A stretch of DNA of 64,000 nt from an uncultured Methanosarcinales archaeon. GTDB taxonomy: Archaea; Nanobdellota; Nanobdellia; Woesearchaeales; CAZYIM01. The notes beneath the pieces are model-generated. The model saw only the letters and a list, made by a program, of their open reading frames with translations, had not been told where the DNA came from and ran no database searches. Positions 1-64,000 of the stretch are shown here, piece after piece (position 1 is the first letter of the stretch; each line of letters begins with the position of its first letter). Location of the stretch: contig CAZYIM010000001.1 of NCBI GenBank assembly GCA_964647565.1, positions 1 to 64,000 of the forward strand, written 5' to 3'. A program made the translations under genes and the position numbers.

Positions 1-1
1 A

Positions 2-274
2 TTCTTCTATGATGTCAAGGTTTATCAGCCAAAAACGATCCAGTCTGTGGCCTATTTTAGTGTATACATCTGTATTTTCAAAGATTCCACTCTGTACTTT
101 TGTATCTGATTTACGCACAGATGCAATGTCTTTTTGAAATTCGCTAAGCCCCTTATATGGACTTATGTGTGTATTATCAATACTAGCGTATGTAACCAAT
201 TGCCTCTTTCGTCTTTTCTTTATCTTTCCAGGTCCAGCCTCAATCAGCTGGTTTTTATCATTTCTTTTTTCCAT
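2..274 (-). CDS. Hypothetical protein of the basic-N-terminal-motif paralogue family (runs off the window edge; not in the ORF track)
   Basis: Manual translation from ATG 274 gives MEKRNDKNQLIEAGPGKIKKRRKRQLVTY... with no stop before base 1. It overlaps the stop of the upstream paralogue. Confidence 0.75.
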   Translation of the reverse strand, partial: MEKRNDKNQLIEAGPGKIKKRRKRQLVTYASIDNTHISPYKGLSEFQKDIASVRKSDTKVQSGIFENTDVYTKIGHRLDRFWLINLDIIEE

Positions 275-980
275 TTTTTATTATCGGCAAGTTTAATGTT
301 TCTTGAAGGGTTTTGAGCAGATCGCCTCTATCATAATGCACAATAGATTCTATGTTCACTCCTTTGGGTTTAGGCACGTAACTCAAGGTTATTATATGTC
401 CCGGGTAATCCTGCTGCTGCTTAGGTATTGTAGCGTCATCTCTTAGAAAAGGTACATGCCATGCTTGGTTGGTTGGCAACTCTTCACCATCAAGTTCAAT
501 AAAGGTCAGACCATAGCCCGATTCCCTGTTAAGATCTGATATATTCTTATTTATCGCCTTGTTAGAACGTTTAAAGAAACCGGATGCGTCTATTCTTGGT
601 TCCAAAAGCCTGGCAAGATAATTTTTATTTTGATCAATAAAAACATAATATTCAGTATGATCACGATTATGAATTTCCAGACTTTTCTTTGCATTGTCAG
701 CACAATTGTAAACAAGATCACGAAGCAACTTACTTAATCCGACTACAGCATCATGAAATTCAGCAACTTTATGCCAATTACCTTCATAATAATATGCACC
801 ACTGGACTGTGATCCTCTTATCCTTCGCAGAGTCATATCCATCCAGCTAGGATCGAACATTTCCAGGAATTCTTCTTTTAAGAAAGGAGACTTGGTTTTA
901 TCCTGCACTTCTGATTTCAAAATCTTTCTTGGCTTCCTGCCGGATTCATGATTCTCGATTATATCATCTTTTTCAGTCAT
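258..980 (-). CDS. Hypothetical protein, basic-motif paralogue family
   Basis: 240-aa ORF with IIENHESGRKPRK, MFDPxW-MTLRRI and WHVPFLRDDATIP; clearly similar to 982-1755. Confidence 0.8.
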   Translation of the reverse strand: MTEKDDIIENHESGRKPRKILKSEVQDKTKSPFLKEEFLEMFDPSWMDMTLRRIRGSQSSGAYYYEGNWHKVAEFHDAVVGLSKLLRDLVYNCADNAKKSLEIHNRDHTEYYVFIDQNKNYLARLLEPRIDASGFFKRSNKAINKNISDLNRESGYGLTFIELDGEELPTNQAWHVPFLRDDATIPKQQQDYPGHIITLSYVPKPKGVNIESIVHYDRGDLLKTLQETLNLPIIKNGKKK

Positions 981-981
981 T

Positions 982-1755
982 TTATTCCTCTGCCCCTGAT
1001 TTTTGTATCTTGTGGATATGCATTTTCAAAAAACCGTAAAGTTGTTCTTTCTGATATGATTCAATCTTTGTGATCCCGACTCTTTTGTCCTCTGAATATT
1101 GCAATGTCAATATATGAGGTAAATTATCGCGTTTATTAGCAGGGATTAACTGATCATCAACTAGAAGAGGTATATGTAGGCCTTTGTTATTGAGTTTTTT
1201 ATGCTCATCAAGCTCGATAATAGTCAGACCGTAGTTCACGTCTCTTTTTATCTCTCTTATTGTTTCATTGATATAAGAATTAGAATATTGTAACATATCT
1301 TGTGAAAAAGAAGGTAATCTTATTCTTGCATAGAAATTCAGTCTAGGATGACCAAGATATTTCAATACGCCCTCAACTTTCATTATCCCACTAGTAGGTT
1401 TAGTTCCAAGAACTTTAATATCAACAAATTGCATATCCTCCTTAGTATCATGATCTTTTTTTAAGAAATCTAGCTGGATCTTACTTAGCAAATGCTCAAC
1501 TCCAACAATATCATCATGGAAAACCCCGACCTTAAACCATTGAAGACTATCTGAACCAATTTGGTATTTGCTTGAGATTTCTGAATATATCCTTCTAAGC
1601 GTCATCCGGGCCCATTCTGGATCAAACATGTTCCTGATATCAGAATCTATTAATTCGCGAGGATATATTGGATTCTTATCCAATTTTAGTGCCCTCCTTG
1701 GCTTCCTGCCGGATTCATGATTCTCAATTATATTTTGATCATCTTTTTCGTTCAT
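982..1755 (-). CDS. Hypothetical protein, basic-motif paralogue family
   Basis: 257-aa ORF with IIENHESGRKPRR, YGLTxIELD and GLHIPLLVDDQLIP. Confidence 0.8.
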   Translation of the reverse strand: MNEKDDQNIIENHESGRKPRRALKLDKNPIYPRELIDSDIRNMFDPEWARMTLRRIYSEISSKYQIGSDSLQWFKVGVFHDDIVGVEHLLSKIQLDFLKKDHDTKEDMQFVDIKVLGTKPTSGIMKVEGVLKYLGHPRLNFYARIRLPSFSQDMLQYSNSYINETIREIKRDVNYGLTIIELDEHKKLNNKGLHIPLLVDDQLIPANKRDNLPHILTLQYSEDKRVGITKIESYQKEQLYGFLKMHIHKIQKSGAEE

Positions 1756-2570
1756 TTTTTACCCCCGTACTTGATTATGGCATCCTCTAAGCATCCTACG
1801 AAATGCATGTCTGGCGTGCAGTAGATGTTTCCATGGCAGCTTAATCGTGTCTCGTTCACAGTCTCATAATGGTAGAGCTCTGACTTTTTCTTTTCTGCAA
1901 AGTGCTTCACATAGAAGATATGCCAACTGTTATTCTCTGTTTCCTCGGGGATCCGGGTATCACCTGCAATCAAAGGAACAAATAGTCCTTCCCTGACCTC
2001 AGCTTTCTTATCTGCCTTGAAGAATATCTGCAGGTTGAATTGATTAGGTCCTCTGCAGGATAATGCATTCCACATCTTGCTGATCTCAGGCATATATAGA
2101 TATCTTGAAACTTTCTTTTGGAAAGAGATGCTTCGTTCCTGCAGATATCTAGTTTTCTCTTCGACTAATGGAAGTGTCATGTCTGCAAACTCAATTTGGG
2201 GAAAGCGGGGTATGGAAGTGAAATCATATTGATTTGTAAATTGGTGTTCATATTTTTTTCTGGCATATTTGGCACCCAGGAACAATTCCTCTATAATGCC
2301 AGGTTCTATAAGTATAAATGGCCAATCCGATCGTCCCCATATTGTCTTAAAGTATTCCTGATTCTCAAAAGTGTCCTTTGTTAGTATCTCTCCAGACTCA
2401 TCCACCTCTTTCACGCGTTTATGATATTCCTTGAGATAACGATAGGGGGTGTCAAAGCCATCAGTCTCATTATATAATTCAGCGACCATCTTCAATTTCT
2501 TTTTTTTCTTTATCTTGCCGCTTCCAGCTTTAATAAATAAATGACCGTCACCTGTGGATACGAGTGTCAT
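1752..2570 (-). CDS. Hypothetical protein, basic-motif paralogue family
   Basis: 272-aa ORF with FIKAGSGKIKKKKK, FPQIEFA and GLFVPLIAGDTRIP; 4-bp ATGA overlaps with neighbours. Confidence 0.8.
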   Translation of the reverse strand: MTLVSTGDGHLFIKAGSGKIKKKKKLKMVAELYNETDGFDTPYRYLKEYHKRVKEVDESGEILTKDTFENQEYFKTIWGRSDWPFILIEPGIIEELFLGAKYARKKYEHQFTNQYDFTSIPRFPQIEFADMTLPLVEEKTRYLQERSISFQKKVSRYLYMPEISKMWNALSCRGPNQFNLQIFFKADKKAEVREGLFVPLIAGDTRIPEETENNSWHIFYVKHFAEKKKSELYHYETVNETRLSCHGNIYCTPDMHFVGCLEDAIIKYGGKK

Positions 2571-3370
2571 CTTTTCCCTCCATTCTCTTCAATGGATCTC
2601 TGAAGATATTTGTTGAACAGGACGCCGTCATAGTCATGCGGGCTTGCCTTGATATCTACATATAGTCTGGTCTGTCTGGGCTTGTCCTGGTATTTCACCT
2701 TGAAGCATAGCATATCCATGTGTTTCATATCAGCAGGCACTCTTGGATCTCCCTTGATTATAGGCATGAACAGGCCTTGCCTATTGTTCTTATCTCCTTT
2801 CTTTGGCTTGAAAATGATGTAGAATCCGAAGTTGCTCAGGGTGTTGTGCCCAAAAGAGCCCGATATGTTGTATATCAGGGGATGCTTGATAAGATGTCTC
2901 AATTCTTTATCAATCCCAGGTCTATTCATATCTTTGAATTCTTCGTCTGCATAGACATATGGAAATCTGGCACATGCAAGTTCAATATTTGGGAATTTTG
3001 TTATTTTGTCAAAACAGAATTCGTGAGTTGCATATATCTCCTTTTTCCAATGGCTCCTTGCATCAGCAAAGCAGGTATTTATGATGCTCATCGGATTGAT
3101 ATATGTGCAATCGTTAAATGCTAGTTCTGAATAGGTCTCTTCAAGGCGCTTGATTTGATCTGGATGTGATGATTCAAGGGATTCTATTGTTTCTTTTAGA
3201 TTTTTACCTTCATCCTCAAGTATTTTCTGTTTGCCCTTGTATGATTTTCTATTGGTAAAAGGGGTAAAAGGACCGAAGAAAATAGTATTTTTCTCAATTT
3301 CCCCGACAAAAGGCGCCTTTTTCTTTCTTCTTGGCTTCTTGCCAGACCCAGCATCGATAAGCTTGCTCAT
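2567..3370 (-). CDS. Hypothetical protein, basic-motif paralogue family
   Basis: 267-aa ORF with LIDAGSGKKPRRKKK, FPNIELA and GLFMPIIKGDPRVP. Confidence 0.8.
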   Translation of the reverse strand: MSKLIDAGSGKKPRRKKKAPFVGEIEKNTIFFGPFTPFTNRKSYKGKQKILEDEGKNLKETIESLESSHPDQIKRLEETYSELAFNDCTYINPMSIINTCFADARSHWKKEIYATHEFCFDKITKFPNIELACARFPYVYADEEFKDMNRPGIDKELRHLIKHPLIYNISGSFGHNTLSNFGFYIIFKPKKGDKNNRQGLFMPIIKGDPRVPADMKHMDMLCFKVKYQDKPRQTRLYVDIKASPHDYDGVLFNKYLQRSIEENGGKR

Positions 3371-4251
3371 TTTCTCACACTCCCAATCTTCCTTATTGAC
3401 CAGCCTAAATCCTGGATAAAATTATCTGCCCTGTATGTATTCGGAGGACTATAATGCGCCTCGAACAGCTCTGTCCTTCTTGGCTTGTTATGATAGCTGA
3501 CCCTGTAGGCCAATCCGTCACAATCCTTGTGCTTATCAGCAACCCTGGGATCTCCTTTCATCAATGGCATGAAAAAGCCCTGTTGGAAGTTTTTATCACC
3601 TTCCTTGGGCTTGAAGACAATATAGAATCCACAATGTTTAAAACATCCATATTCAAATGACGCTGAGATATTGTGAAGAAGGGGATTTTTTAGTTGCGGC
3701 TTCCACTCAGCACGGAATGCAGGATTCTTGTCCATACTTTCAAGTTCTTTATCTGAAAAAACCATTGGGAATCTAGCAAATGCAATTTCTATATGCGGAT
3801 ATTTGACTACATTATCAAATAATAATTCATTTAAAAAATAACTGCCCCGGGTCCAATTGCATCTTGCGTCTGCAAAATAAGATTTGATGATCTTCATAGG
3901 ATCAATATATGTGCAACCAGTACGCACAAAATCATAATAGTATGATGCAAGTTGGTCTATGCGTCTTGTTTGCTTCCTGGCTAAATCTTCAAAAGAAGAG
4001 GTTGAAGCATTAAGAATCATTAGTTGTGCCTTATATCTTATATTTTCATTCCAGTTATTCTTCTTTTCAAACGGGCCAAAGAAATGTTCTTTTTTAGAAA
4101 TCTCCCTCATAAATTGCGCTTTAGGCTTGCGCCTTGGCTTCTTGCCAGAGCTATCGTTCTTGATTATAGTGGTGCTTGGATTATCTTCTAAGGAGTCTGC
4201 TGATAGTGTACTCTTTCCAGAGGTAGTTTCCATTCCCAAGTCCATATGCAT
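3367..4251 (-). CDS. Hypothetical protein, basic-motif paralogue family (first gene of the operon)
   Basis: 294-aa ORF with IIKNDSSGKKPRRKPK, YPHIEIA and GFFMPLMKGDPRVA; closest to 2567-3370. Confidence 0.8.
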   Translation of the reverse strand: MHMDLGMETTSGKSTLSADSLEDNPSTTIIKNDSSGKKPRRKPKAQFMREISKKEHFFGPFEKKNNWNENIRYKAQLMILNASTSSFEDLARKQTRRIDQLASYYYDFVRTGCTYIDPMKIIKSYFADARCNWTRGSYFLNELLFDNVVKYPHIEIAFARFPMVFSDKELESMDKNPAFRAEWKPQLKNPLLHNISASFEYGCFKHCGFYIVFKPKEGDKNFQQGFFMPLMKGDPRVADKHKDCDGLAYRVSYHNKPRRTELFEAHYSPPNTYRADNFIQDLGWSIRKIGSVRK

Positions 4252-4427
4252 CCCTCAAACTACCAACTCCCCTTTTTTTACTATGGGAGGGTAAAAACAT
4301 TTATAAATGTTGTGTAATTTACCGTCTAAAAAAGCACAATATAAACATAATAAATATGGATAATCATTTTTTAGTGGTGAAATAACGAAAGCTTTAAAAG
4401 GAAAAAACCACTATTTAGCTATAAAAA

Positions 4428-5168
4428 ATGACAAAAAAATTTGTTTTCATAGATCTTGACGGCAGCCTGATACACGAACAGTCAGGACCAGAAGAGACCA
4501 TACCAATACAGGACGGGCTCTTCTATATAGCCAAGCAGGCCCTGGATGAGATGGACAGGATCCGTTCAACAGGGTATAAAATTGGCCTGATCACAGGCAA
4601 ACGCCAAAGGAACTATGAAAAAGCAACCAGATTGATACCTCACGATTTCGGCATTCTTGAGCACGGAAGTGTTATCATAAAAGGCGCTCAAATAAACCAA
4701 GATTGGCATTCACAGATGCAGGCGGTAAATAACGGATCTTTAGAAACTTATCTTCAGGATCTTCAGTCAGAAGGATACAACACAGATTCACACGGCAGGC
4801 ATGCAAGCGCCAGAGTATTTCACAATACTGCAGATGACCTTTCTGAAAATGAAAAAAAAGAAGTTGAGACCAGGGGCCATCCAGAAGGCATCACAACCAC
4901 AAGAAACAAGGGATTCTTAGACCTGATACCTATGCAGGCAGGCAAGGCCAACGCCATCAAGTACATCATCGGCAACAATGGTCCAAAAAAAGTGTTCTGT
5001 ATTGGAGATGATATCAATGATCTAAGCATGCTGGGAATGGGCTACAACTCCATGACCCTGGCAAGTGGATTTTCTGAGGCCATCGAGATGGTCAAAAAGG
5101 TCGACGGCTATGTTTCCCCGTATAAGTTCCACGCAGGAACAATAGATATGCTTAAACAGATAAAATAA
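4428..5168 (+). CDS. HAD-superfamily hydrolase, Cof/IIB-like
   Basis: Motifs DLDGSL, ITGK, GKANAI and IGDDINDLSM. Confidence 0.85.
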   Translation: MTKKFVFIDLDGSLIHEQSGPEETIPIQDGLFYIAKQALDEMDRIRSTGYKIGLITGKRQRNYEKATRLIPHDFGILEHGSVIIKGAQINQDWHSQMQAVNNGSLETYLQDLQSEGYNTDSHGRHASARVFHNTADDLSENEKKEVETRGHPEGITTTRNKGFLDLIPMQAGKANAIKYIIGNNGPKKVFCIGDDINDLSMLGMGYNSMTLASGFSEAIEMVKKVDGYVSPYKFHAGTIDMLKQIK

Positions 5169-5257
5169 CTACTTCTTGGTGGTAAAAAACCGAAACATTT
5201 ATATACTAGCAAAACAATAAATATAGTATATTAGGGGAAATAATCAATCTAAATGAG

Positions 5258-5866
5258 GTGGCAAACATGACTCTACTCGAAAGCGTAACAGAACACGCAA
5301 AACAACAACACGACGAACAATGGTCTTTTCTAAACGGAAACTCCATTGCATTTCTAGGAATTAACCTAATTTACAGGGCATTGCATAAAAACAAAAAAAA
5401 TATGAAAGAAGCAGTATTAAAGAAGATCAAACACTTAATCGAATCTGCAAATGAGAGAAAAGATGACAATATCACCGTTAACACAATATATCACACACAA
5501 ACAGCAAACAATTATATAGGAATGAATACAAAACGTGAAAAAGATCATGACGCAGACCAAGCTGATTTTCAGGCTTTCAAAGCAAATTATCTCTTCATAA
5601 GAAAACTTCTGCAGCACGAAGATGAGGCAGAGACATATGATGAGGCTGTAAGGGCCCATTTTAAGACAGCAGAAAACTATCGAACAGTCAGAGAGAATAT
5701 CATTGAATCAATCTATGAATATCACATGGCAAGAAACAAGGCACCAGGCAGAATAAACATAAACATAATTTCGCCAGCTAAAACTCGTGAATTCATGAAA
5801 CAGCAGTCATTAAAAGACGTACAAAGAATATTCCCAGAGTATAATCAGTTAAAACTAGAAATTTAA
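5258..5866 (+). CDS. Hypothetical protein
   Basis: 202-aa ORF with no recognised motif; probably co-transcribed with the next gene. Confidence 0.6.
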   Translation: MANMTLLESVTEHAKQQHDEQWSFLNGNSIAFLGINLIYRALHKNKKNMKEAVLKKIKHLIESANERKDDNITVNTIYHTQTANNYIGMNTKREKDHDADQADFQAFKANYLFIRKLLQHEDEAETYDEAVRAHFKTAENYRTVRENIIESIYEYHMARNKAPGRININIISPAKTREFMKQQSLKDVQRIFPEYNQLKLEI

Positions 5867-5877
5867 ACAGTGATAAC

Positions 5878-6972
5878 ATGAAACACATAATAATCTCAGA
5901 CACACACTCACCGCAGTGCGCAGAAAAGGCATATTCAATGCTTGCAGATTTCCTGCCTAATAAGCCAGACATCGATGCAATTGTTGTCAATGGCGACCTA
6001 TTGGGAATCTTCTCTATGGCATCCAGCTGCCTGCATAAGGGAACCATGATTCCTAAAGAGCAGATGATGGCCTACTTGCAGGCTGCCGCGCCAAGATTCT
6101 ATAAGATATTCATGCAGACTGGACAAGTAACCCCTGAACTCGCAACTCAATTCGTGGCTGAGCGATACCTCTGGGCAGCAAAAATGTTGGAAAAATTCGC
6201 TAAACTAAGAATGACCTTCTTCAACATGGGCAATCATGAATCACCTTTACATTTTCTGGTCTTAAGAGAACTGACCTTTCTTACTGGCTGCGATCGCTCA
6301 ATTCCTGACCAGATCAACAAGAACAAGCTGGAGGACATCTTCAAGGCTTTTGAATACAAGCTTAGGCAGATGGAAAAGAAACTCAACTTCAGATATTTGA
6401 GAAAAACTCCTTTGCTGATGGGAGAAACCCTTGTCTTGGGCATCCCCGGCGAGAGCCACGACACTTCAGAAGAGGATTTCCATTCCCAAAAACAAGAAGA
6501 GAACACAGCCAATCTGATTAAGACCATAGAACCTGCACTCCAGAGAGCAACTTCAATCATAATTTATAATCATACCCAGGGCAAATACAATCGAAGCACA
6601 GGCGAATTCGAGTGTGCATCAAAATCACTTGCTGATTTCATGAAAAACATGCCTGAAAATATAAAAACAAAAATATTTGTTCAGTCGCACAACCATTGGA
6701 GCCATACCCAGTTCTTTGAAAAGAACGGCTTCCACTTTGTGATGAATAATGCAGGTCTTCACGCAGGCATCTTCAATGCAATTGCTTTGGAAAATGACCA
6801 GGTCAAGTGCTTTGACCTTGATCCTAATGAAAACAGGATCACTCCTTTGAAGCTCTTCACATCAGACAACAATTTAGTTATCGATGACGAGGATGTCATT
6901 GCCAGGAACTATCCAGAGCCGGAATATGTTATTAAGAGGAAAAACACTTGCTCTGCAATTTCCCTTACCTAA
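5878..6972 (+). CDS. Calcineurin-like metallophosphoesterase
   Basis: Metal-binding motifs ISDTH, NGDL, GNHE and SHNH. Confidence 0.8.
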   Translation: MKHIIISDTHSPQCAEKAYSMLADFLPNKPDIDAIVVNGDLLGIFSMASSCLHKGTMIPKEQMMAYLQAAAPRFYKIFMQTGQVTPELATQFVAERYLWAAKMLEKFAKLRMTFFNMGNHESPLHFLVLRELTFLTGCDRSIPDQINKNKLEDIFKAFEYKLRQMEKKLNFRYLRKTPLLMGETLVLGIPGESHDTSEEDFHSQKQEENTANLIKTIEPALQRATSIIIYNHTQGKYNRSTGEFECASKSLADFMKNMPENIKTKIFVQSHNHWSHTQFFEKNGFHFVMNNAGLHAGIFNAIALENDQVKCFDLDPNENRITPLKLFTSDNNLVIDDEDVIARNYPEPEYVIKRKNTCSAISLT

Positions 6973-7733
6973 AGTCCTTTCCTTGCATTCTTGATATAAC
7001 CTTCAACCTTCTCAGCAACTAGTTTTCTATCTTCCATCAACTTCCCTTCTGCATCTATACAGAAGTCTGCAGGATAGTCAGCTCTAATTTTCCTCACTCT
7101 TGCTTCTACATTATCACCAAAAAAACCTCCTGCAATGCCAATTACAGTTGTCGGCATAACATCATAGAGCCTGTTCATGAAATCAATACCTTCACTAATT
7201 TCAAATTCCTTACCTTTGCCGCCCGAGGGATCGATCAACGCATAGTCTACAAATTCATCGTAAGATTTCGCTCTACCTAGAATATCATCCATGGTCATCC
7301 CTTTTGTCGCTCTTTTCGGGAATTGCAATACTATCTGCATCTGGGGAAAATCATTCTTGATTAAATCAAGTTGATTTATCCGAGGCCAATCCACATTAAG
7401 CTGTACTGCGCTGCAAATTCCCTGTCCATACATGTCACCAAACTTTTTGAAAAGCCTTTTGACTCCAAGATGCATATAATCGTAATGGGGGGTATGGTAG
7501 TGCATCATAGCCAAACCCCATTTTGGCACATGGCTGGCCAGTTCTGATACCATTGATGCTGCCGGCGCAGTCCTGCCAGCCTTCCATGGCTGCTGCATCC
7601 CTTTGTATGACACCAAAAAGCCGAACATAGCCAGATGACTCCCTTTATCAAAGCTATTTTCCTTAAAACTTTTAGCTGCCTTTTCTATCCCTTCCCTAGT
7701 CTTAAATCCAGTCACTCCGACATATGGTTTCAT
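6969..7733 (-). CDS. TIM-barrel protein, phosphoribosylanthranilate-isomerase-like
   Basis: YVGVTG, VQLN, LIDPSGGKG, IAGG and IDAEG pattern. Start placed at ATG 7733 after an AGGTGA RBS. Confidence 0.55.
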   Translation of the reverse strand: MKPYVGVTGFKTREGIEKAAKSFKENSFDKGSHLAMFGFLVSYKGMQQPWKAGRTAPAASMVSELASHVPKWGLAMMHYHTPHYDYMHLGVKRLFKKFGDMYGQGICSAVQLNVDWPRINQLDLIKNDFPQMQIVLQFPKRATKGMTMDDILGRAKSYDEFVDYALIDPSGGKGKEFEISEGIDFMNRLYDVMPTTVIGIAGGFFGDNVEARVRKIRADYPADFCIDAEGKLMEDRKLVAEKVEGYIKNARKGL

Positions 7734-7854
7734 GTGTATCACCTAATGTCAGAACTCAAGAGTAACAGTTAAACTTTATCCATAATCTATATATTTTTGT
7801 TTAATTAGTTATATTTTTCGAAAGATTTATATATTAGCAAACATACCCTAAATC

Positions 7855-8733
7855 ATGCACAGAAAATTAATACAATTATCACCTTCTACATCAGTAGTTT
7901 CCCTGCCTTCCAAGTGGGTAAAGATGAACAAATTGGAAAAAGGATCTGAGCTGGATGTGGATGAAAAAGAGAACAAGATTGTCATATCAACTCAAAGCCA
8001 GAAGTCAGAGAAAGAGATATCAATAGATATAACCAACCTTAAGGACAGGCTGTTTTGGGCCTATCTCGATGCAGCTTACATCGCGGGCTACGATGTCATC
8101 AACCTGCACAGCGAGGACCAAAAACAGCTCAATCTAATGTCCAAGGTTGCCAAGTCATTTCCCGGCATGATAGTGGTCGAGCAAAGAAAGAACTCAGCCA
8201 CCTTAAAGGACCTGGCAGGCGAAAACAAGGAAGATATCGATAAGATACTCAATCGTATCTTTCATATGAACACAGTACTTATTGAAGATGCCCTCGAAGC
8301 AGTAAAAAACAGTGACTGGGAGACCCTTGTGATCATGAAGAAGAGGGATCATATCATCAACAGCTATGTAAGCTACTGTATGAGACAGATCAATAGGTTC
8401 GGCTACACTCCATACTCAAAAGGAGGTGTCATGCATACATTCTTAAAACTTATTGAGATAATCTCCGACAAGATCACAGCCCTTTTCGAGGAGATTGGTG
8501 AAAAGCATATCAAGGTAGAGCCAAAAATCATAAGCAAGCTCCTTGAGATCTACCAGCTTATGCGAACGGCACATATGAAATACTCTCAAGACAAGATGAT
8601 TGAATTCCATAAAGCAAGAGAAGCCTTGCCAAAGCCATTCAAGCAAGCCAACAAGAAGATAGTTGGAAGACTGATGGAACTTATGCACTTATTCTATGAC
8701 CTAGAAGAGGTCGAGACACAGCTGCACGTCTGA
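7855..8733 (+). CDS. AbrB-PhoU fusion phosphate-uptake regulator
   Basis: N-terminal RKLIQ...SLPSKWV...LEKGSEL, then AYIAGYD and a helical PhoU-like region. Confidence 0.8.
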   Translation: MHRKLIQLSPSTSVVSLPSKWVKMNKLEKGSELDVDEKENKIVISTQSQKSEKEISIDITNLKDRLFWAYLDAAYIAGYDVINLHSEDQKQLNLMSKVAKSFPGMIVVEQRKNSATLKDLAGENKEDIDKILNRIFHMNTVLIEDALEAVKNSDWETLVIMKKRDHIINSYVSYCMRQINRFGYTPYSKGGVMHTFLKLIEIISDKITALFEEIGEKHIKVEPKIISKLLEIYQLMRTAHMKYSQDKMIEFHKAREALPKPFKQANKKIVGRLMELMHLFYDLEEVETQLHV

Positions 8734-8736
8734 TAA

Positions 8737-9042
8737 TCATATATGCGTCAAGATAGCGGCAATTTCTACTGCTAATAAGATGGTAAGCACCACAATCTTG
8801 GTCACAATATTGATGATCCTGAATGTTGAACCGTGCTTGCTCTGGAAATTCCTGATCAATGTAAAGACAATCAAGCCTATTCCAACCAACCAGACTATCA
8901 AGCCAGGCACCAGCGATCCCATTGTGATGATATAGCCGATCACACATACCATGATGCCAAAGGCAAACATACCTGCGTACTTGGCTCCCTTTGCTTCCTT
9001 GTTAAAATCCGGATTAAAGGTCGATGGTTTTTCTTCTGCCAT
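8737..9042 (-). CDS. Small membrane protein (about 3 TM helices)
   Basis: Three hydrophobic segments. Confidence 0.65.
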   Translation of the reverse strand: MAEEKPSTFNPDFNKEAKGAKYAGMFAFGIMVCVIGYIITMGSLVPGLIVWLVGIGLIVFTLIRNFQSKHGSTFRIINIVTKIVVLTILLAVEIAAILTHI

Positions 9043-9114
9043 AATCTCTCTTTAGAATTAGTTTATTTAAATCTATTGGAAAAGTTATTATATATCTTCA
9101 TCTTATCAGATCCA

Positions 9115-9861
9115 ATGGCAAAAACCGAAACAGCCATAGGATGTATCATGCCGCTTGATGAATTGTCAGCAATGGATAAATATGCTAACTATCTTCATCT
9201 CGCAGACTATGTCTATCACTCCAACAGGATCGAGAACATCATAACAGACTACATAGGTACACATTCTGAAGAGAATCCCTTCATTCCACAACCAGAGTTC
9301 AGCCAACACTATGAAACATTAGAATATGTTTTCCACCACAACGCGCACAAGTCTCCAAGAGAGGATGATATCAAGTTTATACATGGCATCATGATGCAAG
9401 GCCTATTGGATAATGCAGGACAATACCGAAAGCAAAAGTTATGGATAGGCAGGATGGGAACAGTCCATTACCAGCAGATACCCAAGCTTATGGACTCGCT
9501 AGAAAGCCAAATTCTCGAACTTGAAACAAAAGAAAAAGTTACAAGGGAAGACATCTGGCATATTCACAACTCATTCGAACTGATACATCCATTCACAGAC
9601 GGTAACGGCCGGACAGGAAGGCTATTGTTAAACTGGCTCTCACTACGCCACCTTCAACAATTCGAGACCATTCATTGGACTAAGAGATGGGCATATTATG
9701 ATATTATTGAAGCAGACCGCCAAGTGTTTAGAAAATCGAATCCAGGAATTAGTTTCTACAGAAACTTCAGTAAGAAAAAATGGCATGAGCTCAACAAGAA
9801 AAGGGAAGATAATTATAGACTGTATATGTTGAAAGAACTCAGCAAATATGATTTTAAGTAG
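9115..9861 (+). CDS. Fic/DOC family protein with an N-terminal inhibitory motif
   Basis: HPFTDGNGRTGR catalytic motif and SNRIEN inhibitory motif. Start moved to ATG 9115 because the longer ORF overlaps the divergent gene. Confidence 0.9.
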   Translation: MAKTETAIGCIMPLDELSAMDKYANYLHLADYVYHSNRIENIITDYIGTHSEENPFIPQPEFSQHYETLEYVFHHNAHKSPREDDIKFIHGIMMQGLLDNAGQYRKQKLWIGRMGTVHYQQIPKLMDSLESQILELETKEKVTREDIWHIHNSFELIHPFTDGNGRTGRLLLNWLSLRHLQQFETIHWTKRWAYYDIIEADRQVFRKSNPGISFYRNFSKKKWHELNKKREDNYRLYMLKELSKYDFK

Positions 9862-9872
9862 GATGAATAATT

Positions 9873-11762
9873 CTAATCTTGGTCAACAGAGATATCCCTT
9901 GATGAGATCGAGGATATAAATGCATTCAGTGAGTTTCTTATCTCTTTTCTTGTCACTATTCCTGCAACCTTGCCGTTCTCTACCACTATCAGCCTCCTCA
10001 ATTTTTTGGCGAGCATGAGCTTGTTGGTATCAACAGCACTTGCGTTCGAGGAAATTGTCATATATTGGACATTGAATATTTCTTGGACAGACTTGTTCTC
10101 AAAATTGTCTGGGAAATTGTAAAGATGCTCAATTACCTGCCTCTCTGTCAAGATACCCTCCACAGACTTGATTGGAATGATGCCTTCCCTGCCACCTTCA
10201 ACTACCAGTGCGCAGTCAGCGTCTTTCTGCCAGATAAGATTGAGGGCTCCTAGAATGTTATCAGATTTCTTTACAAATACAGGCGGCACCATGATATTCC
10301 TGAGTTCAGGAACACTTGTTTCATCAAACGCGTATTCATTAAAAAATCGATCATAGTGCTTTGCTATGCTTTTCTCAGTTACCAATCCTACCAATTCACC
10401 TCTTCTCATGACAGGAACCTGTCTTATCTTGAACATGTTGAACATCCGAATTATATCCTCAAATGTCGTGTGAGTTTTGACTGTCTTGATAGGATAACTC
10501 ATTATTGTAGTGGCAGGAACCTTGGTCAGATCACTGTTGAAATCAATCTTTCTTACCAGATCCTTCTCAGTGATTATGCCGATTATCTTTGAGCCATCAG
10601 TCACTAACACCACACTGCCTATATCCAGCATGATATGACATTCTATAACACCATGGATACTGTCGTTTCGGTTAATCTTGGTAATTTCCTTTTCCATAAT
10701 GGTCCCTGCAGTCAGGTGGTTGAGCTTGCCTAACTCCCGTCTTAATGGCATGGAGCCAAAGAAATTCTTGATGGCCTGAACCTTGTCAGCAGTCTGCCGT
10801 TTATATATAATGATCAAAACCGTAAGGATTATCATTACAGTCACAATTATTATCGGAATCAGGTACTTTTTCAGGAAAGATATCCGGACCTTTTCTTCTT
10901 CCTTGTTCTCAACTGAGGAATCATATCTTTCATAACCTGTTCCCTTAGGCCGGGGAGGACCCAGGTTCAATCTTACCTTATTGCCAGGACGAGCTCTTGT
11001 ATTAGCAGTATAGTTCATAGTCTTTGAGACTATCTTGACAGTGGAATTTTCCTCTGTCTTGACATCTGTCCTGTTAAAGATATAATATCCTTCTAAAGAC
11101 TCATTGCCTAATTTTTCTGCTTCTTCCTTAGTCAGGGTCTTGGTCTGATTCATGTGTGTGACATTATTCTCATCAGTCCATTCTAATGAAACATTCTCGC
11201 CGCCCAAGGGTGTGCCATTCATGTCTCTTAGCTGACCGAAGAAAAAACTGGGTTCTGTTTCACCAGGTTCACTTATATCATCAGGCAAGACAGATGAAAC
11301 CAGGTCATCAAGTTCAGGAGACCAGTCATAATCATCATATCCATCTCCAGAACCTCCGCCACCAGAGCTTCCGCCATCAAGCACTATGACAGGAACTGCC
11401 ACAGGTTGTCCACCAGGATTTGCATCCACCTTCCTGACAATGCCGTCTGCCTCAATTGTTATAGTGCTGTCATCTCTGGCAGTGATAAATCCCTTATTGA
11501 AAAAATAATAGCCTGCAAAATATTTGTCCCCTTCTGCAGTTTGTTCAATAGTTATGGTCGAATATGAGAGCTTGCTGCCTTCATAATCCACCCACTTGGC
11601 TTCGACATGTACTCCTGCCTTAGGAGTTCCGTCATAATCAACTATCTTGCCATACATAAAAGTAGGAAGTATAGGCCTGTCTGCCGATATAAGAGTTGTG
11701 AATGTTATTAGAAATAGTATCAAGAATAAAAAAATCCGTGATTTAATTATCAAGGCTCCCAT
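9873..11762 (-). CDS. Single-pass membrane protein: signal peptide, two extracellular beta-rich domains, TM helix, four CBS domains
   Basis: Hydrophobic N-terminus, TM segment YLIPIIIVTVMIILTVLIIIY, and CBS signatures GIITEKDL, GLVTEKSI, GILTERQV and GIVTRKEI. Confidence 0.85.
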   Translation of the reverse strand: MGALIIKSRIFLFLILFLITFTTLISADRPILPTFMYGKIVDYDGTPKAGVHVEAKWVDYEGSKLSYSTITIEQTAEGDKYFAGYYFFNKGFITARDDSTITIEADGIVRKVDANPGGQPVAVPVIVLDGGSSGGGGSGDGYDDYDWSPELDDLVSSVLPDDISEPGETEPSFFFGQLRDMNGTPLGGENVSLEWTDENNVTHMNQTKTLTKEEAEKLGNESLEGYYIFNRTDVKTEENSTVKIVSKTMNYTANTRARPGNKVRLNLGPPRPKGTGYERYDSSVENKEEEKVRISFLKKYLIPIIIVTVMIILTVLIIIYKRQTADKVQAIKNFFGSMPLRRELGKLNHLTAGTIMEKEITKINRNDSIHGVIECHIMLDIGSVVLVTDGSKIIGIITEKDLVRKIDFNSDLTKVPATTIMSYPIKTVKTHTTFEDIIRMFNMFKIRQVPVMRRGELVGLVTEKSIAKHYDRFFNEYAFDETSVPELRNIMVPPVFVKKSDNILGALNLIWQKDADCALVVEGGREGIIPIKSVEGILTERQVIEHLYNFPDNFENKSVQEIFNVQYMTISSNASAVDTNKLMLAKKLRRLIVVENGKVAGIVTRKEIRNSLNAFISSISSRDISVDQD

Positions 11763-14700
11763 TTTGTGCTATTGATCATGTCAATTAGATAACCTTTGCC
11801 AGCAGACATGGTGTCAAGAGTGTTAGGAGTATACACAGAGGAGTATCTTGCGTAGAGATTCCAGTTGTCTAGCGGGGCATTATAGCTATATATCCTGTAG
11901 AATTTATTATCTAAGGTTTCTAATGCAGAGCTAATTTCAGCATCTGAATCATATGGATAACCTATATAGTTCCAACCGCTTTGTAGCTGAATGTTAAAGC
12001 CTACAACCTCGAGTCCGCTTATGGTAAAGGTTGCTGTTTCAGACATCTCTATCCAATAGCCCTTACCTGGCTCAAGCTCTAAAAGATCATTAGGTTGATG
12101 GAATATGGTCCTTCTTGGATTGTAGACCATCCATTTTTCATTATTAGGATTGAAATAATAGACTTTAGAGTACTTGCCCTCAAGAGAATTAAGAACAGCC
12201 TCTATTGAATTATCCAGAGGATCCAATGGTATTGACATTAGGTTCCAGCCCTCAGTAAGTTCCATATTAAAGACAGTCAGGTTATCGACTGCAACAATTT
12301 CTGTCTGCTGGGCAATTCCCTGCCTACTATTGTTGGCAAGGTCGCTGACCCTAAATGTATATGTATAAACACCCTCTGCATAGTCTGAAGTGTCAAGCAA
12401 GAAAGAACAGGTACCATTAATAGCACCAACATCAAATCCGTTTACAACACCATCTGTAGTCCAGCTGCACTCTTCCCCTGTTGTTAAGCATACTGCACAG
12501 GACTGCAACAAGCCAATGCCTGCATCGCCAACACTCGCAAACAAGGTAACATTTCCAGCAATCCTAGAGCCGACCGGATTGACTTCCACCTCAGGAGGTG
12601 TTATGTCTGGTGTGATCTTGCTGACAGCAGCCACTTGAGTTTCTTCATTGCCTGCATCATCTACAGCAGTCACAGCATAATAATATGTTGTGCCCTCATC
12701 TAAATTAATATCTTGATAGTTATTGATCGTAGCATTAGCAATCAAAAGGATAAGATTGACCTCATCAAAAGGCTCTTTGGATCTGTAAACCTTATAATGG
12801 CTTAGGTCTCCTTCACCATTTGGAATCCAAGAAATGTTCAACTCAATCTTATCACCCATAGTTAAGACCTGCAAACCCTGGACCTGCGCAGGAGGTATTG
12901 TATCTGCAACAGTACCTGCAACAGAGGTGACATCGAAGTTCTCATTATCAAACTGGTCGACTGCAGTAACAGCATAATAATATGTCTGCATGCTTATAAG
13001 GTCGTTATCCTGGTATGTATTGACAGGGCTGCTGTCTAGCGGAGTCAGGTTCAAAACATTGCTGAATGGAGAGTCAGACTTGTATATATTATATTCAGCA
13101 ATATCTGTCTCAACATTGGATCTCCATGATAATAGCAATGAATTCTGGCCAGCCACAGGCTCAACAACCAGATCCTGCACAGGTTCTGGAGCCATCATAT
13201 CAACATCAAAGCTGATAAATGCCGAACCAATATTCAGCCCCATATCAGTACAATTGACAGCAATAGTATTAGACCCTTCAGATGCAAGGAAGGTCGTATT
13301 TCCATCGACTTCAACAACAGCTCCAGCATTCAACGAATAAGTGCAGCTGATTACATCTTCATTGACAATATAACTAAGTATTAATTCCCTTGTTCCATAA
13401 ACAACACTTACTGGATTAAGGATAGTGATTACTGGAGGCACTATGTCAGCTACTGTACCGCTGATAGATATCACATCAGAAAGTTCATTGCCTATAAGGT
13501 CAACAGCAGTGACAGCATAATGATAGGTTGCCTCATTGGTCAGGTTAACATCAAGGAAATTATTATTTTGGGTAGTTGCAACAGCTTGCATAGAGCTAAT
13601 ATCTGCAAAAGGAGTTGATGATCTGTAGATATTATAATGGTCAAGATCTGATGCACCGGACGCGAACCAGGCCAGATTGAGCGAAGCCTCTCTTGGTACA
13701 GGACTAACAGCCAGGCCCAATATCTGTTCGGGCGCTGTTGTATCCACATCAAAGGCGATCGGGAAAGACCATCCCTGATTACCGGCAAGGTCAAGACAGC
13801 TAACAGTCAGGTTATTCACTCCTTCATCTGCAGCGACTGTTGGCGCAACAGGATTGTATGCAGCATTGTTCAAACTGTAAGTGCAGGACGCGACCTCTTC
13901 ATCAGTTTCATAGGTTAATGGTATATCACTTACATCATAGATTTGATCTGTTGGAGATGTGATTGTTATGACAGGCGGTTCAATGTCTGCAACAGTGCCC
14001 ATCACAGAGTTGACATCCTGATTTTCATTTTCAGACATATCCACAGCAGTCACAGCATAATAATGTTCTGCACTGCTCTTTCGCCCAGTATCAGTATAGC
14101 TGGTCTGTTGTTGATCATCAATCGTTGCCACTTCCTCAATTTGTACAAAATCACCTGGATCATATATCTCTGTAGATTTGGTACCAGCAAGTGCCCCACC
14201 AGCAATGAATACTCTTCCATCACTCAACTTTATTGAATCATGATAGGCTCTCTCCCTAAACATGGTCTGGTTCATCATGGTAAATGTTTCAGTAACAGGA
14301 TCGAATAGTTCTGCAGTATTAAGATAGGTATCATCATAGTCCAGGCCTCCAAGTATCAATACCTTGCCGTTCTCTAGCAGATAGGCATCTGCACCAGTCC
14401 TAAGACCATTCAATTGACCAGAAGTCTCTGTAAAGGTATCAGTCACAGGATCATAAATCTCAGCAGTAGTCCCTCCGGGTTTTCCACCTGCAAGAAGCAC
14501 TCTTCCATCTGCCAAGATAGAAGTGGCCTGCCTACGTCTATTAGTGGTCATATTGGTGGACGTTGCTATAAAGTTGCCAGCTGCAGGATCATAAATCTCG
14601 CATCGGATATTATCACCTGCTAGGAAAACTTTTCCATTGTTTAACAGAACAGCTTCGTGGCCATCCCTATCATAGACCAGATCGCCTGTTTCCTCAAAGC

Positions 14701-17700
14701 ATCCTGTTGCAGGATTGTAAATCTCTGCCTTATCAGTGTAACCTCCAGCTATCAAGACCTTGCCATCTGGCAGCACAGTTACAGTATGGAAGAGATGATT
14801 ATGCTGCGGACCACACTCTTCGCTCAATATTGTAAAAAGCCCCTGCCCCTCAAGGGCATCCGGATCAAAGACCTCTGCACTTTTTTGCCTGTGTGTCTGA
14901 TAAAGTCCTCCGACTATCAGGACCTTTCCATCCTGCATGGTTGTAGCACTCGGATTCCTCCGGATCTGGTTCATGTATGGCCCATATGCAGAACTGCCTG
15001 CTTCCCCTTCATAAGTTTCAGGAAGTGTATACAATTCAGTGCTCTTAAGCCAATGGTATCCAAATATGGCAGAACTCCAATATCCGCCGACTATCAACAC
15101 CCGGCCATCATGCAATTCAGTGATTGCCAGGTCACGCCTGAAAGATCGCATATCAGTTGTTGAATAGAACTGACCCTGGTCATTTACATAATCAAGGCTC
15201 ACATCTGAGAAGCTCTTATTGGCCCTATATATTATATATTTCTGGAAATCCTCAGCAACACTCGGATCCCAGGATAGACTAAGAGAAGTGACTTGAGGAA
15301 TTGTTTCAACTACCAGACCAGTTATTGTATCTGGCGCAACCACATCTGCAACAGTACCAGATTCAGATAAGAGTGTCTTGTTTTCATTGTCAACAATATC
15401 AACAGCTGTTATTCCATAATAATATGTGGCCTCAGAAACAAGATTCATATCAGTAAACATGCTTACTTGAGAAGTGCCTATCGGTGTCATAAGGCTGACA
15501 TCGCTGAAAGGGGCATCAGACCTGTAAATATTGTAATGTTTCAGATCTCCAGGCACAGAGTCGTCCCAAGATAGATCTAGCCATGCCTTTTGAGGAATAG
15601 ATTCCACAGTAAGTCCAGTCACAGGTGCAGGAGCTGTTGTATCAGTATTAAAAAGCATAATCTCAGACTCACCCGGATTTCCAGATAGGTCAGTGCATAA
15701 GACCTTGATTGAGTTTTGGCCTTCATTTGCATTGATAGTCGGAGTGACTGGTAGTGCTTCTGCATAATTCAATGAGTAGCTACATGATGCCACAGGCTCA
15801 TCAGTATCATATGCAAGCTCTACTACTCTCGAATTATAAGGAGTCTGGTTGAGCGGAGCTGTAATGGTTATCACAGGAGGCAATAAGTCTGCTACAGTAC
15901 CTCCAACAGAATCAACCTGGGTCTCTTCATTTCCACTGTTGTCAACAACTGTAACCTTATATTGGTATGTTGCACCGTTAGTAAGATTAACATCAGTATA
16001 GGAGACAGAGTTGATATCCTGTACGCTATCTATCAATATCCAAGGACTTGAAGACCTGTATATATTGTAATGTGAGAAATCAGATGCATCTGTTGCCTGC
16101 CAAGAGATTTGAATTGAATGCTCTGTCTCTGAGGGCTCTACAACAACTTCAGCTACAGGTTCAGGAGGTAGATAATCCGCCACAGTTCCCAAAACAGAAG
16201 ACACCTGCTTCTTCTCATTGTCATAGTCATCGACAGCAGTCACAGCATAATGATATGTAGCTTCACTCTCTAATCCAATATCAATATAACTTGGCAGCAA
16301 TGAATTGGCAATTGCAGTCATTCCCTGGATATTAGAGATAGTATTCTCTGACCTGTAAATATTATAACTTGCAATATCTGGTGCATCACTTGGCAGCCAG
16401 GAGAGTGAAAGCTGGTTTTGTCCTGAAACACTCTCCACATTAAGACCTACAATCTGCGACGGAACCTCATTGTCAACATTAAACTGGACGCTGTCAAAGC
16501 CAGTGTTGTCTGATGTATCATTACAGATAAGTAATAAGTTATTTAATCCTTCAGCAGCAGTTATAGTTGTATAGTTCGAATATATGGTGCTAATCTCATT
16601 ATTAAGATTATAGGTACAGGCAGTTACGACTTCATTTGAACGGTAGATTAAGTCAATTTGGTTTGTCTCATAGAGCTGGTTGACTGGACTGATTATCTCA
16701 ATCTCTGGACCTATGACATCATCAACAGTCCCATTTGCAGAAACAACATTGTAGTTTTCATTGCCAAGACTGTCAACAGCAGTCACAGCATAATGATACG
16801 TCGCGCCGCTAACTAGATTATCATCCCAGAAAAGGTCTACGTAGGTACTCGAGATAGGAGTCATGTTTTGGACATTATTAAAGGCTTCTGATGATCTATA
16901 GATCTTATATAGAACACCCATTTCCTGACTCGAACCCCAATCAAGCAAGAGCTGGTCTTCACCAGGCACTTGATAGACAACAATACTAAATATTGGATCA
17001 GGAGCTACGCTGTCAACCACGAAATCCACTTCAGCAGTTCCTACATTGTTCGCTATATCTGCACAACTCAATATCAAAGAGTTGTTTCCTTGATATGCAT
17101 TTATAGTCTCTGAAACAGGAGTATCTGGTCCTTCATTAAGGACATAGTTGCACCAAGCAACTGATTCGCTGGTCTCATAGGTCAATGGAATCACCTGATT
17201 TGCATATTCCCTTACAGTTGGGGATGTTATTGTCACTATAGGTTTGACAGTATCTGCAACAGTACCATTCTTTGAGACAACAGCCTTGTTTTCATTGCCT
17301 GCTGTATCTACAGCAGTCACAGCATAATAGAAAGTGGCTCCGCTCTCCAGGCCAGTATCATTGATCCAGTTAGCTGTAGTGCTATACAAAGGCTCTACTC
17401 CAGTTACATCATTGAAGGGCTCGACACTTCTATATAAGTTGTACAATGCCAGATTCGAATCTGAACTTGGCGTCCACGAAACACTCAATAAATTCTGTCC
17501 GCCAACACTGAAAACATTCAAGTTGGATATAAGTTCAGGTGCATTATTGTCAACAGTCACCTGGACTGCCTGGCCAGTACCCCAATTATCGATCTGGTCC
17601 TGCACCCTGAAATTAACTATAAAGTTCATATCATCATAATCTGAGGTATCCCACTCAAACAGACATCTGCCGTCGTAATCTCCAGGCATGAAATCATTAG

Positions 17701-20700
17701 CAACATCCTGATCAGACCATTCACTGTCGCATACACCATCTGTACTGATGCATATTTCACAAGAAGGCTTCAATGGATTGGTCAGGTCAAAAACATCTGC
17801 AGATAGCAGGAATATTCCAAATATCATCGGAGGCGCATTGACTGTAACAGCGGGGGCAACACTATCGTTCACCCAGAAAGTCACAGATTCAGAGCTGCCA
17901 AGACCAACAACATCTGTCGCATAGACAATAAGGGTATTTTGGCCAAGGTTGGCTGTAATATTTATACGTTGATATTGATAGTCTGTGATTGTAACCAGAT
18001 CCTGATCATTCAGTTCAAATGCAGCCCATTGGATTTCCTCATTCACACTGTAGTTGAGATAAAGGAAAGGAGTAATGTAGTTGTCCTCTTGTGGAAAGTG
18101 TATTGTAATTTCAGGAGGTATCGTATCTACCATAATAGGTCCGCCCACCACTAAACTCGGACTGCCTCCGGGGTCAGCAGGGATAAATGGATTAGGCTCT
18201 GTAATATCGCCTGGAGAAGATAAGAATATCATTGTTCCTGGCTTTGCCTTGATCTCGCCAGAGCTAAAGAAATAATAGCCTACCAAGGACAAATTGCCCA
18301 TTGCTATTGCATCTTCTATAGTCATTGATGAAACTAAGGTATTATGATCAACTGTGTTGGTATCTGCCCAATGTGCATTTACAGGCACACCTTGGGCTGG
18401 CGTGCCGTTCGTAAATACCACCCTACCATAAAAGGTGGTCGGTAAGGCCGGCCTATAACGTGCATTGCCAGTTGTAAAAGTATAATAATGGCCATTGTTG
18501 TTTGCAATTGCCTTATTCCCAAACAAATCAGAGGAGATTACCTCAAATTTATAGTCAGTTTGGTGAAATAGTCCGCCAATAATAACAGAATGCTCAAGAG
18601 TTAGGCTTTCATCGTAGACCATAGAGTCATTAGCAGTAAAAATTCCAAAATTGACCAGACTGGTGCTGGCCTCATCAGTTGTCCAGGTAACCCTGGCAGT
18701 ATACGGTGTGATCTCATCAACAGAAATAGAACTGATTAGAGGAGCTGTTTCGTCAAAGTTGGTTGTAATGAAATGACTCTCGTTGTCAGTTTGATAAGTT
18801 ATATGTGCAGAACCGCTTACAAGAGTGATGTCTGAAACACCAGATACATCGTCAGTAATCTGCATCTGGCTTCGAATCACTACATTATTCTGGTCTAGTT
18901 TTATATAATAGAGGTTCTCAGCACCTTGAATAGTTTCAAGCCACAACAATTGAGCCTTGTTTTCTTGATCACAAGAAACCTCTGGGCTGGTTGCAGAACC
19001 ATTACTGGTTATATTTAGTGTTGAAAGCAGGATCCCCTCTTTGGTGAATCTGCCAAATACCACGTTATCATTGAGCAGCCAAGCTAAGCAGAGGTCTACG
19101 CTGACAGATACACTAGGATCAAATCCATATATCAATCCAGTCTCAAGATCCAGGTTCCCATTTTCCCTGTTTATCCTAATCAGCCTTATCTCATTAGTTG
19201 TACTTTTCTTATATACTATATATATAATATTCTCATGCTGGACAACACTAAAATCATTCATGTCAAGATCAGAACTGATCTGCTTGTCTGAAATCAGGTA
19301 TGCGCCTGCCTGGTCTATTTTCTTGAAGAAGAACTCAACATTGCCTGATCTGTCATCCAACCAAACAATATCCACAGACTCACCGCTAGCAAAAACAGCA
19401 GGTTGGATTGATTCAAACAAGTTATGGGTCACCCTCATCTCACTGATCAAAATATCGCCATTACTTGATAGTTTTGAATAATATATCTCTTTGTTTCCAT
19501 CCCGATCATCAACCCAGACTATATGGGCATTATTGGACGGATCTGTTGCAACTTGGGGATTATAGGAGTTATATAGATTGTTGGATATTCTATGATTATG
19601 GATTATCAGTTTTCCTACAGCATCAATCTTGCTGTAGTAAATCTCGCTGTTTCCGGCGTTGTTCTCTTCCCAGACAATATGCCTGTTATTAGCTGTGTCA
19701 ACCACAATATGGGGTTTTACTGATGGAGAATCATCAGCACCTGATGTGAGCACAGCATCTTCAGACCAGCTGATCAGCTCTTCAACATTTATTGTATAAT
19801 TGGCTGTTGCCAAGTTGCCTGTATGATCAAGAGTATTTAATAGGATCAAATGCTCGCCATAGATATCAGGCGCTATTACATCAATATTATATATTGTGCT
19901 CTGCGGATCAACCCTTTGCATCATCAAGGTCTGTCCAAAAATGCTTATATTCACGTAATTGACACCAAAATTATCAGAGACGTCTGCAGTCAAGGTGAAA
20001 TTTGCGAGTGCATCCACAATTGGAGGGAATGCCAGAATATTGATAGATGGGCCTGTCAAATCTACTATAGAGTGTTGTGATGGACTTTCTACAGTATTAT
20101 TGTTCATATCAGATATCCTAATTGAAACTGTGTAGTTGGCTTGAGTATAATTAGTCACATTCCAGAAATACGAACAAGTGCCTGAAAGATCTCCCACAAT
20201 AAAGCTCTGGTTCAGGCCATCTGTTGTCCATTCTGTGTCACATAGATTATCATTAGCAATGCAGATCTCACAGAAGGTAAGACCGTTATTGTCACCAACA
20301 ATTGCATGAAGTTGGACAGGTTCATTCAGGTATGGGGGAATATCATCCATTTCAATGGATGGAGGATTTGCATCCAACCTGCAAAAAAGATCAGTGGTTA
20401 AAGTATGCGCCCCTACACCACCTATCATTATTGCGTAGCTTCCATGATTCAATCCATCCAGTATCATGGAATCTGTCTGCCCAGCGGGTACAGTCATGTT
20501 CTGATCCCAGTTATTATCACACATATTAGGCATCAGCCTTACATACAGTTCCTTGTCATCTGTGGTCGCGGTAAGGGTCAGATTGACATTGCAGTCATCG
20601 CCTGTCAATGTAAAATAAAGATATTTTTCCTCGTAGCCTTCAACATAAGAACCTCCTGAATACAACCCGGTGTTGGCTATATCATGCTGGAATTGGTTCC

Positions 20701-23293
20701 AGTGCATATCCCTGAAATCATAAGGAACATTGGTATTCCAGACATAAACCTTGCCATCCTTATAACCCATAATAATCTCCAAAGTGCCGTCATTATCCAA
20801 GTCATCGATTGCAGGTGATGAATATAATACATTAGTCTCGTCAGGCAAAAGAGGCAGGGTCTTGGGCCATCCTTCTACATCAGTCCCATCTCCGTTGAAT
20901 GCATATAATTTGGGTGCTACACCTTCTTGCATACCTTTTTGTTCACCGACGAGTATCTCAGGCTCACCATCATTATCTATATCAACTATTGCAGGAGAAG
21001 GCTTTCTAAAGTCTGCTCCTAATATGATATCGTATCCGCCGATATGTTTTGGCCAGCCATTGACAGTAGTTCCATCATCATTCAATGCATATACATTATG
21101 AAGTTCATTTATTATTATCTCCAGTTTACCATCATTATCAATATCTCCCAATGCAGGCGAATTATGGATGAACAAGACCAGGTTAACTGGCCATCCTGAA
21201 ACTAAACTGCCATCTGCATGCCAAGCGTATACCCATTGTTGAGATGCATGGACAATCTCCAGATCTCCATCACCATCGATGTCCCCGACTACAGGATTGC
21301 TTGACATATAAGTGAATCCTGGCAGGAACGGCCTTATATCAACAGGGAAGCCTGTTTCATTCTCAGGATGCTCATCTAGTACAAACAATCGCTGGTCAAG
21401 CGGTATGATCACCTCAGACTTATTATCATTATCAATATCTGCAACAGCTGGCGTTGCTCTAATATTCTGAGCCCATTGGTAATGAGGCCAGTTATTAAGG
21501 AAAGTGCCGTCATGGTTAATTGCATATACATAAGATACACCCATGGTACCGATTACAATTTCCAGATCCCCATTGCCATCAACATCACCAATTGCTGGGC
21601 TGCCAGATGCATATGTCTCTATCCTGATTGGAAATCCATCCAGATGGGTGCCATCATGATTAAATACGTATAATTTATAGTACTTTCTTGAGGCAACAAC
21701 AACCTCATAATATCCGTCCCCATCAAGGTCGGCTACAGCAGGTGTAGGACCGATGAAGTCTCCTATAAAAACAGGCCAGCCATCTACAATTGTTCCATCA
21801 TGGTTGATCGCATAAACATTGCCGTCACCAGTTCCAATTATTATCTCTTTTTCACCATCATTGTCAATGTCAACAGGTACAGGAGAACTTCTTATATCAT
21901 ATCCAATATCAACAGGAAACCCGTCCCTTATTGAATCTCCAAGATGGATATCTACTTCTTCTGATGAAAATTTATTGCCATTGAACTCTGCAGTCAGTCT
22001 TATTGTATAGATACCAGGATCTCCAACATTGTCGGTATTAAAAATACCAAGCAGCTCGTCTTCTTTTGTAGATGAACCTCCTCCAACAAGCGCTATACCA
22101 GAAGCACTCCATTGGTCAGCATCTTTCAGGCTGTATTCAATGACATAATTTCTAAAGCCAGCACCCGTCACAGAACCCTCAATATTGATTAAATTGCCAT
22201 TGGGCCAGCTATCAGCTTCTGGTGAATCGATCCTGACATTGTCTACCTCAATTATTTTAATTTTTTCTCTGTCCTCACCAAGGGAATTTGAAACTATCAG
22301 TTTTAAGGAGTATTGATCATCCATGACATCAAGGGTATTCCACTGTCCAAGTATGTTCTCAACAACAGGATCAGTTGATTGGCTGATAGTATTCCATTGA
22401 ACAGGATCAATTCCTTGGCCATATGACAGTTCATACCCAGTGAAATTGACTCCGGATGCTATACCTGTAATATCTACTGTTTTAACTAATTTACCAGAAG
22501 TTGAAATTGTAGCTAACGGTGCTGTCTCGCTGTATCCTACAGCTGCCAACAAATCTATCAATCCAGCTCCTTGAGCATATTTATCCATGTTCTGGTCAAC
22601 AGCTGTTTCTAAAATCGCATCCTTTATTTTCAATGGCGACCAGTTCGGATGCGCCTGTTTGATCAAAGCAGCAGCTCCTGCTACGTGAGGGGCTGCCATC
22701 GATGTACCTGAATCATAGACATATTGATCTTCAGGGCAGGTATACATCGGAACATAAGAATCATCTAACTGAGCTGCGCATATTCTGGCTCCCGGAGCAG
22801 AAATTTCTGGTTTATCAAGAGTCTCACCATTCCAGATAACAGGACCTCTGCTGCTAAAAGTAGCAATCGGGGAAGTACAATAGGCTAGCCCTGCTATAAC
22901 TAAGTTAGGATTACACCAGGCTGCAACAGATACTGCTTTTCTAGCACATGCAGGACATGTTATTGTTTCTGAAGCAGAGCCAAGATTTCCAGCAGAGACA
23001 GTCACAAATACACCTGCATCAACAGCTGCATCGACTGCTAATGAGTCTGGATCATCAGGAGTTCCATCACTTCCTAAACTGATACTAATGACATCAACTG
23101 CATCATCGAAATTACCGTCCTGATTAGGATCTACAGCGCGTTCAATTGCAGCTATTATCATGCTTTCAGGGCAGTTGCCGTTGGCACTGCAAACCTTATA
23201 TGCAACAATCTTGGCATCAGGTGCAACTCCATTCAGTACATCTTTACCAGCAGCTATTGAAGCAACATGAGTGCCATGGCCGTGATCATCCAT
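11750..23293 (-). CDS. Giant surface protein (3847 aa): S8 subtilase lacking its Asp segment, FG-GAP repeats, beta-propeller-like repeats, FN3/Ig repeats, 7-blade Kelch propeller, C-terminal GWN domain
   Basis: HGHGTHVA and GTSMAAPHVAG; many (G/A)D(I/L)DxDG repeats; nine FN3 modules with a YxYAVTAVD-like motif; seven xGxV(L/F)xxG(G) Kelch blades. The frame stays open upstream to 23377. Confidence 0.9.
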   Translation of the reverse strand: MDDHGHGTHVASIAAGKDVLNGVAPDAKIVAYKVCSANGNCPESMIIAAIERAVDPNQDGNFDDAVDVISISLGSDGTPDDPDSLAVDAAVDAGVFVTVSAGNLGSASETITCPACARKAVSVAAWCNPNLVIAGLAYCTSPIATFSSRGPVIWNGETLDKPEISAPGARICAAQLDDSYVPMYTCPEDQYVYDSGTSMAAPHVAGAAALIKQAHPNWSPLKIKDAILETAVDQNMDKYAQGAGLIDLLAAVGYSETAPLATISTSGKLVKTVDITGIASGVNFTGYELSYGQGIDPVQWNTISQSTDPVVENILGQWNTLDVMDDQYSLKLIVSNSLGEDREKIKIIEVDNVRIDSPEADSWPNGNLINIEGSVTGAGFRNYVIEYSLKDADQWSASGIALVGGGSSTKEDELLGIFNTDNVGDPGIYTIRLTAEFNGNKFSSEEVDIHLGDSIRDGFPVDIGYDIRSSPVPVDIDNDGEKEIIIGTGDGNVYAINHDGTIVDGWPVFIGDFIGPTPAVADLDGDGYYEVVVASRKYYKLYVFNHDGTHLDGFPIRIETYASGSPAIGDVDGNGDLEIVIGTMGVSYVYAINHDGTFLNNWPHYQWAQNIRATPAVADIDNDNKSEVIIPLDQRLFVLDEHPENETGFPVDIRPFLPGFTYMSSNPVVGDIDGDGDLEIVHASQQWVYAWHADGSLVSGWPVNLVLFIHNSPALGDIDNDGKLEIIINELHNVYALNDDGTTVNGWPKHIGGYDIILGADFRKPSPAIVDIDNDGEPEILVGEQKGMQEGVAPKLYAFNGDGTDVEGWPKTLPLLPDETNVLYSSPAIDDLDNDGTLEIIMGYKDGKVYVWNTNVPYDFRDMHWNQFQHDIANTGLYSGGSYVEGYEEKYLYFTLTGDDCNVNLTLTATTDDKELYVRLMPNMCDNNWDQNMTVPAGQTDSMILDGLNHGSYAIMIGGVGAHTLTTDLFCRLDANPPSIEMDDIPPYLNEPVQLHAIVGDNNGLTFCEICIANDNLCDTEWTTDGLNQSFIVGDLSGTCSYFWNVTNYTQANYTVSIRISDMNNNTVESPSQHSIVDLTGPSINILAFPPIVDALANFTLTADVSDNFGVNYVNISIFGQTLMMQRVDPQSTIYNIDVIAPDIYGEHLILLNTLDHTGNLATANYTINVEELISWSEDAVLTSGADDSPSVKPHIVVDTANNRHIVWEENNAGNSEIYYSKIDAVGKLIIHNHRISNNLYNSYNPQVATDPSNNAHIVWVDDRDGNKEIYYSKLSSNGDILISEMRVTHNLFESIQPAVFASGESVDIVWLDDRSGNVEFFFKKIDQAGAYLISDKQISSDLDMNDFSVVQHENIIYIVYKKSTTNEIRLIRINRENGNLDLETGLIYGFDPSVSVSVDLCLAWLLNDNVVFGRFTKEGILLSTLNITSNGSATSPEVSCDQENKAQLLWLETIQGAENLYYIKLDQNNVVIRSQMQITDDVSGVSDITLVSGSAHITYQTDNESHFITTNFDETAPLISSISVDEITPYTARVTWTTDEASTSLVNFGIFTANDSMVYDESLTLEHSVIIGGLFHQTDYKFEVISSDLFGNKAIANNNGHYYTFTTGNARYRPALPTTFYGRVVFTNGTPAQGVPVNAHWADTNTVDHNTLVSSMTIEDAIAMGNLSLVGYYFFSSGEIKAKPGTMIFLSSPGDITEPNPFIPADPGGSPSLVVGGPIMVDTIPPEITIHFPQEDNYITPFLYLNYSVNEEIQWAAFELNDQDLVTITDYQYQRINITANLGQNTLIVYATDVVGLGSSESVTFWVNDSVAPAVTVNAPPMIFGIFLLSADVFDLTNPLKPSCEICISTDGVCDSEWSDQDVANDFMPGDYDGRCLFEWDTSDYDDMNFIVNFRVQDQIDNWGTGQAVQVTVDNNAPELISNLNVFSVGGQNLLSVSWTPSSDSNLALYNLYRSVEPFNDVTGVEPLYSTTANWINDTGLESGATFYYAVTAVDTAGNENKAVVSKNGTVADTVKPIVTITSPTVREYANQVIPLTYETSESVAWCNYVLNEGPDTPVSETINAYQGNNSLILSCADIANNVGTAEVDFVVDSVAPDPIFSIVVYQVPGEDQLLLDWGSSQEMGVLYKIYRSSEAFNNVQNMTPISSTYVDLFWDDNLVSGATYHYAVTAVDSLGNENYNVVSANGTVDDVIGPEIEIISPVNQLYETNQIDLIYRSNEVVTACTYNLNNEISTIYSNYTTITAAEGLNNLLLICNDTSDNTGFDSVQFNVDNEVPSQIVGLNVESVSGQNQLSLSWLPSDAPDIASYNIYRSENTISNIQGMTAIANSLLPSYIDIGLESEATYHYAVTAVDDYDNEKKQVSSVLGTVADYLPPEPVAEVVVEPSETEHSIQISWQATDASDFSHYNIYRSSSPWILIDSVQDINSVSYTDVNLTNGATYQYKVTVVDNSGNEETQVDSVGGTVADLLPPVITITAPLNQTPYNSRVVELAYDTDEPVASCSYSLNYAEALPVTPTINANEGQNSIKVLCTDLSGNPGESEIMLFNTDTTAPAPVTGLTVESIPQKAWLDLSWDDSVPGDLKHYNIYRSDAPFSDVSLMTPIGTSQVSMFTDMNLVSEATYYYGITAVDIVDNENKTLLSESGTVADVVAPDTITGLVVETIPQVTSLSLSWDPSVAEDFQKYIIYRANKSFSDVSLDYVNDQGQFYSTTDMRSFRRDLAITELHDGRVLIVGGYWSSAIFGYHWLKSTELYTLPETYEGEAGSSAYGPYMNQIRRNPSATTMQDGKVLIVGGLYQTHRQKSAEVFDPDALEGQGLFTILSEECGPQHNHLFHTVTVLPDGKVLIAGGYTDKAEIYNPATGCFEETGDLVYDRDGHEAVLLNNGKVFLAGDNIRCEIYDPAAGNFIATSTNMTTNRRRQATSILADGRVLLAGGKPGGTTAEIYDPVTDTFTETSGQLNGLRTGADAYLLENGKVLILGGLDYDDTYLNTAELFDPVTETFTMMNQTMFRERAYHDSIKLSDGRVFIAGGALAGTKSTEIYDPGDFVQIEEVATIDDQQQTSYTDTGRKSSAEHYYAVTAVDMSENENQDVNSVMGTVADIEPPVITITSPTDQIYDVSDIPLTYETDEEVASCTYSLNNAAYNPVAPTVAADEGVNNLTVSCLDLAGNQGWSFPIAFDVDTTAPEQILGLAVSPVPREASLNLAWFASGASDLDHYNIYRSSTPFADISSMQAVATTQNNNFLDVNLTNEATYHYAVTAVDLIGNELSDVISISGTVADIVPPVITILNPVSVVYGTRELILSYIVNEDVISCTYSLNAGAVVEVDGNTTFLASEGSNTIAVNCTDMGLNIGSAFISFDVDMMAPEPVQDLVVEPVAGQNSLLLSWRSNVETDIAEYNIYKSDSPFSNVLNLTPLDSSPVNTYQDNDLISMQTYYYAVTAVDQFDNENFDVTSVAGTVADTIPPAQVQGLQVLTMGDKIELNISWIPNGEGDLSHYKVYRSKEPFDEVNLILLIANATINNYQDINLDEGTTYYYAVTAVDDAGNEETQVAAVSKITPDITPPEVEVNPVGSRIAGNVTLFASVGDAGIGLLQSCAVCLTTGEECSWTTDGVVNGFDVGAINGTCSFLLDTSDYAEGVYTYTFRVSDLANNSRQGIAQQTEIVAVDNLTVFNMELTEGWNLMSIPLDPLDNSIEAVLNSLEGKYSKVYYFNPNNEKWMVYNPRRTIFHQPNDLLELEPGKGYWIEMSETATFTISGLEVVGFNIQLQSGWNYIGYPYDSDAEISSALETLDNKFYRIYSYNAPLDNWNLYARYSSVYTPNTLDTMSAGKGYLIDMINSTKWEP

Positions 23294-23331
23294 AGGATCT
23301 GAATCATTATTATAGAAGTCGAACCCTCCGA

Positions 23332-23640
23332 TTACCTTGCAGCTAGATTCACAATCCTGGGAGCAAAGTACAGTGTTTCATCTCCATTACAGATGCCGTC
23401 GCCGCAAACAGGAGGCTCTGGCTCTCCTCCAATATATAAGTTGGATCCTAAAATACCATCTCCACCATTAGGAAGAGGATCAACATGGCCGATTGTGTCT
23501 CCATTATCATCATATTGCGGGATCTCGATATTATCATTGCCTGATGCATAGTTGAATGCTTCTGCCATTGAGACATAACCATCCCCATTTTCATCAGAAA
23601 CTGAAGGAGTGTGCAAAGCTGTCCTGTTCAGATATGTCAA
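23332..23640 (-). pseudogene. Out-of-frame fragment: C-terminal tail of a C13/caspase-like peptidase domain plus a CGDG cysteine-rich repeat
   Basis: DENGDGYVSMAEAFNYA...IPQYDDNGD and CGDGICNGDE, which continues as xTVLCSQDC in the giant-protein frame after a -1 shift near 23377. Confidence 0.55.
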
Positions 23641-24574
23641 GATTTAACTGTTGATTATAATATACATTTGCCAATGCTTCGACAGATGCAAGAGCACCAT
23701 ATGCCCAACAGCTTGCACAGCTGCCTTGGTCTTTGACAGGAGTTATCACATTCTTGCCATGCCAGTTCCTGTAGTCCCAGCTTGCAGGATAGTTAGATGC
23801 CGACTGGATGATTGATGCGCCAGGTTCAGGATCAATATCAAATATTCCACCTTTGTAATATTCAAAACCCTGAAGGTTAGGCAGGTCATCTAAGGGTGTA
23901 CCGTCTGGTTTGTAAAACAATTTCTTTTTTTCTGAATAACTAAGTCTTGAGATTGATGTAGGGCCTGCAATCCATCTCCTGCCTTCGGTGGGCATCTGTG
24001 AATTGATTTTTTGGGACTTGAAGGTGTCTTGAGCAATCTTCTTCTGTTGGTTGTATTGGTCCACTCCAACACTCTGAACTTCGCTGTCCAGATCGCTCAT
24101 CGAACCTGAGTATCCTACAGATTCCAAAGTAAGGGTTGCATCGACTATCTGTATCTTGAGTGAAGAAGGATTGACGCCATTTAAGGAGCAGCTCTCTTCA
24201 CAAAAATCAACAATCCTGAAATTATTGTCATTTACCAGCAAAGGATATGCCTCGTAGACCAGGTATTCCTTTTGGTTTGAGTCAATTAGTATTATCCTGA
24301 CAAGGCCTTTGTCTGAGTTAAGGTTGATAGAACCTGTTATTGAGAAACTGTATATCTTATTTGATATGCCCAGGTTATAGCTATCGTCAGAGCTGAACTG
24401 CTGGTTAATAGGTTTAGTTGAAGTGATGCCCGCAGCACTAAACATGTCCAGATTTGTGGCTTCTTCCCCACCTATATAATGTGCAATCTGACTGTCACTA
24501 TCAGAGGCTGAAGCAAATGAGAAAATAGATATAAATAGGAATAGTAATACATACACTACTAATCTACTGTTAAT
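23594..24574 (-). pseudogene. Truncated secreted papain-like (C1A) protease; probably the original 5' end of the giant gene
   Basis: Signal peptide, then PASWDYR, TPVKDQGSCASCWAYG and LDISEQD, followed by a stop before the catalytic His/Asn. The codon at the usual RBS spacing is ATT (24574). Confidence 0.7.
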
Positions 24575-24693
24575 ACTTTCACCTCTCCTTGCAATAATCT
24601 TTGCACCAATTATTTATAAAGTTATTGAAAAATAACTATAATCTATATTCAATATTGCAAAGGTTTTTATGTTTTAGCCCATTTCTTTATCAT

Positions 24694-25467
24694 ATGAACC
24701 TTAAATCTGTAGAAGGACCTGCAAAAGTACTGCTTTCAAAAAGATTGTTCGGTACACTAGGTAGAGTTGCTGGAAGAACAATTAGTGCGGTATCATGGGG
24801 CTATACTATCTATGAGGTTGGAAAAGCAGTCAATAGGAGCATGAAACATTCTCCAGTACAGCAGGAGATCGAGGCTGTCAGGAAGGAATACATTAAATGG
24901 AGTAGTGCTATATCCTGCATCGGGCGGGATGCATATCACGAAAATGAGATGGCCTCTATCCATGAAGGCGGCGCCATCACATATCTTGGGAAAAGAGAAT
25001 TGATAAATTGGCCTGATTCAAGAAATAAGCAGGAACCTGGAAGACCGCAGACAGAATATCATCATGATCCGACAAGCTTAGAAGATGCTATTAAGAAGGA
25101 GGACAAAAGAATCCTTAACCCTGACCCCAAGATGGCAAAGGAGCTTGTCAACAGGTCCATAACCTATGTGATCGATGCTGAAAATGTAATAAATATGTAT
25201 GATTATGTTGATAGAAAGGAAAACATAATTAAGCGTTTGAGAAATGCTGATGACAAGATCAATCCTGACTATGTTACAGGAGTAAGCTATCTGGAAAACC
25301 AAAAGGAACTATATGGAATTGTCCAGGACATGATCTTTATTGAGTCAGAGTTCAAATCATATCTACATCAGCTTGAACAAGAAAAATCAAAGATGAACTG
25401 GAAGGATGTTGGCAAGGCTGCAATTGGCGCTGCAGTTGGTACTGCAACAGTGCCTAAGTTTAAATGA
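24694..25467 (+). CDS. Hypothetical protein with a C-terminal Gly/Ala-rich tail
   Basis: ORF; start placed at ATG 24694. Confidence 0.6.
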   Translation: MNLKSVEGPAKVLLSKRLFGTLGRVAGRTISAVSWGYTIYEVGKAVNRSMKHSPVQQEIEAVRKEYIKWSSAISCIGRDAYHENEMASIHEGGAITYLGKRELINWPDSRNKQEPGRPQTEYHHDPTSLEDAIKKEDKRILNPDPKMAKELVNRSITYVIDAENVINMYDYVDRKENIIKRLRNADDKINPDYVTGVSYLENQKELYGIVQDMIFIESEFKSYLHQLEQEKSKMNWKDVGKAAIGAAVGTATVPKFK

Positions 25468-25471
25468 GATC

Positions 25472-26179
25472 CTAATTCTTGACTTTTGCTGCATATTCCT
25501 TAATATATTTTAATTCAACAACATGGGGGATGTCTTTAAATCCAATCATCCGCATGGCAAGAGTGTATTCCCAAAGACTTACGATACCATCCCCGTTGCC
25601 TTTCTGCTTCTCAGAATCCATAAGATAATATGCTTTCCCCAAAATCATGCCCCGGGTCTGTTTTCTAGTAGTCAAAGGCTCTTTCCATTTGTCCCAGCCA
25701 GGAGGCGTGAATCCCTTTTTCTCTTCAAATGCCTTGATCCATGCTTTTGCAGGTATGTATATGCGGTTATCCTTGAAATCTTCTGTCAGCACAGCATAGC
25801 CCATTTTACGATAAAGGGCAGCCCTCTCATCAATAAAATCTAAATCTATTGCATTTTCATCAATATTATATGCGTCAAGTGTTGCATCACGTATCTCCTC
25901 ATATCTGTTCCATGAGATCAGGTTAAAGAGGTTTTCAGCAGGATAAGATGATATTCTTAAGGTTGTATTCACTATTTTGTTCAGTGTTTTTTCACTAGAC
26001 TTTACTCCATGCATATTCTTCGGCCAATAGCTGTCATAGACAGGCACAGTCACTAATCTTGTTAATGGAGATACAACCACAGCCAGGGCAGCCAACTTCA
26101 AAAGAGGTTTGACTAGTTTTTTCCATATCTTGCTTTCATCTGCTGTCGGATTATATGGTGCATTGCTCTCGCCATTCAT
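25472..26179 (-). CDS. Hypothetical membrane-anchored protein
   Basis: 235-aa ORF with an N-terminal hydrophobic helix. Confidence 0.6.
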   Translation of the reverse strand: MNGESNAPYNPTADESKIWKKLVKPLLKLAALAVVVSPLTRLVTVPVYDSYWPKNMHGVKSSEKTLNKIVNTTLRISSYPAENLFNLISWNRYEEIRDATLDAYNIDENAIDLDFIDERAALYRKMGYAVLTEDFKDNRIYIPAKAWIKAFEEKKGFTPPGWDKWKEPLTTRKQTRGMILGKAYYLMDSEKQKGNGDGIVSLWEYTLAMRMIGFKDIPHVVELKYIKEYAAKVKN

Positions 26180-26305
26180 ATAATAGCGGGAATATGAAAA
26201 TCAATTTAAAGATTGCTATGAATTAGTGATTATTTCAGATTATTTCTGCTTTTTCTTTAGGAAATCATTTAAAACAAAAAATTTAAATATTTTTAATCAT
26301 AACAA

Positions 26306-26325
26306 CTTTATAACTTGTTATAAAG
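26306..26325. promoter_or_regulatory. Palindromic operator of the relBE-like TA module
   Basis: Perfect inverted repeat CTTTATAAC-TT-GTTATAAAG between the TATA box and the start codon. Confidence 0.65.
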
Positions 26326-26334
26326 GTGTTATAA

Positions 26335-26568
26335 ATGGAAACAACAATGATACAGCTCAAGAAAAAGACAGTAGCCAGGCTCCAGGAACTGAAACGGTAT
26401 TCCAGAGAAAGCTATGATGAAGTGATTAACCAGCTTCTGGATGATTCTGAAGTAGAAGTGCTGACTGAAAAAGAGATAAAAGAGGTTGAAGAAGGCCTGG
26501 AAGACATCAAGCAGGGAAGGGTCCAATCAATCGAGAAAGTGGCCAAGAACCTGAATGTGAAACTCTAA
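26335..26568 (+). CDS. Antitoxin (RHH-like N-terminus)
   Basis: TTMIQL...LQELK...SYDEVINQLLD, acidic C-terminus, immediately upstream of RelE. Confidence 0.8.
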   Translation: METTMIQLKKKTVARLQELKRYSRESYDEVINQLLDDSEVEVLTEKEIKEVEEGLEDIKQGRVQSIEKVAKNLNVKL

Positions 26569-26569
26569 G

Positions 26570-26824
26570 ATGTACTCTATCTATCTGACTGAAAAATCAA
26601 GGAAGTTCCTAAGCAAGCTGAACAAACCAAAGACAGAAATGATATTAAAGCATATATATAGATTAAGAACTGATCCATTTCCTTATGTCAAAAGACTGCA
26701 TGGAAGGAAGCTCTGGAGATTAAGGATAGAAAAGTACAGGGCTGTGCTTGACATAATAATAGCAGGTAGGAAAATCATTGTTGTTCGGATCGGTCACAAA
26801 AGCAATATCTATGATAAGATCTGA
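26570..26824 (+). CDS. relE: RelE/ParE family toxin
   Basis: Basic 84-aa protein with KRLHGRKLWRLRIEKYRAV and IGHKSNIY. Confidence 0.85.
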   Translation: MYSIYLTEKSRKFLSKLNKPKTEMILKHIYRLRTDPFPYVKRLHGRKLWRLRIEKYRAVLDIIIAGRKIIVVRIGHKSNIYDKI

Positions 26825-26869
26825 TCAACAAAATATATAAATGCATTCTACCTAATATTAGGAATCAGG

Positions 26870-27070
26870 ATGATAACTGTCAATGATCGTCATAAGATAA
26901 AATATGAAAAAGACATGACCATCGACAATCTCCTAGACCGGATGAAATACACTTACAATCTGATAACTGTCACAGTTGACAATGAACTGGTTCTAACTGA
27001 AAATTATTCTACCTACAAGCTATATGATAAAGCGAAAGTAAATGTTTTTCATCTTGCCCACGGAGGGTAA
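26870..27070 (+). CDS. ThiS/MoaD ubiquitin-like sulfur carrier
   Basis: 66 aa, starts MITVN and ends AHGG. Confidence 0.8.
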   Translation: MITVNDRHKIKYEKDMTIDNLLDRMKYTYNLITVTVDNELVLTENYSTYKLYDKAKVNVFHLAHGG

Positions 27071-27075
27071 AAAAA

Positions 27076-27930
27076 CTAATAATATGGCTGCTCTTGCATC
27101 TTGGTGGTTGTTATATCCACATTTCCATCCATAAGCCTTTTTGAAGCATATGCCTGAGGGGTTCTGAGATTGACTTCCTTTAGGTTTTTCATCAGGAAAT
27201 AAAAATCTCCGTTCGGAGTTGGCAGATCTGTCTGGCCATTGAGCAATCTTAAGCGAACCTCCTCTTTATCTACGCCCTGATAATCAGCAAGATCCTTGAA
27301 TCCCACGATTACACCATCAGGAGTCTCAGCAACGTCAGTCACAAGCAGGTCATAATAGTCTATATCCCTGTTAAACACAAGGTCTACAACATAATCATCT
27401 GCAGAGATTAGGGATGGGTCTTTAGTTATGGCTTTCTTTAGCTTTGCCACATTTTCTTTATGTGATTCGCCTGTCTCAATTCCAGGTTCATCAAGAATGT
27501 CAAAATGATATTCTTCACGATCCTCTTCTTCCTCTGGAGCACCACCGAAGATCATGGCTATGCCACCGACCAGGTCACCTATAACTTCTCCAAGGCCAGG
27601 CTCTTTAGGCAATTCAGGATAATATACTTCAAGGTATGCCAGATGCGGATTAAAAACAGTCATGATCTTTTCATCATCATGGTCATAGCCAGTCACAGCT
27701 ATCCCCTGCACAAATTCTTCTACTGTTTTAGTTTCTTCGCCTTCTCCAGTCGAGAACTCAAACTTTCTTCGGGTCACCGATGCTTTTTGAACACCCAGGT
27801 TATTATATCCCTGTCTGCCATCATAGACCTTTTCAAGGTCATTCTTAAGGCGGACCATTCTTGTTTCATCTACATTGTTCAATACATTTACAAAAAAATC
27901 TAGTGTTTCTTTATCTAATCTTTTTATCAT
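27076..27930 (-). CDS. Hypothetical acidic protein
   Basis: 284-aa ORF with a GGTGA RBS. Confidence 0.65.
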   Translation of the reverse strand: MIKRLDKETLDFFVNVLNNVDETRMVRLKNDLEKVYDGRQGYNNLGVQKASVTRRKFEFSTGEGEETKTVEEFVQGIAVTGYDHDDEKIMTVFNPHLAYLEVYYPELPKEPGLGEVIGDLVGGIAMIFGGAPEEEEDREEYHFDILDEPGIETGESHKENVAKLKKAITKDPSLISADDYVVDLVFNRDIDYYDLLVTDVAETPDGVIVGFKDLADYQGVDKEEVRLRLLNGQTDLPTPNGDFYFLMKNLKEVNLRTPQAYASKRLMDGNVDITTTKMQEQPYY

Positions 27931-28062
27931 AGTATCACCGTTTTAGTTTTTTACTGGAAAGTGTAGACAAAATTTTTTATATACTTTTTCCACACAATAT
28001 ACACAAAATATATAAAGTAAACACTAATCCTAATTAGTACATAATAATAAGGAGATGAAAGC

Positions 28063-28950
28063 ATGTTTAACAGAAAGATCGTACAACACGGATCTAGCAC
28101 ATTGACAATATCATTGCCTTACCGCTGGACGCAGAAATACGGACTCAATAAAGGTGATGAACTTGCATTAGAACCTCACGGAAAAAACCTGCTGATCAAG
28201 ACAGACAGGAATCCTGAGAATAAAGTGAAGAGCTTATCTTATCCTAAGAACAAGATCTTCCTAAAAAGGGATCTTCTTAACCTTTACCGTCAGGGATATG
28301 ACGAGGTAGTATTGAAATTCTCATATGAAATCCCTATTGCAGCCATATTAGAGCAGCTTGATGAGATCCTTGGCTTTGAAATTGTTGAACAGACAGAGAG
28401 CACCTGCATCATCAGGAATGTTGCCAATGTCAAGGTCAAGGAGTTTGACTCCATGTTAAAGCGGCTCTTTATTCTTGCGCACACATTTTCTTCGGCAGTG
28501 CTTGAGGCTATAAAGGAGAAAAATATCAGTAAATTGCAATCAGGAAAATCAGTGGAAAGGGAATCAAACAAGCTAGTCAACTATTGCCAAAGAGTGCTTA
28601 ACAAAGGTGACTTCGAGGATATAACAAGAATCACTGCATTATTTTCATTGGTAGACAGGTTAGAACTGATCAATGACTCTCTGGGCGATATAAGTGATTA
28701 TTTGATTAAGAAAAACTTTAGCCTGGATAATAAGACAATAATGTTCTTTGAAGAACTGAACAACCATTTCCAGGATATCTACATGCAGTATTTCTGCTCA
28801 AACAGGGTTGTATCTGAACTTAAGAAAAAAAGACTTGCATTATATACGCAGTTCTTTGATATCGCAGAGGACAAAAAACTCAACCTTATAGTTATGTCAG
28901 GTCTTAAACAAGTACTTGAAGAACTGCACCATATAGAAGTCTCACTCTAG
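28063..28950 (+). CDS. AbrB-PhoU fusion phosphate-uptake regulator (second paralogue)
   Basis: RKIVQHGSSTLTISLP...GLNKGDEL, YRQGYDE and GFEIVEQ. Confidence 0.85.
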   Translation: MFNRKIVQHGSSTLTISLPYRWTQKYGLNKGDELALEPHGKNLLIKTDRNPENKVKSLSYPKNKIFLKRDLLNLYRQGYDEVVLKFSYEIPIAAILEQLDEILGFEIVEQTESTCIIRNVANVKVKEFDSMLKRLFILAHTFSSAVLEAIKEKNISKLQSGKSVERESNKLVNYCQRVLNKGDFEDITRITALFSLVDRLELINDSLGDISDYLIKKNFSLDNKTIMFFEELNNHFQDIYMQYFCSNRVVSELKKKRLALYTQFFDIAEDKKLNLIVMSGLKQVLEELHHIEVSL

Positions 28951-30750
28951 AAGATGTTTATGCCTGCTGTTAGCAATAGCATCAACATATGCACATTTCA
29001 TATCTGAGAACTCAGGGGTATCCAGGAAACTGAGAGTATTCCTGACATATCTCTTGGCCATTTCTGTATCCTTATGCCGACATTGGTGCGTCATAACATG
29101 ATACATAGATATCCAGGCCTTATGGGCCTTGAAAGACGTGTACATCTTGTTCACTGTTCTCTTTATAGGGTTCTTCTGGCAATCTTGAAGTTTTTTTGCG
29201 CAATACATACCAAACAGATAATCATCATCCCTGACAAGATCTGGATTTTCATTCATGAATTTTGCGGCATCCTTTATCTCAGGCATATCAATCTCATCTA
29301 TTGCCTTGTTAAAATACTCCGATTTCTTTTCTGCTGAAAGATTGCCAAGGAAATCCACAACATCCGGATGGCCAAGCAATCTGGCAGCCATATATATAGA
29401 GCTGCCATTGCAGATCTTATCAAGATCATTGAGCTTGCCGCTTGTAAAATAATTAGACGGCTGCGAATCGTAGTTGGACAAGCAAGCTAAAAAATTAAGT
29501 CCCTGCATATCAAGATAGTCATTAGCAAATTCAGATGCACTATCAAGCAACCTATCTATAGACTCATTTGAGCCAGGAATATATTTCCTTTTGCCATTAT
29601 TAATTTCAAGATCTTTCTTTCTGGCCAGCCTTAACCGTTCGCCTTGCCGGCCCTGCACAATAGATTTCAAGAATTCGTCCTTATAATCGTGACGATCTAT
29701 ATTGACTGTGATTTTGAATTGGAACACACCCAAGTAAACATCCACTTTCATCTCGATCTTATCTTTTTTTGGCTTCGAATGTTTTGCAAGGGCGTTTTCA
29801 AACCTAATCTGTTTAGCCAAATGAGTCATTAATGATTTGTATTTATCATAATCAGGAACTGTTGCATCCTTAAGAAACACTTCCTGATCCTTACTTTCAT
29901 AAATAAGCACCTTATATTGAGGTTTCTTCTCGAAAATTGCAATTGGCGAAGCCACATTCTCAGGACCCATGATGCTCTTGTAGAAATCATTGAATATCTT
30001 AATAGAAGAGCCTCTCACAGGGACCATTACTGTCTTTCCCATATCCTTAGTGGTCCAAGGACAATCTTTCCAATCATAAACCAACATGCCCTGTGTGTTG
30101 ATCTTTTTTGTGCTTTTAGTTTTTATCCGGCTTGTATTAACCAATTTTTGAAATATAGTAAGCCACTCCATTTCATAAGCAAAAGATAACAACAGATTGT
30201 CAAGTTCTGGTGTACTGAGATTAGACTTGGCTTCTTGCGCAGGACCATTGATCTCAATAGTTAGTTTACCATCAGGATGTGGAATTTCCTGTTTCTTGCC
30301 AAACAGATTTTCCTGCTCTGCATGCTTGTAAAGACCGAAAAATAGTTCTACTAAATCCTTTCTTTCAAGAAAATCATTTTGCCCAAGAGCATTCATCCTG
30401 CCTGTCAAGTCTTGTAAACGCAAATCCATAATGATGCCTCTTTGTTCACAATATTCATTCACAGATTCAATATCTGATTGGGGATCATTATTGAATGTGA
30501 TGCCCATCTGATCGGATAGTTCTTTTCTCGCAGCATTATAGATCTTTGAAAGAAAAAGAGGCGTAAAAAATGATATATTTATCAGGCCTTTGATATCTTT
30601 TTTCATCAAATCATTATGTTCAAATAAATACTCTGCTGCAGCTGAAGGAGCTTCTCTTTTAAGTGATACAGCCTGCTCAAATATGTCTTCCAGAGATAAA
30701 TCTGTAGAAGTTTTCACACTATCTTCAATCATAGCTGTATTTTCAGGCAT
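28942..30750 (-). CDS. Hypothetical protein with a possible degenerate APH/choline-kinase-like domain
   Basis: NYDSQPSNYF...NDLDKICNGSSIYMAARLL resembles the HxDxxxxN...D(F/L)...G...YDLA pattern. Confidence 0.45.
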   Translation of the reverse strand: MPENTAMIEDSVKTSTDLSLEDIFEQAVSLKREAPSAAAEYLFEHNDLMKKDIKGLINISFFTPLFLSKIYNAARKELSDQMGITFNNDPQSDIESVNEYCEQRGIIMDLRLQDLTGRMNALGQNDFLERKDLVELFFGLYKHAEQENLFGKKQEIPHPDGKLTIEINGPAQEAKSNLSTPELDNLLLSFAYEMEWLTIFQKLVNTSRIKTKSTKKINTQGMLVYDWKDCPWTTKDMGKTVMVPVRGSSIKIFNDFYKSIMGPENVASPIAIFEKKPQYKVLIYESKDQEVFLKDATVPDYDKYKSLMTHLAKQIRFENALAKHSKPKKDKIEMKVDVYLGVFQFKITVNIDRHDYKDEFLKSIVQGRQGERLRLARKKDLEINNGKRKYIPGSNESIDRLLDSASEFANDYLDMQGLNFLACLSNYDSQPSNYFTSGKLNDLDKICNGSSIYMAARLLGHPDVVDFLGNLSAEKKSEYFNKAIDEIDMPEIKDAAKFMNENPDLVRDDDYLFGMYCAKKLQDCQKNPIKRTVNKMYTSFKAHKAWISMYHVMTHQCRHKDTEMAKRYVRNTLSFLDTPEFSDMKCAYVDAIANSRHKHLLE

Positions 30751-30827
30751 ATAGCATAAAAATAGCTTTAATCATTTATAAATGTTACTATTATTGAGTA
30801 ACAAATACACACATTTTTAGAAAAACC

Positions 30828-31181
30828 TTATTTTTTGTACAGACGAGGCACCCTTTTTCCAGGCAGATAGTTTTGCTTCTTAAAGCTGGGCGGCTTTACA
30901 ATCGGCATATCATATTGGATATCTGGATCTGGCCGCTTGATTAACATCTTATATCTCTCGGGGTTCTTGGGCACTGCAATCGGCATATTGTCTAAAGGTG
31001 CCGCATATACCCTGAAGTTCTTGTTCTCATGCAAATAGTTCATGACAGGCAGTTGCTCTAATCGCATCTCAATTTGTTTTTTTGGAAATTTCAGGTGCTT
31101 AGGCTGCTGAACCTTGATTGTATCAGCCACAGTTGTAGAGATCAGAAGCATCAACCCACCTATTATTGCTCCGGCCATCAT
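30828..31181 (-). CDS. Hypothetical secreted protein
   Basis: Signal-peptide-like N-terminus and a repeated (D/N)MPI motif. Confidence 0.55.
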   Translation of the reverse strand: MMAGAIIGGLMLLISTTVADTIKVQQPKHLKFPKKQIEMRLEQLPVMNYLHENKNFRVYAAPLDNMPIAVPKNPERYKMLIKRPDPDIQYDMPIVKPPSFKKQNYLPGKRVPRLYKK

Positions 31182-31231
31182 ATATAATGTGCAATAAGAA
31201 TTTAAATATTTTTACAATATTGTAAAATTGC

Positions 31232-32089
31232 CTATCTGAGTGGCAGTAAAACCTTTTTCACTGGTTTCTTGTTCAATGCATAGATATTTCTCTTGATGAA
31301 ATGTGTGGCCTTGCAAAGTTTGTTCCTGTCCTCACCATAGCCAAAATTCTTGATTGCCCTTGCTAGCCCTACATTACCCACATTATGCACAATAGGTATC
31401 TTGGTTCCGTCTTTAAGGAAGAATTCTCCCTTCTCAATATAGAAGTCTTTCTCAGAACTCTCTGAGACAAAAAAGTTGTAAAGATTGGGCAGTATCTTGA
31501 ATCCATCCCTATGCAATATATAGTTGATCGATATCTGATCTGCCATGTACTTGCTCTTCTTGATAAGATGGTCGCACTCTTTGCACATTGCGATAAACTG
31601 GTCAACTGGCGCCACCATAACCCCGTAGTTGATTACCTTTTTGTCCTTAATCACAACCTTCATCTTCTTATAATCATCCTTAGAGAAACAGTTCTGGTAC
31701 ATATGTTCAATATGTATGCTCATCTGATGGATTGCAGCCCTGAAAGTATGCTTATCCTCATCAAACAAATGAGAGACGTCAGTCTGGATGATAAGATCAC
31801 CACTGTCACAGATAAGAATCTGGTCATATCTGGTTTTTATATTTTCAAACAGGATCGGAATGTCCTTAAACTGGGCAACCTTAAGAAAGCCAGTATTCTT
31901 CCCGCCTCTAAAGACTATCACGCCCGCATCTTTTAGTTTTTGCACATATTCATTTATAAGTCCGTAGTCCATAACAATGATATCGCAGTTGTCAAGGAAG
32001 ACATTATCTTGTATAGATTTGAGCCAATGGTTGAATAGAAATTCCTCTGCGTTACTGTCTGCACATATTAAAATAACATTCTTCATCAT
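31232..32089 (-). CDS. Putative glycosyltransferase (GT-A / GT8-like)
   Basis: DYGL, DSGDLIIQTD, INYGV, DQ, YN and VHN motifs in GT8-like order. Confidence 0.55.
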   Translation of the reverse strand: MMKNVILICADSNAEEFLFNHWLKSIQDNVFLDNCDIIVMDYGLINEYVQKLKDAGVIVFRGGKNTGFLKVAQFKDIPILFENIKTRYDQILICDSGDLIIQTDVSHLFDEDKHTFRAAIHQMSIHIEHMYQNCFSKDDYKKMKVVIKDKKVINYGVMVAPVDQFIAMCKECDHLIKKSKYMADQISINYILHRDGFKILPNLYNFFVSESSEKDFYIEKGEFFLKDGTKIPIVHNVGNVGLARAIKNFGYGEDRNKLCKATHFIKRNIYALNKKPVKKVLLPLR

Positions 32090-32145
32090 ATACCCTTATA
32101 AAAAAATATTTTCAATGCAGAATATTTAAACCTTGCGGTAAGAAT

Positions 32146-32544
32146 TTATCTGCTTTGTTCTTTTAGATTCTTTTTATAAGTCAGTTTATACTCTAAGAGT
32201 CCAAAATAGTTCCCAAAAAGCATACAAGGCATTGTTATCGGGTGCCTCTTAAATAAATTTTTAGGTGTAATCCCAGAATTATTCTCAGCATCAGACTTTA
32301 CAAAATAATATGCTGCGATTTCAGTCACATATTCCTTGACTCCGAAAAAACCCAAGATTGCTGCATTTCTTCCGTTTCCTTTGGACAACTCAATTCCACC
32401 CCATATCAATAAGGCATAAGCATCCGGAGCATATAAAAACGTCTTTAAGAAAGGCAAACCTATATTTTTAAGTTTCTCCTTAATATTATACTTTGATTTT
32501 GGAGCTTTACCAATTACTGAATCGATTGTGGTGTCCTGGTTCAT
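32146..32544 (-). CDS. Hypothetical membrane protein
   Basis: 132-aa ORF with hydrophobic stretches. Confidence 0.55.
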   Translation of the reverse strand: MNQDTTIDSVIGKAPKSKYNIKEKLKNIGLPFLKTFLYAPDAYALLIWGGIELSKGNGRNAAILGFFGVKEYVTEIAAYYFVKSDAENNSGITPKNLFKRHPITMPCMLFGNYFGLLEYKLTYKKNLKEQSR

Positions 32545-32634
32545 GATAAAAATTAAAATTAGATATAATTTATAAAACTTTTTGAAAAATTGCTATTAGA
32601 GAGTGAAAACAAATTATTAGGCATATGGAATTTT

Positions 32635-32663
32635 TCCGGTTTTTCCTGCTAAAGATTTATTAA
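32635..32663 (+). repeat. Dispersed 29-bp motif, copy 1
   Basis: TCCGGTTTTTCCTGCTAAAGATTTATTAA; 24/29 identical to the copy at 39794. Confidence 0.7.
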
Positions 32664-32701
32664 TCAGATTTATCCATTATGAAAAACAAAAAAACTTATA
32701 T

Positions 32702-32720
32702 ACTATAGTTGAACTATAGT
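32702..32720. promoter_or_regulatory. Palindromic operator of the mazEF-like TA module
   Basis: Perfect inverted repeat ACTATAGTT-G-AACTATAGT just upstream of the ATG. Confidence 0.65.
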
Positions 32721-32725
32721 CAGTT

Positions 32726-32950
32726 ATGATCACAACAATCCAGCTAAGTGAAAAAATAAAGATGGCTCTGAGCAAGATGAAAAAAAACAACAGGGAAACA
32801 TATGAAGAAGTCATAGTCCGTATGATAAAGACAATCAATGATTCTAAATCCGACAAGGAAAGCCTATTAAGAGAAGGCTATAAGGAAATGGCCAAAACCA
32901 CTGAAAAGACTCATAAAGAATGGTCTTTGACTGATTCCGGGTGGGATTAA
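32726..32950 (+). CDS. Antitoxin (EndoAI/MazE-like, RHH N-terminus)
   Basis: ITTIQLS...TYEEVI and LREGYKEMA; upstream of MazF. Confidence 0.8.
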   Translation: MITTIQLSEKIKMALSKMKKNNRETYEEVIVRMIKTINDSKSDKESLLREGYKEMAKTTEKTHKEWSLTDSGWD

Positions 32951-32951
32951 G

Positions 32952-33296
32952 ATGAAGATTAAAAGAGGCCAGATTGTAATGGTTAAGCTCGATCCTGTTG
33001 TCGGCTCAGAACAGGGAAAGACCAGGCCTGCATTGATCATCCAGAATGATATTGGTAACGAGTTCAGTCCTGTAACGATCGTAGCACCAATAACATCCCG
33101 AATAATTGACAAACAATATCCCACTAACGTACAGATAAGCAAAAAAGAATCAGGCTTGGATAAGGAATCCACAATCCTGTTAAATCAGATCAGGACAATT
33201 GACAAGACCAGGATAATCAAACCATTACGGATTCTAAACCAGGACCTGCTGGCTGATGTTGATTCTGCAATAAAGATAAGTCTTGGCCTGGAATGA
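32952..33296 (+). CDS. mazF: MazF/PemK endoribonuclease toxin
   Basis: LDPVVGSEQGKTRPALIIQNDIGN and QIRTIDKTR. Confidence 0.95.
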   Translation: MKIKRGQIVMVKLDPVVGSEQGKTRPALIIQNDIGNEFSPVTIVAPITSRIIDKQYPTNVQISKKESGLDKESTILLNQIRTIDKTRIIKPLRILNQDLLADVDSAIKISLGLE

Positions 33297-33401
33297 TTGT
33301 AACAGAAAAACACTTCTAAAACATAGAGATTTTACCACAAATATCTTTATAAAAAAAATTTAAATTTTGAAAACATAGAAAAAAACTAGAGGTGTTTTAT
33401 A

Positions 33402-34703
33402 GTGAATCCAGAGTTATCTGAACATTTTGCATCAAGAAAGCCGTCAGCCATCAGGCTGGCACAGATTGAGTTTGCGAAAAGAAACGACAAAACAATAGCA
33501 GTCAATACTGCAATAGGTAATGTATCATTGCCAATGCACCCTGCAATGATTGAGCGGATGAAGAATCTTGGAGGAGCGGGCAGCCCATTTGTCAAAGGCA
33601 TAGTCAAATACACATCAACAGTGGGCGTGGAAGAATCCAACAAGGCTTTCCTGAATATCATAGCCTCAAGCGGCTTTAAGACAGATAATCTATATTCACA
33701 GATCACTGACGGCGGAAGCCAGGCAATGGAACTAATAATTCTTGGCACATGCGGACCTGCAGGCAGCGATATTAAACCTTTGCTATTAATCGATGCATCA
33801 TACACCAACTATTCAGCTATGGCACAGCGGCTTGGCAGGAAAACAATCTCTGTGAGGAGGAACCTGCACGAACATGGCAAGTTCAGCCTGCCCGACATAA
33901 ATGAGATCGAGAGGGTTATTGAAGAGTTCAAGCCAGGAGCAATGATCGTCATCCCATATGATAATCCTACAGGTCATTTCTATGACCATAAGACGATGGT
34001 GGAACTTGGCCAGCTTTGTGTCAAGCACAACATGTGGATGATAAGCGATGAGGCATACAGAGAGCTGCACTATGTCGATCACGACACATCAAGCATCTGG
34101 GGACTTCTGGATGACGAAGTGCCAGGCATAGAAGGAAGAAGGATAAGCATTGAGACTGCATCCAAGGTCTGGAATGCTTGCGGACTCAGGATAGGTGCAT
34201 TGGTAACTGATAACGAAGATTATCATAAAGCGTCTGTTGCTGAAAACACCGCAAACCTTTGCTCCAATGCAATTGGCCAATATATCTTTGGTGCAATGGC
34301 ACAAGAAAGTCAAGAAGACTTAAAGACTTGGTATTCTAAACAAAGAAAATACTATCATAACATGATGTCAATGATGACCCAGGAGATTAAGCAAAGATTG
34401 CCGGGCGTCATCATTTCAAGTCCAGACGCATCCATATACTCTGTTGTGGATGTAAGGGATATAGCTAAACCAGGTTTCAATGCACTCGATTTTGTCTTGT
34501 TCTGTGCAAAAGAGGGCAAAGTGAATGTTGATGGCAAACAGACAACCCTGTTGGTCTCACCTATGGCAGGATTCTATAATGTAGAAGAAGGTCAAGAAAA
34601 TCCAGGGGATACCCAGATGAGAATAGCCTATGTAGAGACTCCTGAAAACATGGCTAAGGTGCCGTTATTGTTTACAGATCTTTTCAATCAGTACAATAAA
34701 TAA
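33402..34703 (+). CDS. PLP-dependent aminotransferase, class I/II
   Basis: DNPTG, SDEAY and SKVWNACGLRIG. Confidence 0.9.
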   Translation: MNPELSEHFASRKPSAIRLAQIEFAKRNDKTIAVNTAIGNVSLPMHPAMIERMKNLGGAGSPFVKGIVKYTSTVGVEESNKAFLNIIASSGFKTDNLYSQITDGGSQAMELIILGTCGPAGSDIKPLLLIDASYTNYSAMAQRLGRKTISVRRNLHEHGKFSLPDINEIERVIEEFKPGAMIVIPYDNPTGHFYDHKTMVELGQLCVKHNMWMISDEAYRELHYVDHDTSSIWGLLDDEVPGIEGRRISIETASKVWNACGLRIGALVTDNEDYHKASVAENTANLCSNAIGQYIFGAMAQESQEDLKTWYSKQRKYYHNMMSMMTQEIKQRLPGVIISSPDASIYSVVDVRDIAKPGFNALDFVLFCAKEGKVNVDGKQTTLLVSPMAGFYNVEEGQENPGDTQMRIAYVETPENMAKVPLLFTDLFNQYNK

Positions 34704-34754
34704 ACCCATTGACAGAATCTACACTTGAGGTATGCGAGATAAAGAGGTGAATCC

Positions 34755-36239
34755 TCAAGATTTTTTCTTTTTCTTGGATTTTTCTTTTTCTTCTAGACCA
34801 AACCAGTTCTTGATTTTGACCTCAGTAACATCTGAACTATCACCACTATATATATAAGGCATGTCGCTGAGCTGATCCTTCGTGATATTTTCAAGGATTC
34901 CAGGATTCTCTGAAATTATTTTATGTACTACAGTTCTATGATCACGAAATTTATTCCCTGTCAGGATCACTGCAAGCTTGGCTTCTTTGGAAAGCTTTCT
35001 GATATCGATTCCCTCTGGTAAATAAGATCTCAGCTGTTCAGCGCCTTTTGCGCTGCGCCTTGCAGCATACATCACATTCTTGAAAAGCTGCTTGGCTTTG
35101 CCAAACTGAGATAGTTTAAGGATATTTTCTGCAATATAACTGACATCTTCAGGGCTTTCACGGCACGCAGCGTATCCAATCGCTGCTTTTGCCAGATGAG
35201 GCCCCATCTTGTCAATAGCCCTTAACTTATTAAGCACAGGTTCCTTGGTTATGCTATTTGCGAACTTAACAAGAGATGTACCGCCAAACTCAGTGCCAAG
35301 AGCAATATATACTTCTTCTGGAAGTTTTGCATCCTTTATCTTCTCAGCAGCATCCAATACATCTTCTGGCCTCTCAGAGATTTTAGTTCGGCCCAAACGT
35401 GCATAGCTTGAATCATTCATTTTCTGGATAACATGATCAACAAATGCAGCTCTTCCAGTCTCAAACAAAGTTTCAGCTCTTCTGACTGTATCTGCAAATG
35501 TATTATCATCCCAGGCATATCGATCTGCAGACTTGTTAAACTTAGGAAGCGAATATGTCCAATCTTTGTTTTTCATTGAATTATACTTATTAGTGAAGGA
35601 TCGGATTGCTTTTACCAGTCCCAGATCATTAACCTTGATTCCAGGATCAATAGCTGATAAATCATCTTTGTCTTTTAATTCCGCATAGAAACTAAATATC
35701 TCATCAACAATTGCTCGATAGTTTTCAGCATTATATCCCTCAATAGCTAACTGTAAAGCTGAAATTAATTCAGAACTTCCTGATGCTTTTTCAATCATCA
35801 TATCTGTTATTTCAGATTGTCCATATACTGCTTGTCGGATAGTCAGATCTATAGCAGGGTTGCTACCGAAATTATATTTATGAGGAAATTGGTTTTCAAC
35901 AGCAGATAGCTGTTCTTTAATATGAGGATTTTCCAGATTCTCTGTTGCAGTCATTGCAGCCTGATAATTATTCTCTACAATATCTGCCAACTCTCTTGCA
36001 ACAGTCGTCCTATGATCAAACTCAGGATATGACGCAATTGCAGCACCGATCCTTGCTCCGTTCTCTGTATAGACTGCCAAGGCTGCAGGAAGAATATCTT
36101 TATATTTTGGCGACATCGCCAAAAGTTCAACAGAATCAACAAACGAGTGATCTTCGTGTGTTAGCTTGAACGCATTCATAGCATCGCCATATGATATTGC
36201 CACCTGGGCCATCATGGCTTTTCCCGAGTTATTTTTCAT
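34755..36239 (-). CDS. Hypothetical helical protein
   Basis: 494-aa ORF with a GGTGG RBS. Confidence 0.65.
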   Translation of the reverse strand: MKNNSGKAMMAQVAISYGDAMNAFKLTHEDHSFVDSVELLAMSPKYKDILPAALAVYTENGARIGAAIASYPEFDHRTTVARELADIVENNYQAAMTATENLENPHIKEQLSAVENQFPHKYNFGSNPAIDLTIRQAVYGQSEITDMMIEKASGSSELISALQLAIEGYNAENYRAIVDEIFSFYAELKDKDDLSAIDPGIKVNDLGLVKAIRSFTNKYNSMKNKDWTYSLPKFNKSADRYAWDDNTFADTVRRAETLFETGRAAFVDHVIQKMNDSSYARLGRTKISERPEDVLDAAEKIKDAKLPEEVYIALGTEFGGTSLVKFANSITKEPVLNKLRAIDKMGPHLAKAAIGYAACRESPEDVSYIAENILKLSQFGKAKQLFKNVMYAARRSAKGAEQLRSYLPEGIDIRKLSKEAKLAVILTGNKFRDHRTVVHKIISENPGILENITKDQLSDMPYIYSGDSSDVTEVKIKNWFGLEEKEKSKKKKKS

Positions 36240-36375
36240 AAAACACCACCCTCACACATTGATAACCACTCAGAAATGGTTTAAAATTAATAAAACTTTC
36301 TGTTTGTGTGTGTGATTTTTCCCTGACTTGCTATTAAGAAAGTTACTCTCTTTGTATACCAAGCAAAATACCCAT

Positions 36376-37563
36376 CTAAATATTTTTTTTCAATCTTAAT
36401 GCTACTTCATCTATGAACTCCTCACTAAAATAAGATCGTTTAGGAACTGGCTTAGCTAGAGCTGCAAGATCTTTGGTCATTATCCCAGATTCAATTGTTT
36501 CGATGACTGCGGCTTCCAGAGTCTCAGCAAATCCAATCACCTTAGGTGTCTTATCCAGCTTTCCTCTCCTTCTTATAGCTCCTGTCCATGCAAAGATTGA
36601 GGCTACAGGATTGGTTGATGTTGGGTTTCCTTTCATATGCTCTCTGTAATGCCTAACAACTGTCCCGTGCGCAGCCTCATATTCATATTCACCTTCAGGA
36701 GAGACTAATACAGACGTCATAAGGCCTAAACTCCCAAAGCCTGCTGCGACCATGTCCGACATAATATCACCCTCATAGTTCATGCACGCCCAAATGATAC
36801 CTCCCTCATTCTTCATGATCTGTGCAACAGCATCATCGATCAGCAAATATCTATACCTGTTTTCAATACCAGCCAGTCTCATCTCTTCAAGGAATATTTC
36901 CTTGAATCTGGCATGATAATTCTTTGATATTGTGTCTTTTGTTGCAAACCAGACAGGATAATCATTATTCTCTGCATATTTGGCGCAAGACTTGGCAAAA
37001 CTTCTAATAGACGCCTCAGTATTAAACATTCCCTTGATTACACCTGGACCCGAGAAATCGTTTATCTTAAGAGAAATCCCCTTACCTTTTATTGGATTAT
37101 AAACAAGACAGGCATTACCTGCAGAAGGAACCCTAAAATCAACACTGGTGTAAATATCACCATAAGCATGCCGGGCTATGATAATTGGTTTGTTCCAACT
37201 CCTGACAAAAGGTGGTATATTTTTTACAAGGATAGGTTTTCTAAAGACTGTACCATCTAGAAACGATCTTATGGTGATGTTCGGGCTTGAGTATTGTCTC
37301 TTTAGACTGAACTCCTCCACTCTTTCTTCATTAGGAGTTATTGTTGCGCATTTGACACCCACTTTGTATTTCTTGATTGCTTTTGCAGCATCAGTTGTTA
37401 TATTATCATCGGTTTCGTCCCTTTTTTGAATTCCCAGATCAAAGTATTTAAGTTCAACATCAAGGAATGGGCAGATAAGCTTTTCCTTGATCATCTTCCA
37501 AAGCACTCTTGTCATTTCATCGCCATCCAGTTCAACAATCGGATTAGTTGCTTTTATCATCAT
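36376..37563 (-). CDS. icd: NADP-dependent isocitrate dehydrogenase (eukaryote-like subfamily)
   Basis: [39 protein letters not shown] and TSTNP. Confidence 0.95.
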
Positions 37564-37682
37564 ATATTCACCTCTACATATTCCCCTCTAGATCGAAAAC
37601 CAAGTCTATTTCAGAACCTAGTATGATAATTTGAAAACCCTTTATAAACTTATTGGGGATGTACAAAATAATGTTCAGATTT

Positions 37683-37711
37683 TCCAGTCTTTCTCCATAG
37701 AGATATATCAA
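37683..37711 (+). repeat. Dispersed 29-bp motif, copy 2
   Basis: TCCAGTCTTTCTCCATAGAGATATATCAA; 24/29 identical to the copy at 40582. Confidence 0.6.
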
Positions 37712-37726
37712 ATAGAAATTCTATTA

Positions 37727-38323
37727 TCACAAACCATTAAGTATGACATTCCGAAATTTGGCAGGCGGACTTCTTTCTAGCTTGAACACCTTTTCAGATG
37801 TATCAAAACCATGCTTAACCATCATATCCTGGAACTTTAAGAAAATCTTATAGGTAGCTTGGGCATCTGCCATGGCCCTATGGGCCTGGTCATTGACAAC
37901 ATTGAAATGCTCACACAAGAATGCGAGTCTCCTGCTAGGAAGGCTGGGCAATAGTCTGGTTGTCAGCTTACAGGTACATAACCGCTCGTTTGTAAATGAT
38001 CTATCCAAATGCTGTTCTGCATTGTGATTAAGAAAGCCATAGTCAAATGTTGCGTTATGGGCAATCATCACCCTGGAGCCCATGAACCTTAAGAATCTTG
38101 GCAGGATCTTGTTGATAGGTTTGGCCTTTGCAACCATGTCATCGTCTATGCCAGTCAATCTGGTTATGAAACTTGGGATGTGCACTCCTGGATTCACGAG
38201 TGATTGGAATTCATCCTTGACTTCACCATCTTTCACTTTCACTGCAGCCAGCTCTGTTATCTGATGACGTCTCTTGGATAAACCTGTGGTCTCTATATCA
38301 ACAACAACATAATCATCTATCAA
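37727..38323 (-). CDS. DnaQ/PolC-like DEDDh 3'-5' exonuclease
   Basis: DIETTG, AHNATFD and HRAMADA; TTG start after AGGTGA. Confidence 0.9.
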   Translation of the reverse strand: MIDDYVVVDIETTGLSKRRHQITELAAVKVKDGEVKDEFQSLVNPGVHIPSFITRLTGIDDDMVAKAKPINKILPRFLRFMGSRVMIAHNATFDYGFLNHNAEQHLDRSFTNERLCTCKLTTRLLPSLPSRRLAFLCEHFNVVNDQAHRAMADAQATYKIFLKFQDMMVKHGFDTSEKVFKLERSPPAKFRNVILNGL

Positions 38324-38417
38324 CTTTTCACCTATATTTTTCGTAAGATAGACATATATAAAGTTTGTTGGACTGGAAAACAATGTTTGGCAAAGATGTC
38401 TTATTGATCCTAGAATA

Positions 38418-38446
38418 TCCGGAGTTTCCTCAAAGAAATTTACTGA
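38418..38446 (+). repeat. Dispersed 29-bp motif, copy 3
   Basis: TCCGGAGTTTCCTCAAAGAAATTTACTGA; 25/29 identical to the copy at 39794. Confidence 0.65.
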
Positions 38447-38449
38447 AAG

Positions 38450-39649
38450 TTATTTATCTAATTCGCTCAGGTTTCCCTTATATCCTATAGATATTGTGCT
38501 TTGACTAGATAATGGAAAACCCGGTAGATAAACTGAGGTGTTATCTAAGAATAATGATTGGTAATTTACTGCTTTTGAAGTCCGAGCCCCAAGCTGTCCC
38601 ATCTTATTTGTAAATCGGGCCATGAATTCTGCAGCAGTATCGCATTCAAGATCCGATAGGGAGAATGAATATGTGTTTTTTTCATATTGCTCTTTACTTA
38701 ATCCGATCTGATTTCCTTTAGTTCCAACAAGCTGGATTCCACCCATACCAGGGATCTCCTCTGGCATGTTATCCAGATCAAACCATTGCGAACCATTAGT
38801 CAGGCATCCTGTAAAAACAGGATCTGGTACAGCTGCAAAACCACAAGCCCTGTATCCGAACTCTTTTGCCAACTGAGTATATGCTTCAAGGGGCGATTGC
38901 CCTTTAAGGAAAAACGAATAACCGATCCCAGTTGCTTGACCCCTAAGTGATCTTAAGTCCTCTGCTTTCATCCCCTTACTGAACTGTTTATGTTTTTCAA
39001 CTATAAAGCTTGTGTCAAACATCTTAAAATTATAAACATGCTCGTTTAACGAAGCCACTTTTGAAAACAAGTCAGCATGACCACTTCTTGCTGCTAAAGC
39101 ATAGTTTAATACTGATTTTCCCTGAAGATCGTGTTCATCTTTAAATATATGCTTGTCAATTACGATTAATCCTTTGCAAACAGGATCTGGAGAGAATTTT
39201 TTCCTTGCCCATTCTTTTAGGTTCCATAATTTCATTGCAGCTTCCCATTTAGTCATGGATAATAGCTCATATTTATCGGGAACTTTTTTTAATGGTGAAC
39301 CGTTTATTATAATATTTTCCTGAGGCGCTACTTGAGTTGAATTTTTTTCTACAAGGGTTTTTGTTTTTCTTGGTTGACCAAGTTTTTTCTGCTGATTATC
39401 CGGAAATATTTCAAAATAGATCCCAAAATTATCTGGCTCCGATAATGTCTCTAATTGATGTGCATATACATTCTGGTCTTTAAAATAGTCCAGAAGTTGT
39501 GATTTGGTCTCTTCGGGTGTTAGCTTAACACCAAAGTTAAACCTATTGAAGATTATATCTGCACCACCTTCGATGATCCCTTTACTGACATCATTAAAAT
39601 TCATATTATGGATTTTATCTGGTTCTACATCCAATTTTATATTTTCCAT
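38450..39649 (-). CDS. Hypothetical protein
   Basis: About 400-aa ORF; start placed at ATG 39649, downstream of a TATA-like sequence. Confidence 0.6.
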   Translation of the reverse strand: MENIKLDVEPDKIHNMNFNDVSKGIIEGGADIIFNRFNFGVKLTPEETKSQLLDYFKDQNVYAHQLETLSEPDNFGIYFEIFPDNQQKKLGQPRKTKTLVEKNSTQVAPQENIIINGSPLKKVPDKYELLSMTKWEAAMKLWNLKEWARKKFSPDPVCKGLIVIDKHIFKDEHDLQGKSVLNYALAARSGHADLFSKVASLNEHVYNFKMFDTSFIVEKHKQFSKGMKAEDLRSLRGQATGIGYSFFLKGQSPLEAYTQLAKEFGYRACGFAAVPDPVFTGCLTNGSQWFDLDNMPEEIPGMGGIQLVGTKGNQIGLSKEQYEKNTYSFSLSDLECDTAAEFMARFTNKMGQLGARTSKAVNYQSLFLDNTSVYLPGFPLSSQSTISIGYKGNLSELDK

Positions 39650-39793
39650 TAATACAGGTAACATCTTATAAAGGATTAAAACCACATTTATAAATGTTGC
39701 CACTATACAGGAGTTTAAATTGCTTATGTTTCCGTTAATAATAAAAGAACAATAAAATCCACAAAGAATATATTCACTTTTTTCTAAAAATGC

Positions 39794-39822
39794 TCCGGTT
39801 TTTCCTCAAAGAAATTTATTAA
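39794..39822 (+). repeat. Dispersed 29-bp motif, copy 4
   Basis: TCCGGTTTTTCCTCAAAGAAATTTATTAA. Confidence 0.75.
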
Positions 39823-39863
39823 GCAACCATTCTTAAAATCCAATTAGATATAGAAAAGTTTAT

Positions 39864-39884
39864 ATATAACATGATATGTTATAT
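39864..39884. promoter_or_regulatory. Palindromic operator of the third TA module
   Basis: Perfect inverted repeat ATATAACAT-GAT-ATGTTATAT right after the TATA box. Confidence 0.6.
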
Positions 39885-39902
39885 GATTTATGAGGTTATA
39901 CA

Positions 39903-40199
39903 TTGCGGAAGGTCATATTGAACCAGGATTTCCTGATCGAAGAGAATCTAAGAATTGTGAAAAGATTGTGGAAGGTAGACAAAACTTCAGATTTTCCTCA
40001 GGGCCAGGAGTTTTCAATACAGCTATTGCAACAGTTAGCAGGCTACTGGATTCAAATAGCCAGAATAGACAATCAGAAACACAAGAGAAAACCTGGTGTG
40101 CACATTCATAAATTAAACGGTTTTGTGATTTGGGAAGACATGACATTTAAAGAAGCTGTGAAAAGAATTTCGAATATAGCCCAACACACCAGAAGGTAG
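39903..40199 (+). CDS. Putative toxin (DUF6516/TumE-like)
   Basis: DFPQG, ARIDN and HIH motifs; paired with a downstream HTH protein. Confidence 0.6.
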   Translation: MRKVILNQDFLIEENLRIVKRLWKVDKTSDFPQGQEFSIQLLQQLAGYWIQIARIDNQKHKRKPGVHIHKLNGFVIWEDMTFKEAVKRISNIAQHTRR

Positions 40200-40203
40200 A
40201 AAA

Positions 40204-40566
40204 ATGAGAATTGAGATCGTTAATGAAATTTTTAAGAGAATGAAGACAGATGATGGCTATGTTGAAGCTGCGATTAATGATAAAATAGAGATTGATCCAA
40301 AAAAGGCAGAGAAGACCTTGATCATGACCCCTGCGGTTTTTGCAAAAGTATTCTCACCTCAAAGAATGCACCTGATCCTTAAGGTAAGTAAGAACAACAT
40401 CCAGAACATCTATCAGATCGCAAAAGATCTAAATCGGAAATACGCAGCAGTGCACAGGGATATCTCATATCTGAAAAGCATAGGTATTCTCAAACTCAGG
40501 AAGAAGAACAAAAAGGTTATCCCTTACATTGCAGAAAATATCATGATGCCAAAGATACCCGCCTAA
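40204..40566 (+). CDS. Putative antitoxin / winged-HTH regulator
   Basis: VFSPQR...IYQIAKDLNRKYAAVHRDISYLKSIG...P. Confidence 0.7.
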   Translation: MRIEIVNEIFKRMKTDDGYVEAAINDKIEIDPKKAEKTLIMTPAVFAKVFSPQRMHLILKVSKNNIQNIYQIAKDLNRKYAAVHRDISYLKSIGILKLRKKNKKVIPYIAENIMMPKIPA

Positions 40567-40581
40567 GATATCCAAGATATT

Positions 40582-40610
40582 TCCGGTTTTTCTCCAGAGA
40601 GATTTATTAA
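40582..40610 (+). repeat. Dispersed 29-bp motif, copy 5 (overlaps the likely TATA box of the tctA-like gene)
   Basis: TCCGGTTTTTCTCCAGAGAGATTTATTAA; 25/29 identical to the copy at 39794. Confidence 0.75.
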
Positions 40611-40632
40611 GCAATCCTTCCAAAATCAATAG

Positions 40633-41835
40633 ATGTTTTGGCAGATTTTGCTCGCAATAACCCTTGGTGTGACTTCAGGGATTCTTACAGGCCTGATTCC
40701 AGGCATCCATGTAAACCTGGTCTCTTTGATAGCTTTATCTCTTTCACCATTGCTTCTGCAGTTTGTCTCTCCAGTCACTATTGCTGTCTTTATCATCTGC
40801 CTGGCAGTGACTCATTCGTTTCTTGATTCGATTCCTTCAATATATTTAGGTGCTCCAGATGAAGCCCAGGCATTGTCTGTGTTACCAGGTCATCGGATGC
40901 TATTAGAAGGCAGGGGCTATGACGCACTCAAACTCACTCTTGTTGGAAGTTTCTTTTCTTTATTGCTTTGTTTGGTACTTGTGCCCCTGTTTCTCCCGCT
41001 TGTTGAACTCGTCTATCCGATCATCAAGAATTTCATCGGCTATATATTGATAGCTGTCATGGCTTACCTGATCTTAAAGGACAACAAGAGAAAATATAAC
41101 TTCCTGGTTTTTGCATTGAGCGGCTGCCTCGGCTTTGTTGTTCTGAACATCCCTAATGTTGATAATGTTCTCTTCCCTCTGCTATCCGGCTTGTTTGGTT
41201 TTTCAGTCTTGATAACCAGCATCATGCAAAACTCCAGGATCCCAAAGCAAGAAATCTCCAAGAAAACAGATATTGAAAGAAAGACCATTGCCAAGGCAGT
41301 CGCAGGCGCAACCACTGTCGGCTTCATCGCTTCTTTCCTTCCTGGTTTTGGCTCCAGCCAGGCAGCTATCATAGCAACACAAGTTCTAAGAAACATCGGC
41401 AACAATGGCTTTTTAATTCTAGTCGGAGGCATTAATACTGTCAACTTCACCTTGAGCTTGATCACATTATATATAATAGACAAAGCAAGGAATGGAGCTG
41501 TTGTGGCTATTTCACAAATTGTTGATAAAACCACACTGACAGAACTAAGCATTTACTTTTCTGGCGCACTTATCGCAGGCAGTATTGCGGTCTTTTTAGC
41601 CCTATCCATTGCCAAGATATTCTCAAAAATGATCTCAAAGGTCAACTACAAAGTCCTTGTTCTCTCAATCATAGGATTCACAATAATATTGGTATTTTAT
41701 TTCAGCGGAGGGCTTGGCCTTGCCATTTTAATTACAGCCACAGCCCTTGGCTTCTTTGCAGGCTTGTTAGGCGTTGGCAAGAACCACTGTCTAGGTTGTC
41801 TGATTGTGCCCGTTATCTGTTATTTTGTATTATAG
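40633..41835 (+). CDS. TctA-family (tripartite tricarboxylate transporter-like) permease, archaeal type
   Basis: TGLIPGIHVN, HSFLDSIPSIYLGAP and SVLPGHRML..GRG. Confidence 0.9.
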   Translation: MFWQILLAITLGVTSGILTGLIPGIHVNLVSLIALSLSPLLLQFVSPVTIAVFIICLAVTHSFLDSIPSIYLGAPDEAQALSVLPGHRMLLEGRGYDALKLTLVGSFFSLLLCLVLVPLFLPLVELVYPIIKNFIGYILIAVMAYLILKDNKRKYNFLVFALSGCLGFVVLNIPNVDNVLFPLLSGLFGFSVLITSIMQNSRIPKQEISKKTDIERKTIAKAVAGATTVGFIASFLPGFGSSQAAIIATQVLRNIGNNGFLILVGGINTVNFTLSLITLYIIDKARNGAVVAISQIVDKTTLTELSIYFSGALIAGSIAVFLALSIAKIFSKMISKVNYKVLVLSIIGFTIILVFYFSGGLGLAILITATALGFFAGLLGVGKNHCLGCLIVPVICYFVL

Positions 41836-41850
41836 AAAGCTTTAAATATG

Positions 41851-41906
41851 TGTGGTGACTAACTTAAGAAAAATAGAGAAAATTTTTTATTTGTGGTGAC
41901 TAACTT
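41851..41906 (+). repeat. 15-bp perfect direct repeat at the Fic promoter and start codon
   Basis: TGTGGTGACTAACTT at 41851-41865 and 41892-41906. Confidence 0.75.
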
Positions 41907-42783
41907 GGTCTTTGTAAGAAAGAAAAATATCAAGGGAAGGGAGTATTATTATCTTGTTAAATCTACAAGGCAGGGTAAAAAATGGAAGAAGATAGAGAGA
42001 TATGTGGGTATTAATCCTCCTTCTGAAAAAGACATAAACTGTTTCAATCAAGAAATTGATAGTGTTAAGAAATTCCTTGACTCAAAAAAAGAGACTTTGC
42101 TAAATATCGAGAGAAAATATCAGGCATGGTTAAAATCTGCAAAAACAGATCAGCTGCATAATTATGAAGATGAGATAATCATAAGGTTCACGTATGATAC
42201 CAGCCGGATTGAGGGATTAAGCTTGACTTACAAGGATACCCGTCTCCTGCTCCAACAAGGCATAACCCCTTCCCAAAAGCCAATAAGAGACATAAAAGAG
42301 ACTGAAAACCACAAGAAAGCATTCTTGTTCATAAAAGAATGCCTAGGAAAAACAATCACTAAAGATTTCATATTTGAACTGCACAGGCTGCTAAAAGAGG
42401 GAGTGTCAGAAGATGCAGGGAGTTTCAGGAACGCTAATGTAATTGTGGGCGATTTGATTCCAATAAAACCTTCTTTAATAGAGCAAGAGATCAACAATCT
42501 TCTTGTCTGGCTGCAAAAGAACAAGAACTTGCATCCCCTAGAAAAGGCAGCTATATTTCACAGCATCTTTGAGAGGATACATCCTTTTTTTGATGGCAAC
42601 GGAAGAGTGGGTCGATTGCTGTTGAACTTCATCATGCTAAAGAACAACTTTCCGATAATCATTGTTCAGAACAAAAACAAGAGAAGATACTACACTGCAT
42701 TAAGAAGGGCTGATCAAGGCAACTATCTTTTCATGGTTAAGTATCTTTTTTCTGAATTAATAAGGCAGCCTTATTTAAATTAG
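41893..42783 (+). CDS. Fic family protein with an N-terminal basic beta-domain
   Basis: HPFFDGNGRVGR, TSRIEG inhibitory motif and N-terminal KKNIKGREYYYLVKS. Confidence 0.9.
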   Translation: MVTNLVFVRKKNIKGREYYYLVKSTRQGKKWKKIERYVGINPPSEKDINCFNQEIDSVKKFLDSKKETLLNIERKYQAWLKSAKTDQLHNYEDEIIIRFTYDTSRIEGLSLTYKDTRLLLQQGITPSQKPIRDIKETENHKKAFLFIKECLGKTITKDFIFELHRLLKEGVSEDAGSFRNANVIVGDLIPIKPSLIEQEINNLLVWLQKNKNLHPLEKAAIFHSIFERIHPFFDGNGRVGRLLLNFIMLKNNFPIIIVQNKNKRRYYTALRRADQGNYLFMVKYLFSELIRQPYLN

Positions 42784-42868
42784 AATCAAACCACCTAAAA
42801 AAATAAGCGGAATTTTAATGTTTTTAAAACACAAAATATTATAAGCACTTTCCAAACTCTAAAAGTTC

Positions 42869-44953
42869 ATGAGCAGCGAACTAGACTACATCGGAATATT
42901 AAAAGCATTAAGAGACATACCTTTTGGTGTTGGAAAAAAACTGTTAATAGAATATCTTCAAGGAAAAGACAGCCATGAATCCATAGTTAGAAACAAGCTG
43001 GACAAACTAGACTCTTTTGGCAGCCTGGCATATGATACTGATGAACTTGAAAAGTTGATAAATAATCTGATCTTAAATAGTCTGATTAAGCAAGTGTCAA
43101 TCAGGGGCAATCGTTTCTGGAAAGTGATGGAACTCAGCCGAGAAGGGAGCAAGGAAATAGATAATCCTCAACTATATAAAAAAAAGATATCCTATAACAT
43201 AAAAACAAAGACAACAAAAATCACTGATCAGGATAAAAAGCGGTTCACAGCATTTGGCGTATTCCTTGATAAGTACAACGACGAACAAAAGAAAGCTATA
43301 ATCTGCAACAACAATCACATCCTATGCATTGCAGGCGCAGGATCCGGCAAGACAACAGTTTTGGCAAAGAAAGTTGAGTTCCTGATAAACTATCAATCAA
43401 TCGATCCAAAAAAGATACTAGCGATCACTTTCACAAGAAAAGCCAAACAGGAAATGCAGCGGCGTCTAGAAAACTTTAGTGACGTATCGATTGAGACTTT
43501 CAATTCATTCTGTGAAAAAGTCTTAAAGACGTACAATGATATGGTATATGATCGCGAGGTTCGCATGATAAGTTATCGGGATAAGATACAGATGACCCGC
43601 AAGGCTTTAACCAAGCTTGGCACAAGCATGAGTTCTGCAATCAACCAGTATTTTTCAGTCGGCCAAAGAAGAGGCAAGACTCAGGAACAGTTGGCGAACA
43701 TTTTCATGAATGACTGCTTTTTTATACGTGATTATCTAAAATCAAAAGGGAAAAACTCAGCAGAATTTGATACGAGCGATCCTGCAGCACAACTGGTTTT
43801 TGGCGTAGGCAACTATATAGATGCACACATGAAAAGAAACGGCCAGAGGGATTTCACTGACCAACTCATCGATACAATCAGGTTATTTAAAGAAAAGAAG
43901 GAATTAATATCAGATTATGATTATGTATTAATCGACGAATACCAGGATATCAACCCTTCACAGATAAGCCTAATCGAATTAATAAATCCTGCAGCGTTAT
44001 TCTGCGTCGGCGATCCGAGACAGTCCATTTTTGGGTGGCGGGGATCAAGCATAAAATATATCCTTGATTTTGAGACCAAGTATCCAGGATCAGAGACAAT
44101 AACATTAACCAAGAACTATCGTTCAAACAAGCACATAGTTGAGATGATAAATAAATCAATTACCGAGATGGGCCTCGCAGATCTTGAATCGACCATAGAT
44201 ACAGAAAAAGACATGCACCTTATGACTTTTGATTCAGAAGCTGGCGAATTTGAATTTGTTACCCAGAAGATCATAGCTTCAACATTACCAAGAGAAGAAA
44301 TATTTGTTCTTGCAAGAACCAACAGGCAGCTGGCAGAATTATCAGCCAAACTAAAGACTGTTGGCATAAAACATGTCCTAAAGAGTGATGAGATAAACAG
44401 GAGCATCGAGGCCAAAACAGGAGAAGTGACATTAGCTACGATCCATGCCATAAAAGGCCTTGAAGCAGAGATGGTCTTTGTAATCGGCTGCACATCTCTA
44501 AATTTTCCCTGCAGAGGAAGTGAGCATCCAGTGATTGACATGGTAAAAGTGGATGAATATGATAAAGAGGAGGAAGAAAAAAGACTTTTTTATGTCGCTA
44601 TGAGTCGGGCGAAAAATCATCTATTCCTGACGTATTCAGGAAAAAAGCACACTCATTTTATCACCAAAGACATGCTTGAGTTGATAAGAAAATCCAAGAT
44701 TGATATTGAGCCTATGCAAAGTTCAAAAACAGCAGCCAGGGGAGATCTTAACGACAGGTTAAGGGCCTGGCGAAAGCGTGTTAGCTCAGACATGAATGTT
44801 GCAGCATTCATGATACTGCATGACAGGACACTAATAGATCTTGCACAAAACCCGCCCACAACTAAACAAGAGCTGGAGAATATCCATGGAATGGGTCCTG
44901 CCAAGATTCTGAAGTACGGCGATGAACTGATTGATGTGATAAATAATAAGTGA
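42869..44953 (+). CDS. UvrD/Rep-like SF1 helicase with an N-terminal RQC-like winged helix and a C-terminal HRDC domain
   Basis: AGAGSGKT, DEYQD, GDPRQSI, NYRS, TIHAIKGLE and RLFYVAMSRAK; HRDC LRAWRKR...AFMILHD...KYG. Confidence 0.9.
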   Translation: MSSELDYIGILKALRDIPFGVGKKLLIEYLQGKDSHESIVRNKLDKLDSFGSLAYDTDELEKLINNLILNSLIKQVSIRGNRFWKVMELSREGSKEIDNPQLYKKKISYNIKTKTTKITDQDKKRFTAFGVFLDKYNDEQKKAIICNNNHILCIAGAGSGKTTVLAKKVEFLINYQSIDPKKILAITFTRKAKQEMQRRLENFSDVSIETFNSFCEKVLKTYNDMVYDREVRMISYRDKIQMTRKALTKLGTSMSSAINQYFSVGQRRGKTQEQLANIFMNDCFFIRDYLKSKGKNSAEFDTSDPAAQLVFGVGNYIDAHMKRNGQRDFTDQLIDTIRLFKEKKELISDYDYVLIDEYQDINPSQISLIELINPAALFCVGDPRQSIFGWRGSSIKYILDFETKYPGSETITLTKNYRSNKHIVEMINKSITEMGLADLESTIDTEKDMHLMTFDSEAGEFEFVTQKIIASTLPREEIFVLARTNRQLAELSAKLKTVGIKHVLKSDEINRSIEAKTGEVTLATIHAIKGLEAEMVFVIGCTSLNFPCRGSEHPVIDMVKVDEYDKEEEEKRLFYVAMSRAKNHLFLTYSGKKHTHFITKDMLELIRKSKIDIEPMQSSKTAARGDLNDRLRAWRKRVSSDMNVAAFMILHDRTLIDLAQNPPTTKQELENIHGMGPAKILKYGDELIDVINNK

Positions 44954-44985
44954 ATCTACACAAGAGATGATCATTTAATTAATCC

Positions 44986-45681
44986 CTAACTCTGCTTAAG
45001 AATATTGAATATACCCGGATTTTCTATTGCTGCTCTGCCTATCATTGCACCTCGCACCCCAATAGATTTCAGATATTGTATCTGCTCATTGTTATTGATA
45101 TCGCCGTTTGCAATGATGATCTTACCAGTCTTGACAATCTCGTTGTAGACACTAAAGTCTGCAGGATCATCGTAGCTCTCTTTACCATGTCTTGCATGGA
45201 TTACAAAGAACTCCGCATCCACTTCATTTATCAGGTTAAGATAGGTTTTCTTTTCTTTTTCAAACTGGTTCATGCCCAGTCTTAACTTTATAGATACAGG
45301 ATAGTCATGATCTTGAATTGTCTGGACCATTTCCTGGACTCTGCGTATTCTTTTGATCAAAGCGCAGCCCAGGCCTCTTTGGACCATGTTCATGCTTGGG
45401 CAGCCTAAGTTCAGATTAAATCCTAAGAATCCTTCCTGCGATCTAAAATTCTGCAGAAACTTATCAAGGTCTTTGACACTGGATCCTATCAGCTGGATGT
45501 AAGTCGGAATCGGTTTAGGAATCTTTATCTTCTCTATTGTGCTTTTATTATTTCTGGCTAGTGCAGATATCCTTGCCATTTCAGTGAATGTTGAATCAGC
45601 CCCGTTTTGGTAGCACAGCTCCCTGAATTCTGGACCTGTATGGTCTTCCATCGGTGCTACCATCAGTTCGAAGTCTTTCAT
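44986..45681 (-). CDS. dus: tRNA-dihydrouridine synthase family protein
   Basis: APME, NLNLGCP, IHAR, ANGDI and MIGRAA. Confidence 0.9.
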   Translation of the reverse strand: MKDFELMVAPMEDHTGPEFRELCYQNGADSTFTEMARISALARNNKSTIEKIKIPKPIPTYIQLIGSSVKDLDKFLQNFRSQEGFLGFNLNLGCPSMNMVQRGLGCALIKRIRRVQEMVQTIQDHDYPVSIKLRLGMNQFEKEKKTYLNLINEVDAEFFVIHARHGKESYDDPADFSVYNEIVKTGKIIIANGDINNNEQIQYLKSIGVRGAMIGRAAIENPGIFNILKQS

Positions 45682-45725
45682 CAGAAATGTTAGTGAGAAG
45701 TGATTTAAAAAATATATGAATTCAT

Positions 45726-48437
45726 CTATTCAAGCCTGCCCAGAACATCGCCGAGCTTGTCGAAGTTCTCACCAAAGGCAGTCCAGTTATTGCCCATCGA
45801 TTCAATGATCATGTCATAGTATTCCTGGGCCTGAGCAATCAACTCTTGGTTGGTCTGCGATTCTGTTCCAGCCTCGACTGGCTTTGGGGTGGGCTTCTTT
45901 TTTCCAAACAGAACCTCAAGAGCAATGTCAAGATTCTCTTCCATCACAACCCTCTCGCCGTCAGAGACAAGCACTCTCTTCAGTTCAGGAAGCTGTCCGG
46001 TCTCTGCCTGGATATACAGGGGTTCTATATATAGGAGACTGTTTTTTATGGGTATGACCAAGAGGTTCCCTCTTGTGATCCTTGAACCTTGCTGCGACCA
46101 AAGTGTCAACTGCTGTGAAATTTCAGAATCCTGGTCAAACTTGGCCTCTATTTGCAGAGGACCGTAAACAAGCTTATCTTTTGGAAATTTATAGAGCAGG
46201 AGCTTGCCATAGTTCTCATTATCTGATCTTGCAGCCATCCAGGCTATCATGTTATCTTTCCTGATAGGCGTAAATGAGCTCATCAGCACAAACTCCTCTT
46301 CATTTTCCCCAGGCAGCTTGATTATTATATAATAGGGATCAACCTTCACCTTCTGTCCAGTCCCGTATGTCTCAAATGGGATCTGCCAGGCATCCTCTTT
46401 ATTGTAGAACACAGTAACATCATTCATGTGATATGTGCTGTAGATATCTGCCTGCACCTTAAAGAGATCTTCAGGATATCTTATATGCTGTTTCAAGCCC
46501 TCAGGCATCATATCAAATGACTTGAACTGTTTGGGAAATATCCGGGAATACGTCACAAGCAGAGGATCATCGATATCAACAACATAATATGTGACATCAC
46601 CATCATAAGCATCTACAACTATTTTTAAAGAGTTTCTCATATAGTTGATCCGTCCGAATTTCTGTGAATAAGGAAAATTGCCTGTTACAGTATAGGCATC
46701 CTGGATCCAGAATAGTTTTCCATTGTCTATCACCAGGTAAGGATCATGATCTAAAATCAAGAAAGGTGTTATCTTGGATATTCTTTCCTGAATCTGCCTG
46801 TCAAAGAGTATTCTGCTCTCAGCATTCACATCTGATGAAAGCAGTATCTTTATGTCACTAAACCTTATTGCCATAAACAACTTCTTAAAGAATGAGTTGA
46901 GCAAAATGCCACCTGCCCCGTCATATTGGATATATTCGTTAGAGTTTCCTTTTGGATAGTCAAATTCTTCTGTGCCTGTATTTGCCAATATGAACTCATT
47001 GTCATTCTCCCCATAATAAATCTGCGGCTTATCAATCCTTATTGTCTCTTCATCCACATTATATATAGGAGGTATATCCTTTATCAGGTAATTAGGCAAG
47101 CCCTGTTTGGTCACTGAATTCACCGGACTCATCACAACGCCATAGCCATGAGTGTAGATCATATGCAGGTTTACCCAGGTCTTGGCATTCTCAGCTATCT
47201 GCTTTTGGTTCATCTCTCTTGGTGCAAGCATGACCTCTGTGTACTTGCCATCGATTTCATACCTGTCAATGTCTATTCCTGACAAGTCATAGTACAATCT
47301 TATCTCCTGGGTTTGCTTATAGGTCTGCATTAGAGGTCTCCAGTCCAGTATCCTCACATTCTCCATTGTTTCAGAAGCGTTCTCAATGGCTGATAGCGTT
47401 ACCATCTCCACTGAAAAGTCTTTTTCCTCAACATCAGAAAGGCCATAGGCTATCCTGGTAAATTTGATGTTGTTCTCAATGTAAGGCTTCTCAAGGTTTA
47501 TCTCGTTGGGCGAGACAACAAGATTCTGGATAATTCCAGTAAGAATGCCGGGCACTATCAGAAATGCAATAAAATATATTACAACAGCAATCGCCAGGAT
47601 ATGTCTTTTCCTAAGTTTTTGCCGTTTTGAAATTATAAAGATCCAGATATAGAATAATGCTGCCATAAATATGGCCAGGACCATCAATACTTTAACAAGA
47701 GGTAAAAATGCCATTACGTCTGTATAGCCTGCACCTACAACAATGCCTTTTTCAGAGTACATTATCGAGAACCTCTCAAGATAATGCTTAATCGCGAGCA
47801 GGATAAAGAAGAATGATGCCAATACAGAAAGATGTACAAGCGCTTTTTGCTTTAATTGTTGAAAAACTGTCTTGAAGCTCTTGCCCGCAGACATATCTGG
47901 TGTGAACATCTGTACTTTTGGCTGCTTGATGGAATCTACAATGAAAGACTGCAGGTAATCGATAAGCACAACTATTATTGTCAAGACAACGCAGGCCAGT
48001 GCAAAGTCCCAGACTGCAAGCATGAATGGAAGAGAGAAAATATAGAAAGACACCTCTTTTAGGAATATAGGATCTGTAAGATTAAAAGGAACCTGGTGAA
48101 AGTATTGCAGCACTGTAAACCATTTCTGGCTACTGCTCATTCCAACAAATAATGCCAAAACCAAGCTGACCAAGAGTTTTATCTTAAATGCGATGATAGA
48201 TTTATTTAATCTGGTTGATATTGCAAGGTTGACAAGCATAAATACTAGGAATATGATAACTGATATGAAAAATAGCAAAATCTTGGTCTCTAAGGTAATC
48301 ATAAATATCTTCTTAAAACCCAAGGCATCAAACCAGAAGTAATCAGTCACAAAAGTAGCTATCCTTGAGATTGACATGAAGAAAAGAATTATCAAGGCAA
48401 TTATTATTGCATATATACCGTTCTTAGATTTAGGCAT
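45726..48437 (-). CDS. UPF0182 family membrane protein
   Basis: DPIF..EVSFYIFSLP, RILDWRP, YTHGYG, FYNKEDAW and RGNLLVIP; start placed at ATG 48437. Confidence 0.9.
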   Translation of the reverse strand: MPKSKNGIYAIIIALIILFFMSISRIATFVTDYFWFDALGFKKIFMITLETKILLFFISVIIFLVFMLVNLAISTRLNKSIIAFKIKLLVSLVLALFVGMSSSQKWFTVLQYFHQVPFNLTDPIFLKEVSFYIFSLPFMLAVWDFALACVVLTIIVVLIDYLQSFIVDSIKQPKVQMFTPDMSAGKSFKTVFQQLKQKALVHLSVLASFFFILLAIKHYLERFSIMYSEKGIVVGAGYTDVMAFLPLVKVLMVLAIFMAALFYIWIFIISKRQKLRKRHILAIAVVIYFIAFLIVPGILTGIIQNLVVSPNEINLEKPYIENNIKFTRIAYGLSDVEEKDFSVEMVTLSAIENASETMENVRILDWRPLMQTYKQTQEIRLYYDLSGIDIDRYEIDGKYTEVMLAPREMNQKQIAENAKTWVNLHMIYTHGYGVVMSPVNSVTKQGLPNYLIKDIPPIYNVDEETIRIDKPQIYYGENDNEFILANTGTEEFDYPKGNSNEYIQYDGAGGILLNSFFKKLFMAIRFSDIKILLSSDVNAESRILFDRQIQERISKITPFLILDHDPYLVIDNGKLFWIQDAYTVTGNFPYSQKFGRINYMRNSLKIVVDAYDGDVTYYVVDIDDPLLVTYSRIFPKQFKSFDMMPEGLKQHIRYPEDLFKVQADIYSTYHMNDVTVFYNKEDAWQIPFETYGTGQKVKVDPYYIIIKLPGENEEEFVLMSSFTPIRKDNMIAWMAARSDNENYGKLLLYKFPKDKLVYGPLQIEAKFDQDSEISQQLTLWSQQGSRITRGNLLVIPIKNSLLYIEPLYIQAETGQLPELKRVLVSDGERVVMEENLDIALEVLFGKKKPTPKPVEAGTESQTNQELIAQAQEYYDMIIESMGNNWTAFGENFDKLGDVLGRLE

Positions 48438-48551
48438 ACAGAAGCTAATACAATATGCTATAAAAATGTTGTGAAAACTCGCATATCTTGTCTGCCATTT
48501 ATTCCTTAAATCAAAAACTATATAAAACAGCATTTTAAAAAATATAATAAT

Positions 48552-49034
48552 ATGCATGGATTAGCTCATTTATTGTTTGCAGTCAACATCTGCCTTTTGA
48601 TCTCGTTGTTCTATCCTTTGCAATTGCATAACATCCTGCTCGCTTCAGTCATATTTTCACTTTGCATTGACATGGATCATTGGTTCTCTGAAAAGAGACA
48701 AAGATCTAACGATCATCTCAAGACCTGGATTCAGGAGCCATTCGGCTTAGTTTTTGTTGCTCTGCCGATTGCACTTATACTTTGGTACTTTCTGAGTGTT
48801 GAATGGTTCATACTTACGCTAGTCACTTATGGATCGCACATATTGCTGGATTATCTCTCAAAAAATGAGAGCTCTCCGCTTGCACCGTTTAATAAGAAGG
48901 CTTTCAAAAGAGCTGATAGCTGCTTCTTCATACCAATAGGCGATGAGCATAAGTTCAAGAAAGGCATCCATGAGAATGTCCTCAATGGATTTCTTATTTT
49001 GATATTCATCTTTCTTATTCTTATCAAGTTCTGA
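48552..49034 (+). CDS. Membrane-bound metal-dependent hydrolase (YdjM-like)
   Basis: AH, DMDH and SHILLD motifs with TM segments. Confidence 0.7.
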   Translation: MHGLAHLLFAVNICLLISLFYPLQLHNILLASVIFSLCIDMDHWFSEKRQRSNDHLKTWIQEPFGLVFVALPIALILWYFLSVEWFILTLVTYGSHILLDYLSKNESSPLAPFNKKAFKRADSCFFIPIGDEHKFKKGIHENVLNGFLILIFIFLILIKF

Positions 49035-49103
49035 ATTGTTTGACAATTGTCCAGTAGTGACTTTCAGAAAAATTTATTAAGGTTTTAAATTTCCTGATTT
49101 TTA

Positions 49104-49970
49104 ATGAACGCAATGGATATAGTTCAATCTTTAGAAGGTGAAAAGCGCACCAAAAGAAGAGAGATAATAGTTGGCCAATTGGAAACAATGGATGTCACAT
49201 ATAAAGCCAATAATTTCGGCTTTGGACAAAATATTATTGTATCTTCAGGAAAAGAATATAAAATCGGTATCGGATGCCACTATGATGCTGTGCCAGGAAG
49301 TCCAGGTGCTAATGACAATGCATCTTCTGTTGCAGCCACACTTTCACTTATTGAACGGTTTGAAAAAGAGCCGACCAAGAACATCGGAATAAGGTACTTC
49401 TTCTTTGATATGGAAGAATCCGGATTAATTGGTTCTCATACATATCTTCTCACCCATAAGATCAATAAACTCATCGGATTATATAACATGGAGATGGTAG
49501 GCGACGGCAATAGACTGGCACTCTGGCAATTGAAGGATCAGACTACCAGTTATCTGGCTTCATCCCTGGAGTCTGTGGCCCAAGAGATGGGAATTGGCAT
49601 AGGGCGTTTTGATAATATTGCTAATATAGCTGACTCCGAGCCTTTTGTCATGGCAGGAGGAATGAAGGAAGCATTCACCATCACAGCCATCAATGATGAA
49701 GACCTGCCCTATGTTGACGAATACTACCAAGCTTATGAAAAGGGCGCATCATTTTTAGAACTTTCAGAGTTACTGCTTAAGGTACCAATGATGAGACACT
49801 ATCACAAATCTTCTGATAAGTCAGAGTATCTTAGGGAAGAATCATTACAGATGACAACAGACGCAGTATTCAATGCTGTCAAAAGGCTTGATGATCAGTG
49901 GAAAATACCAGGTTTTCAAGAGAAAGTCATGGCCAACAGACGCCGTACTCTTTCTAAGCAAAAAACATAA
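49104..49970 (+). CDS. M28 family peptidase
   Basis: HYD, GANDNASS, EESG, NMEMVG and YHKSSD. Confidence 0.9.
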   Translation: MNAMDIVQSLEGEKRTKRREIIVGQLETMDVTYKANNFGFGQNIIVSSGKEYKIGIGCHYDAVPGSPGANDNASSVAATLSLIERFEKEPTKNIGIRYFFFDMEESGLIGSHTYLLTHKINKLIGLYNMEMVGDGNRLALWQLKDQTTSYLASSLESVAQEMGIGIGRFDNIANIADSEPFVMAGGMKEAFTITAINDEDLPYVDEYYQAYEKGASFLELSELLLKVPMMRHYHKSSDKSEYLREESLQMTTDAVFNAVKRLDDQWKIPGFQEKVMANRRRTLSKQKT

Positions 49971-49995
49971 AAACACTTGAAACAAGAAATTTCGC

Positions 49996-50709
49996 ATGGA
50001 CATAAAAAAGAGTTATCTCATCAACATACTGGTAATCTTCCTTGTTTTTGCGTCAGGCCTTATAAGATTCTGGTTTAAGGCGAGAGATGTAGAATTGAGC
50101 ATTGGTTCTAACATCGCACCCTTATTTGGCGGAGGTATTTTTGTAATCATTTTGGTTACTGCGTTCGGATTCTCATATTACAGGAGTAAGAAGGGAAACA
50201 AGATCTTTTCTGATTTTGCAATGAGATATGGTCTTAAGCACATTCCGCATTCCACCTTTGGCACAAGAGGTTCGATCTCCGGAAGATACAGGGGATTTTC
50301 AGTGGTCATGAGCAATATCACCAAAGGGTATGGAAAAAGCCGAAAGCAACTATTCTGTATTTCCTTTGGTAATCTCGGATTGCCTACCTATAAGGAGTTT
50401 TTAGCGGTTCCAAAATGGCTGAAGAGCTATTTCACTACATCATCCGCATCTAAGGAGGTCACTAGGGATAATCAGCAAATTGATAAGAAATACAGTCTTA
50501 CTGCTGATGACCCATCATTATTGAAGAAGATTCTTGATGACGTCACCATGATAAGACTCATTGAAAACAAATGGCTGTTGGAACTTAAGACCTGCAGCAT
50601 CAATGTGGTAAAAGAGGGTTATATCAAGAATGTCTCAGAGATGGAAGAGATCTTCAGGTTTGGCTTGAAGCTGGCTGAAAGATTGAGGGATAGTGTGAAT
50701 TATAGGTGA
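49996..50709 (+). CDS. Hypothetical membrane protein (2 TM helices plus a soluble domain)
   Basis: Two N-terminal hydrophobic helices. Confidence 0.65.
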   Translation: MDIKKSYLINILVIFLVFASGLIRFWFKARDVELSIGSNIAPLFGGGIFVIILVTAFGFSYYRSKKGNKIFSDFAMRYGLKHIPHSTFGTRGSISGRYRGFSVVMSNITKGYGKSRKQLFCISFGNLGLPTYKEFLAVPKWLKSYFTTSSASKEVTRDNQQIDKKYSLTADDPSLLKKILDDVTMIRLIENKWLLELKTCSINVVKEGYIKNVSEMEEIFRFGLKLAERLRDSVNYR

Positions 50710-50712
50710 AAA

Positions 50713-50922
50713 ATGAGAACTTTTGTGAAAGTGTGCCCAAAATGTGGAAGTGTTAATATAGCCAATCAAGGCATCAGGATTCTTTTAGAATATTGTAAGG
50801 ACTGCGGATATGGAATCAAAGATGGCCAATGCAATCAAGTAATTTTTCCTGAGATAGATTTCAATAAACTGGACAGATTTAGGGAAGAACTAAAAAAGCA
50901 AAAAGAAAAAAAGCCGGGCTAA
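50713..50922 (+). CDS. Small zinc-ribbon protein
   Basis: CPKCGS...CKDCGY with an AGGTGA RBS. Confidence 0.7.
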   Translation: MRTFVKVCPKCGSVNIANQGIRILLEYCKDCGYGIKDGQCNQVIFPEIDFNKLDRFREELKKQKEKKPG

Positions 50923-50923
50923 T

Positions 50924-51505
50924 ATGAAACCAAAAGATAGAAAGACCAAGAAGATAGTCCTTTTTTCATTGCTAGTCCTGTTTTTAGTTGCGTTGATGAG
51001 CCTTCTCCTGTTTATCAGCCCGACAGAGTTGGTTGATAAGCTCGGTGTTCGAAATGGTTATCTGCTTGCATTCCTTGTTTCCTTCTTCGGCGGTTTTTCT
51101 GCTGCAGGCTCTGTCTCATTCATCAGTTTATTGATCACATTGGTTGCAGGCGGAATGAATCCTGTCATTCTTGGTCTGATCTCAGGTATCAGCCTGGCGA
51201 TTGGCGACAGTATAATGTTTCTAGCGGGTTCTAAGGGTAGAGAGTTGGTAAGCGACAAATGGGATAAGAGAATTGAGAATGTCGCTAAATTTATTAAGAA
51301 GAGAAAATGGCTTGAGACTTTGGTTCCATTACTTGCTTATCTCTATATGGGTTTTGTGCCCCTTCCTAATGATGTGCTTTTGCTATTCCTTGCAGCAATA
51401 AAATATCCTAAGAAAAGGATGGCTGTGATTATCATCCTAGGTGATATCACCTTTGCCTTGATGATCACTCTTTTGGCTGCAAAAGGCATCACGATATTGC
51501 TTTAG
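50924..51505 (+). CDS. DedA/VTT-like membrane protein
   Basis: Multiple TM helices, AIGD...G and PLPND motifs. Confidence 0.65.
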   Translation: MKPKDRKTKKIVLFSLLVLFLVALMSLLLFISPTELVDKLGVRNGYLLAFLVSFFGGFSAAGSVSFISLLITLVAGGMNPVILGLISGISLAIGDSIMFLAGSKGRELVSDKWDKRIENVAKFIKKRKWLETLVPLLAYLYMGFVPLPNDVLLLFLAAIKYPKKRMAVIIILGDITFALMITLLAAKGITILL

Positions 51506-51540
51506 AAAGGTATTTATATTCTTGTTTATTCCATTGCTGC

Positions 51541-51807
51541 ATGAGCATCGATGGAATTATATACAGGTTGAAAACAGCTCACGAGACTGGTAAAACTTAT
51601 GTTCGAAAAGAGATGAGATCAGTAGATGCAGAATGGGGATATATCCCTCCTGAACGCCAATACACAGGAAAACCTTTTTGGGATGGATTCATTGACGGCT
51701 TCTATATCCTGTTCATTGTCCCTAACTTAGGATTTGAATACTGTAAAGGCGCTGCTAAAGAGATGTTTAGAAAAGATAATAATATACCACCTCCCAAGAA
51801 CCAATAA
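51541..51807 (+). CDS. Hypothetical protein
   Basis: 88-aa ORF with a TATA-like box about 25 bp upstream. Confidence 0.5.
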   Translation: MSIDGIIYRLKTAHETGKTYVRKEMRSVDAEWGYIPPERQYTGKPFWDGFIDGFYILFIVPNLGFEYCKGAAKEMFRKDNNIPPPKNQ

Positions 51808-51876
51808 TCGCAGTATTTCACTTCTATTCAGTAAATACTAGAAACATTTATATTCTATGCTTGATTACCTTTTTCT

Positions 51877-52857
51877 ATGGCAGAAGAAAAAGAACTAACT
51901 CCTGAACAACAGCAGGCCAGAGCTGATCTAAAGACAGGATTCAAGCTTTATTCTGATCGAATTTACCAGCATGCAATAGCCTATTTTGACAAGGCAATTG
52001 AGAATGATCCTAAGCTTGAAGAAGCATTAATCTGGATGGGCAGGAGTTTTTTGCATTTGGGCGCTCCTGAAGAATATATTGAGTGCTTCAATAAAGCAAT
52101 CGAGATCAATCCCAAGAACTACTGGACTCATTCTGGTCTTGGAACTGTCTATAATAGGATCGGTGAGCTTGAGAAGGCTCTTGAACAGTTTGAGATATCA
52201 AAAGAGCTTGCACCTAAAGGTCATGAAGGCGATCCATATCATGGAATAGGTAAAATACTTGCTCAGCAAGGCAAGACACAAGAAGCAGAGGAAAACCTGC
52301 TTAAGGCCAAGGAAATCCATCCTGAAAAAAAATCATTTCTTTTCACACTCGGCCAGTTTTATTTTGAAAATGAAGATATAGATAAGGCAGAAGAGTTCCT
52401 AGAACCTGTGGTCAAAGCTGTTGAATTAAGTGATGAACACCAAAATACAGGTAACATGATCCTGGCCAAGATCTATCTTGACAGGGAAGATTATAAAAAA
52501 GCTGAAAAGCATGTCAGGAATGTTCCTGAGATAGATCCCTGGATATATACAGTCAGGGCATTCAAGGCCAAGATTGGTTTTGTTGGAAAGAAAGGCGAAA
52601 TAGAAGAGAACATAGAAACATTGCTTGAACAAAATGAAAAAGAGCCTAGTGCAGAGAAGTTGAACAAGATTGGCATCATTTATGCTGCTGACGCTTTACC
52701 CGAGGCTATTGCCAACTATGAACAGAGCCTGGAATTCTTTGCGCAGGCGTATGAGATGGACAGGAATCTCAAGGATGCAAGAGAAAACATCTTGACCATA
52801 ATTAAGATGGACCCAACAAGCGATCTTAATAAGAACTATTCTCGTAGGCTTTACTAA
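51877..52857 (+). CDS. TPR-repeat protein
   Basis: Repeated A..F.KAIE.(D/N)P TPR signatures. Confidence 0.85.
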   Translation: MAEEKELTPEQQQARADLKTGFKLYSDRIYQHAIAYFDKAIENDPKLEEALIWMGRSFLHLGAPEEYIECFNKAIEINPKNYWTHSGLGTVYNRIGELEKALEQFEISKELAPKGHEGDPYHGIGKILAQQGKTQEAEENLLKAKEIHPEKKSFLFTLGQFYFENEDIDKAEEFLEPVVKAVELSDEHQNTGNMILAKIYLDREDYKKAEKHVRNVPEIDPWIYTVRAFKAKIGFVGKKGEIEENIETLLEQNEKEPSAEKLNKIGIIYAADALPEAIANYEQSLEFFAQAYEMDRNLKDARENILTIIKMDPTSDLNKNYSRRLY

Positions 52858-52902
52858 GCTAGTTCTAGAAAAATATAAAAGCACACTCCTTTTCATGCTA
52901 TT

Positions 52903-53484
52903 ATGAAAGATGCTCTTCTTGATAAGATTAAGATAAAGAATCCTGAAGCAGACATCGATCTGATTGACAAGGCTTATGAATATTCCAAGGAAGCGCACAA
53001 GCACCAGTTGCGCAAGTGCGGCACCAAGCCCTACTTTGTGCATCTCTATGCTGTTGTTGAACTGCTGATTGAATATGATGCCAGTACTGAAGCTATCTGC
53101 GCTGCCTTTCTGCATGACACTGTTGAGGACACAGAGGTTTCTATCGAAGATGTGAAAAAAGAGTTTGGTGAAACGATTGCATTTATTGTCGAAGGCTGCA
53201 CCAAGATCGAGATCAAGGGTAATAGGAAGTTAGCTAAGAAAAAGAGCCAGCAGAAGATCATGGAACACGGTGTCAAGGACAAGAAGGTTCTTATAATCAA
53301 GGTATGCGACAGATTGCATAACTCACATTCTATTCACAATATCGAGGCAGAGTACCAGGAATTGTTTGCCAGAGAGGCGCTTGACTTCTATGTTCCGCTG
53401 GCAGAAAGCCTGGGCATGAAAAAAGCAGCAGAGAAAATAAGAGAAAATGCAGAGAAGCATCTGAAAAAATTGGACAAACTTTAA
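52903..53484 (+). CDS. Stand-alone RelA/SpoT-type HD hydrolase (small alarmone hydrolase / Mesh1-like)
   Basis: HKHQLRK..PYFVH, LHDTVEDT and KVCDRLHN; no synthetase domain. Confidence 0.85.
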   Translation: MKDALLDKIKIKNPEADIDLIDKAYEYSKEAHKHQLRKCGTKPYFVHLYAVVELLIEYDASTEAICAAFLHDTVEDTEVSIEDVKKEFGETIAFIVEGCTKIEIKGNRKLAKKKSQQKIMEHGVKDKKVLIIKVCDRLHNSHSIHNIEAEYQELFAREALDFYVPLAESLGMKKAAEKIRENAEKHLKKLDKL

Positions 53485-53509
53485 AAAGAGTCCTTCCAAC
53501 TTCTAATCT

Positions 53510-54676
53510 ATGCCGGTTCACAGAATACATTTCATGCATGATTTCTTTGTAAAGAAGGAGATGAACCTGATCTATCTGTCTTTTTTTATCATAACATTTG
53601 CAGAGAGCATGATCGGCATATTCATACCAGTCTATCTCTACAAGCTCAACTACCCAATTACAGAGATCATCCTGTTCTACCTGTTGATCAGCCTGTTTTT
53701 TGTGGCATTCTCAATATTGGGAGCAAAGACAGTCTCAAAGGTCGGGGTTAAGCATGCTATCCTGTTTTCAACGCCATTCCTGATTTTATTCTATGTATTG
53801 ATGAACTATATCCAATATTCAAGATTGCTTTTTTTTCTATTGCCCTTATTGATATCATTGAACATGATTTGCTTTAACTACGGATTCCACCTCAACTTCA
53901 TCCTGCATTCAAACCAGAAGAAAAGAGGCAAGGAGCTCTCTACTCTGGGCATACTATCCATATTTTCTACGGCTCTTGGCCCTCTGTTTGCAGGACTGAT
54001 AATTGCGTTCTTCGGCTTCACAGCGCTTTTTGTGGCAGGCGCAATCATATTAGTGGCGGGAGTATTGCCACTCTTCCTGACAGATGAACACTATGAGAAG
54101 ACAGGAATAGATCCTAAAAAGACCATCAATTATATTACAGACAGGCGAAACTGGCACAAGTTCTTTAGCTTCACTGGCTATGCCATTGAGGAGATCATCA
54201 GCAGGATTCTATGGCCCATCTTCTTAATCATCCTTCTTTTGACAACAGAGAAGGTTGGCTTTATCGTGACGCTTACCTTCATCATATCAATCTTTGTCTA
54301 TTATATAATAGGCAAGTTTACAGACAAGTACGACAGGGGTAACCTGTTGAAGATCGGATCAATCTTGTATTTCTTTGGCTGGCTGGGCAGGATATTTGCC
54401 ACCTCAGCTCTAAAGGTGGTGATTGTAGACTCCTACAAGAACCTCTCCCAAAAAGTGCTTCATGTCCCATGGTCCGCCAAGTCATATGACATAGCAGCCA
54501 GGGAGAACTATTACATGTTCATTGTTGCCAGGGAGATCATATTCAACCTAGCAAGAGTGATTGTATTGCCATTCATAATCATGATTTTCTATATTGGCTT
54601 CTATCCATTCATAACATCCTTTTTAGTCGCAGCATTGTTCACTTTGCTTTATCCGATGTTGAATAAAACAAAATGA
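53510..54676 (+). CDS. MFS transporter
   Basis: About 12 TM helices with GKFTDKYDR motif A. Confidence 0.8.
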   Translation: MPVHRIHFMHDFFVKKEMNLIYLSFFIITFAESMIGIFIPVYLYKLNYPITEIILFYLLISLFFVAFSILGAKTVSKVGVKHAILFSTPFLILFYVLMNYIQYSRLLFFLLPLLISLNMICFNYGFHLNFILHSNQKKRGKELSTLGILSIFSTALGPLFAGLIIAFFGFTALFVAGAIILVAGVLPLFLTDEHYEKTGIDPKKTINYITDRRNWHKFFSFTGYAIEEIISRILWPIFLIILLLTTEKVGFIVTLTFIISIFVYYIIGKFTDKYDRGNLLKIGSILYFFGWLGRIFATSALKVVIVDSYKNLSQKVLHVPWSAKSYDIAARENYYMFIVAREIIFNLARVIVLPFIIMIFYIGFYPFITSFLVAALFTLLYPMLNKTK

Positions 54677-55305
54677 AATATAAACTGATAAGTTTGGACA
54701 TGGATGGAGTCATCTTTAAGAAAGACAACTTCTGGATGAATCTGCATAAAGCCTTGGGCACCTATGAACAGGGCAAGGAGCTGACCAGGAAATACCTAAG
54801 AGAAGACTATGCTAAACTAGTTGAAGAGGTTGTCAATAAGCTTTGGAAGGGAAAAAGTGCTGATGCATATTTTGAGCTTGTGAAGACAAGTAAATATAAT
54901 CCAGGTGTCAAAGAAGCTGTAGCAAGTATGAAAAAAATGGGTTTTGAGCTCTGCATCATAACCTCAGGTCCCAGAGGATTGCTGGATAGGGCTAAAATAG
55001 AACTGGGTATTGAAGATGGGGTTTCAAATGATCTGGTCATCAAGGATAATTTAATCACAGGAGAATTCATATGCCCGATTGCTGCAGACAACAAGCGTCC
55101 GATCCTGGCAGAGATCTGCCTGAAACATGGAATCAGTGAAAAAGAGGTCATTGCCATCGGCAATGGATACAATGATGTCCCAAAGTTTGAGATGGCCGGC
55201 TTTTCCATTGCTTTTAATTCTCATTGCAAGGAGCTTAACAAGATAGCAGATGTTGTTGTAGAAGGCAATGATATGAGAGATGTTCTGGAAGTACTACCGA
55301 AATGA
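54673..55305 (+). CDS. HAD hydrolase, SerB/phosphoserine-phosphatase-like
   Basis: DMDGV, ITSG, conserved K and IGNGYND. Confidence 0.8.
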   Translation: MKYKLISLDMDGVIFKKDNFWMNLHKALGTYEQGKELTRKYLREDYAKLVEEVVNKLWKGKSADAYFELVKTSKYNPGVKEAVASMKKMGFELCIITSGPRGLLDRAKIELGIEDGVSNDLVIKDNLITGEFICPIAADNKRPILAEICLKHGISEKEVIAIGNGYNDVPKFEMAGFSIAFNSHCKELNKIADVVVEGNDMRDVLEVLPK

Positions 55306-55425
55306 TAATTAAGTTACGTTCTACTTCGCTTTCTTCGGAAAAAAACTCAGAAAACTACGTCGCGCCATGCCACGAATGCCTCGCATTCAGTGGCTATCAC
55401 GGCAGCGACGGCCGTAATTTAATTA
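55306..55425. repeat. GC-rich structured intergenic element with 13-bp terminal inverted repeats (MITE/REP/attC-like or ncRNA)
   Basis: TAATTAAGTTACG...CGTAATTTAATTA (12/13 match), a long bulged hairpin at 55358-55410 and a TTTC-TTCG-GAAA tetraloop hairpin. Confidence 0.65.
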
Positions 55426-55442
55426 ATGCAATCTAAGAAATC

Positions 55443-55985
55443 TTACTCTTCATCCTTGACATAGTGATGGTCAAAGTTCTCGTCAGCAATAGGTGCAAAA
55501 GGATCCATATGCAACAAGTTTAGGGCTGCCTTGGCGCCTGTTTTCAATTGGTGTGCATGACCCGATGCAACCTGCTTTACGCCTTGTTTAAGTTTGTTGG
55601 CGACCTTGTCCAGAACAAGAGTGCATTCTCCTTCAAGATTGATAAAGGTCTCGACCACATTGTTATGGAAATGATGGGAAGTTACACAATTGGGCGGGAT
55701 TACCTGCACCAAAATCCCCTTCTTCACATGCATGCCAGGATATCTTGCTTGTGATCCTGCAGAGCACTGGAATTTCTCCTCAGAGAGTTCCCTATAATAT
55801 AACCTATGGTCATGTCCATTGAATTTAGGAAGAAGGATGGATTTCATGTGCTTGTCAAGAAAGGTCTTTTCCTTGGTCCGAACAGAAATAAAGTCTACGT
55901 TATGCTGCATATCAAGAAATTCATCCTCTGTCAAGTCCCTAGTTATAAGTGTGAACCTGTCCTTGGGAACCAATCTGACCCTCAT
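55443..55985 (-). CDS. Cupin-domain protein
   Basis: SHHFH...ETF...G...HAHQL. Confidence 0.7.
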   Translation of the reverse strand: MRVRLVPKDRFTLITRDLTEDEFLDMQHNVDFISVRTKEKTFLDKHMKSILLPKFNGHDHRLYYRELSEEKFQCSAGSQARYPGMHVKKGILVQVIPPNCVTSHHFHNNVVETFINLEGECTLVLDKVANKLKQGVKQVASGHAHQLKTGAKAALNLLHMDPFAPIADENFDHHYVKDEE

Positions 55986-56039
55986 GAAAGCTTGAAAAAA
56001 TCACAGTTTTTATAAATCTTTCCCATATCTCTTATATTC

Positions 56040-56798
56040 ATGGAAACCGACAAACTTGAATTTGACTTTGTAATTAACCTTCATGAACTGCTTGACAATA
56101 AGAATGGTGACGCTGTCAAGGAAGACATGCGAAGGGTTGTTGAGACAATACGAGAAAGGGAGCATGGAAACCACATAACCATCAAGTGTATTCTTGAAGT
56201 ATGTTACCTTACTGATGCTGAGATAGAGCTTCTATGCAAATGGTGCTTAGAATTGGGCATAGACTTTGTGAAGACATCAACTGGCTTTGGAACTGGAGAT
56301 ATAGATATGCACAAGATCCGCGTAATGAAAGAATCTGTTGGCGATGAAGCTGAGATCAAAGCTGCTGGCGGAATAGACACCTATGAAGAATTCATGGAAG
56401 CAATTGAACTCGGCGCACACAGGATCGGAGCCAGCAAAGGTGTGAAGCTGGTTGAGATGCATAAAGAACATAAGCACATGGACATGTCTGACAAGCAGTT
56501 TGCTTCATATATAGACCACACTTTCTTATATCCTGACGGTGAAGCAAATGATATCCAACAAATTGCAAAAGAAGTTGATGAATATGGATTTGCAGCATGC
56601 GTATGCAGACCAGAATTTGTAAAGGATGCGCTTGTTGTTCTTAAGGACTCAGATGCCAAGATCGGGTCATGCATCGGCTTTTCTGGACTTGTTGCCAAGG
56701 ACAAGGATGGCAAAACAGGCTTTATGCGATATAACATCCCAACAGAGCAGAAGATAGCAGAGATCGAGAAGAGCTTCGAGGCCTTGAAAGGATTTTAG
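56040..56798 (+). CDS. deoC: Deoxyribose-phosphate aldolase, circularly permuted
   Basis: EFDFVIN, KCILE, FVKTSTGF, KAAGGI and RIGAS all come before YIDHT and YGFAACVCRP. Confidence 0.9.
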   Translation: METDKLEFDFVINLHELLDNKNGDAVKEDMRRVVETIREREHGNHITIKCILEVCYLTDAEIELLCKWCLELGIDFVKTSTGFGTGDIDMHKIRVMKESVGDEAEIKAAGGIDTYEEFMEAIELGAHRIGASKGVKLVEMHKEHKHMDMSDKQFASYIDHTFLYPDGEANDIQQIAKEVDEYGFAACVCRPEFVKDALVVLKDSDAKIGSCIGFSGLVAKDKDGKTGFMRYNIPTEQKIAEIEKSFEALKGF

Positions 56799-57046
56799 AT
56801 TTATTTTTTCTTTAGTTCTTCAAAACCAATCGTATCATTGGGAAATAGGTGAAGAACATAGTTGCCCTCTGATAGTATCCCTTGCATTGTCCTGTATCTT
56901 GTTAAGGCTGCATTTTACGGAAAAGTTATGGCGACAAATAATTATTTATCATCTCCTAGTAGTAAATTTACGAAATATTTAAATACAAAAAGCTATTTCT
57001 TAGACGATATTTTAAAATAACTATAGATTCATTTCAGGCGAGTAAA

Positions 57047-58321
57047 TTGGAAAAGATCATAGATGACCCAAGAAGCGGTAAGATCAAAAAGAGAAAGAAG
57101 ACCCAGATCACAGATATAAACTCAGCACCTTCAGTTACGCGGTCAAAAAAAGGATTTTCAGAAGGAGGGCAACTTCTAAACTATATTGAACATATTGAAA
57201 AAAGCCTAGATAATCTGATATTTGAATATGGTTCGAATTCAATCCAGTTCCACATGCATGCCCAGATGTTGAATGTTTTCCAAGCCCAAAAAACCTTGTT
57301 CCAACAGTATGGAACCTCTAATTCCAAAGATTATATGCCAATTATGAGATCTGGTTTACCATCTGTAGACGCATTGAACTCAAATCTTGAAAAAATATGT
57401 CGGTTAACAAGAAAAAATCCGGATTTCAAGATCATTGCCGCCAGGATGAAAAAAGGCCTCACTGGAAAAAACAAAGGCAAGAGCAAGCACATCTACACTC
57501 TCGTATCAGAAAATGATTTTAATCTTGAATTTGAAAACTTCAAGGGTTTCGAACTGCTTTCTCAAAAAGGATTTCAACTAAGCCAGACAGAAAAAGGAGA
57601 ACTAGTTCTTGATTTCAAAGAAGATATCTTTGTAGATGCTCCTGATGAGATCTCGAAGAAATTCCCTGCATTGATACGTGAAGGAAAAGTAACATACAAG
57701 ATGGCATGGAAGAAACTAATCGATGAATTCGAAGTCTCTTATTTCTTGCCTAATACATCATTAGTGCTCCAGGAAAACACTATTGAATCTGAAGAGAAAA
57801 ATTTCGATGATATTTGCAGGACATACAAATTCAGGTCAAGTCATTATAATATGTATATACCTCCTTTCTCTTATTGGAGTCCAAAGATGATAAATTATGC
57901 TAAATTCTTGGCTTCTGGCCAAAGGGCAAGGATGGCAAGCACAACAGATATTCTCAATAAATTGTCAGAGACATATGAGCAAAAAGTGGTTTTAAAAGAT
58001 GTTAAAGAAGAAGCAATGAATGATATTCTTAAATTTTCTGACGTGCCCTTTGAAAATGCACCTGAGACCGCTCCGAGTGCCAAAGAACTAAAAGAACTGA
58101 ATATTTCCACTAAATTTGATTTAATGCTGGAATCTGGCAGTATAAACATCGGAACTCTGGATTTCACATTACCCGGAGTTTACCAAGTATCTGCTTATAT
58201 AGGAACTGTTAGTAGGTTTCTAAAAGGCCATATGAGTCTAAAAATCTTCGGCGGTAGTGTTGGAAATGAAACCCAATATAAAACTCTTCAAAAATCACTA
58301 AAAACAGTAAAAATGAGATGA
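57047..58321 (+). CDS. Hypothetical protein carrying the basic N-terminal motif (IIDDPRSGKIKKRKK)
   Basis: 424-aa ORF whose N-terminus matches the motif of the 1-4251 family. Confidence 0.65.
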   Translation: MEKIIDDPRSGKIKKRKKTQITDINSAPSVTRSKKGFSEGGQLLNYIEHIEKSLDNLIFEYGSNSIQFHMHAQMLNVFQAQKTLFQQYGTSNSKDYMPIMRSGLPSVDALNSNLEKICRLTRKNPDFKIIAARMKKGLTGKNKGKSKHIYTLVSENDFNLEFENFKGFELLSQKGFQLSQTEKGELVLDFKEDIFVDAPDEISKKFPALIREGKVTYKMAWKKLIDEFEVSYFLPNTSLVLQENTIESEEKNFDDICRTYKFRSSHYNMYIPPFSYWSPKMINYAKFLASGQRARMASTTDILNKLSETYEQKVVLKDVKEEAMNDILKFSDVPFENAPETAPSAKELKELNISTKFDLMLESGSINIGTLDFTLPGVYQVSAYIGTVSRFLKGHMSLKIFGGSVGNETQYKTLQKSLKTVKMR

Positions 58322-58325
58322 TCAT

Positions 58326-59009
58326 ATGGAAAAATTTCTTTCTAAAATAATCAACGATATCAATAAAAGATATACTATTGAAGCCCTTTACATATATGGA
58401 TCTTATGTAAATGGGTATTATAGGGCAGACTCTGATATTGACATTGTTAGTATTTCTTCTCAGGATGCTAAAAGAAAACCTGTAAATATCAAACCAAATA
58501 TAAGCCTGCATATTATACACCCAACATTAACAGACGATTATAATTATACAATCCCTTATTCGCATTTAAGGATGGTCCCGGTCATAAACAAGAAAAAATG
58601 TGAAGAGATTTCTGACAAGATGAAGTTGGAACTGGTCAGAAGGCAGCTTATCAGATTTAAGGATCGTGGGAAAACAGACTTTAATGTTCTGGATCCGATA
58701 ATCAACTACTTATATTCATACTCATCTTTAAGGCCCTGGCGTGTAAAACCCATTAAAAGGACATTGGCATCAAAAGACTCCCTGAATATCCTGATGAACG
58801 CATACAGGAAAGTATTTGACTTATTGGAAGAAAAGCGAGTGATAATGAGAAATGGGGGGAGATATAAAATCAATCCAGATCATGTCTTTGATAAAGGCTT
58901 TGATAAACAAAAAGACGGTTTTCTCTACAAGGTAAGAGAATCATATCTGGGTTATTATTATCTGCGCACATTTCCCGATATTATCAAATTCAACAAGATA
59001 AGAATTTAA
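58326..59009 (+). CDS. Pol-beta-superfamily nucleotidyltransferase domain protein
   Basis: YGSYVNG....DSDIDI. Confidence 0.8.
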   Translation: MEKFLSKIINDINKRYTIEALYIYGSYVNGYYRADSDIDIVSISSQDAKRKPVNIKPNISLHIIHPTLTDDYNYTIPYSHLRMVPVINKKKCEEISDKMKLELVRRQLIRFKDRGKTDFNVLDPIINYLYSYSSLRPWRVKPIKRTLASKDSLNILMNAYRKVFDLLEEKRVIMRNGGRYKINPDHVFDKGFDKQKDGFLYKVRESYLGYYYLRTFPDIIKFNKIRI

Positions 59010-59072
59010 ATTTTCGTCACCATCTTATCACAAAGGAATGTTTTTATATAATTCTTCATTACTGGTTTTAAA

Positions 59073-60029
59073 ATGACACTATTTCCAGATTATTATGAAC
59101 CATATCGAAAAGCTGGCTTTTCATTCGAAGAGTACCAGGAGATTGAACAAAAATCCATGTGGGAAGCCCTGAAAGTAAAGAGGCAGATGGATAAGGAGAA
59201 CGAAGAAAGAAGAGTAAAGCTGATTGCCAGCTACACACCGCAGAAGCTCTTCAAGGAGTTCCTCTCCTTCCAAAAGAAGTTCGAGGAGAATGACCGAAGG
59301 AATTTCTGGTATAAGAGCGATGGTGATAAAAAAGCACCAAAGAGATTCAAATTGCGAGGGCCTAGAAAGGTAGTCCGAAAAACCCCTAAAGAGAAGGTAT
59401 TCAATGGAAAATTGCTTATGCAGAAGATCCGAGACGGGATTGATACAGTTGTAAGTCCTGTTGAATCCACTATCAGCAGCGGTGTTGATAAGATCAAAAG
59501 GGACAACCTTTCAAAGCAGATGAATGCCTATCTTGCTGACAAATTCGACATCCATCCATACAGCTGGGACGAGCTTCCTGATAAGGCAAAAGAGGATTTT
59601 GAACTGAATGGATCATCAGGGTACAATCCCTTAGTCATACCATTGCACAAGGGAGAGGACTATGTGCATATGCAGTTCATGGCCAATCTTGACTATCATG
59701 AATGGCACTTCTTTGATTTCAAGGGTGTTGATCATATGCTTTGTTTCCTTGATAGTAAGGATATAGTAAGAAGGACTCATGTGCTCATGGATATTGACCA
59801 TGCAATGGATGATGATTATCTCTTAGATCTAGGTTCTAAGATACAGTCTTATTTTCTGGAGAACAGGAAAAAAGAGCTAAGGGATGCTGTGCTGATTCCG
59901 ATCAAAGCACATCATATCGAAATCCAGGAAGCTTTTAGTCTCAAACCTGAAGAAAAGCGAAAAAGAAGAGCAAAGGGAAAGATAGTGACAGTAGATTACA
60001 GGTTTGTTGATCCTAAGACTGTAAAGTAA
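59073..60029 (+). CDS. Hypothetical protein
   Basis: 318-aa ORF. Confidence 0.65.
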   Translation: MTLFPDYYEPYRKAGFSFEEYQEIEQKSMWEALKVKRQMDKENEERRVKLIASYTPQKLFKEFLSFQKKFEENDRRNFWYKSDGDKKAPKRFKLRGPRKVVRKTPKEKVFNGKLLMQKIRDGIDTVVSPVESTISSGVDKIKRDNLSKQMNAYLADKFDIHPYSWDELPDKAKEDFELNGSSGYNPLVIPLHKGEDYVHMQFMANLDYHEWHFFDFKGVDHMLCFLDSKDIVRRTHVLMDIDHAMDDDYLLDLGSKIQSYFLENRKKELRDAVLIPIKAHHIEIQEAFSLKPEEKRKRRAKGKIVTVDYRFVDPKTVK

Positions 60030-60089
60030 TTCAACAACATTTAAATATGAACCATTTTTTTCTATTCTTATAGCTCAAAGGGTGATAAT

Positions 60090-60497
60090 ATGAAAAAAGC
60101 ATTAGTTATATTAACTGTTTTAATGGCGGTCCTTCTGATAGCTGGCTGTGCCACTGTTGAGGTAAACGATGGAACTACAGCAACTGAGAATGATCAGGCT
60201 CCAGAAACACTGGATGAAAGGCCTGAAGATACAGAAGTAGCTGCACAAGCAACTACGTATACCCTGACAGATGTTGATAGCCACAATAATGCAGATGACT
60301 GCTGGCTTGTCATAGATGGTAAGGTGTACGATGTCACTGATTACGTTGCTTCACACAGGGGCGGCGAGACTATCCTTGAAGGCTGCGGAAGGGAAGCGAC
60401 TGACTTGTTCGAGACCAGGCCAATGGGCTCAGGTACTCCGCATTCAGCAGACGCAAGAGTATTGCTTGACGGCTACTTCATAGGCAATCTCGGATAA
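60090..60497 (+). CDS. Cytochrome b5-like heme-binding lipoprotein
   Basis: LIAGC lipobox; HN..DCWLVIDGKVYDVT, HRGG and HS. Confidence 0.85.
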   Translation: MKKALVILTVLMAVLLIAGCATVEVNDGTTATENDQAPETLDERPEDTEVAAQATTYTLTDVDSHNNADDCWLVIDGKVYDVTDYVASHRGGETILEGCGREATDLFETRPMGSGTPHSADARVLLDGYFIGNLG

Positions 60498-60760
60498 TGC
60501 GGTTTTTAAAAGAAAAGCTTATAGCTGCTACAGGCGCAATATCCACTCTTCTTGGCGGAGCAGGCGCTGTGTTGGCAGGTATAGGTATCTGTCCGTGTCT
60601 TGCAGGACCAATGCTCTCAGTTTTAGGCATCCTGACCATGTCAGGAGTCTTTCTCTCAAAGCATAAGTTCATCTTTCTTGTAATCGGGCTGGTTTTCCTA
60701 TTAACCAGCTTTTTTTTCTATCAACATAAGAAATCCTGCAAGATCCACAAAAAAGTTTAA
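60497..60760 (+). CDS. Small membrane protein with a CPC motif (MerC/MerT-like)
   Basis: GICPCLAG with TM helices. Confidence 0.55.
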   Translation: MRFLKEKLIAATGAISTLLGGAGAVLAGIGICPCLAGPMLSVLGILTMSGVFLSKHKFIFLVIGLVFLLTSFFFYQHKKSCKIHKKV

Positions 60761-60785
60761 AAAACAACTCCCAATCTTCTAAAAC

Positions 60786-61934
60786 ATGAAAGCATTTGAC
60801 AGCATAATCGTACATTATGACGAGATAGGCCTAAAAGGCAAGAATAGGGGTAAATTCGAAAGGCTTCTTATCAGCAATATACAGAACAAGGCAGGAGAAC
60901 TTGTAAAGTCTATTGAACGAGAGTCCGGCCAGATCACTATCGCTACAACTGGAGCTGAGAAACTTAAGCCTATCTTAGAGAAGATTCCAGGCATTGCCTT
61001 TTTCTCTTTTGCAAAACAGTGCGACCTTGACATCAAGAAACTGGAAACTGCTGCTGTAGCTTATGTAAAAGGTCTTGAATATTCTGATTTCAGGATAGAT
61101 ACCAAAAGACATGAGAAAAGCTTCAAATATGATACAATGGAGGTCAACAAGAAAGTGGGTCAGGCCATTGTTGACGCTTACAAGAAAAAAGTGACTATGA
61201 AAAATCCTGAGTTGAACCTCAAGATAGAGATAACCCATAAGAATGCTTATCTTTCTCATGAATCTGTTATGGGAATTGGAGGCCTGCCCATTGACCCCAA
61301 GCAGAAAGTTGTGGCTTTGCTTTCAGGAGGCTTTGACAGTCCTGTTGCGGCTTTCATGATGATGAAAAGAGGATGTGAGGTTATTCTAGTTCATTTCAGC
61401 AATGCCAACCAATCCACCAAGGCAGTTGAAGATAAGATCGTACAATTGGCCAAGCAGCTTTCAGGATTCCAGCAAAAAACAACTCTATATATCGTTCCTT
61501 TTGAGAATCTGCAAAAAGAGATCATCGCCAACACAAAGGCCAATGTCCGCATGCTGATATACAGACGGTTCATGTTAAGAATTGCTTCAAAGATTGCCAG
61601 GAAAAACAAGGCCAGGTTTCTGGTTGTGGGCGACAGCCTTTCACAGGTCTCTTCCCAGACCATAGAGAATCTCGAGGCCACCTACCAGGTTTCAGATATT
61701 CACGTTCTTTCGCCATTGATAGGCATGAATAAGAGGGAGATAATGGACATTGCAAATCAGATTGGTACTCACGATATATCTGCAATGCCGTATGCAGACT
61801 GCTGCACCTATTTCATGCCCCAGCATCCAGTATTGAATGCAGACAAGAAGATGCTGGAAGATGCAGAATCTGGTTTTGACATCAACAAATTAGTTGAAGA
61901 AGCTGTTGTTAAAGCAAAAAAGAGCAATATTTGA
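60786..61934 (+). CDS. thiI: tRNA 4-thiouridine synthase ThiI (no rhodanese domain)
   Basis: YDEIGLKGKNR, THUMP region, SGGFDSPVA, GDSLSQVSSQT and PYADCC. Confidence 0.95.
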   Translation: MKAFDSIIVHYDEIGLKGKNRGKFERLLISNIQNKAGELVKSIERESGQITIATTGAEKLKPILEKIPGIAFFSFAKQCDLDIKKLETAAVAYVKGLEYSDFRIDTKRHEKSFKYDTMEVNKKVGQAIVDAYKKKVTMKNPELNLKIEITHKNAYLSHESVMGIGGLPIDPKQKVVALLSGGFDSPVAAFMMMKRGCEVILVHFSNANQSTKAVEDKIVQLAKQLSGFQQKTTLYIVPFENLQKEIIANTKANVRMLIYRRFMLRIASKIARKNKARFLVVGDSLSQVSSQTIENLEATYQVSDIHVLSPLIGMNKREIMDIANQIGTHDISAMPYADCCTYFMPQHPVLNADKKMLEDAESGFDINKLVEEAVVKAKKSNI

Positions 61935-62061
61935 TCGCCTGTGCATATTTCTATTAATATTCTGCACCTCTTGAGAATATTTATTAATAGAATATTATTC
62001 TGTTTTGAATACAGCGAATTCTTTGCAGCGTCTGATTTAATAAAAAAAAGAGGTGATTTCG

Positions 62062-62511
62062 ATGGACGTAAAGAATAAAGCTCTGGCAACCATTCTTGGG
62101 GTTGGTCTGTTGTATGCCACAGGTATTGAGGCTTTGGCATCTGAACCATTGCATCCAGGTTCCCTAGAAGCGCAGGTGCAGGAAGTACAAGACAAAAAGG
62201 ATAAAAAGGAACAGGACAAGTACGATGCATTGGCAAAGCATCTCAAAGAGATTGGAGCCAAGATGTACGGCACTACCACATGCTCCTGGTGTAAGAAGCA
62301 AAAAGAAGAGTTTGGTGGAGCATTGGAAAAGTACAAGATCTATAAGGAAGCAGACACAGACAAGAAGATTATGCAAGAGGCTAAAGAACTTGGAATAAAA
62401 GGCTGGCCAACCTGGGTATTTAAGACCAAGGAAAAACCAGGCTATAGACTAGTTCCAGGATATCATCCTTATGACCATATTGTCATGATGTCTAAGTTCA
62501 AGGCCAAGTGA
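62062..62511 (+). CDS. Secreted thioredoxin/glutaredoxin-like protein
   Basis: Signal peptide, MYGTTTCSWC and GWPTW. Confidence 0.8.
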   Translation: MDVKNKALATILGVGLLYATGIEALASEPLHPGSLEAQVQEVQDKKDKKEQDKYDALAKHLKEIGAKMYGTTTCSWCKKQKEEFGGALEKYKIYKEADTDKKIMQEAKELGIKGWPTWVFKTKEKPGYRLVPGYHPYDHIVMMSKFKAK

Positions 62512-62555
62512 ATAGTTTAGAAAAATATTAAAGTATGAAGGTTTAACTAGTTAAA

Positions 62556-63071
62556 ATGAACAACAGAATATTAGGCTTGATCATGGTTGCTGTGTGCATA
62601 ATTATGGGTATATTGATTTTCTCTTTTAATTCAAAACTCAGTCAGCAGGCAGAGGCTGGCTGCCAATGTGAAACCATGGAAGCTGGCGGCTTCTGTCCGC
62701 ATGATCAGGGCACCCCCTGGCAGACCTATCTTGGAATCGGACTGATGGGTGCTATCTTTGCTTTAGGTATTTTCCTTATCTTCTTTGAGAAATCGCAAAA
62801 AGCAATCATATCTACACTGGAAAATCAGAAAAAGATGCAGACAGAAGAAGAGAAGTTCGATATCCTTCTAAAGGGTCTTGATTCTTATGAACAGAAAGTC
62901 ATAAAAGCAGTCAAAGAGCAGGACGGCATCACACAGCAGACATTAAGACTCAGAGCAGATATGCACAAGTCCAAGCTTAGCATTGTCCTGGACTCTCTTG
63001 AGAAAAAAGGCCTTGTCAAGCGTAAGGAAAAAGGCAAGACCAAGCAGGTATTTCTTAAATTTAAGCTTTAA
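62556..63071 (+). CDS. Membrane-anchored winged-HTH transcriptional regulator
   Basis: Two TM helices, then GITQ..L......KSKLS..L..LEKKGLVKR...GKT. Confidence 0.8.
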   Translation: MNNRILGLIMVAVCIIMGILIFSFNSKLSQQAEAGCQCETMEAGGFCPHDQGTPWQTYLGIGLMGAIFALGIFLIFFEKSQKAIISTLENQKKMQTEEEKFDILLKGLDSYEQKVIKAVKEQDGITQQTLRLRADMHKSKLSIVLDSLEKKGLVKRKEKGKTKQVFLKFKL

Positions 63072-63113
63072 ATTCCAAAAGATAAATAAAGGAATAAAGA
63101 TTCCTTTCTCGAT

Positions 63114-64000
63114 ATGACTTCAGCAAATGCAACACAGCTTATCGGAGATATAAATCAACTCAAAAAAGAGAAAGAAGCAGTCATTCTCGTTCATAATTAT
63201 CAGAGGCCAGAAATATATGAGGTGGCGGATTATATCGGGGATTCTTTTGGATTGGCAAAAAAAGCATCAGAGCTCAAGGATGTTAAACGGATCATTTTCT
63301 GCGGAGTTGACTTCATGGCAGAGTCTGCAGCAATTTTAAGTCCTGATAAAGAGGTATACCTGCCCACTCTACAAGCCAACTGCCCTATGGCAGCCATGGT
63401 TGATTCTAAAAGCCTAAAACAACTGCAGGAACAACACCCAGATGCTGCAACAGTATGTTATGTTAACACAAGTGCTGATATCAAGGCCATGTCTTATGTC
63501 TGCTGCACCTCATCAAATGCTGAAAAGATAATCAAGGCCCTGCCCCAAAAAGACATAATCTTTGTTCCAGATAAGAATCTTGCAATGAACACAGCCAAAC
63601 AGCTGCCTGAAAAGAATATCATCCCCTGGAACGGCCATTGCTATGTACATCAGAGATTCACTGTTGATGAAATGAAGAAGTCAAAAGAGAATTATCCTGA
63701 TGCAGAAATCATCGCTCATCCAGAATGCCCTCCAGAGGTTGCAGAGTTGGCAGATTGTCTTTGCAGCACAAGCCAGATGATAGATTATGCAAGAAACAGC
63801 AAGGCAGACACATTCATTGTTTTCACAGAGGTCGGCATGACAGAGCGACTCAAAAAAGAAGTTCCAGAGAAACAATTCTTAACACCTGTAAAAACATGCC
63901 TTCAGATGAAGAAGAATTCCTTAACGCTGATTAAAAAATCCCTTACAGAAGAAAGGTATAGGATCACAGTGCCAGACGAGATAAGCCAAAAAGCCAAACT
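63114..64000 (+). CDS. nadA: Quinolinate synthase NadA (runs off the window end; not in the ORF track)
   Basis: Manual translation shows VILVHNYQRPEI, GDS, FCGVDFMAE, CPMA, CYVH, AHPEC and CLQMKKN. Confidence 0.95.
   Translation, partial: MTSANATQLIGDINQLKKEKEAVILVHNYQRPEIYEVADYIGDSFGLAKKASELKDVKRIIFCGVDFMAESAAILSPDKEVYLPTLQANCPMAAMVDSKSLKQLQEQHPDAATVCYVNTSADIKAMSYVCCTSSNAEKIIKALPQKDIIFVPDKNLAMNTAKQLPEKNIIPWNGHCYVHQRFTVDEMKKSKENYPDAEIIAHPECPPEVAELADCLCSTSQMIDYARNSKADTFIVFTEVGMTERLKKEVPEKQFLTPVKTCLQMKKNSLTLIKKSLTEERYRITVPDEISQKAK

Follow-up and report, generated by a model that had tools for sequence, protein, structure and literature searches.

A 29-base motif repeated between genes of a DPANN archaeon as a candidate promoter module copied locally

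Archaeal activators bind immediately upstream of BRE, as described in excerpts of PMC5512572 and PMC5937170. The cases given there include EarA at the fla promoter and TFB-RF1 at pf1089/pf1011, with the site TCTG-N5-CAGA (PMC5512572, PMC5937170), and the UAS of GvpE is another archaeal activator site adjoining BRE/TATA. The reuse of promoters upstream of unrelated genes has been documented in prokaryotes (Matus-Garcia, Nijveen and van Passel, 2012; PMC3575422). A putative mobile promoter (PMP) was recognized there as sequence before unrelated genes that is 80% or more identical over 50 nt or more, and the study reported no transfer of promoters between Archaea and Bacteria (PMC3575422). Integrons occur in Nanoarchaeota, and among their functionally annotated cassette proteins TA systems accounted for 10.5% (PMC9668308).

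The window analyzed here is a single stretch of 64 kb of DNA from a Woesearchaeota-like DPANN archaeon. Five copies of a 29-base motif, all on the plus strand, lie within 8 kb of it (at 32635, 37683, 38418, 39794 and 40582), as a preliminary description of this DNA had held. The pattern TCCGGTTTTTC-N9-ATTTATTAA was matched at 20/20 fixed positions by the copies at 32635, 39794 and 40582, and no match was found in 100 shuffles of the sequence. All five copies were put into one family (D1) by an independent repeat search. A motif PWM trained on the three perfect copies alone gave 26.6 bits for 38418 and 25.7 bits for 37683; the next best site in the window scored 13.9, and the maximum over 40 Markov-1 simulations was 17.6. 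The five copies are real, with scores far above chance. The copies at 37683 and 38418 each carry two mismatches to the consensus in the left block and two in the right. Identity over 29 nt ranged from 18 to 25 among the 10 pairs; the values of 24–25 quoted at the outset apply to four of them (37683/40582, 24; 38418/39794, 25; 39794/40582, 25; 32635/39794, 24). The nested similarity and the placement of four copies in four consecutive gaps were also as first described: 37683 pairs with 40582, and 38418 with 39794, the latter two having an identical 9-nt core.

In the three intact copies the invariant columns amount to 20/20 in the blocks (which were defined post hoc), 2/9 in the spacer and 6/40 in the flanks. 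TCCGGTTTTTC is invariant at 11/11 positions, and the center is the most variable stretch of the motif. Neither upstream nor downstream flanks gave a significant similarity in any of the 10 pairs. The motif PWM and the pattern returned no further copies in the remaining 56 kb, and an Rfam scan of the entire window gave 0 matches. The literal string TCCGGTTTTTC stands in 25 papers; the titles and abstracts listed for them concerned tRNA engineering, RNA structure and unrelated topics, and suggested no link to archaeal promoters. A weaker sixth copy had been suggested near 26245. This candidate is not supported: it has 13–17 of 29 positions in common with the others, its PWM score of 11.7 lies below the mean shuffle maximum of 13.5, and its in-register identity is borderline, against 32635 only (49/111; 99.9th percentile, 47). 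An origin of the left block as a tRNA fragment was rejected, the window having no tRNA.

The features of the locus, in order of position, are as follows.

32635..32663, plus strand: copy C1, both blocks intact with 0 mismatches, promoter PWM 10.2 bits; in the divergent gap between 32146-32544 (minus strand) and a mazE/mazF-like operon whose ATG (32726) lies 91 nt downstream.
Within 32695..32720, plus strand: proximal TATA-like box CTTATATAC, about -30 from ATG 32726, the modal leaderless position.
32702-32720, plus strand: putative operator of the MazEF-like operon, by sequence, a direct repeat ACTATAGT-TGA-ACTATAGT.
32726..33296, plus strand: type II TA operon, antitoxin 32726-32950 (DUF7557/VapB-like) and toxin 32952-33296 (MazF/PemK).
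36376..37563, minus strand: NADP isocitrate dehydrogenase, icd (NF006156, 605 bits).
37641-37648, minus strand: icd TATA box TTTATAAA, at -85.
37683..37711, plus strand: copy A, decayed, TCCAGTCTTTC...ATATATCAA, with the icd promoter on one side and the stop codon of the exonuclease on the other.
37727..38320, minus strand: DEDDh 3'-5' exonuclease (RNase_T, E=1e-41), stop at 37727-37729.
38355..38380, minus strand: the exonuclease's own predicted promoter, TTTATATA (38362-38355) 8 nt downstream of TTTTCCAGTC (38380-38371).
38418..38446, plus strand: copy B, decayed, TCCGGAGTTTC...ATTTACTGA, ending 3 nt short of the stop codon of the orphan (38450-38452).
38450..39664, minus strand: orphan, a rare gene with no assigned function and only 2 non-self clusters (54% and 46% identity).
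39794..39849, plus strand: copy B', the intact motif (39794-39822) and, after it, 27 nt that duplicate the tctA leader; promoter PWM 7.8 bits.
39859-39866, plus strand: proximal TATA TTTATATA of the two-gene operon, at -44.
39866-39882, plus strand: putative operator of the two-gene operon, by sequence, a perfect palindrome ATAACAT-GAT-ATGTTAT.
39903..40566, plus strand: two-gene operon, coding for a protein of 98 aa and an HVO_A0114-family winged-helix protein of 120 aa.
40582..40634, plus strand: copy A', intact, the predicted tctA promoter, its TATA starting 30 nt before ATG 40633; promoter PWM 10.2 bits.
40633..41835, plus strand: TctA-family membrane permease (TctA, E=3e-56), with homologues of up to 64% identity named Woesearchaeota/Nanoarchaeota.

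The TA modules said to adjoin the copies fared differently. The operon at 32726-33296 combines a toxin domain (PemK_toxin, E=2.3e-34) with a small DNA-binding partner (DUF7557, E=1.4e-5), as type II TA systems do. At 39903-40566 the 98-aa protein gave sub-threshold matches (DUF7718, E=0.008; TumE toxin, E=0.065) and the 120-aa protein matched HVO_A0114 (E=2.1e-15), while sequence searches of the PDB with both proteins returned nothing below E = 0.1; this operon is tentatively called a TA pair. The exonuclease had been counted as accessory, which does not hold, as it is a conserved Woesearchaeota/Nanoarchaeota gene. It has 923 homologues with E <= 0.001, and matches of about 185–208 aa cover up to 100% of a 197-aa form, so that its true start is likely the TTG at 38320 rather than 38383. 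The 10-mer TTTTCCAGTC in its promoter recurs, inverted, where copy A starts (37680-37689), with TTTCCAGT at 38372-38379 on the minus strand, and this promoter is possibly a partial sixth member of the motif family with a shorter spacing. The orphan likely starts at the ATG at 39664, 30 nt after a TATA box of its own, TTTATAAA (39694-39687), with a 16-mer match. No family was found for it in protein family searches, Atlas gave no usable match, and its AlphaFold model, from a 3-sequence alignment, had a mean pLDDT of 39.8.

The right half of the motif is ATTTATTAA preceded by purines, and it matches the BRE/TATA promoter type of the window itself, so the TATA box first seen in the motif was recovered as part of a core promoter. 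The left block TCCGGTTTTTC ends 9 nt before ATTTATTAA and 10 nt before TTTA, about 2–3 nt upstream of BRE, the 9-nt spacer being purine-rich and containing BRE. Upstream gaps of 40 nt or more precede 39 genes, and in 11 of these a TTTAWWWA box starts at -40 to -28; the tctA box, at -30, falls within this modal class. A promoter PWM was built from 10 other promoters of the window (99.9th percentile, 7.1 bits; 99th percentile, 2.4 bits). Each of the three intact copies scored above the 99.9th percentile and matched a BRE/TATA core promoter in sequence. The degraded copies at 37683 (1.8 bits) and 38418 (1.3 bits) both lay below the 99th percentile and lacked such a match. Since the start codons lie 91 nt (32635) and 109 nt (39794) from the motif start, transcripts from these two copies would need a leader. 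Scans for bacterial-type promoters and terminators over 32000-41000 gave shuffle-level counts (28 against 28.4 and 7 against 5.8).

All three intact copies share a conserved block directly upstream of BRE, as expected of an activator (UAS) site. Because the left block sits at the place occupied by archaeal activators that bring in TBP or TFB, TCCGGTTTTTC is most likely the binding site of a factor, although it could serve some other purpose; as the TATA boxes are promoter-grade already, a requirement for an activator is not evident. Candidate regulators in the window are the wHTH protein at 40204-40566 and a MarR/TrmB-like protein at 62556-63071. Among the literature matches listed for Woesearchaeota promoters, none named Woesearchaeota.

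The alignment between the copies at 39794 and 40582 runs for 56 nt, as far as the tctA start codon (score 31.5; null maximum 17), with identity at about 46/56 columns (~82%). The leader part alone scored 12, the maximum in 1640 null pairs being 10, and the leader copy at 39794 ends where the tctA ATG would stand. The duplicated leader indicates that the copies share common descent rather than converging, that at least part of the motif family arose by duplication, and that a history of insertion or duplication in the icd–tctA gap is plausible. The nested similarity fits insertions into that gap. Although enclosed by the outer repeat pair, the exonuclease is a conserved gene of the lineage, with a best identity to homologues (62%) showing the same divergence as TctA (64%), which does not fit a simple history of inserted foreign DNA. 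Gene composition pointed to a foreign origin for the orphan alone, and weakly so (GC3 z = -2.1), and blastn of 37564-40640 against phages and plasmids gave no match.

The explanation we prefer, with about an even chance of being correct, is that the motif is an archaeal promoter module, specific to the lineage and copied locally, rather than a recombination site. Its right part would be the ordinary BRE/TATA core promoter of the genome, purine-rich bases followed by ATTTATTAA, and three copies would be alive. The copy at 40582 would act as the leaderless promoter of tctA, and those at 39794 and 32635 as distal promoters upstream of the two TA-like operons, each of which would keep its own proximal TATA and operator. 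The copies at 37683 and 38418 would be decaying relics directed into minus-strand genes at their 3' ends. An ancestral icd–promoter–tctA gap most likely took up segments of DNA that included at least the orphan and the two-gene operon, and the promoter would have been duplicated at the junctions of these insertions. The three intact copies face plus-strand genes, whereas 37683 and 38418 have no co-oriented gene downstream and are degraded in both blocks, so that they resemble dead promoters and not maintained recombination sites; both blocks appear to be under selection. The clustering of five co-oriented copies within 8 kb favors local copying. The absence of an obvious common function among the three driven units (MazEF-like, TumE-like/wHTH and TctA), and the need to postulate a mechanism that duplicates 25–56 nt at the junctions, count against the explanation. 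The alternative mentioned in the preliminary description, a factor site upstream of BRE-TATA, comes closer to this explanation than its main proposal.

A single local regulon in which each of the five copies works as a regulatory site, and which needs no insertion history, is unlikely. In it, 37683 and 38418 would regulate the minus-strand promoters of icd and the exonuclease or would drive RNAs antisense to the exonuclease and orphan at their 3' ends. For four of the five copies, a minus-strand gene does start from the same gap, and TTTTCCAGTC stands just upstream of TATA in the exonuclease's own promoter. The remark that a promoter makes little sense beside stop codons was right in its distances (motif end 37711 for the stop at 37727-37729; 38446 for that at 38450-38452), but the same gaps also hold the icd and exonuclease promoters. 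The spacing between the left block and the minus-strand TATA boxes (about 34, 55, 57 and 100 nt) follows no common geometry, 37683 and 38418 have lost block consensus and promoter score, and the tctA leader duplicated in 39794 speaks for descent. The strict pattern was scanned in 185,579 species representatives, the source genome not being among them, and none of the loci bore a Woesearchaeota or Nanoarchaeota label. Extra upstream TTCCRG-type elements, as a regulon might have, occur at two other MAG loci of archaea in that scan: L093 has four, the most among 103 loci, and in L087 TTCCAGTTTTTCC occurs again 20 nt upstream. Both are labelled Methanosarcinales, a different lineage, and four archaeal loci among 103 is about the level of chance.

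We consider it improbable that the motif is the recognition or crossover site of a recombinase encoded elsewhere, with modules inserted serially into a promoter-carrying, cassette-like array. Four direct-repeat copies of one orientation in four consecutive gaps, nested core similarity, two conserved blocks around a variable center, and TA-like modules adjoining copies as in integron arrays would all suit such a site. The motif has neither dyad symmetry nor a hairpin (ssDNA fold z of 0.61, -0.52, 0.59, 0.54 and -1.71 for 86-nt segments of the five copies), the repeat search reported no inverted repeat inside it, and the attC core was not found. None of the 61 ORFs scanned in the window matched a recombinase, integrase or transposase family, as had been noted, and the window lacks a tRNA target. 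Both blocks have degenerated in the copies beside the supposedly older cassettes, a TATA box correctly spaced from tctA accounts fully for the right block, and the exonuclease "cassette" is a conserved gene. Two or more strict copies occurred in 0 of the 185,579 species representatives, the 103 loci having one copy each. The proposed pdif- or integron-like site thus showed none of the recombination-site features tested; of the insertion hotspot, the direct repeats and nested similarity stand, joined by the leader duplication.

A new DPANN mechanism of gene capture, in which a recombinase encoded elsewhere in the genome would target a bipartite, non-palindromic promoter that is regenerated at each junction, is very unlikely. 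Its insertions would place modules between a promoter and the gene behind it and so build up an array punctuated by promoters. The preliminary description had added that every gene taken up would come to lie beside a promoter, which fails for the exonuclease and the orphan: both run antisense to the motif and have promoters of their own. The two TA-like operons also have a proximal TATA and a putative operator of their own. Most improbable is that the 29–56-nt unit is a miniature mobile element ("mobile promoter" or MITE-like repeat) transposing into intergenic DNA, since, although copies stand upstream of unrelated genes and 39794/40582 marginally reaches the mobile-promoter threshold (~82% over 56 columns), terminal inverted repeats and target-site duplications were not found, the unit is very short, the copies are clustered and co-oriented rather than dispersed, the other 56 kb of the window holds no more of them, and no genome among the 185,579 species representatives is multi-copy.

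Almost nothing is known of promoters and regulation in DPANN archaea. The locus offers a defined core promoter, including leaderless spacing, a testable candidate factor-binding block, and a small, datable case of promoter duplication alongside gene insertion in a streamlined genome. A recombination site, if true, would be a new kind of gene-capture site; present evidence is not in its favor.

Among known systems, MITE or IS-derived repeats differ from the motif, which has no TIRs and has unrelated flanks, and integrase att sites share its direct repeats, here with neither integrase nor tRNA in the window. Xer/dif and pdif sites likewise have two conserved blocks, a variable center and about 29 nt overall, but the blocks of the motif are not inverted copies (ATTTATTAA in reverse complement bears no relation to TCCGGTTTTTC) and no Xer gene lies in the window. 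pdif sites alternate in orientation, whereas the copies here all share one. Integron attC arrays and CALINs resemble the locus in their same-orientation repeats between small modules, some TA-like, and CALINs also in having no integrase nearby, a lack that is therefore not decisive alone. Unlike attC, the motif has no hairpin-forming imperfect palindrome, measures 29 nt and is half TATA box, and the modules have their own promoters and lie in both orientations. Like a PMP, it places homologous promoter sequence before unrelated genes in one genome; the pair 39794/40582 is marginal by that definition, the nine other pairs fall short with 29 nt in common only, and the copies are clustered in consecutive gaps, including dead ones facing gene 3' ends. 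Relative to the EarA, TFB-RF1 and GvpE promoters, TCCGGTTTTTC is not among the published sites and is non-palindromic, and the TATA is not weak; as in those promoters, a conserved block abuts BRE/TATA, and the start-codon spacing is also correct.

The five copies of the 29-nt repeat (left block TCCGGTTTTTC, 9-nt core, right block ATTTATTAA) claimed in the preliminary description were all present on sequence reading and pairwise comparison, and an unsupervised repeat search of the window placed them into one family, D1. They are named by their start:

32635, plus strand, intact, 91 nt before the MazEF-like operon (32726-33296, plus strand)
37683, plus strand, both blocks degraded, directed into the 3' end of the exonuclease gene
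38418, plus strand, both blocks degraded, directed into the 3' end of the orphan, a rare minus-strand gene
39794, plus strand, intact, 109 nt before a two-gene operon (39903-40566, plus strand)
40582, plus strand, intact, predicted promoter of tctA (from 40633, plus strand)

All 20 fixed positions of TCCGGTTTTTC-N9-ATTTATTAA were matched by 32635, 39794 and 40582, and this strict pattern had no match in any of 100 shuffles. A position weight matrix (PWM) was trained on these three perfect copies only and every position was scored on both strands; 38418 (26.6 bits) and 37683 (25.7 bits) took ranks 4 and 5, the best site outside the family reached 13.9 bits and the maximum over 40 Markov-1 simulations was 17.6 bits. 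The five copies are confined to 8 kb of a single strand, and nothing comparable was found in the remaining 56 kb of the window. A weaker sixth copy proposed at 26245 was not upheld: it has 13-17 of 29 positions in common and scored 11.7 bits, where the shuffle maxima averaged 13.5 bits. The antitoxin gene 90 nt after 26245 is a paralogue of that 91 nt after 32635 (41% identity over 32 residues, E=4e-6), and the two sites are identical in register at 49/111 positions (99.9th percentile, 47). The antitoxin paralogy would speak for a very old relationship.

In 11 of the 39 genes with an upstream gap of at least 40 nt, a TTTAWWWA box begins 40-28 nt ahead of the start codon, which is the signature of leaderless transcripts; the tctA TATA box is at -30. 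A promoter PWM built from 10 other TTTAWWWA-box promoters of the window gave 10.2, 7.8 and 10.2 bits for the right part of 32635, 39794 and 40582, above the 99.9th percentile of the window (7.1), and only 1.8 and 1.3 bits for 37683 and 38418. By these scores the right part of the motif is a predicted promoter of the type usual in this genome, and TBP/TFB explain the right block.

From the end of TCCGGTTTTTC there are 9 nt to the right block and 10 nt to TTTA, a spacing that places the left block directly upstream of the BRE. Columns invariant in the three intact copies were 20/20 for the blocks, 2/9 for the spacer and 6/40 for the flanks, with a p-value inflated by delimiting the blocks from the same sequences as were compared. 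The flanks showed no significant likeness in any of the 10 copy pairs. Two perfectly kept blocks amid diverged DNA indicate a function for both. Since archaeal activators usually bind immediately upstream of the BRE (as stated in excerpts of PMC5512572 and PMC5937170), a putative site of another DNA-binding factor is the best explanation of the left block. Candidate regulators encoded in the window are a winged-helix protein (40204-40566) and a MarR/TrmB-like protein (62556-63071).

Both small operons, those after 39794 and 32635, also have their own proximal TATA at the usual distance, followed before the start codon by an operator-like repeat detected by sequence reading. These elements, and the icd TATA, are:

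39866-39882, operon after 39794, perfect 7-3-7 palindrome ATAACAT-GAT-ATGTTAT
32702-32720, MazEF-like operon, direct repeat ACTATAGT-TGA-ACTATAGT
37641-37648, minus strand, icd TATA, in the gap with 37683

Copies 39794 and 32635 are predicted second, distal promoters of their operons. The argument that a promoter makes little sense near stop codons held for 37683 and 38418, but the same gaps also house the icd and exonuclease promoters. Left block and minus-strand TATA are separated by about 34, 55, 57 and 100 nt, distances that follow no shared geometry. In the minus-strand promoter of the exonuclease itself, TTTTCCAGTC (38380-38371) stands 8 nt ahead of the TATA. The same 10-mer is present at the start of copy 37683, and the promoter's version could be a partial member of the family in inverted orientation.

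Another promoter element is repeated as well: AACATTTATAAATGTT, a perfect palindrome, was counted three times with 0-1 mismatch (0.12 expected), each time upstream of a minus-strand gene, and promoter cores of this genome appear stereotyped or reused:

4296-4311, upstream of 3367-4251
30771-30786, upstream of 28942-30750
39683-39698, upstream of the orphan

The alignment of 39794 with 40582 extends over 56 nt and reaches exactly to where the tctA ATG stands (score 31.5, against 17 at most in the null). Scored separately, the 24-27 nt that follow the motif gave 12, against a maximum of 10 among 1640 pairs of other promoter-to-start spacers. By this leader likeness 39794 is paralogous to the entire tctA promoter with its leader, beyond a shared binding site. 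The nested pairing of cores noted earlier was confirmed, 38418 being identical to 39794 (9/9) and 37683 close to 40582 (8/9), nested in physical order. Such a pattern would fit two nested insertions, each bounded by direct repeats, and would also fit insertions made one after another at a single promoter, the type-1 core being ancestral.

We favor, with a confidence that is about even, a promoter module with an upstream putative factor-binding block that would have been propagated locally. Three copies would be live and two dead, and the dead copies and the duplicated leader would be traces of insertion or rearrangement events between icd and tctA. An explanation as a local regulon of purely regulatory nature is unlikely.

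The punctuated genes had been described as accessory. This suits the orphan, for which a search of 5.8 billion proteins returned merely two non-self clusters (54% and 46% identity) and family scans matched no family. It does not suit the exonuclease, which is conserved (923 homologues at E <= 0.001, the named ones mostly Woesearchaeota/Nanoarchaeota) and whose divergence equals that of TctA. The two-gene operon encodes a winged-helix HVO_A0114-family protein and a small protein with sub-threshold matches to DUF7718 and TumE; it is plausibly, not demonstrably, a TA pair. Composition marks the orphan alone, and weakly (GC3 z = -2.1). The longest-ORF starts of the orphan (38450-39703) and the exonuclease (37727-38383) are probably too far upstream; likely starts are the ATG at 39664, 30 nt after the orphan's TATA, and the TTG at 38320 (197 aa), the latter because homologue lengths agree.

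The best named relatives of the TctA-family protein and the exonuclease are from Candidatus Woesearchaeota / Nanoarchaeota MAGs, and top identities of merely 64% and 62% indicate a DPANN archaeon without a close sequenced relative. For the window's TctA, the identical cluster has a 148,183-nt contig on record, and for the orphan and exonuclease the identical clusters have solely contigs of at most 37,725 nt. The difference may be a matter of bookkeeping, or could point to a near-identical genome without these two genes, an empty-site lead.

Pfam and family scans showed a neighborhood rich in defense/stress-type genes (MazEF-like pair, ParE-like pair, two Fic proteins, UvrD/HRDC helicase, DEDDh exonuclease). 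Two proteins of roughly 292-295 aa have an AbrB/MazE-like N-terminus, and two have Fic domains (7855-9861; 28063-28950, 41893-42783); one Fic gene directly follows the first AbrB-like gene, and these may be paralogous two-gene modules. A 34-nt direct repeat (family D6; 41832-41865 and 41873-41906, 41 nt apart, 76% identity) has its units immediately ahead of and over the GTG start (41893) of a Fic gene and resembles a short tandem duplication of that gene's start region. The giant ORF at 11750-23293 (minus strand, 3847 aa; subtilase S8, FG-GAP, fibronectin III and Kelch repeats) probably encodes a surface protein. Five consecutive, tightly packed minus-strand genes at 258-4251 (240-294 aa, with 4-nt overlaps between most neighbors), all without a Pfam match, appear to form an operon without assigned function.

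A strict-pattern scan (18 specified bases) of 185,579 species genomes gave 103 loci, each with a single copy, by our estimate about the chance expectation; four were archaeal and none was from Woesearchaeota. The window's three matches were missing, which places its genome outside the collection. Two loci from MAGs labelled Methanosarcinales have the strict motif at promoters with leaderless spacing. L093 (300-420) has four extra upstream TTCCRG-type elements, the most of the 103 loci, some of them palindromic (TTCCGGAA), and L087 (271-330) a second, tandem TTCCAGTTTTTCC 20 nt upstream. These hint at TTCCGG-type elements as factor sites in other archaea; both matches may be coincidental.

The recombination hotspot proposed in the preliminary description is quite unlikely: none of the defining features of the tested recombination-site families was found. 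Pfam scans of 61 ORFs gave no integrase, transposase or other recombinase, in agreement with that description; ARAGORN found no tRNA genes in the window, and an Rfam search of it gave no match. A self-mobile mini-element is very improbable, as the copies have neither TIRs nor target duplications and the motif is thus not a MITE. Unlike integrase att sites, the five co-oriented copies lie in a window without integrase or tRNA target. Unlike Xer/dif sites, their blocks are not inverted copies of one another. Single-stranded folding of the five copies with flanks was not better than that of shuffles (z -1.7 to +0.6), so the hairpin of an integron attC is absent. Nanoarchaeota do harbor integrons, often with TA cassettes (according to excerpts of PMC9668308), which makes the recombination idea worth testing.
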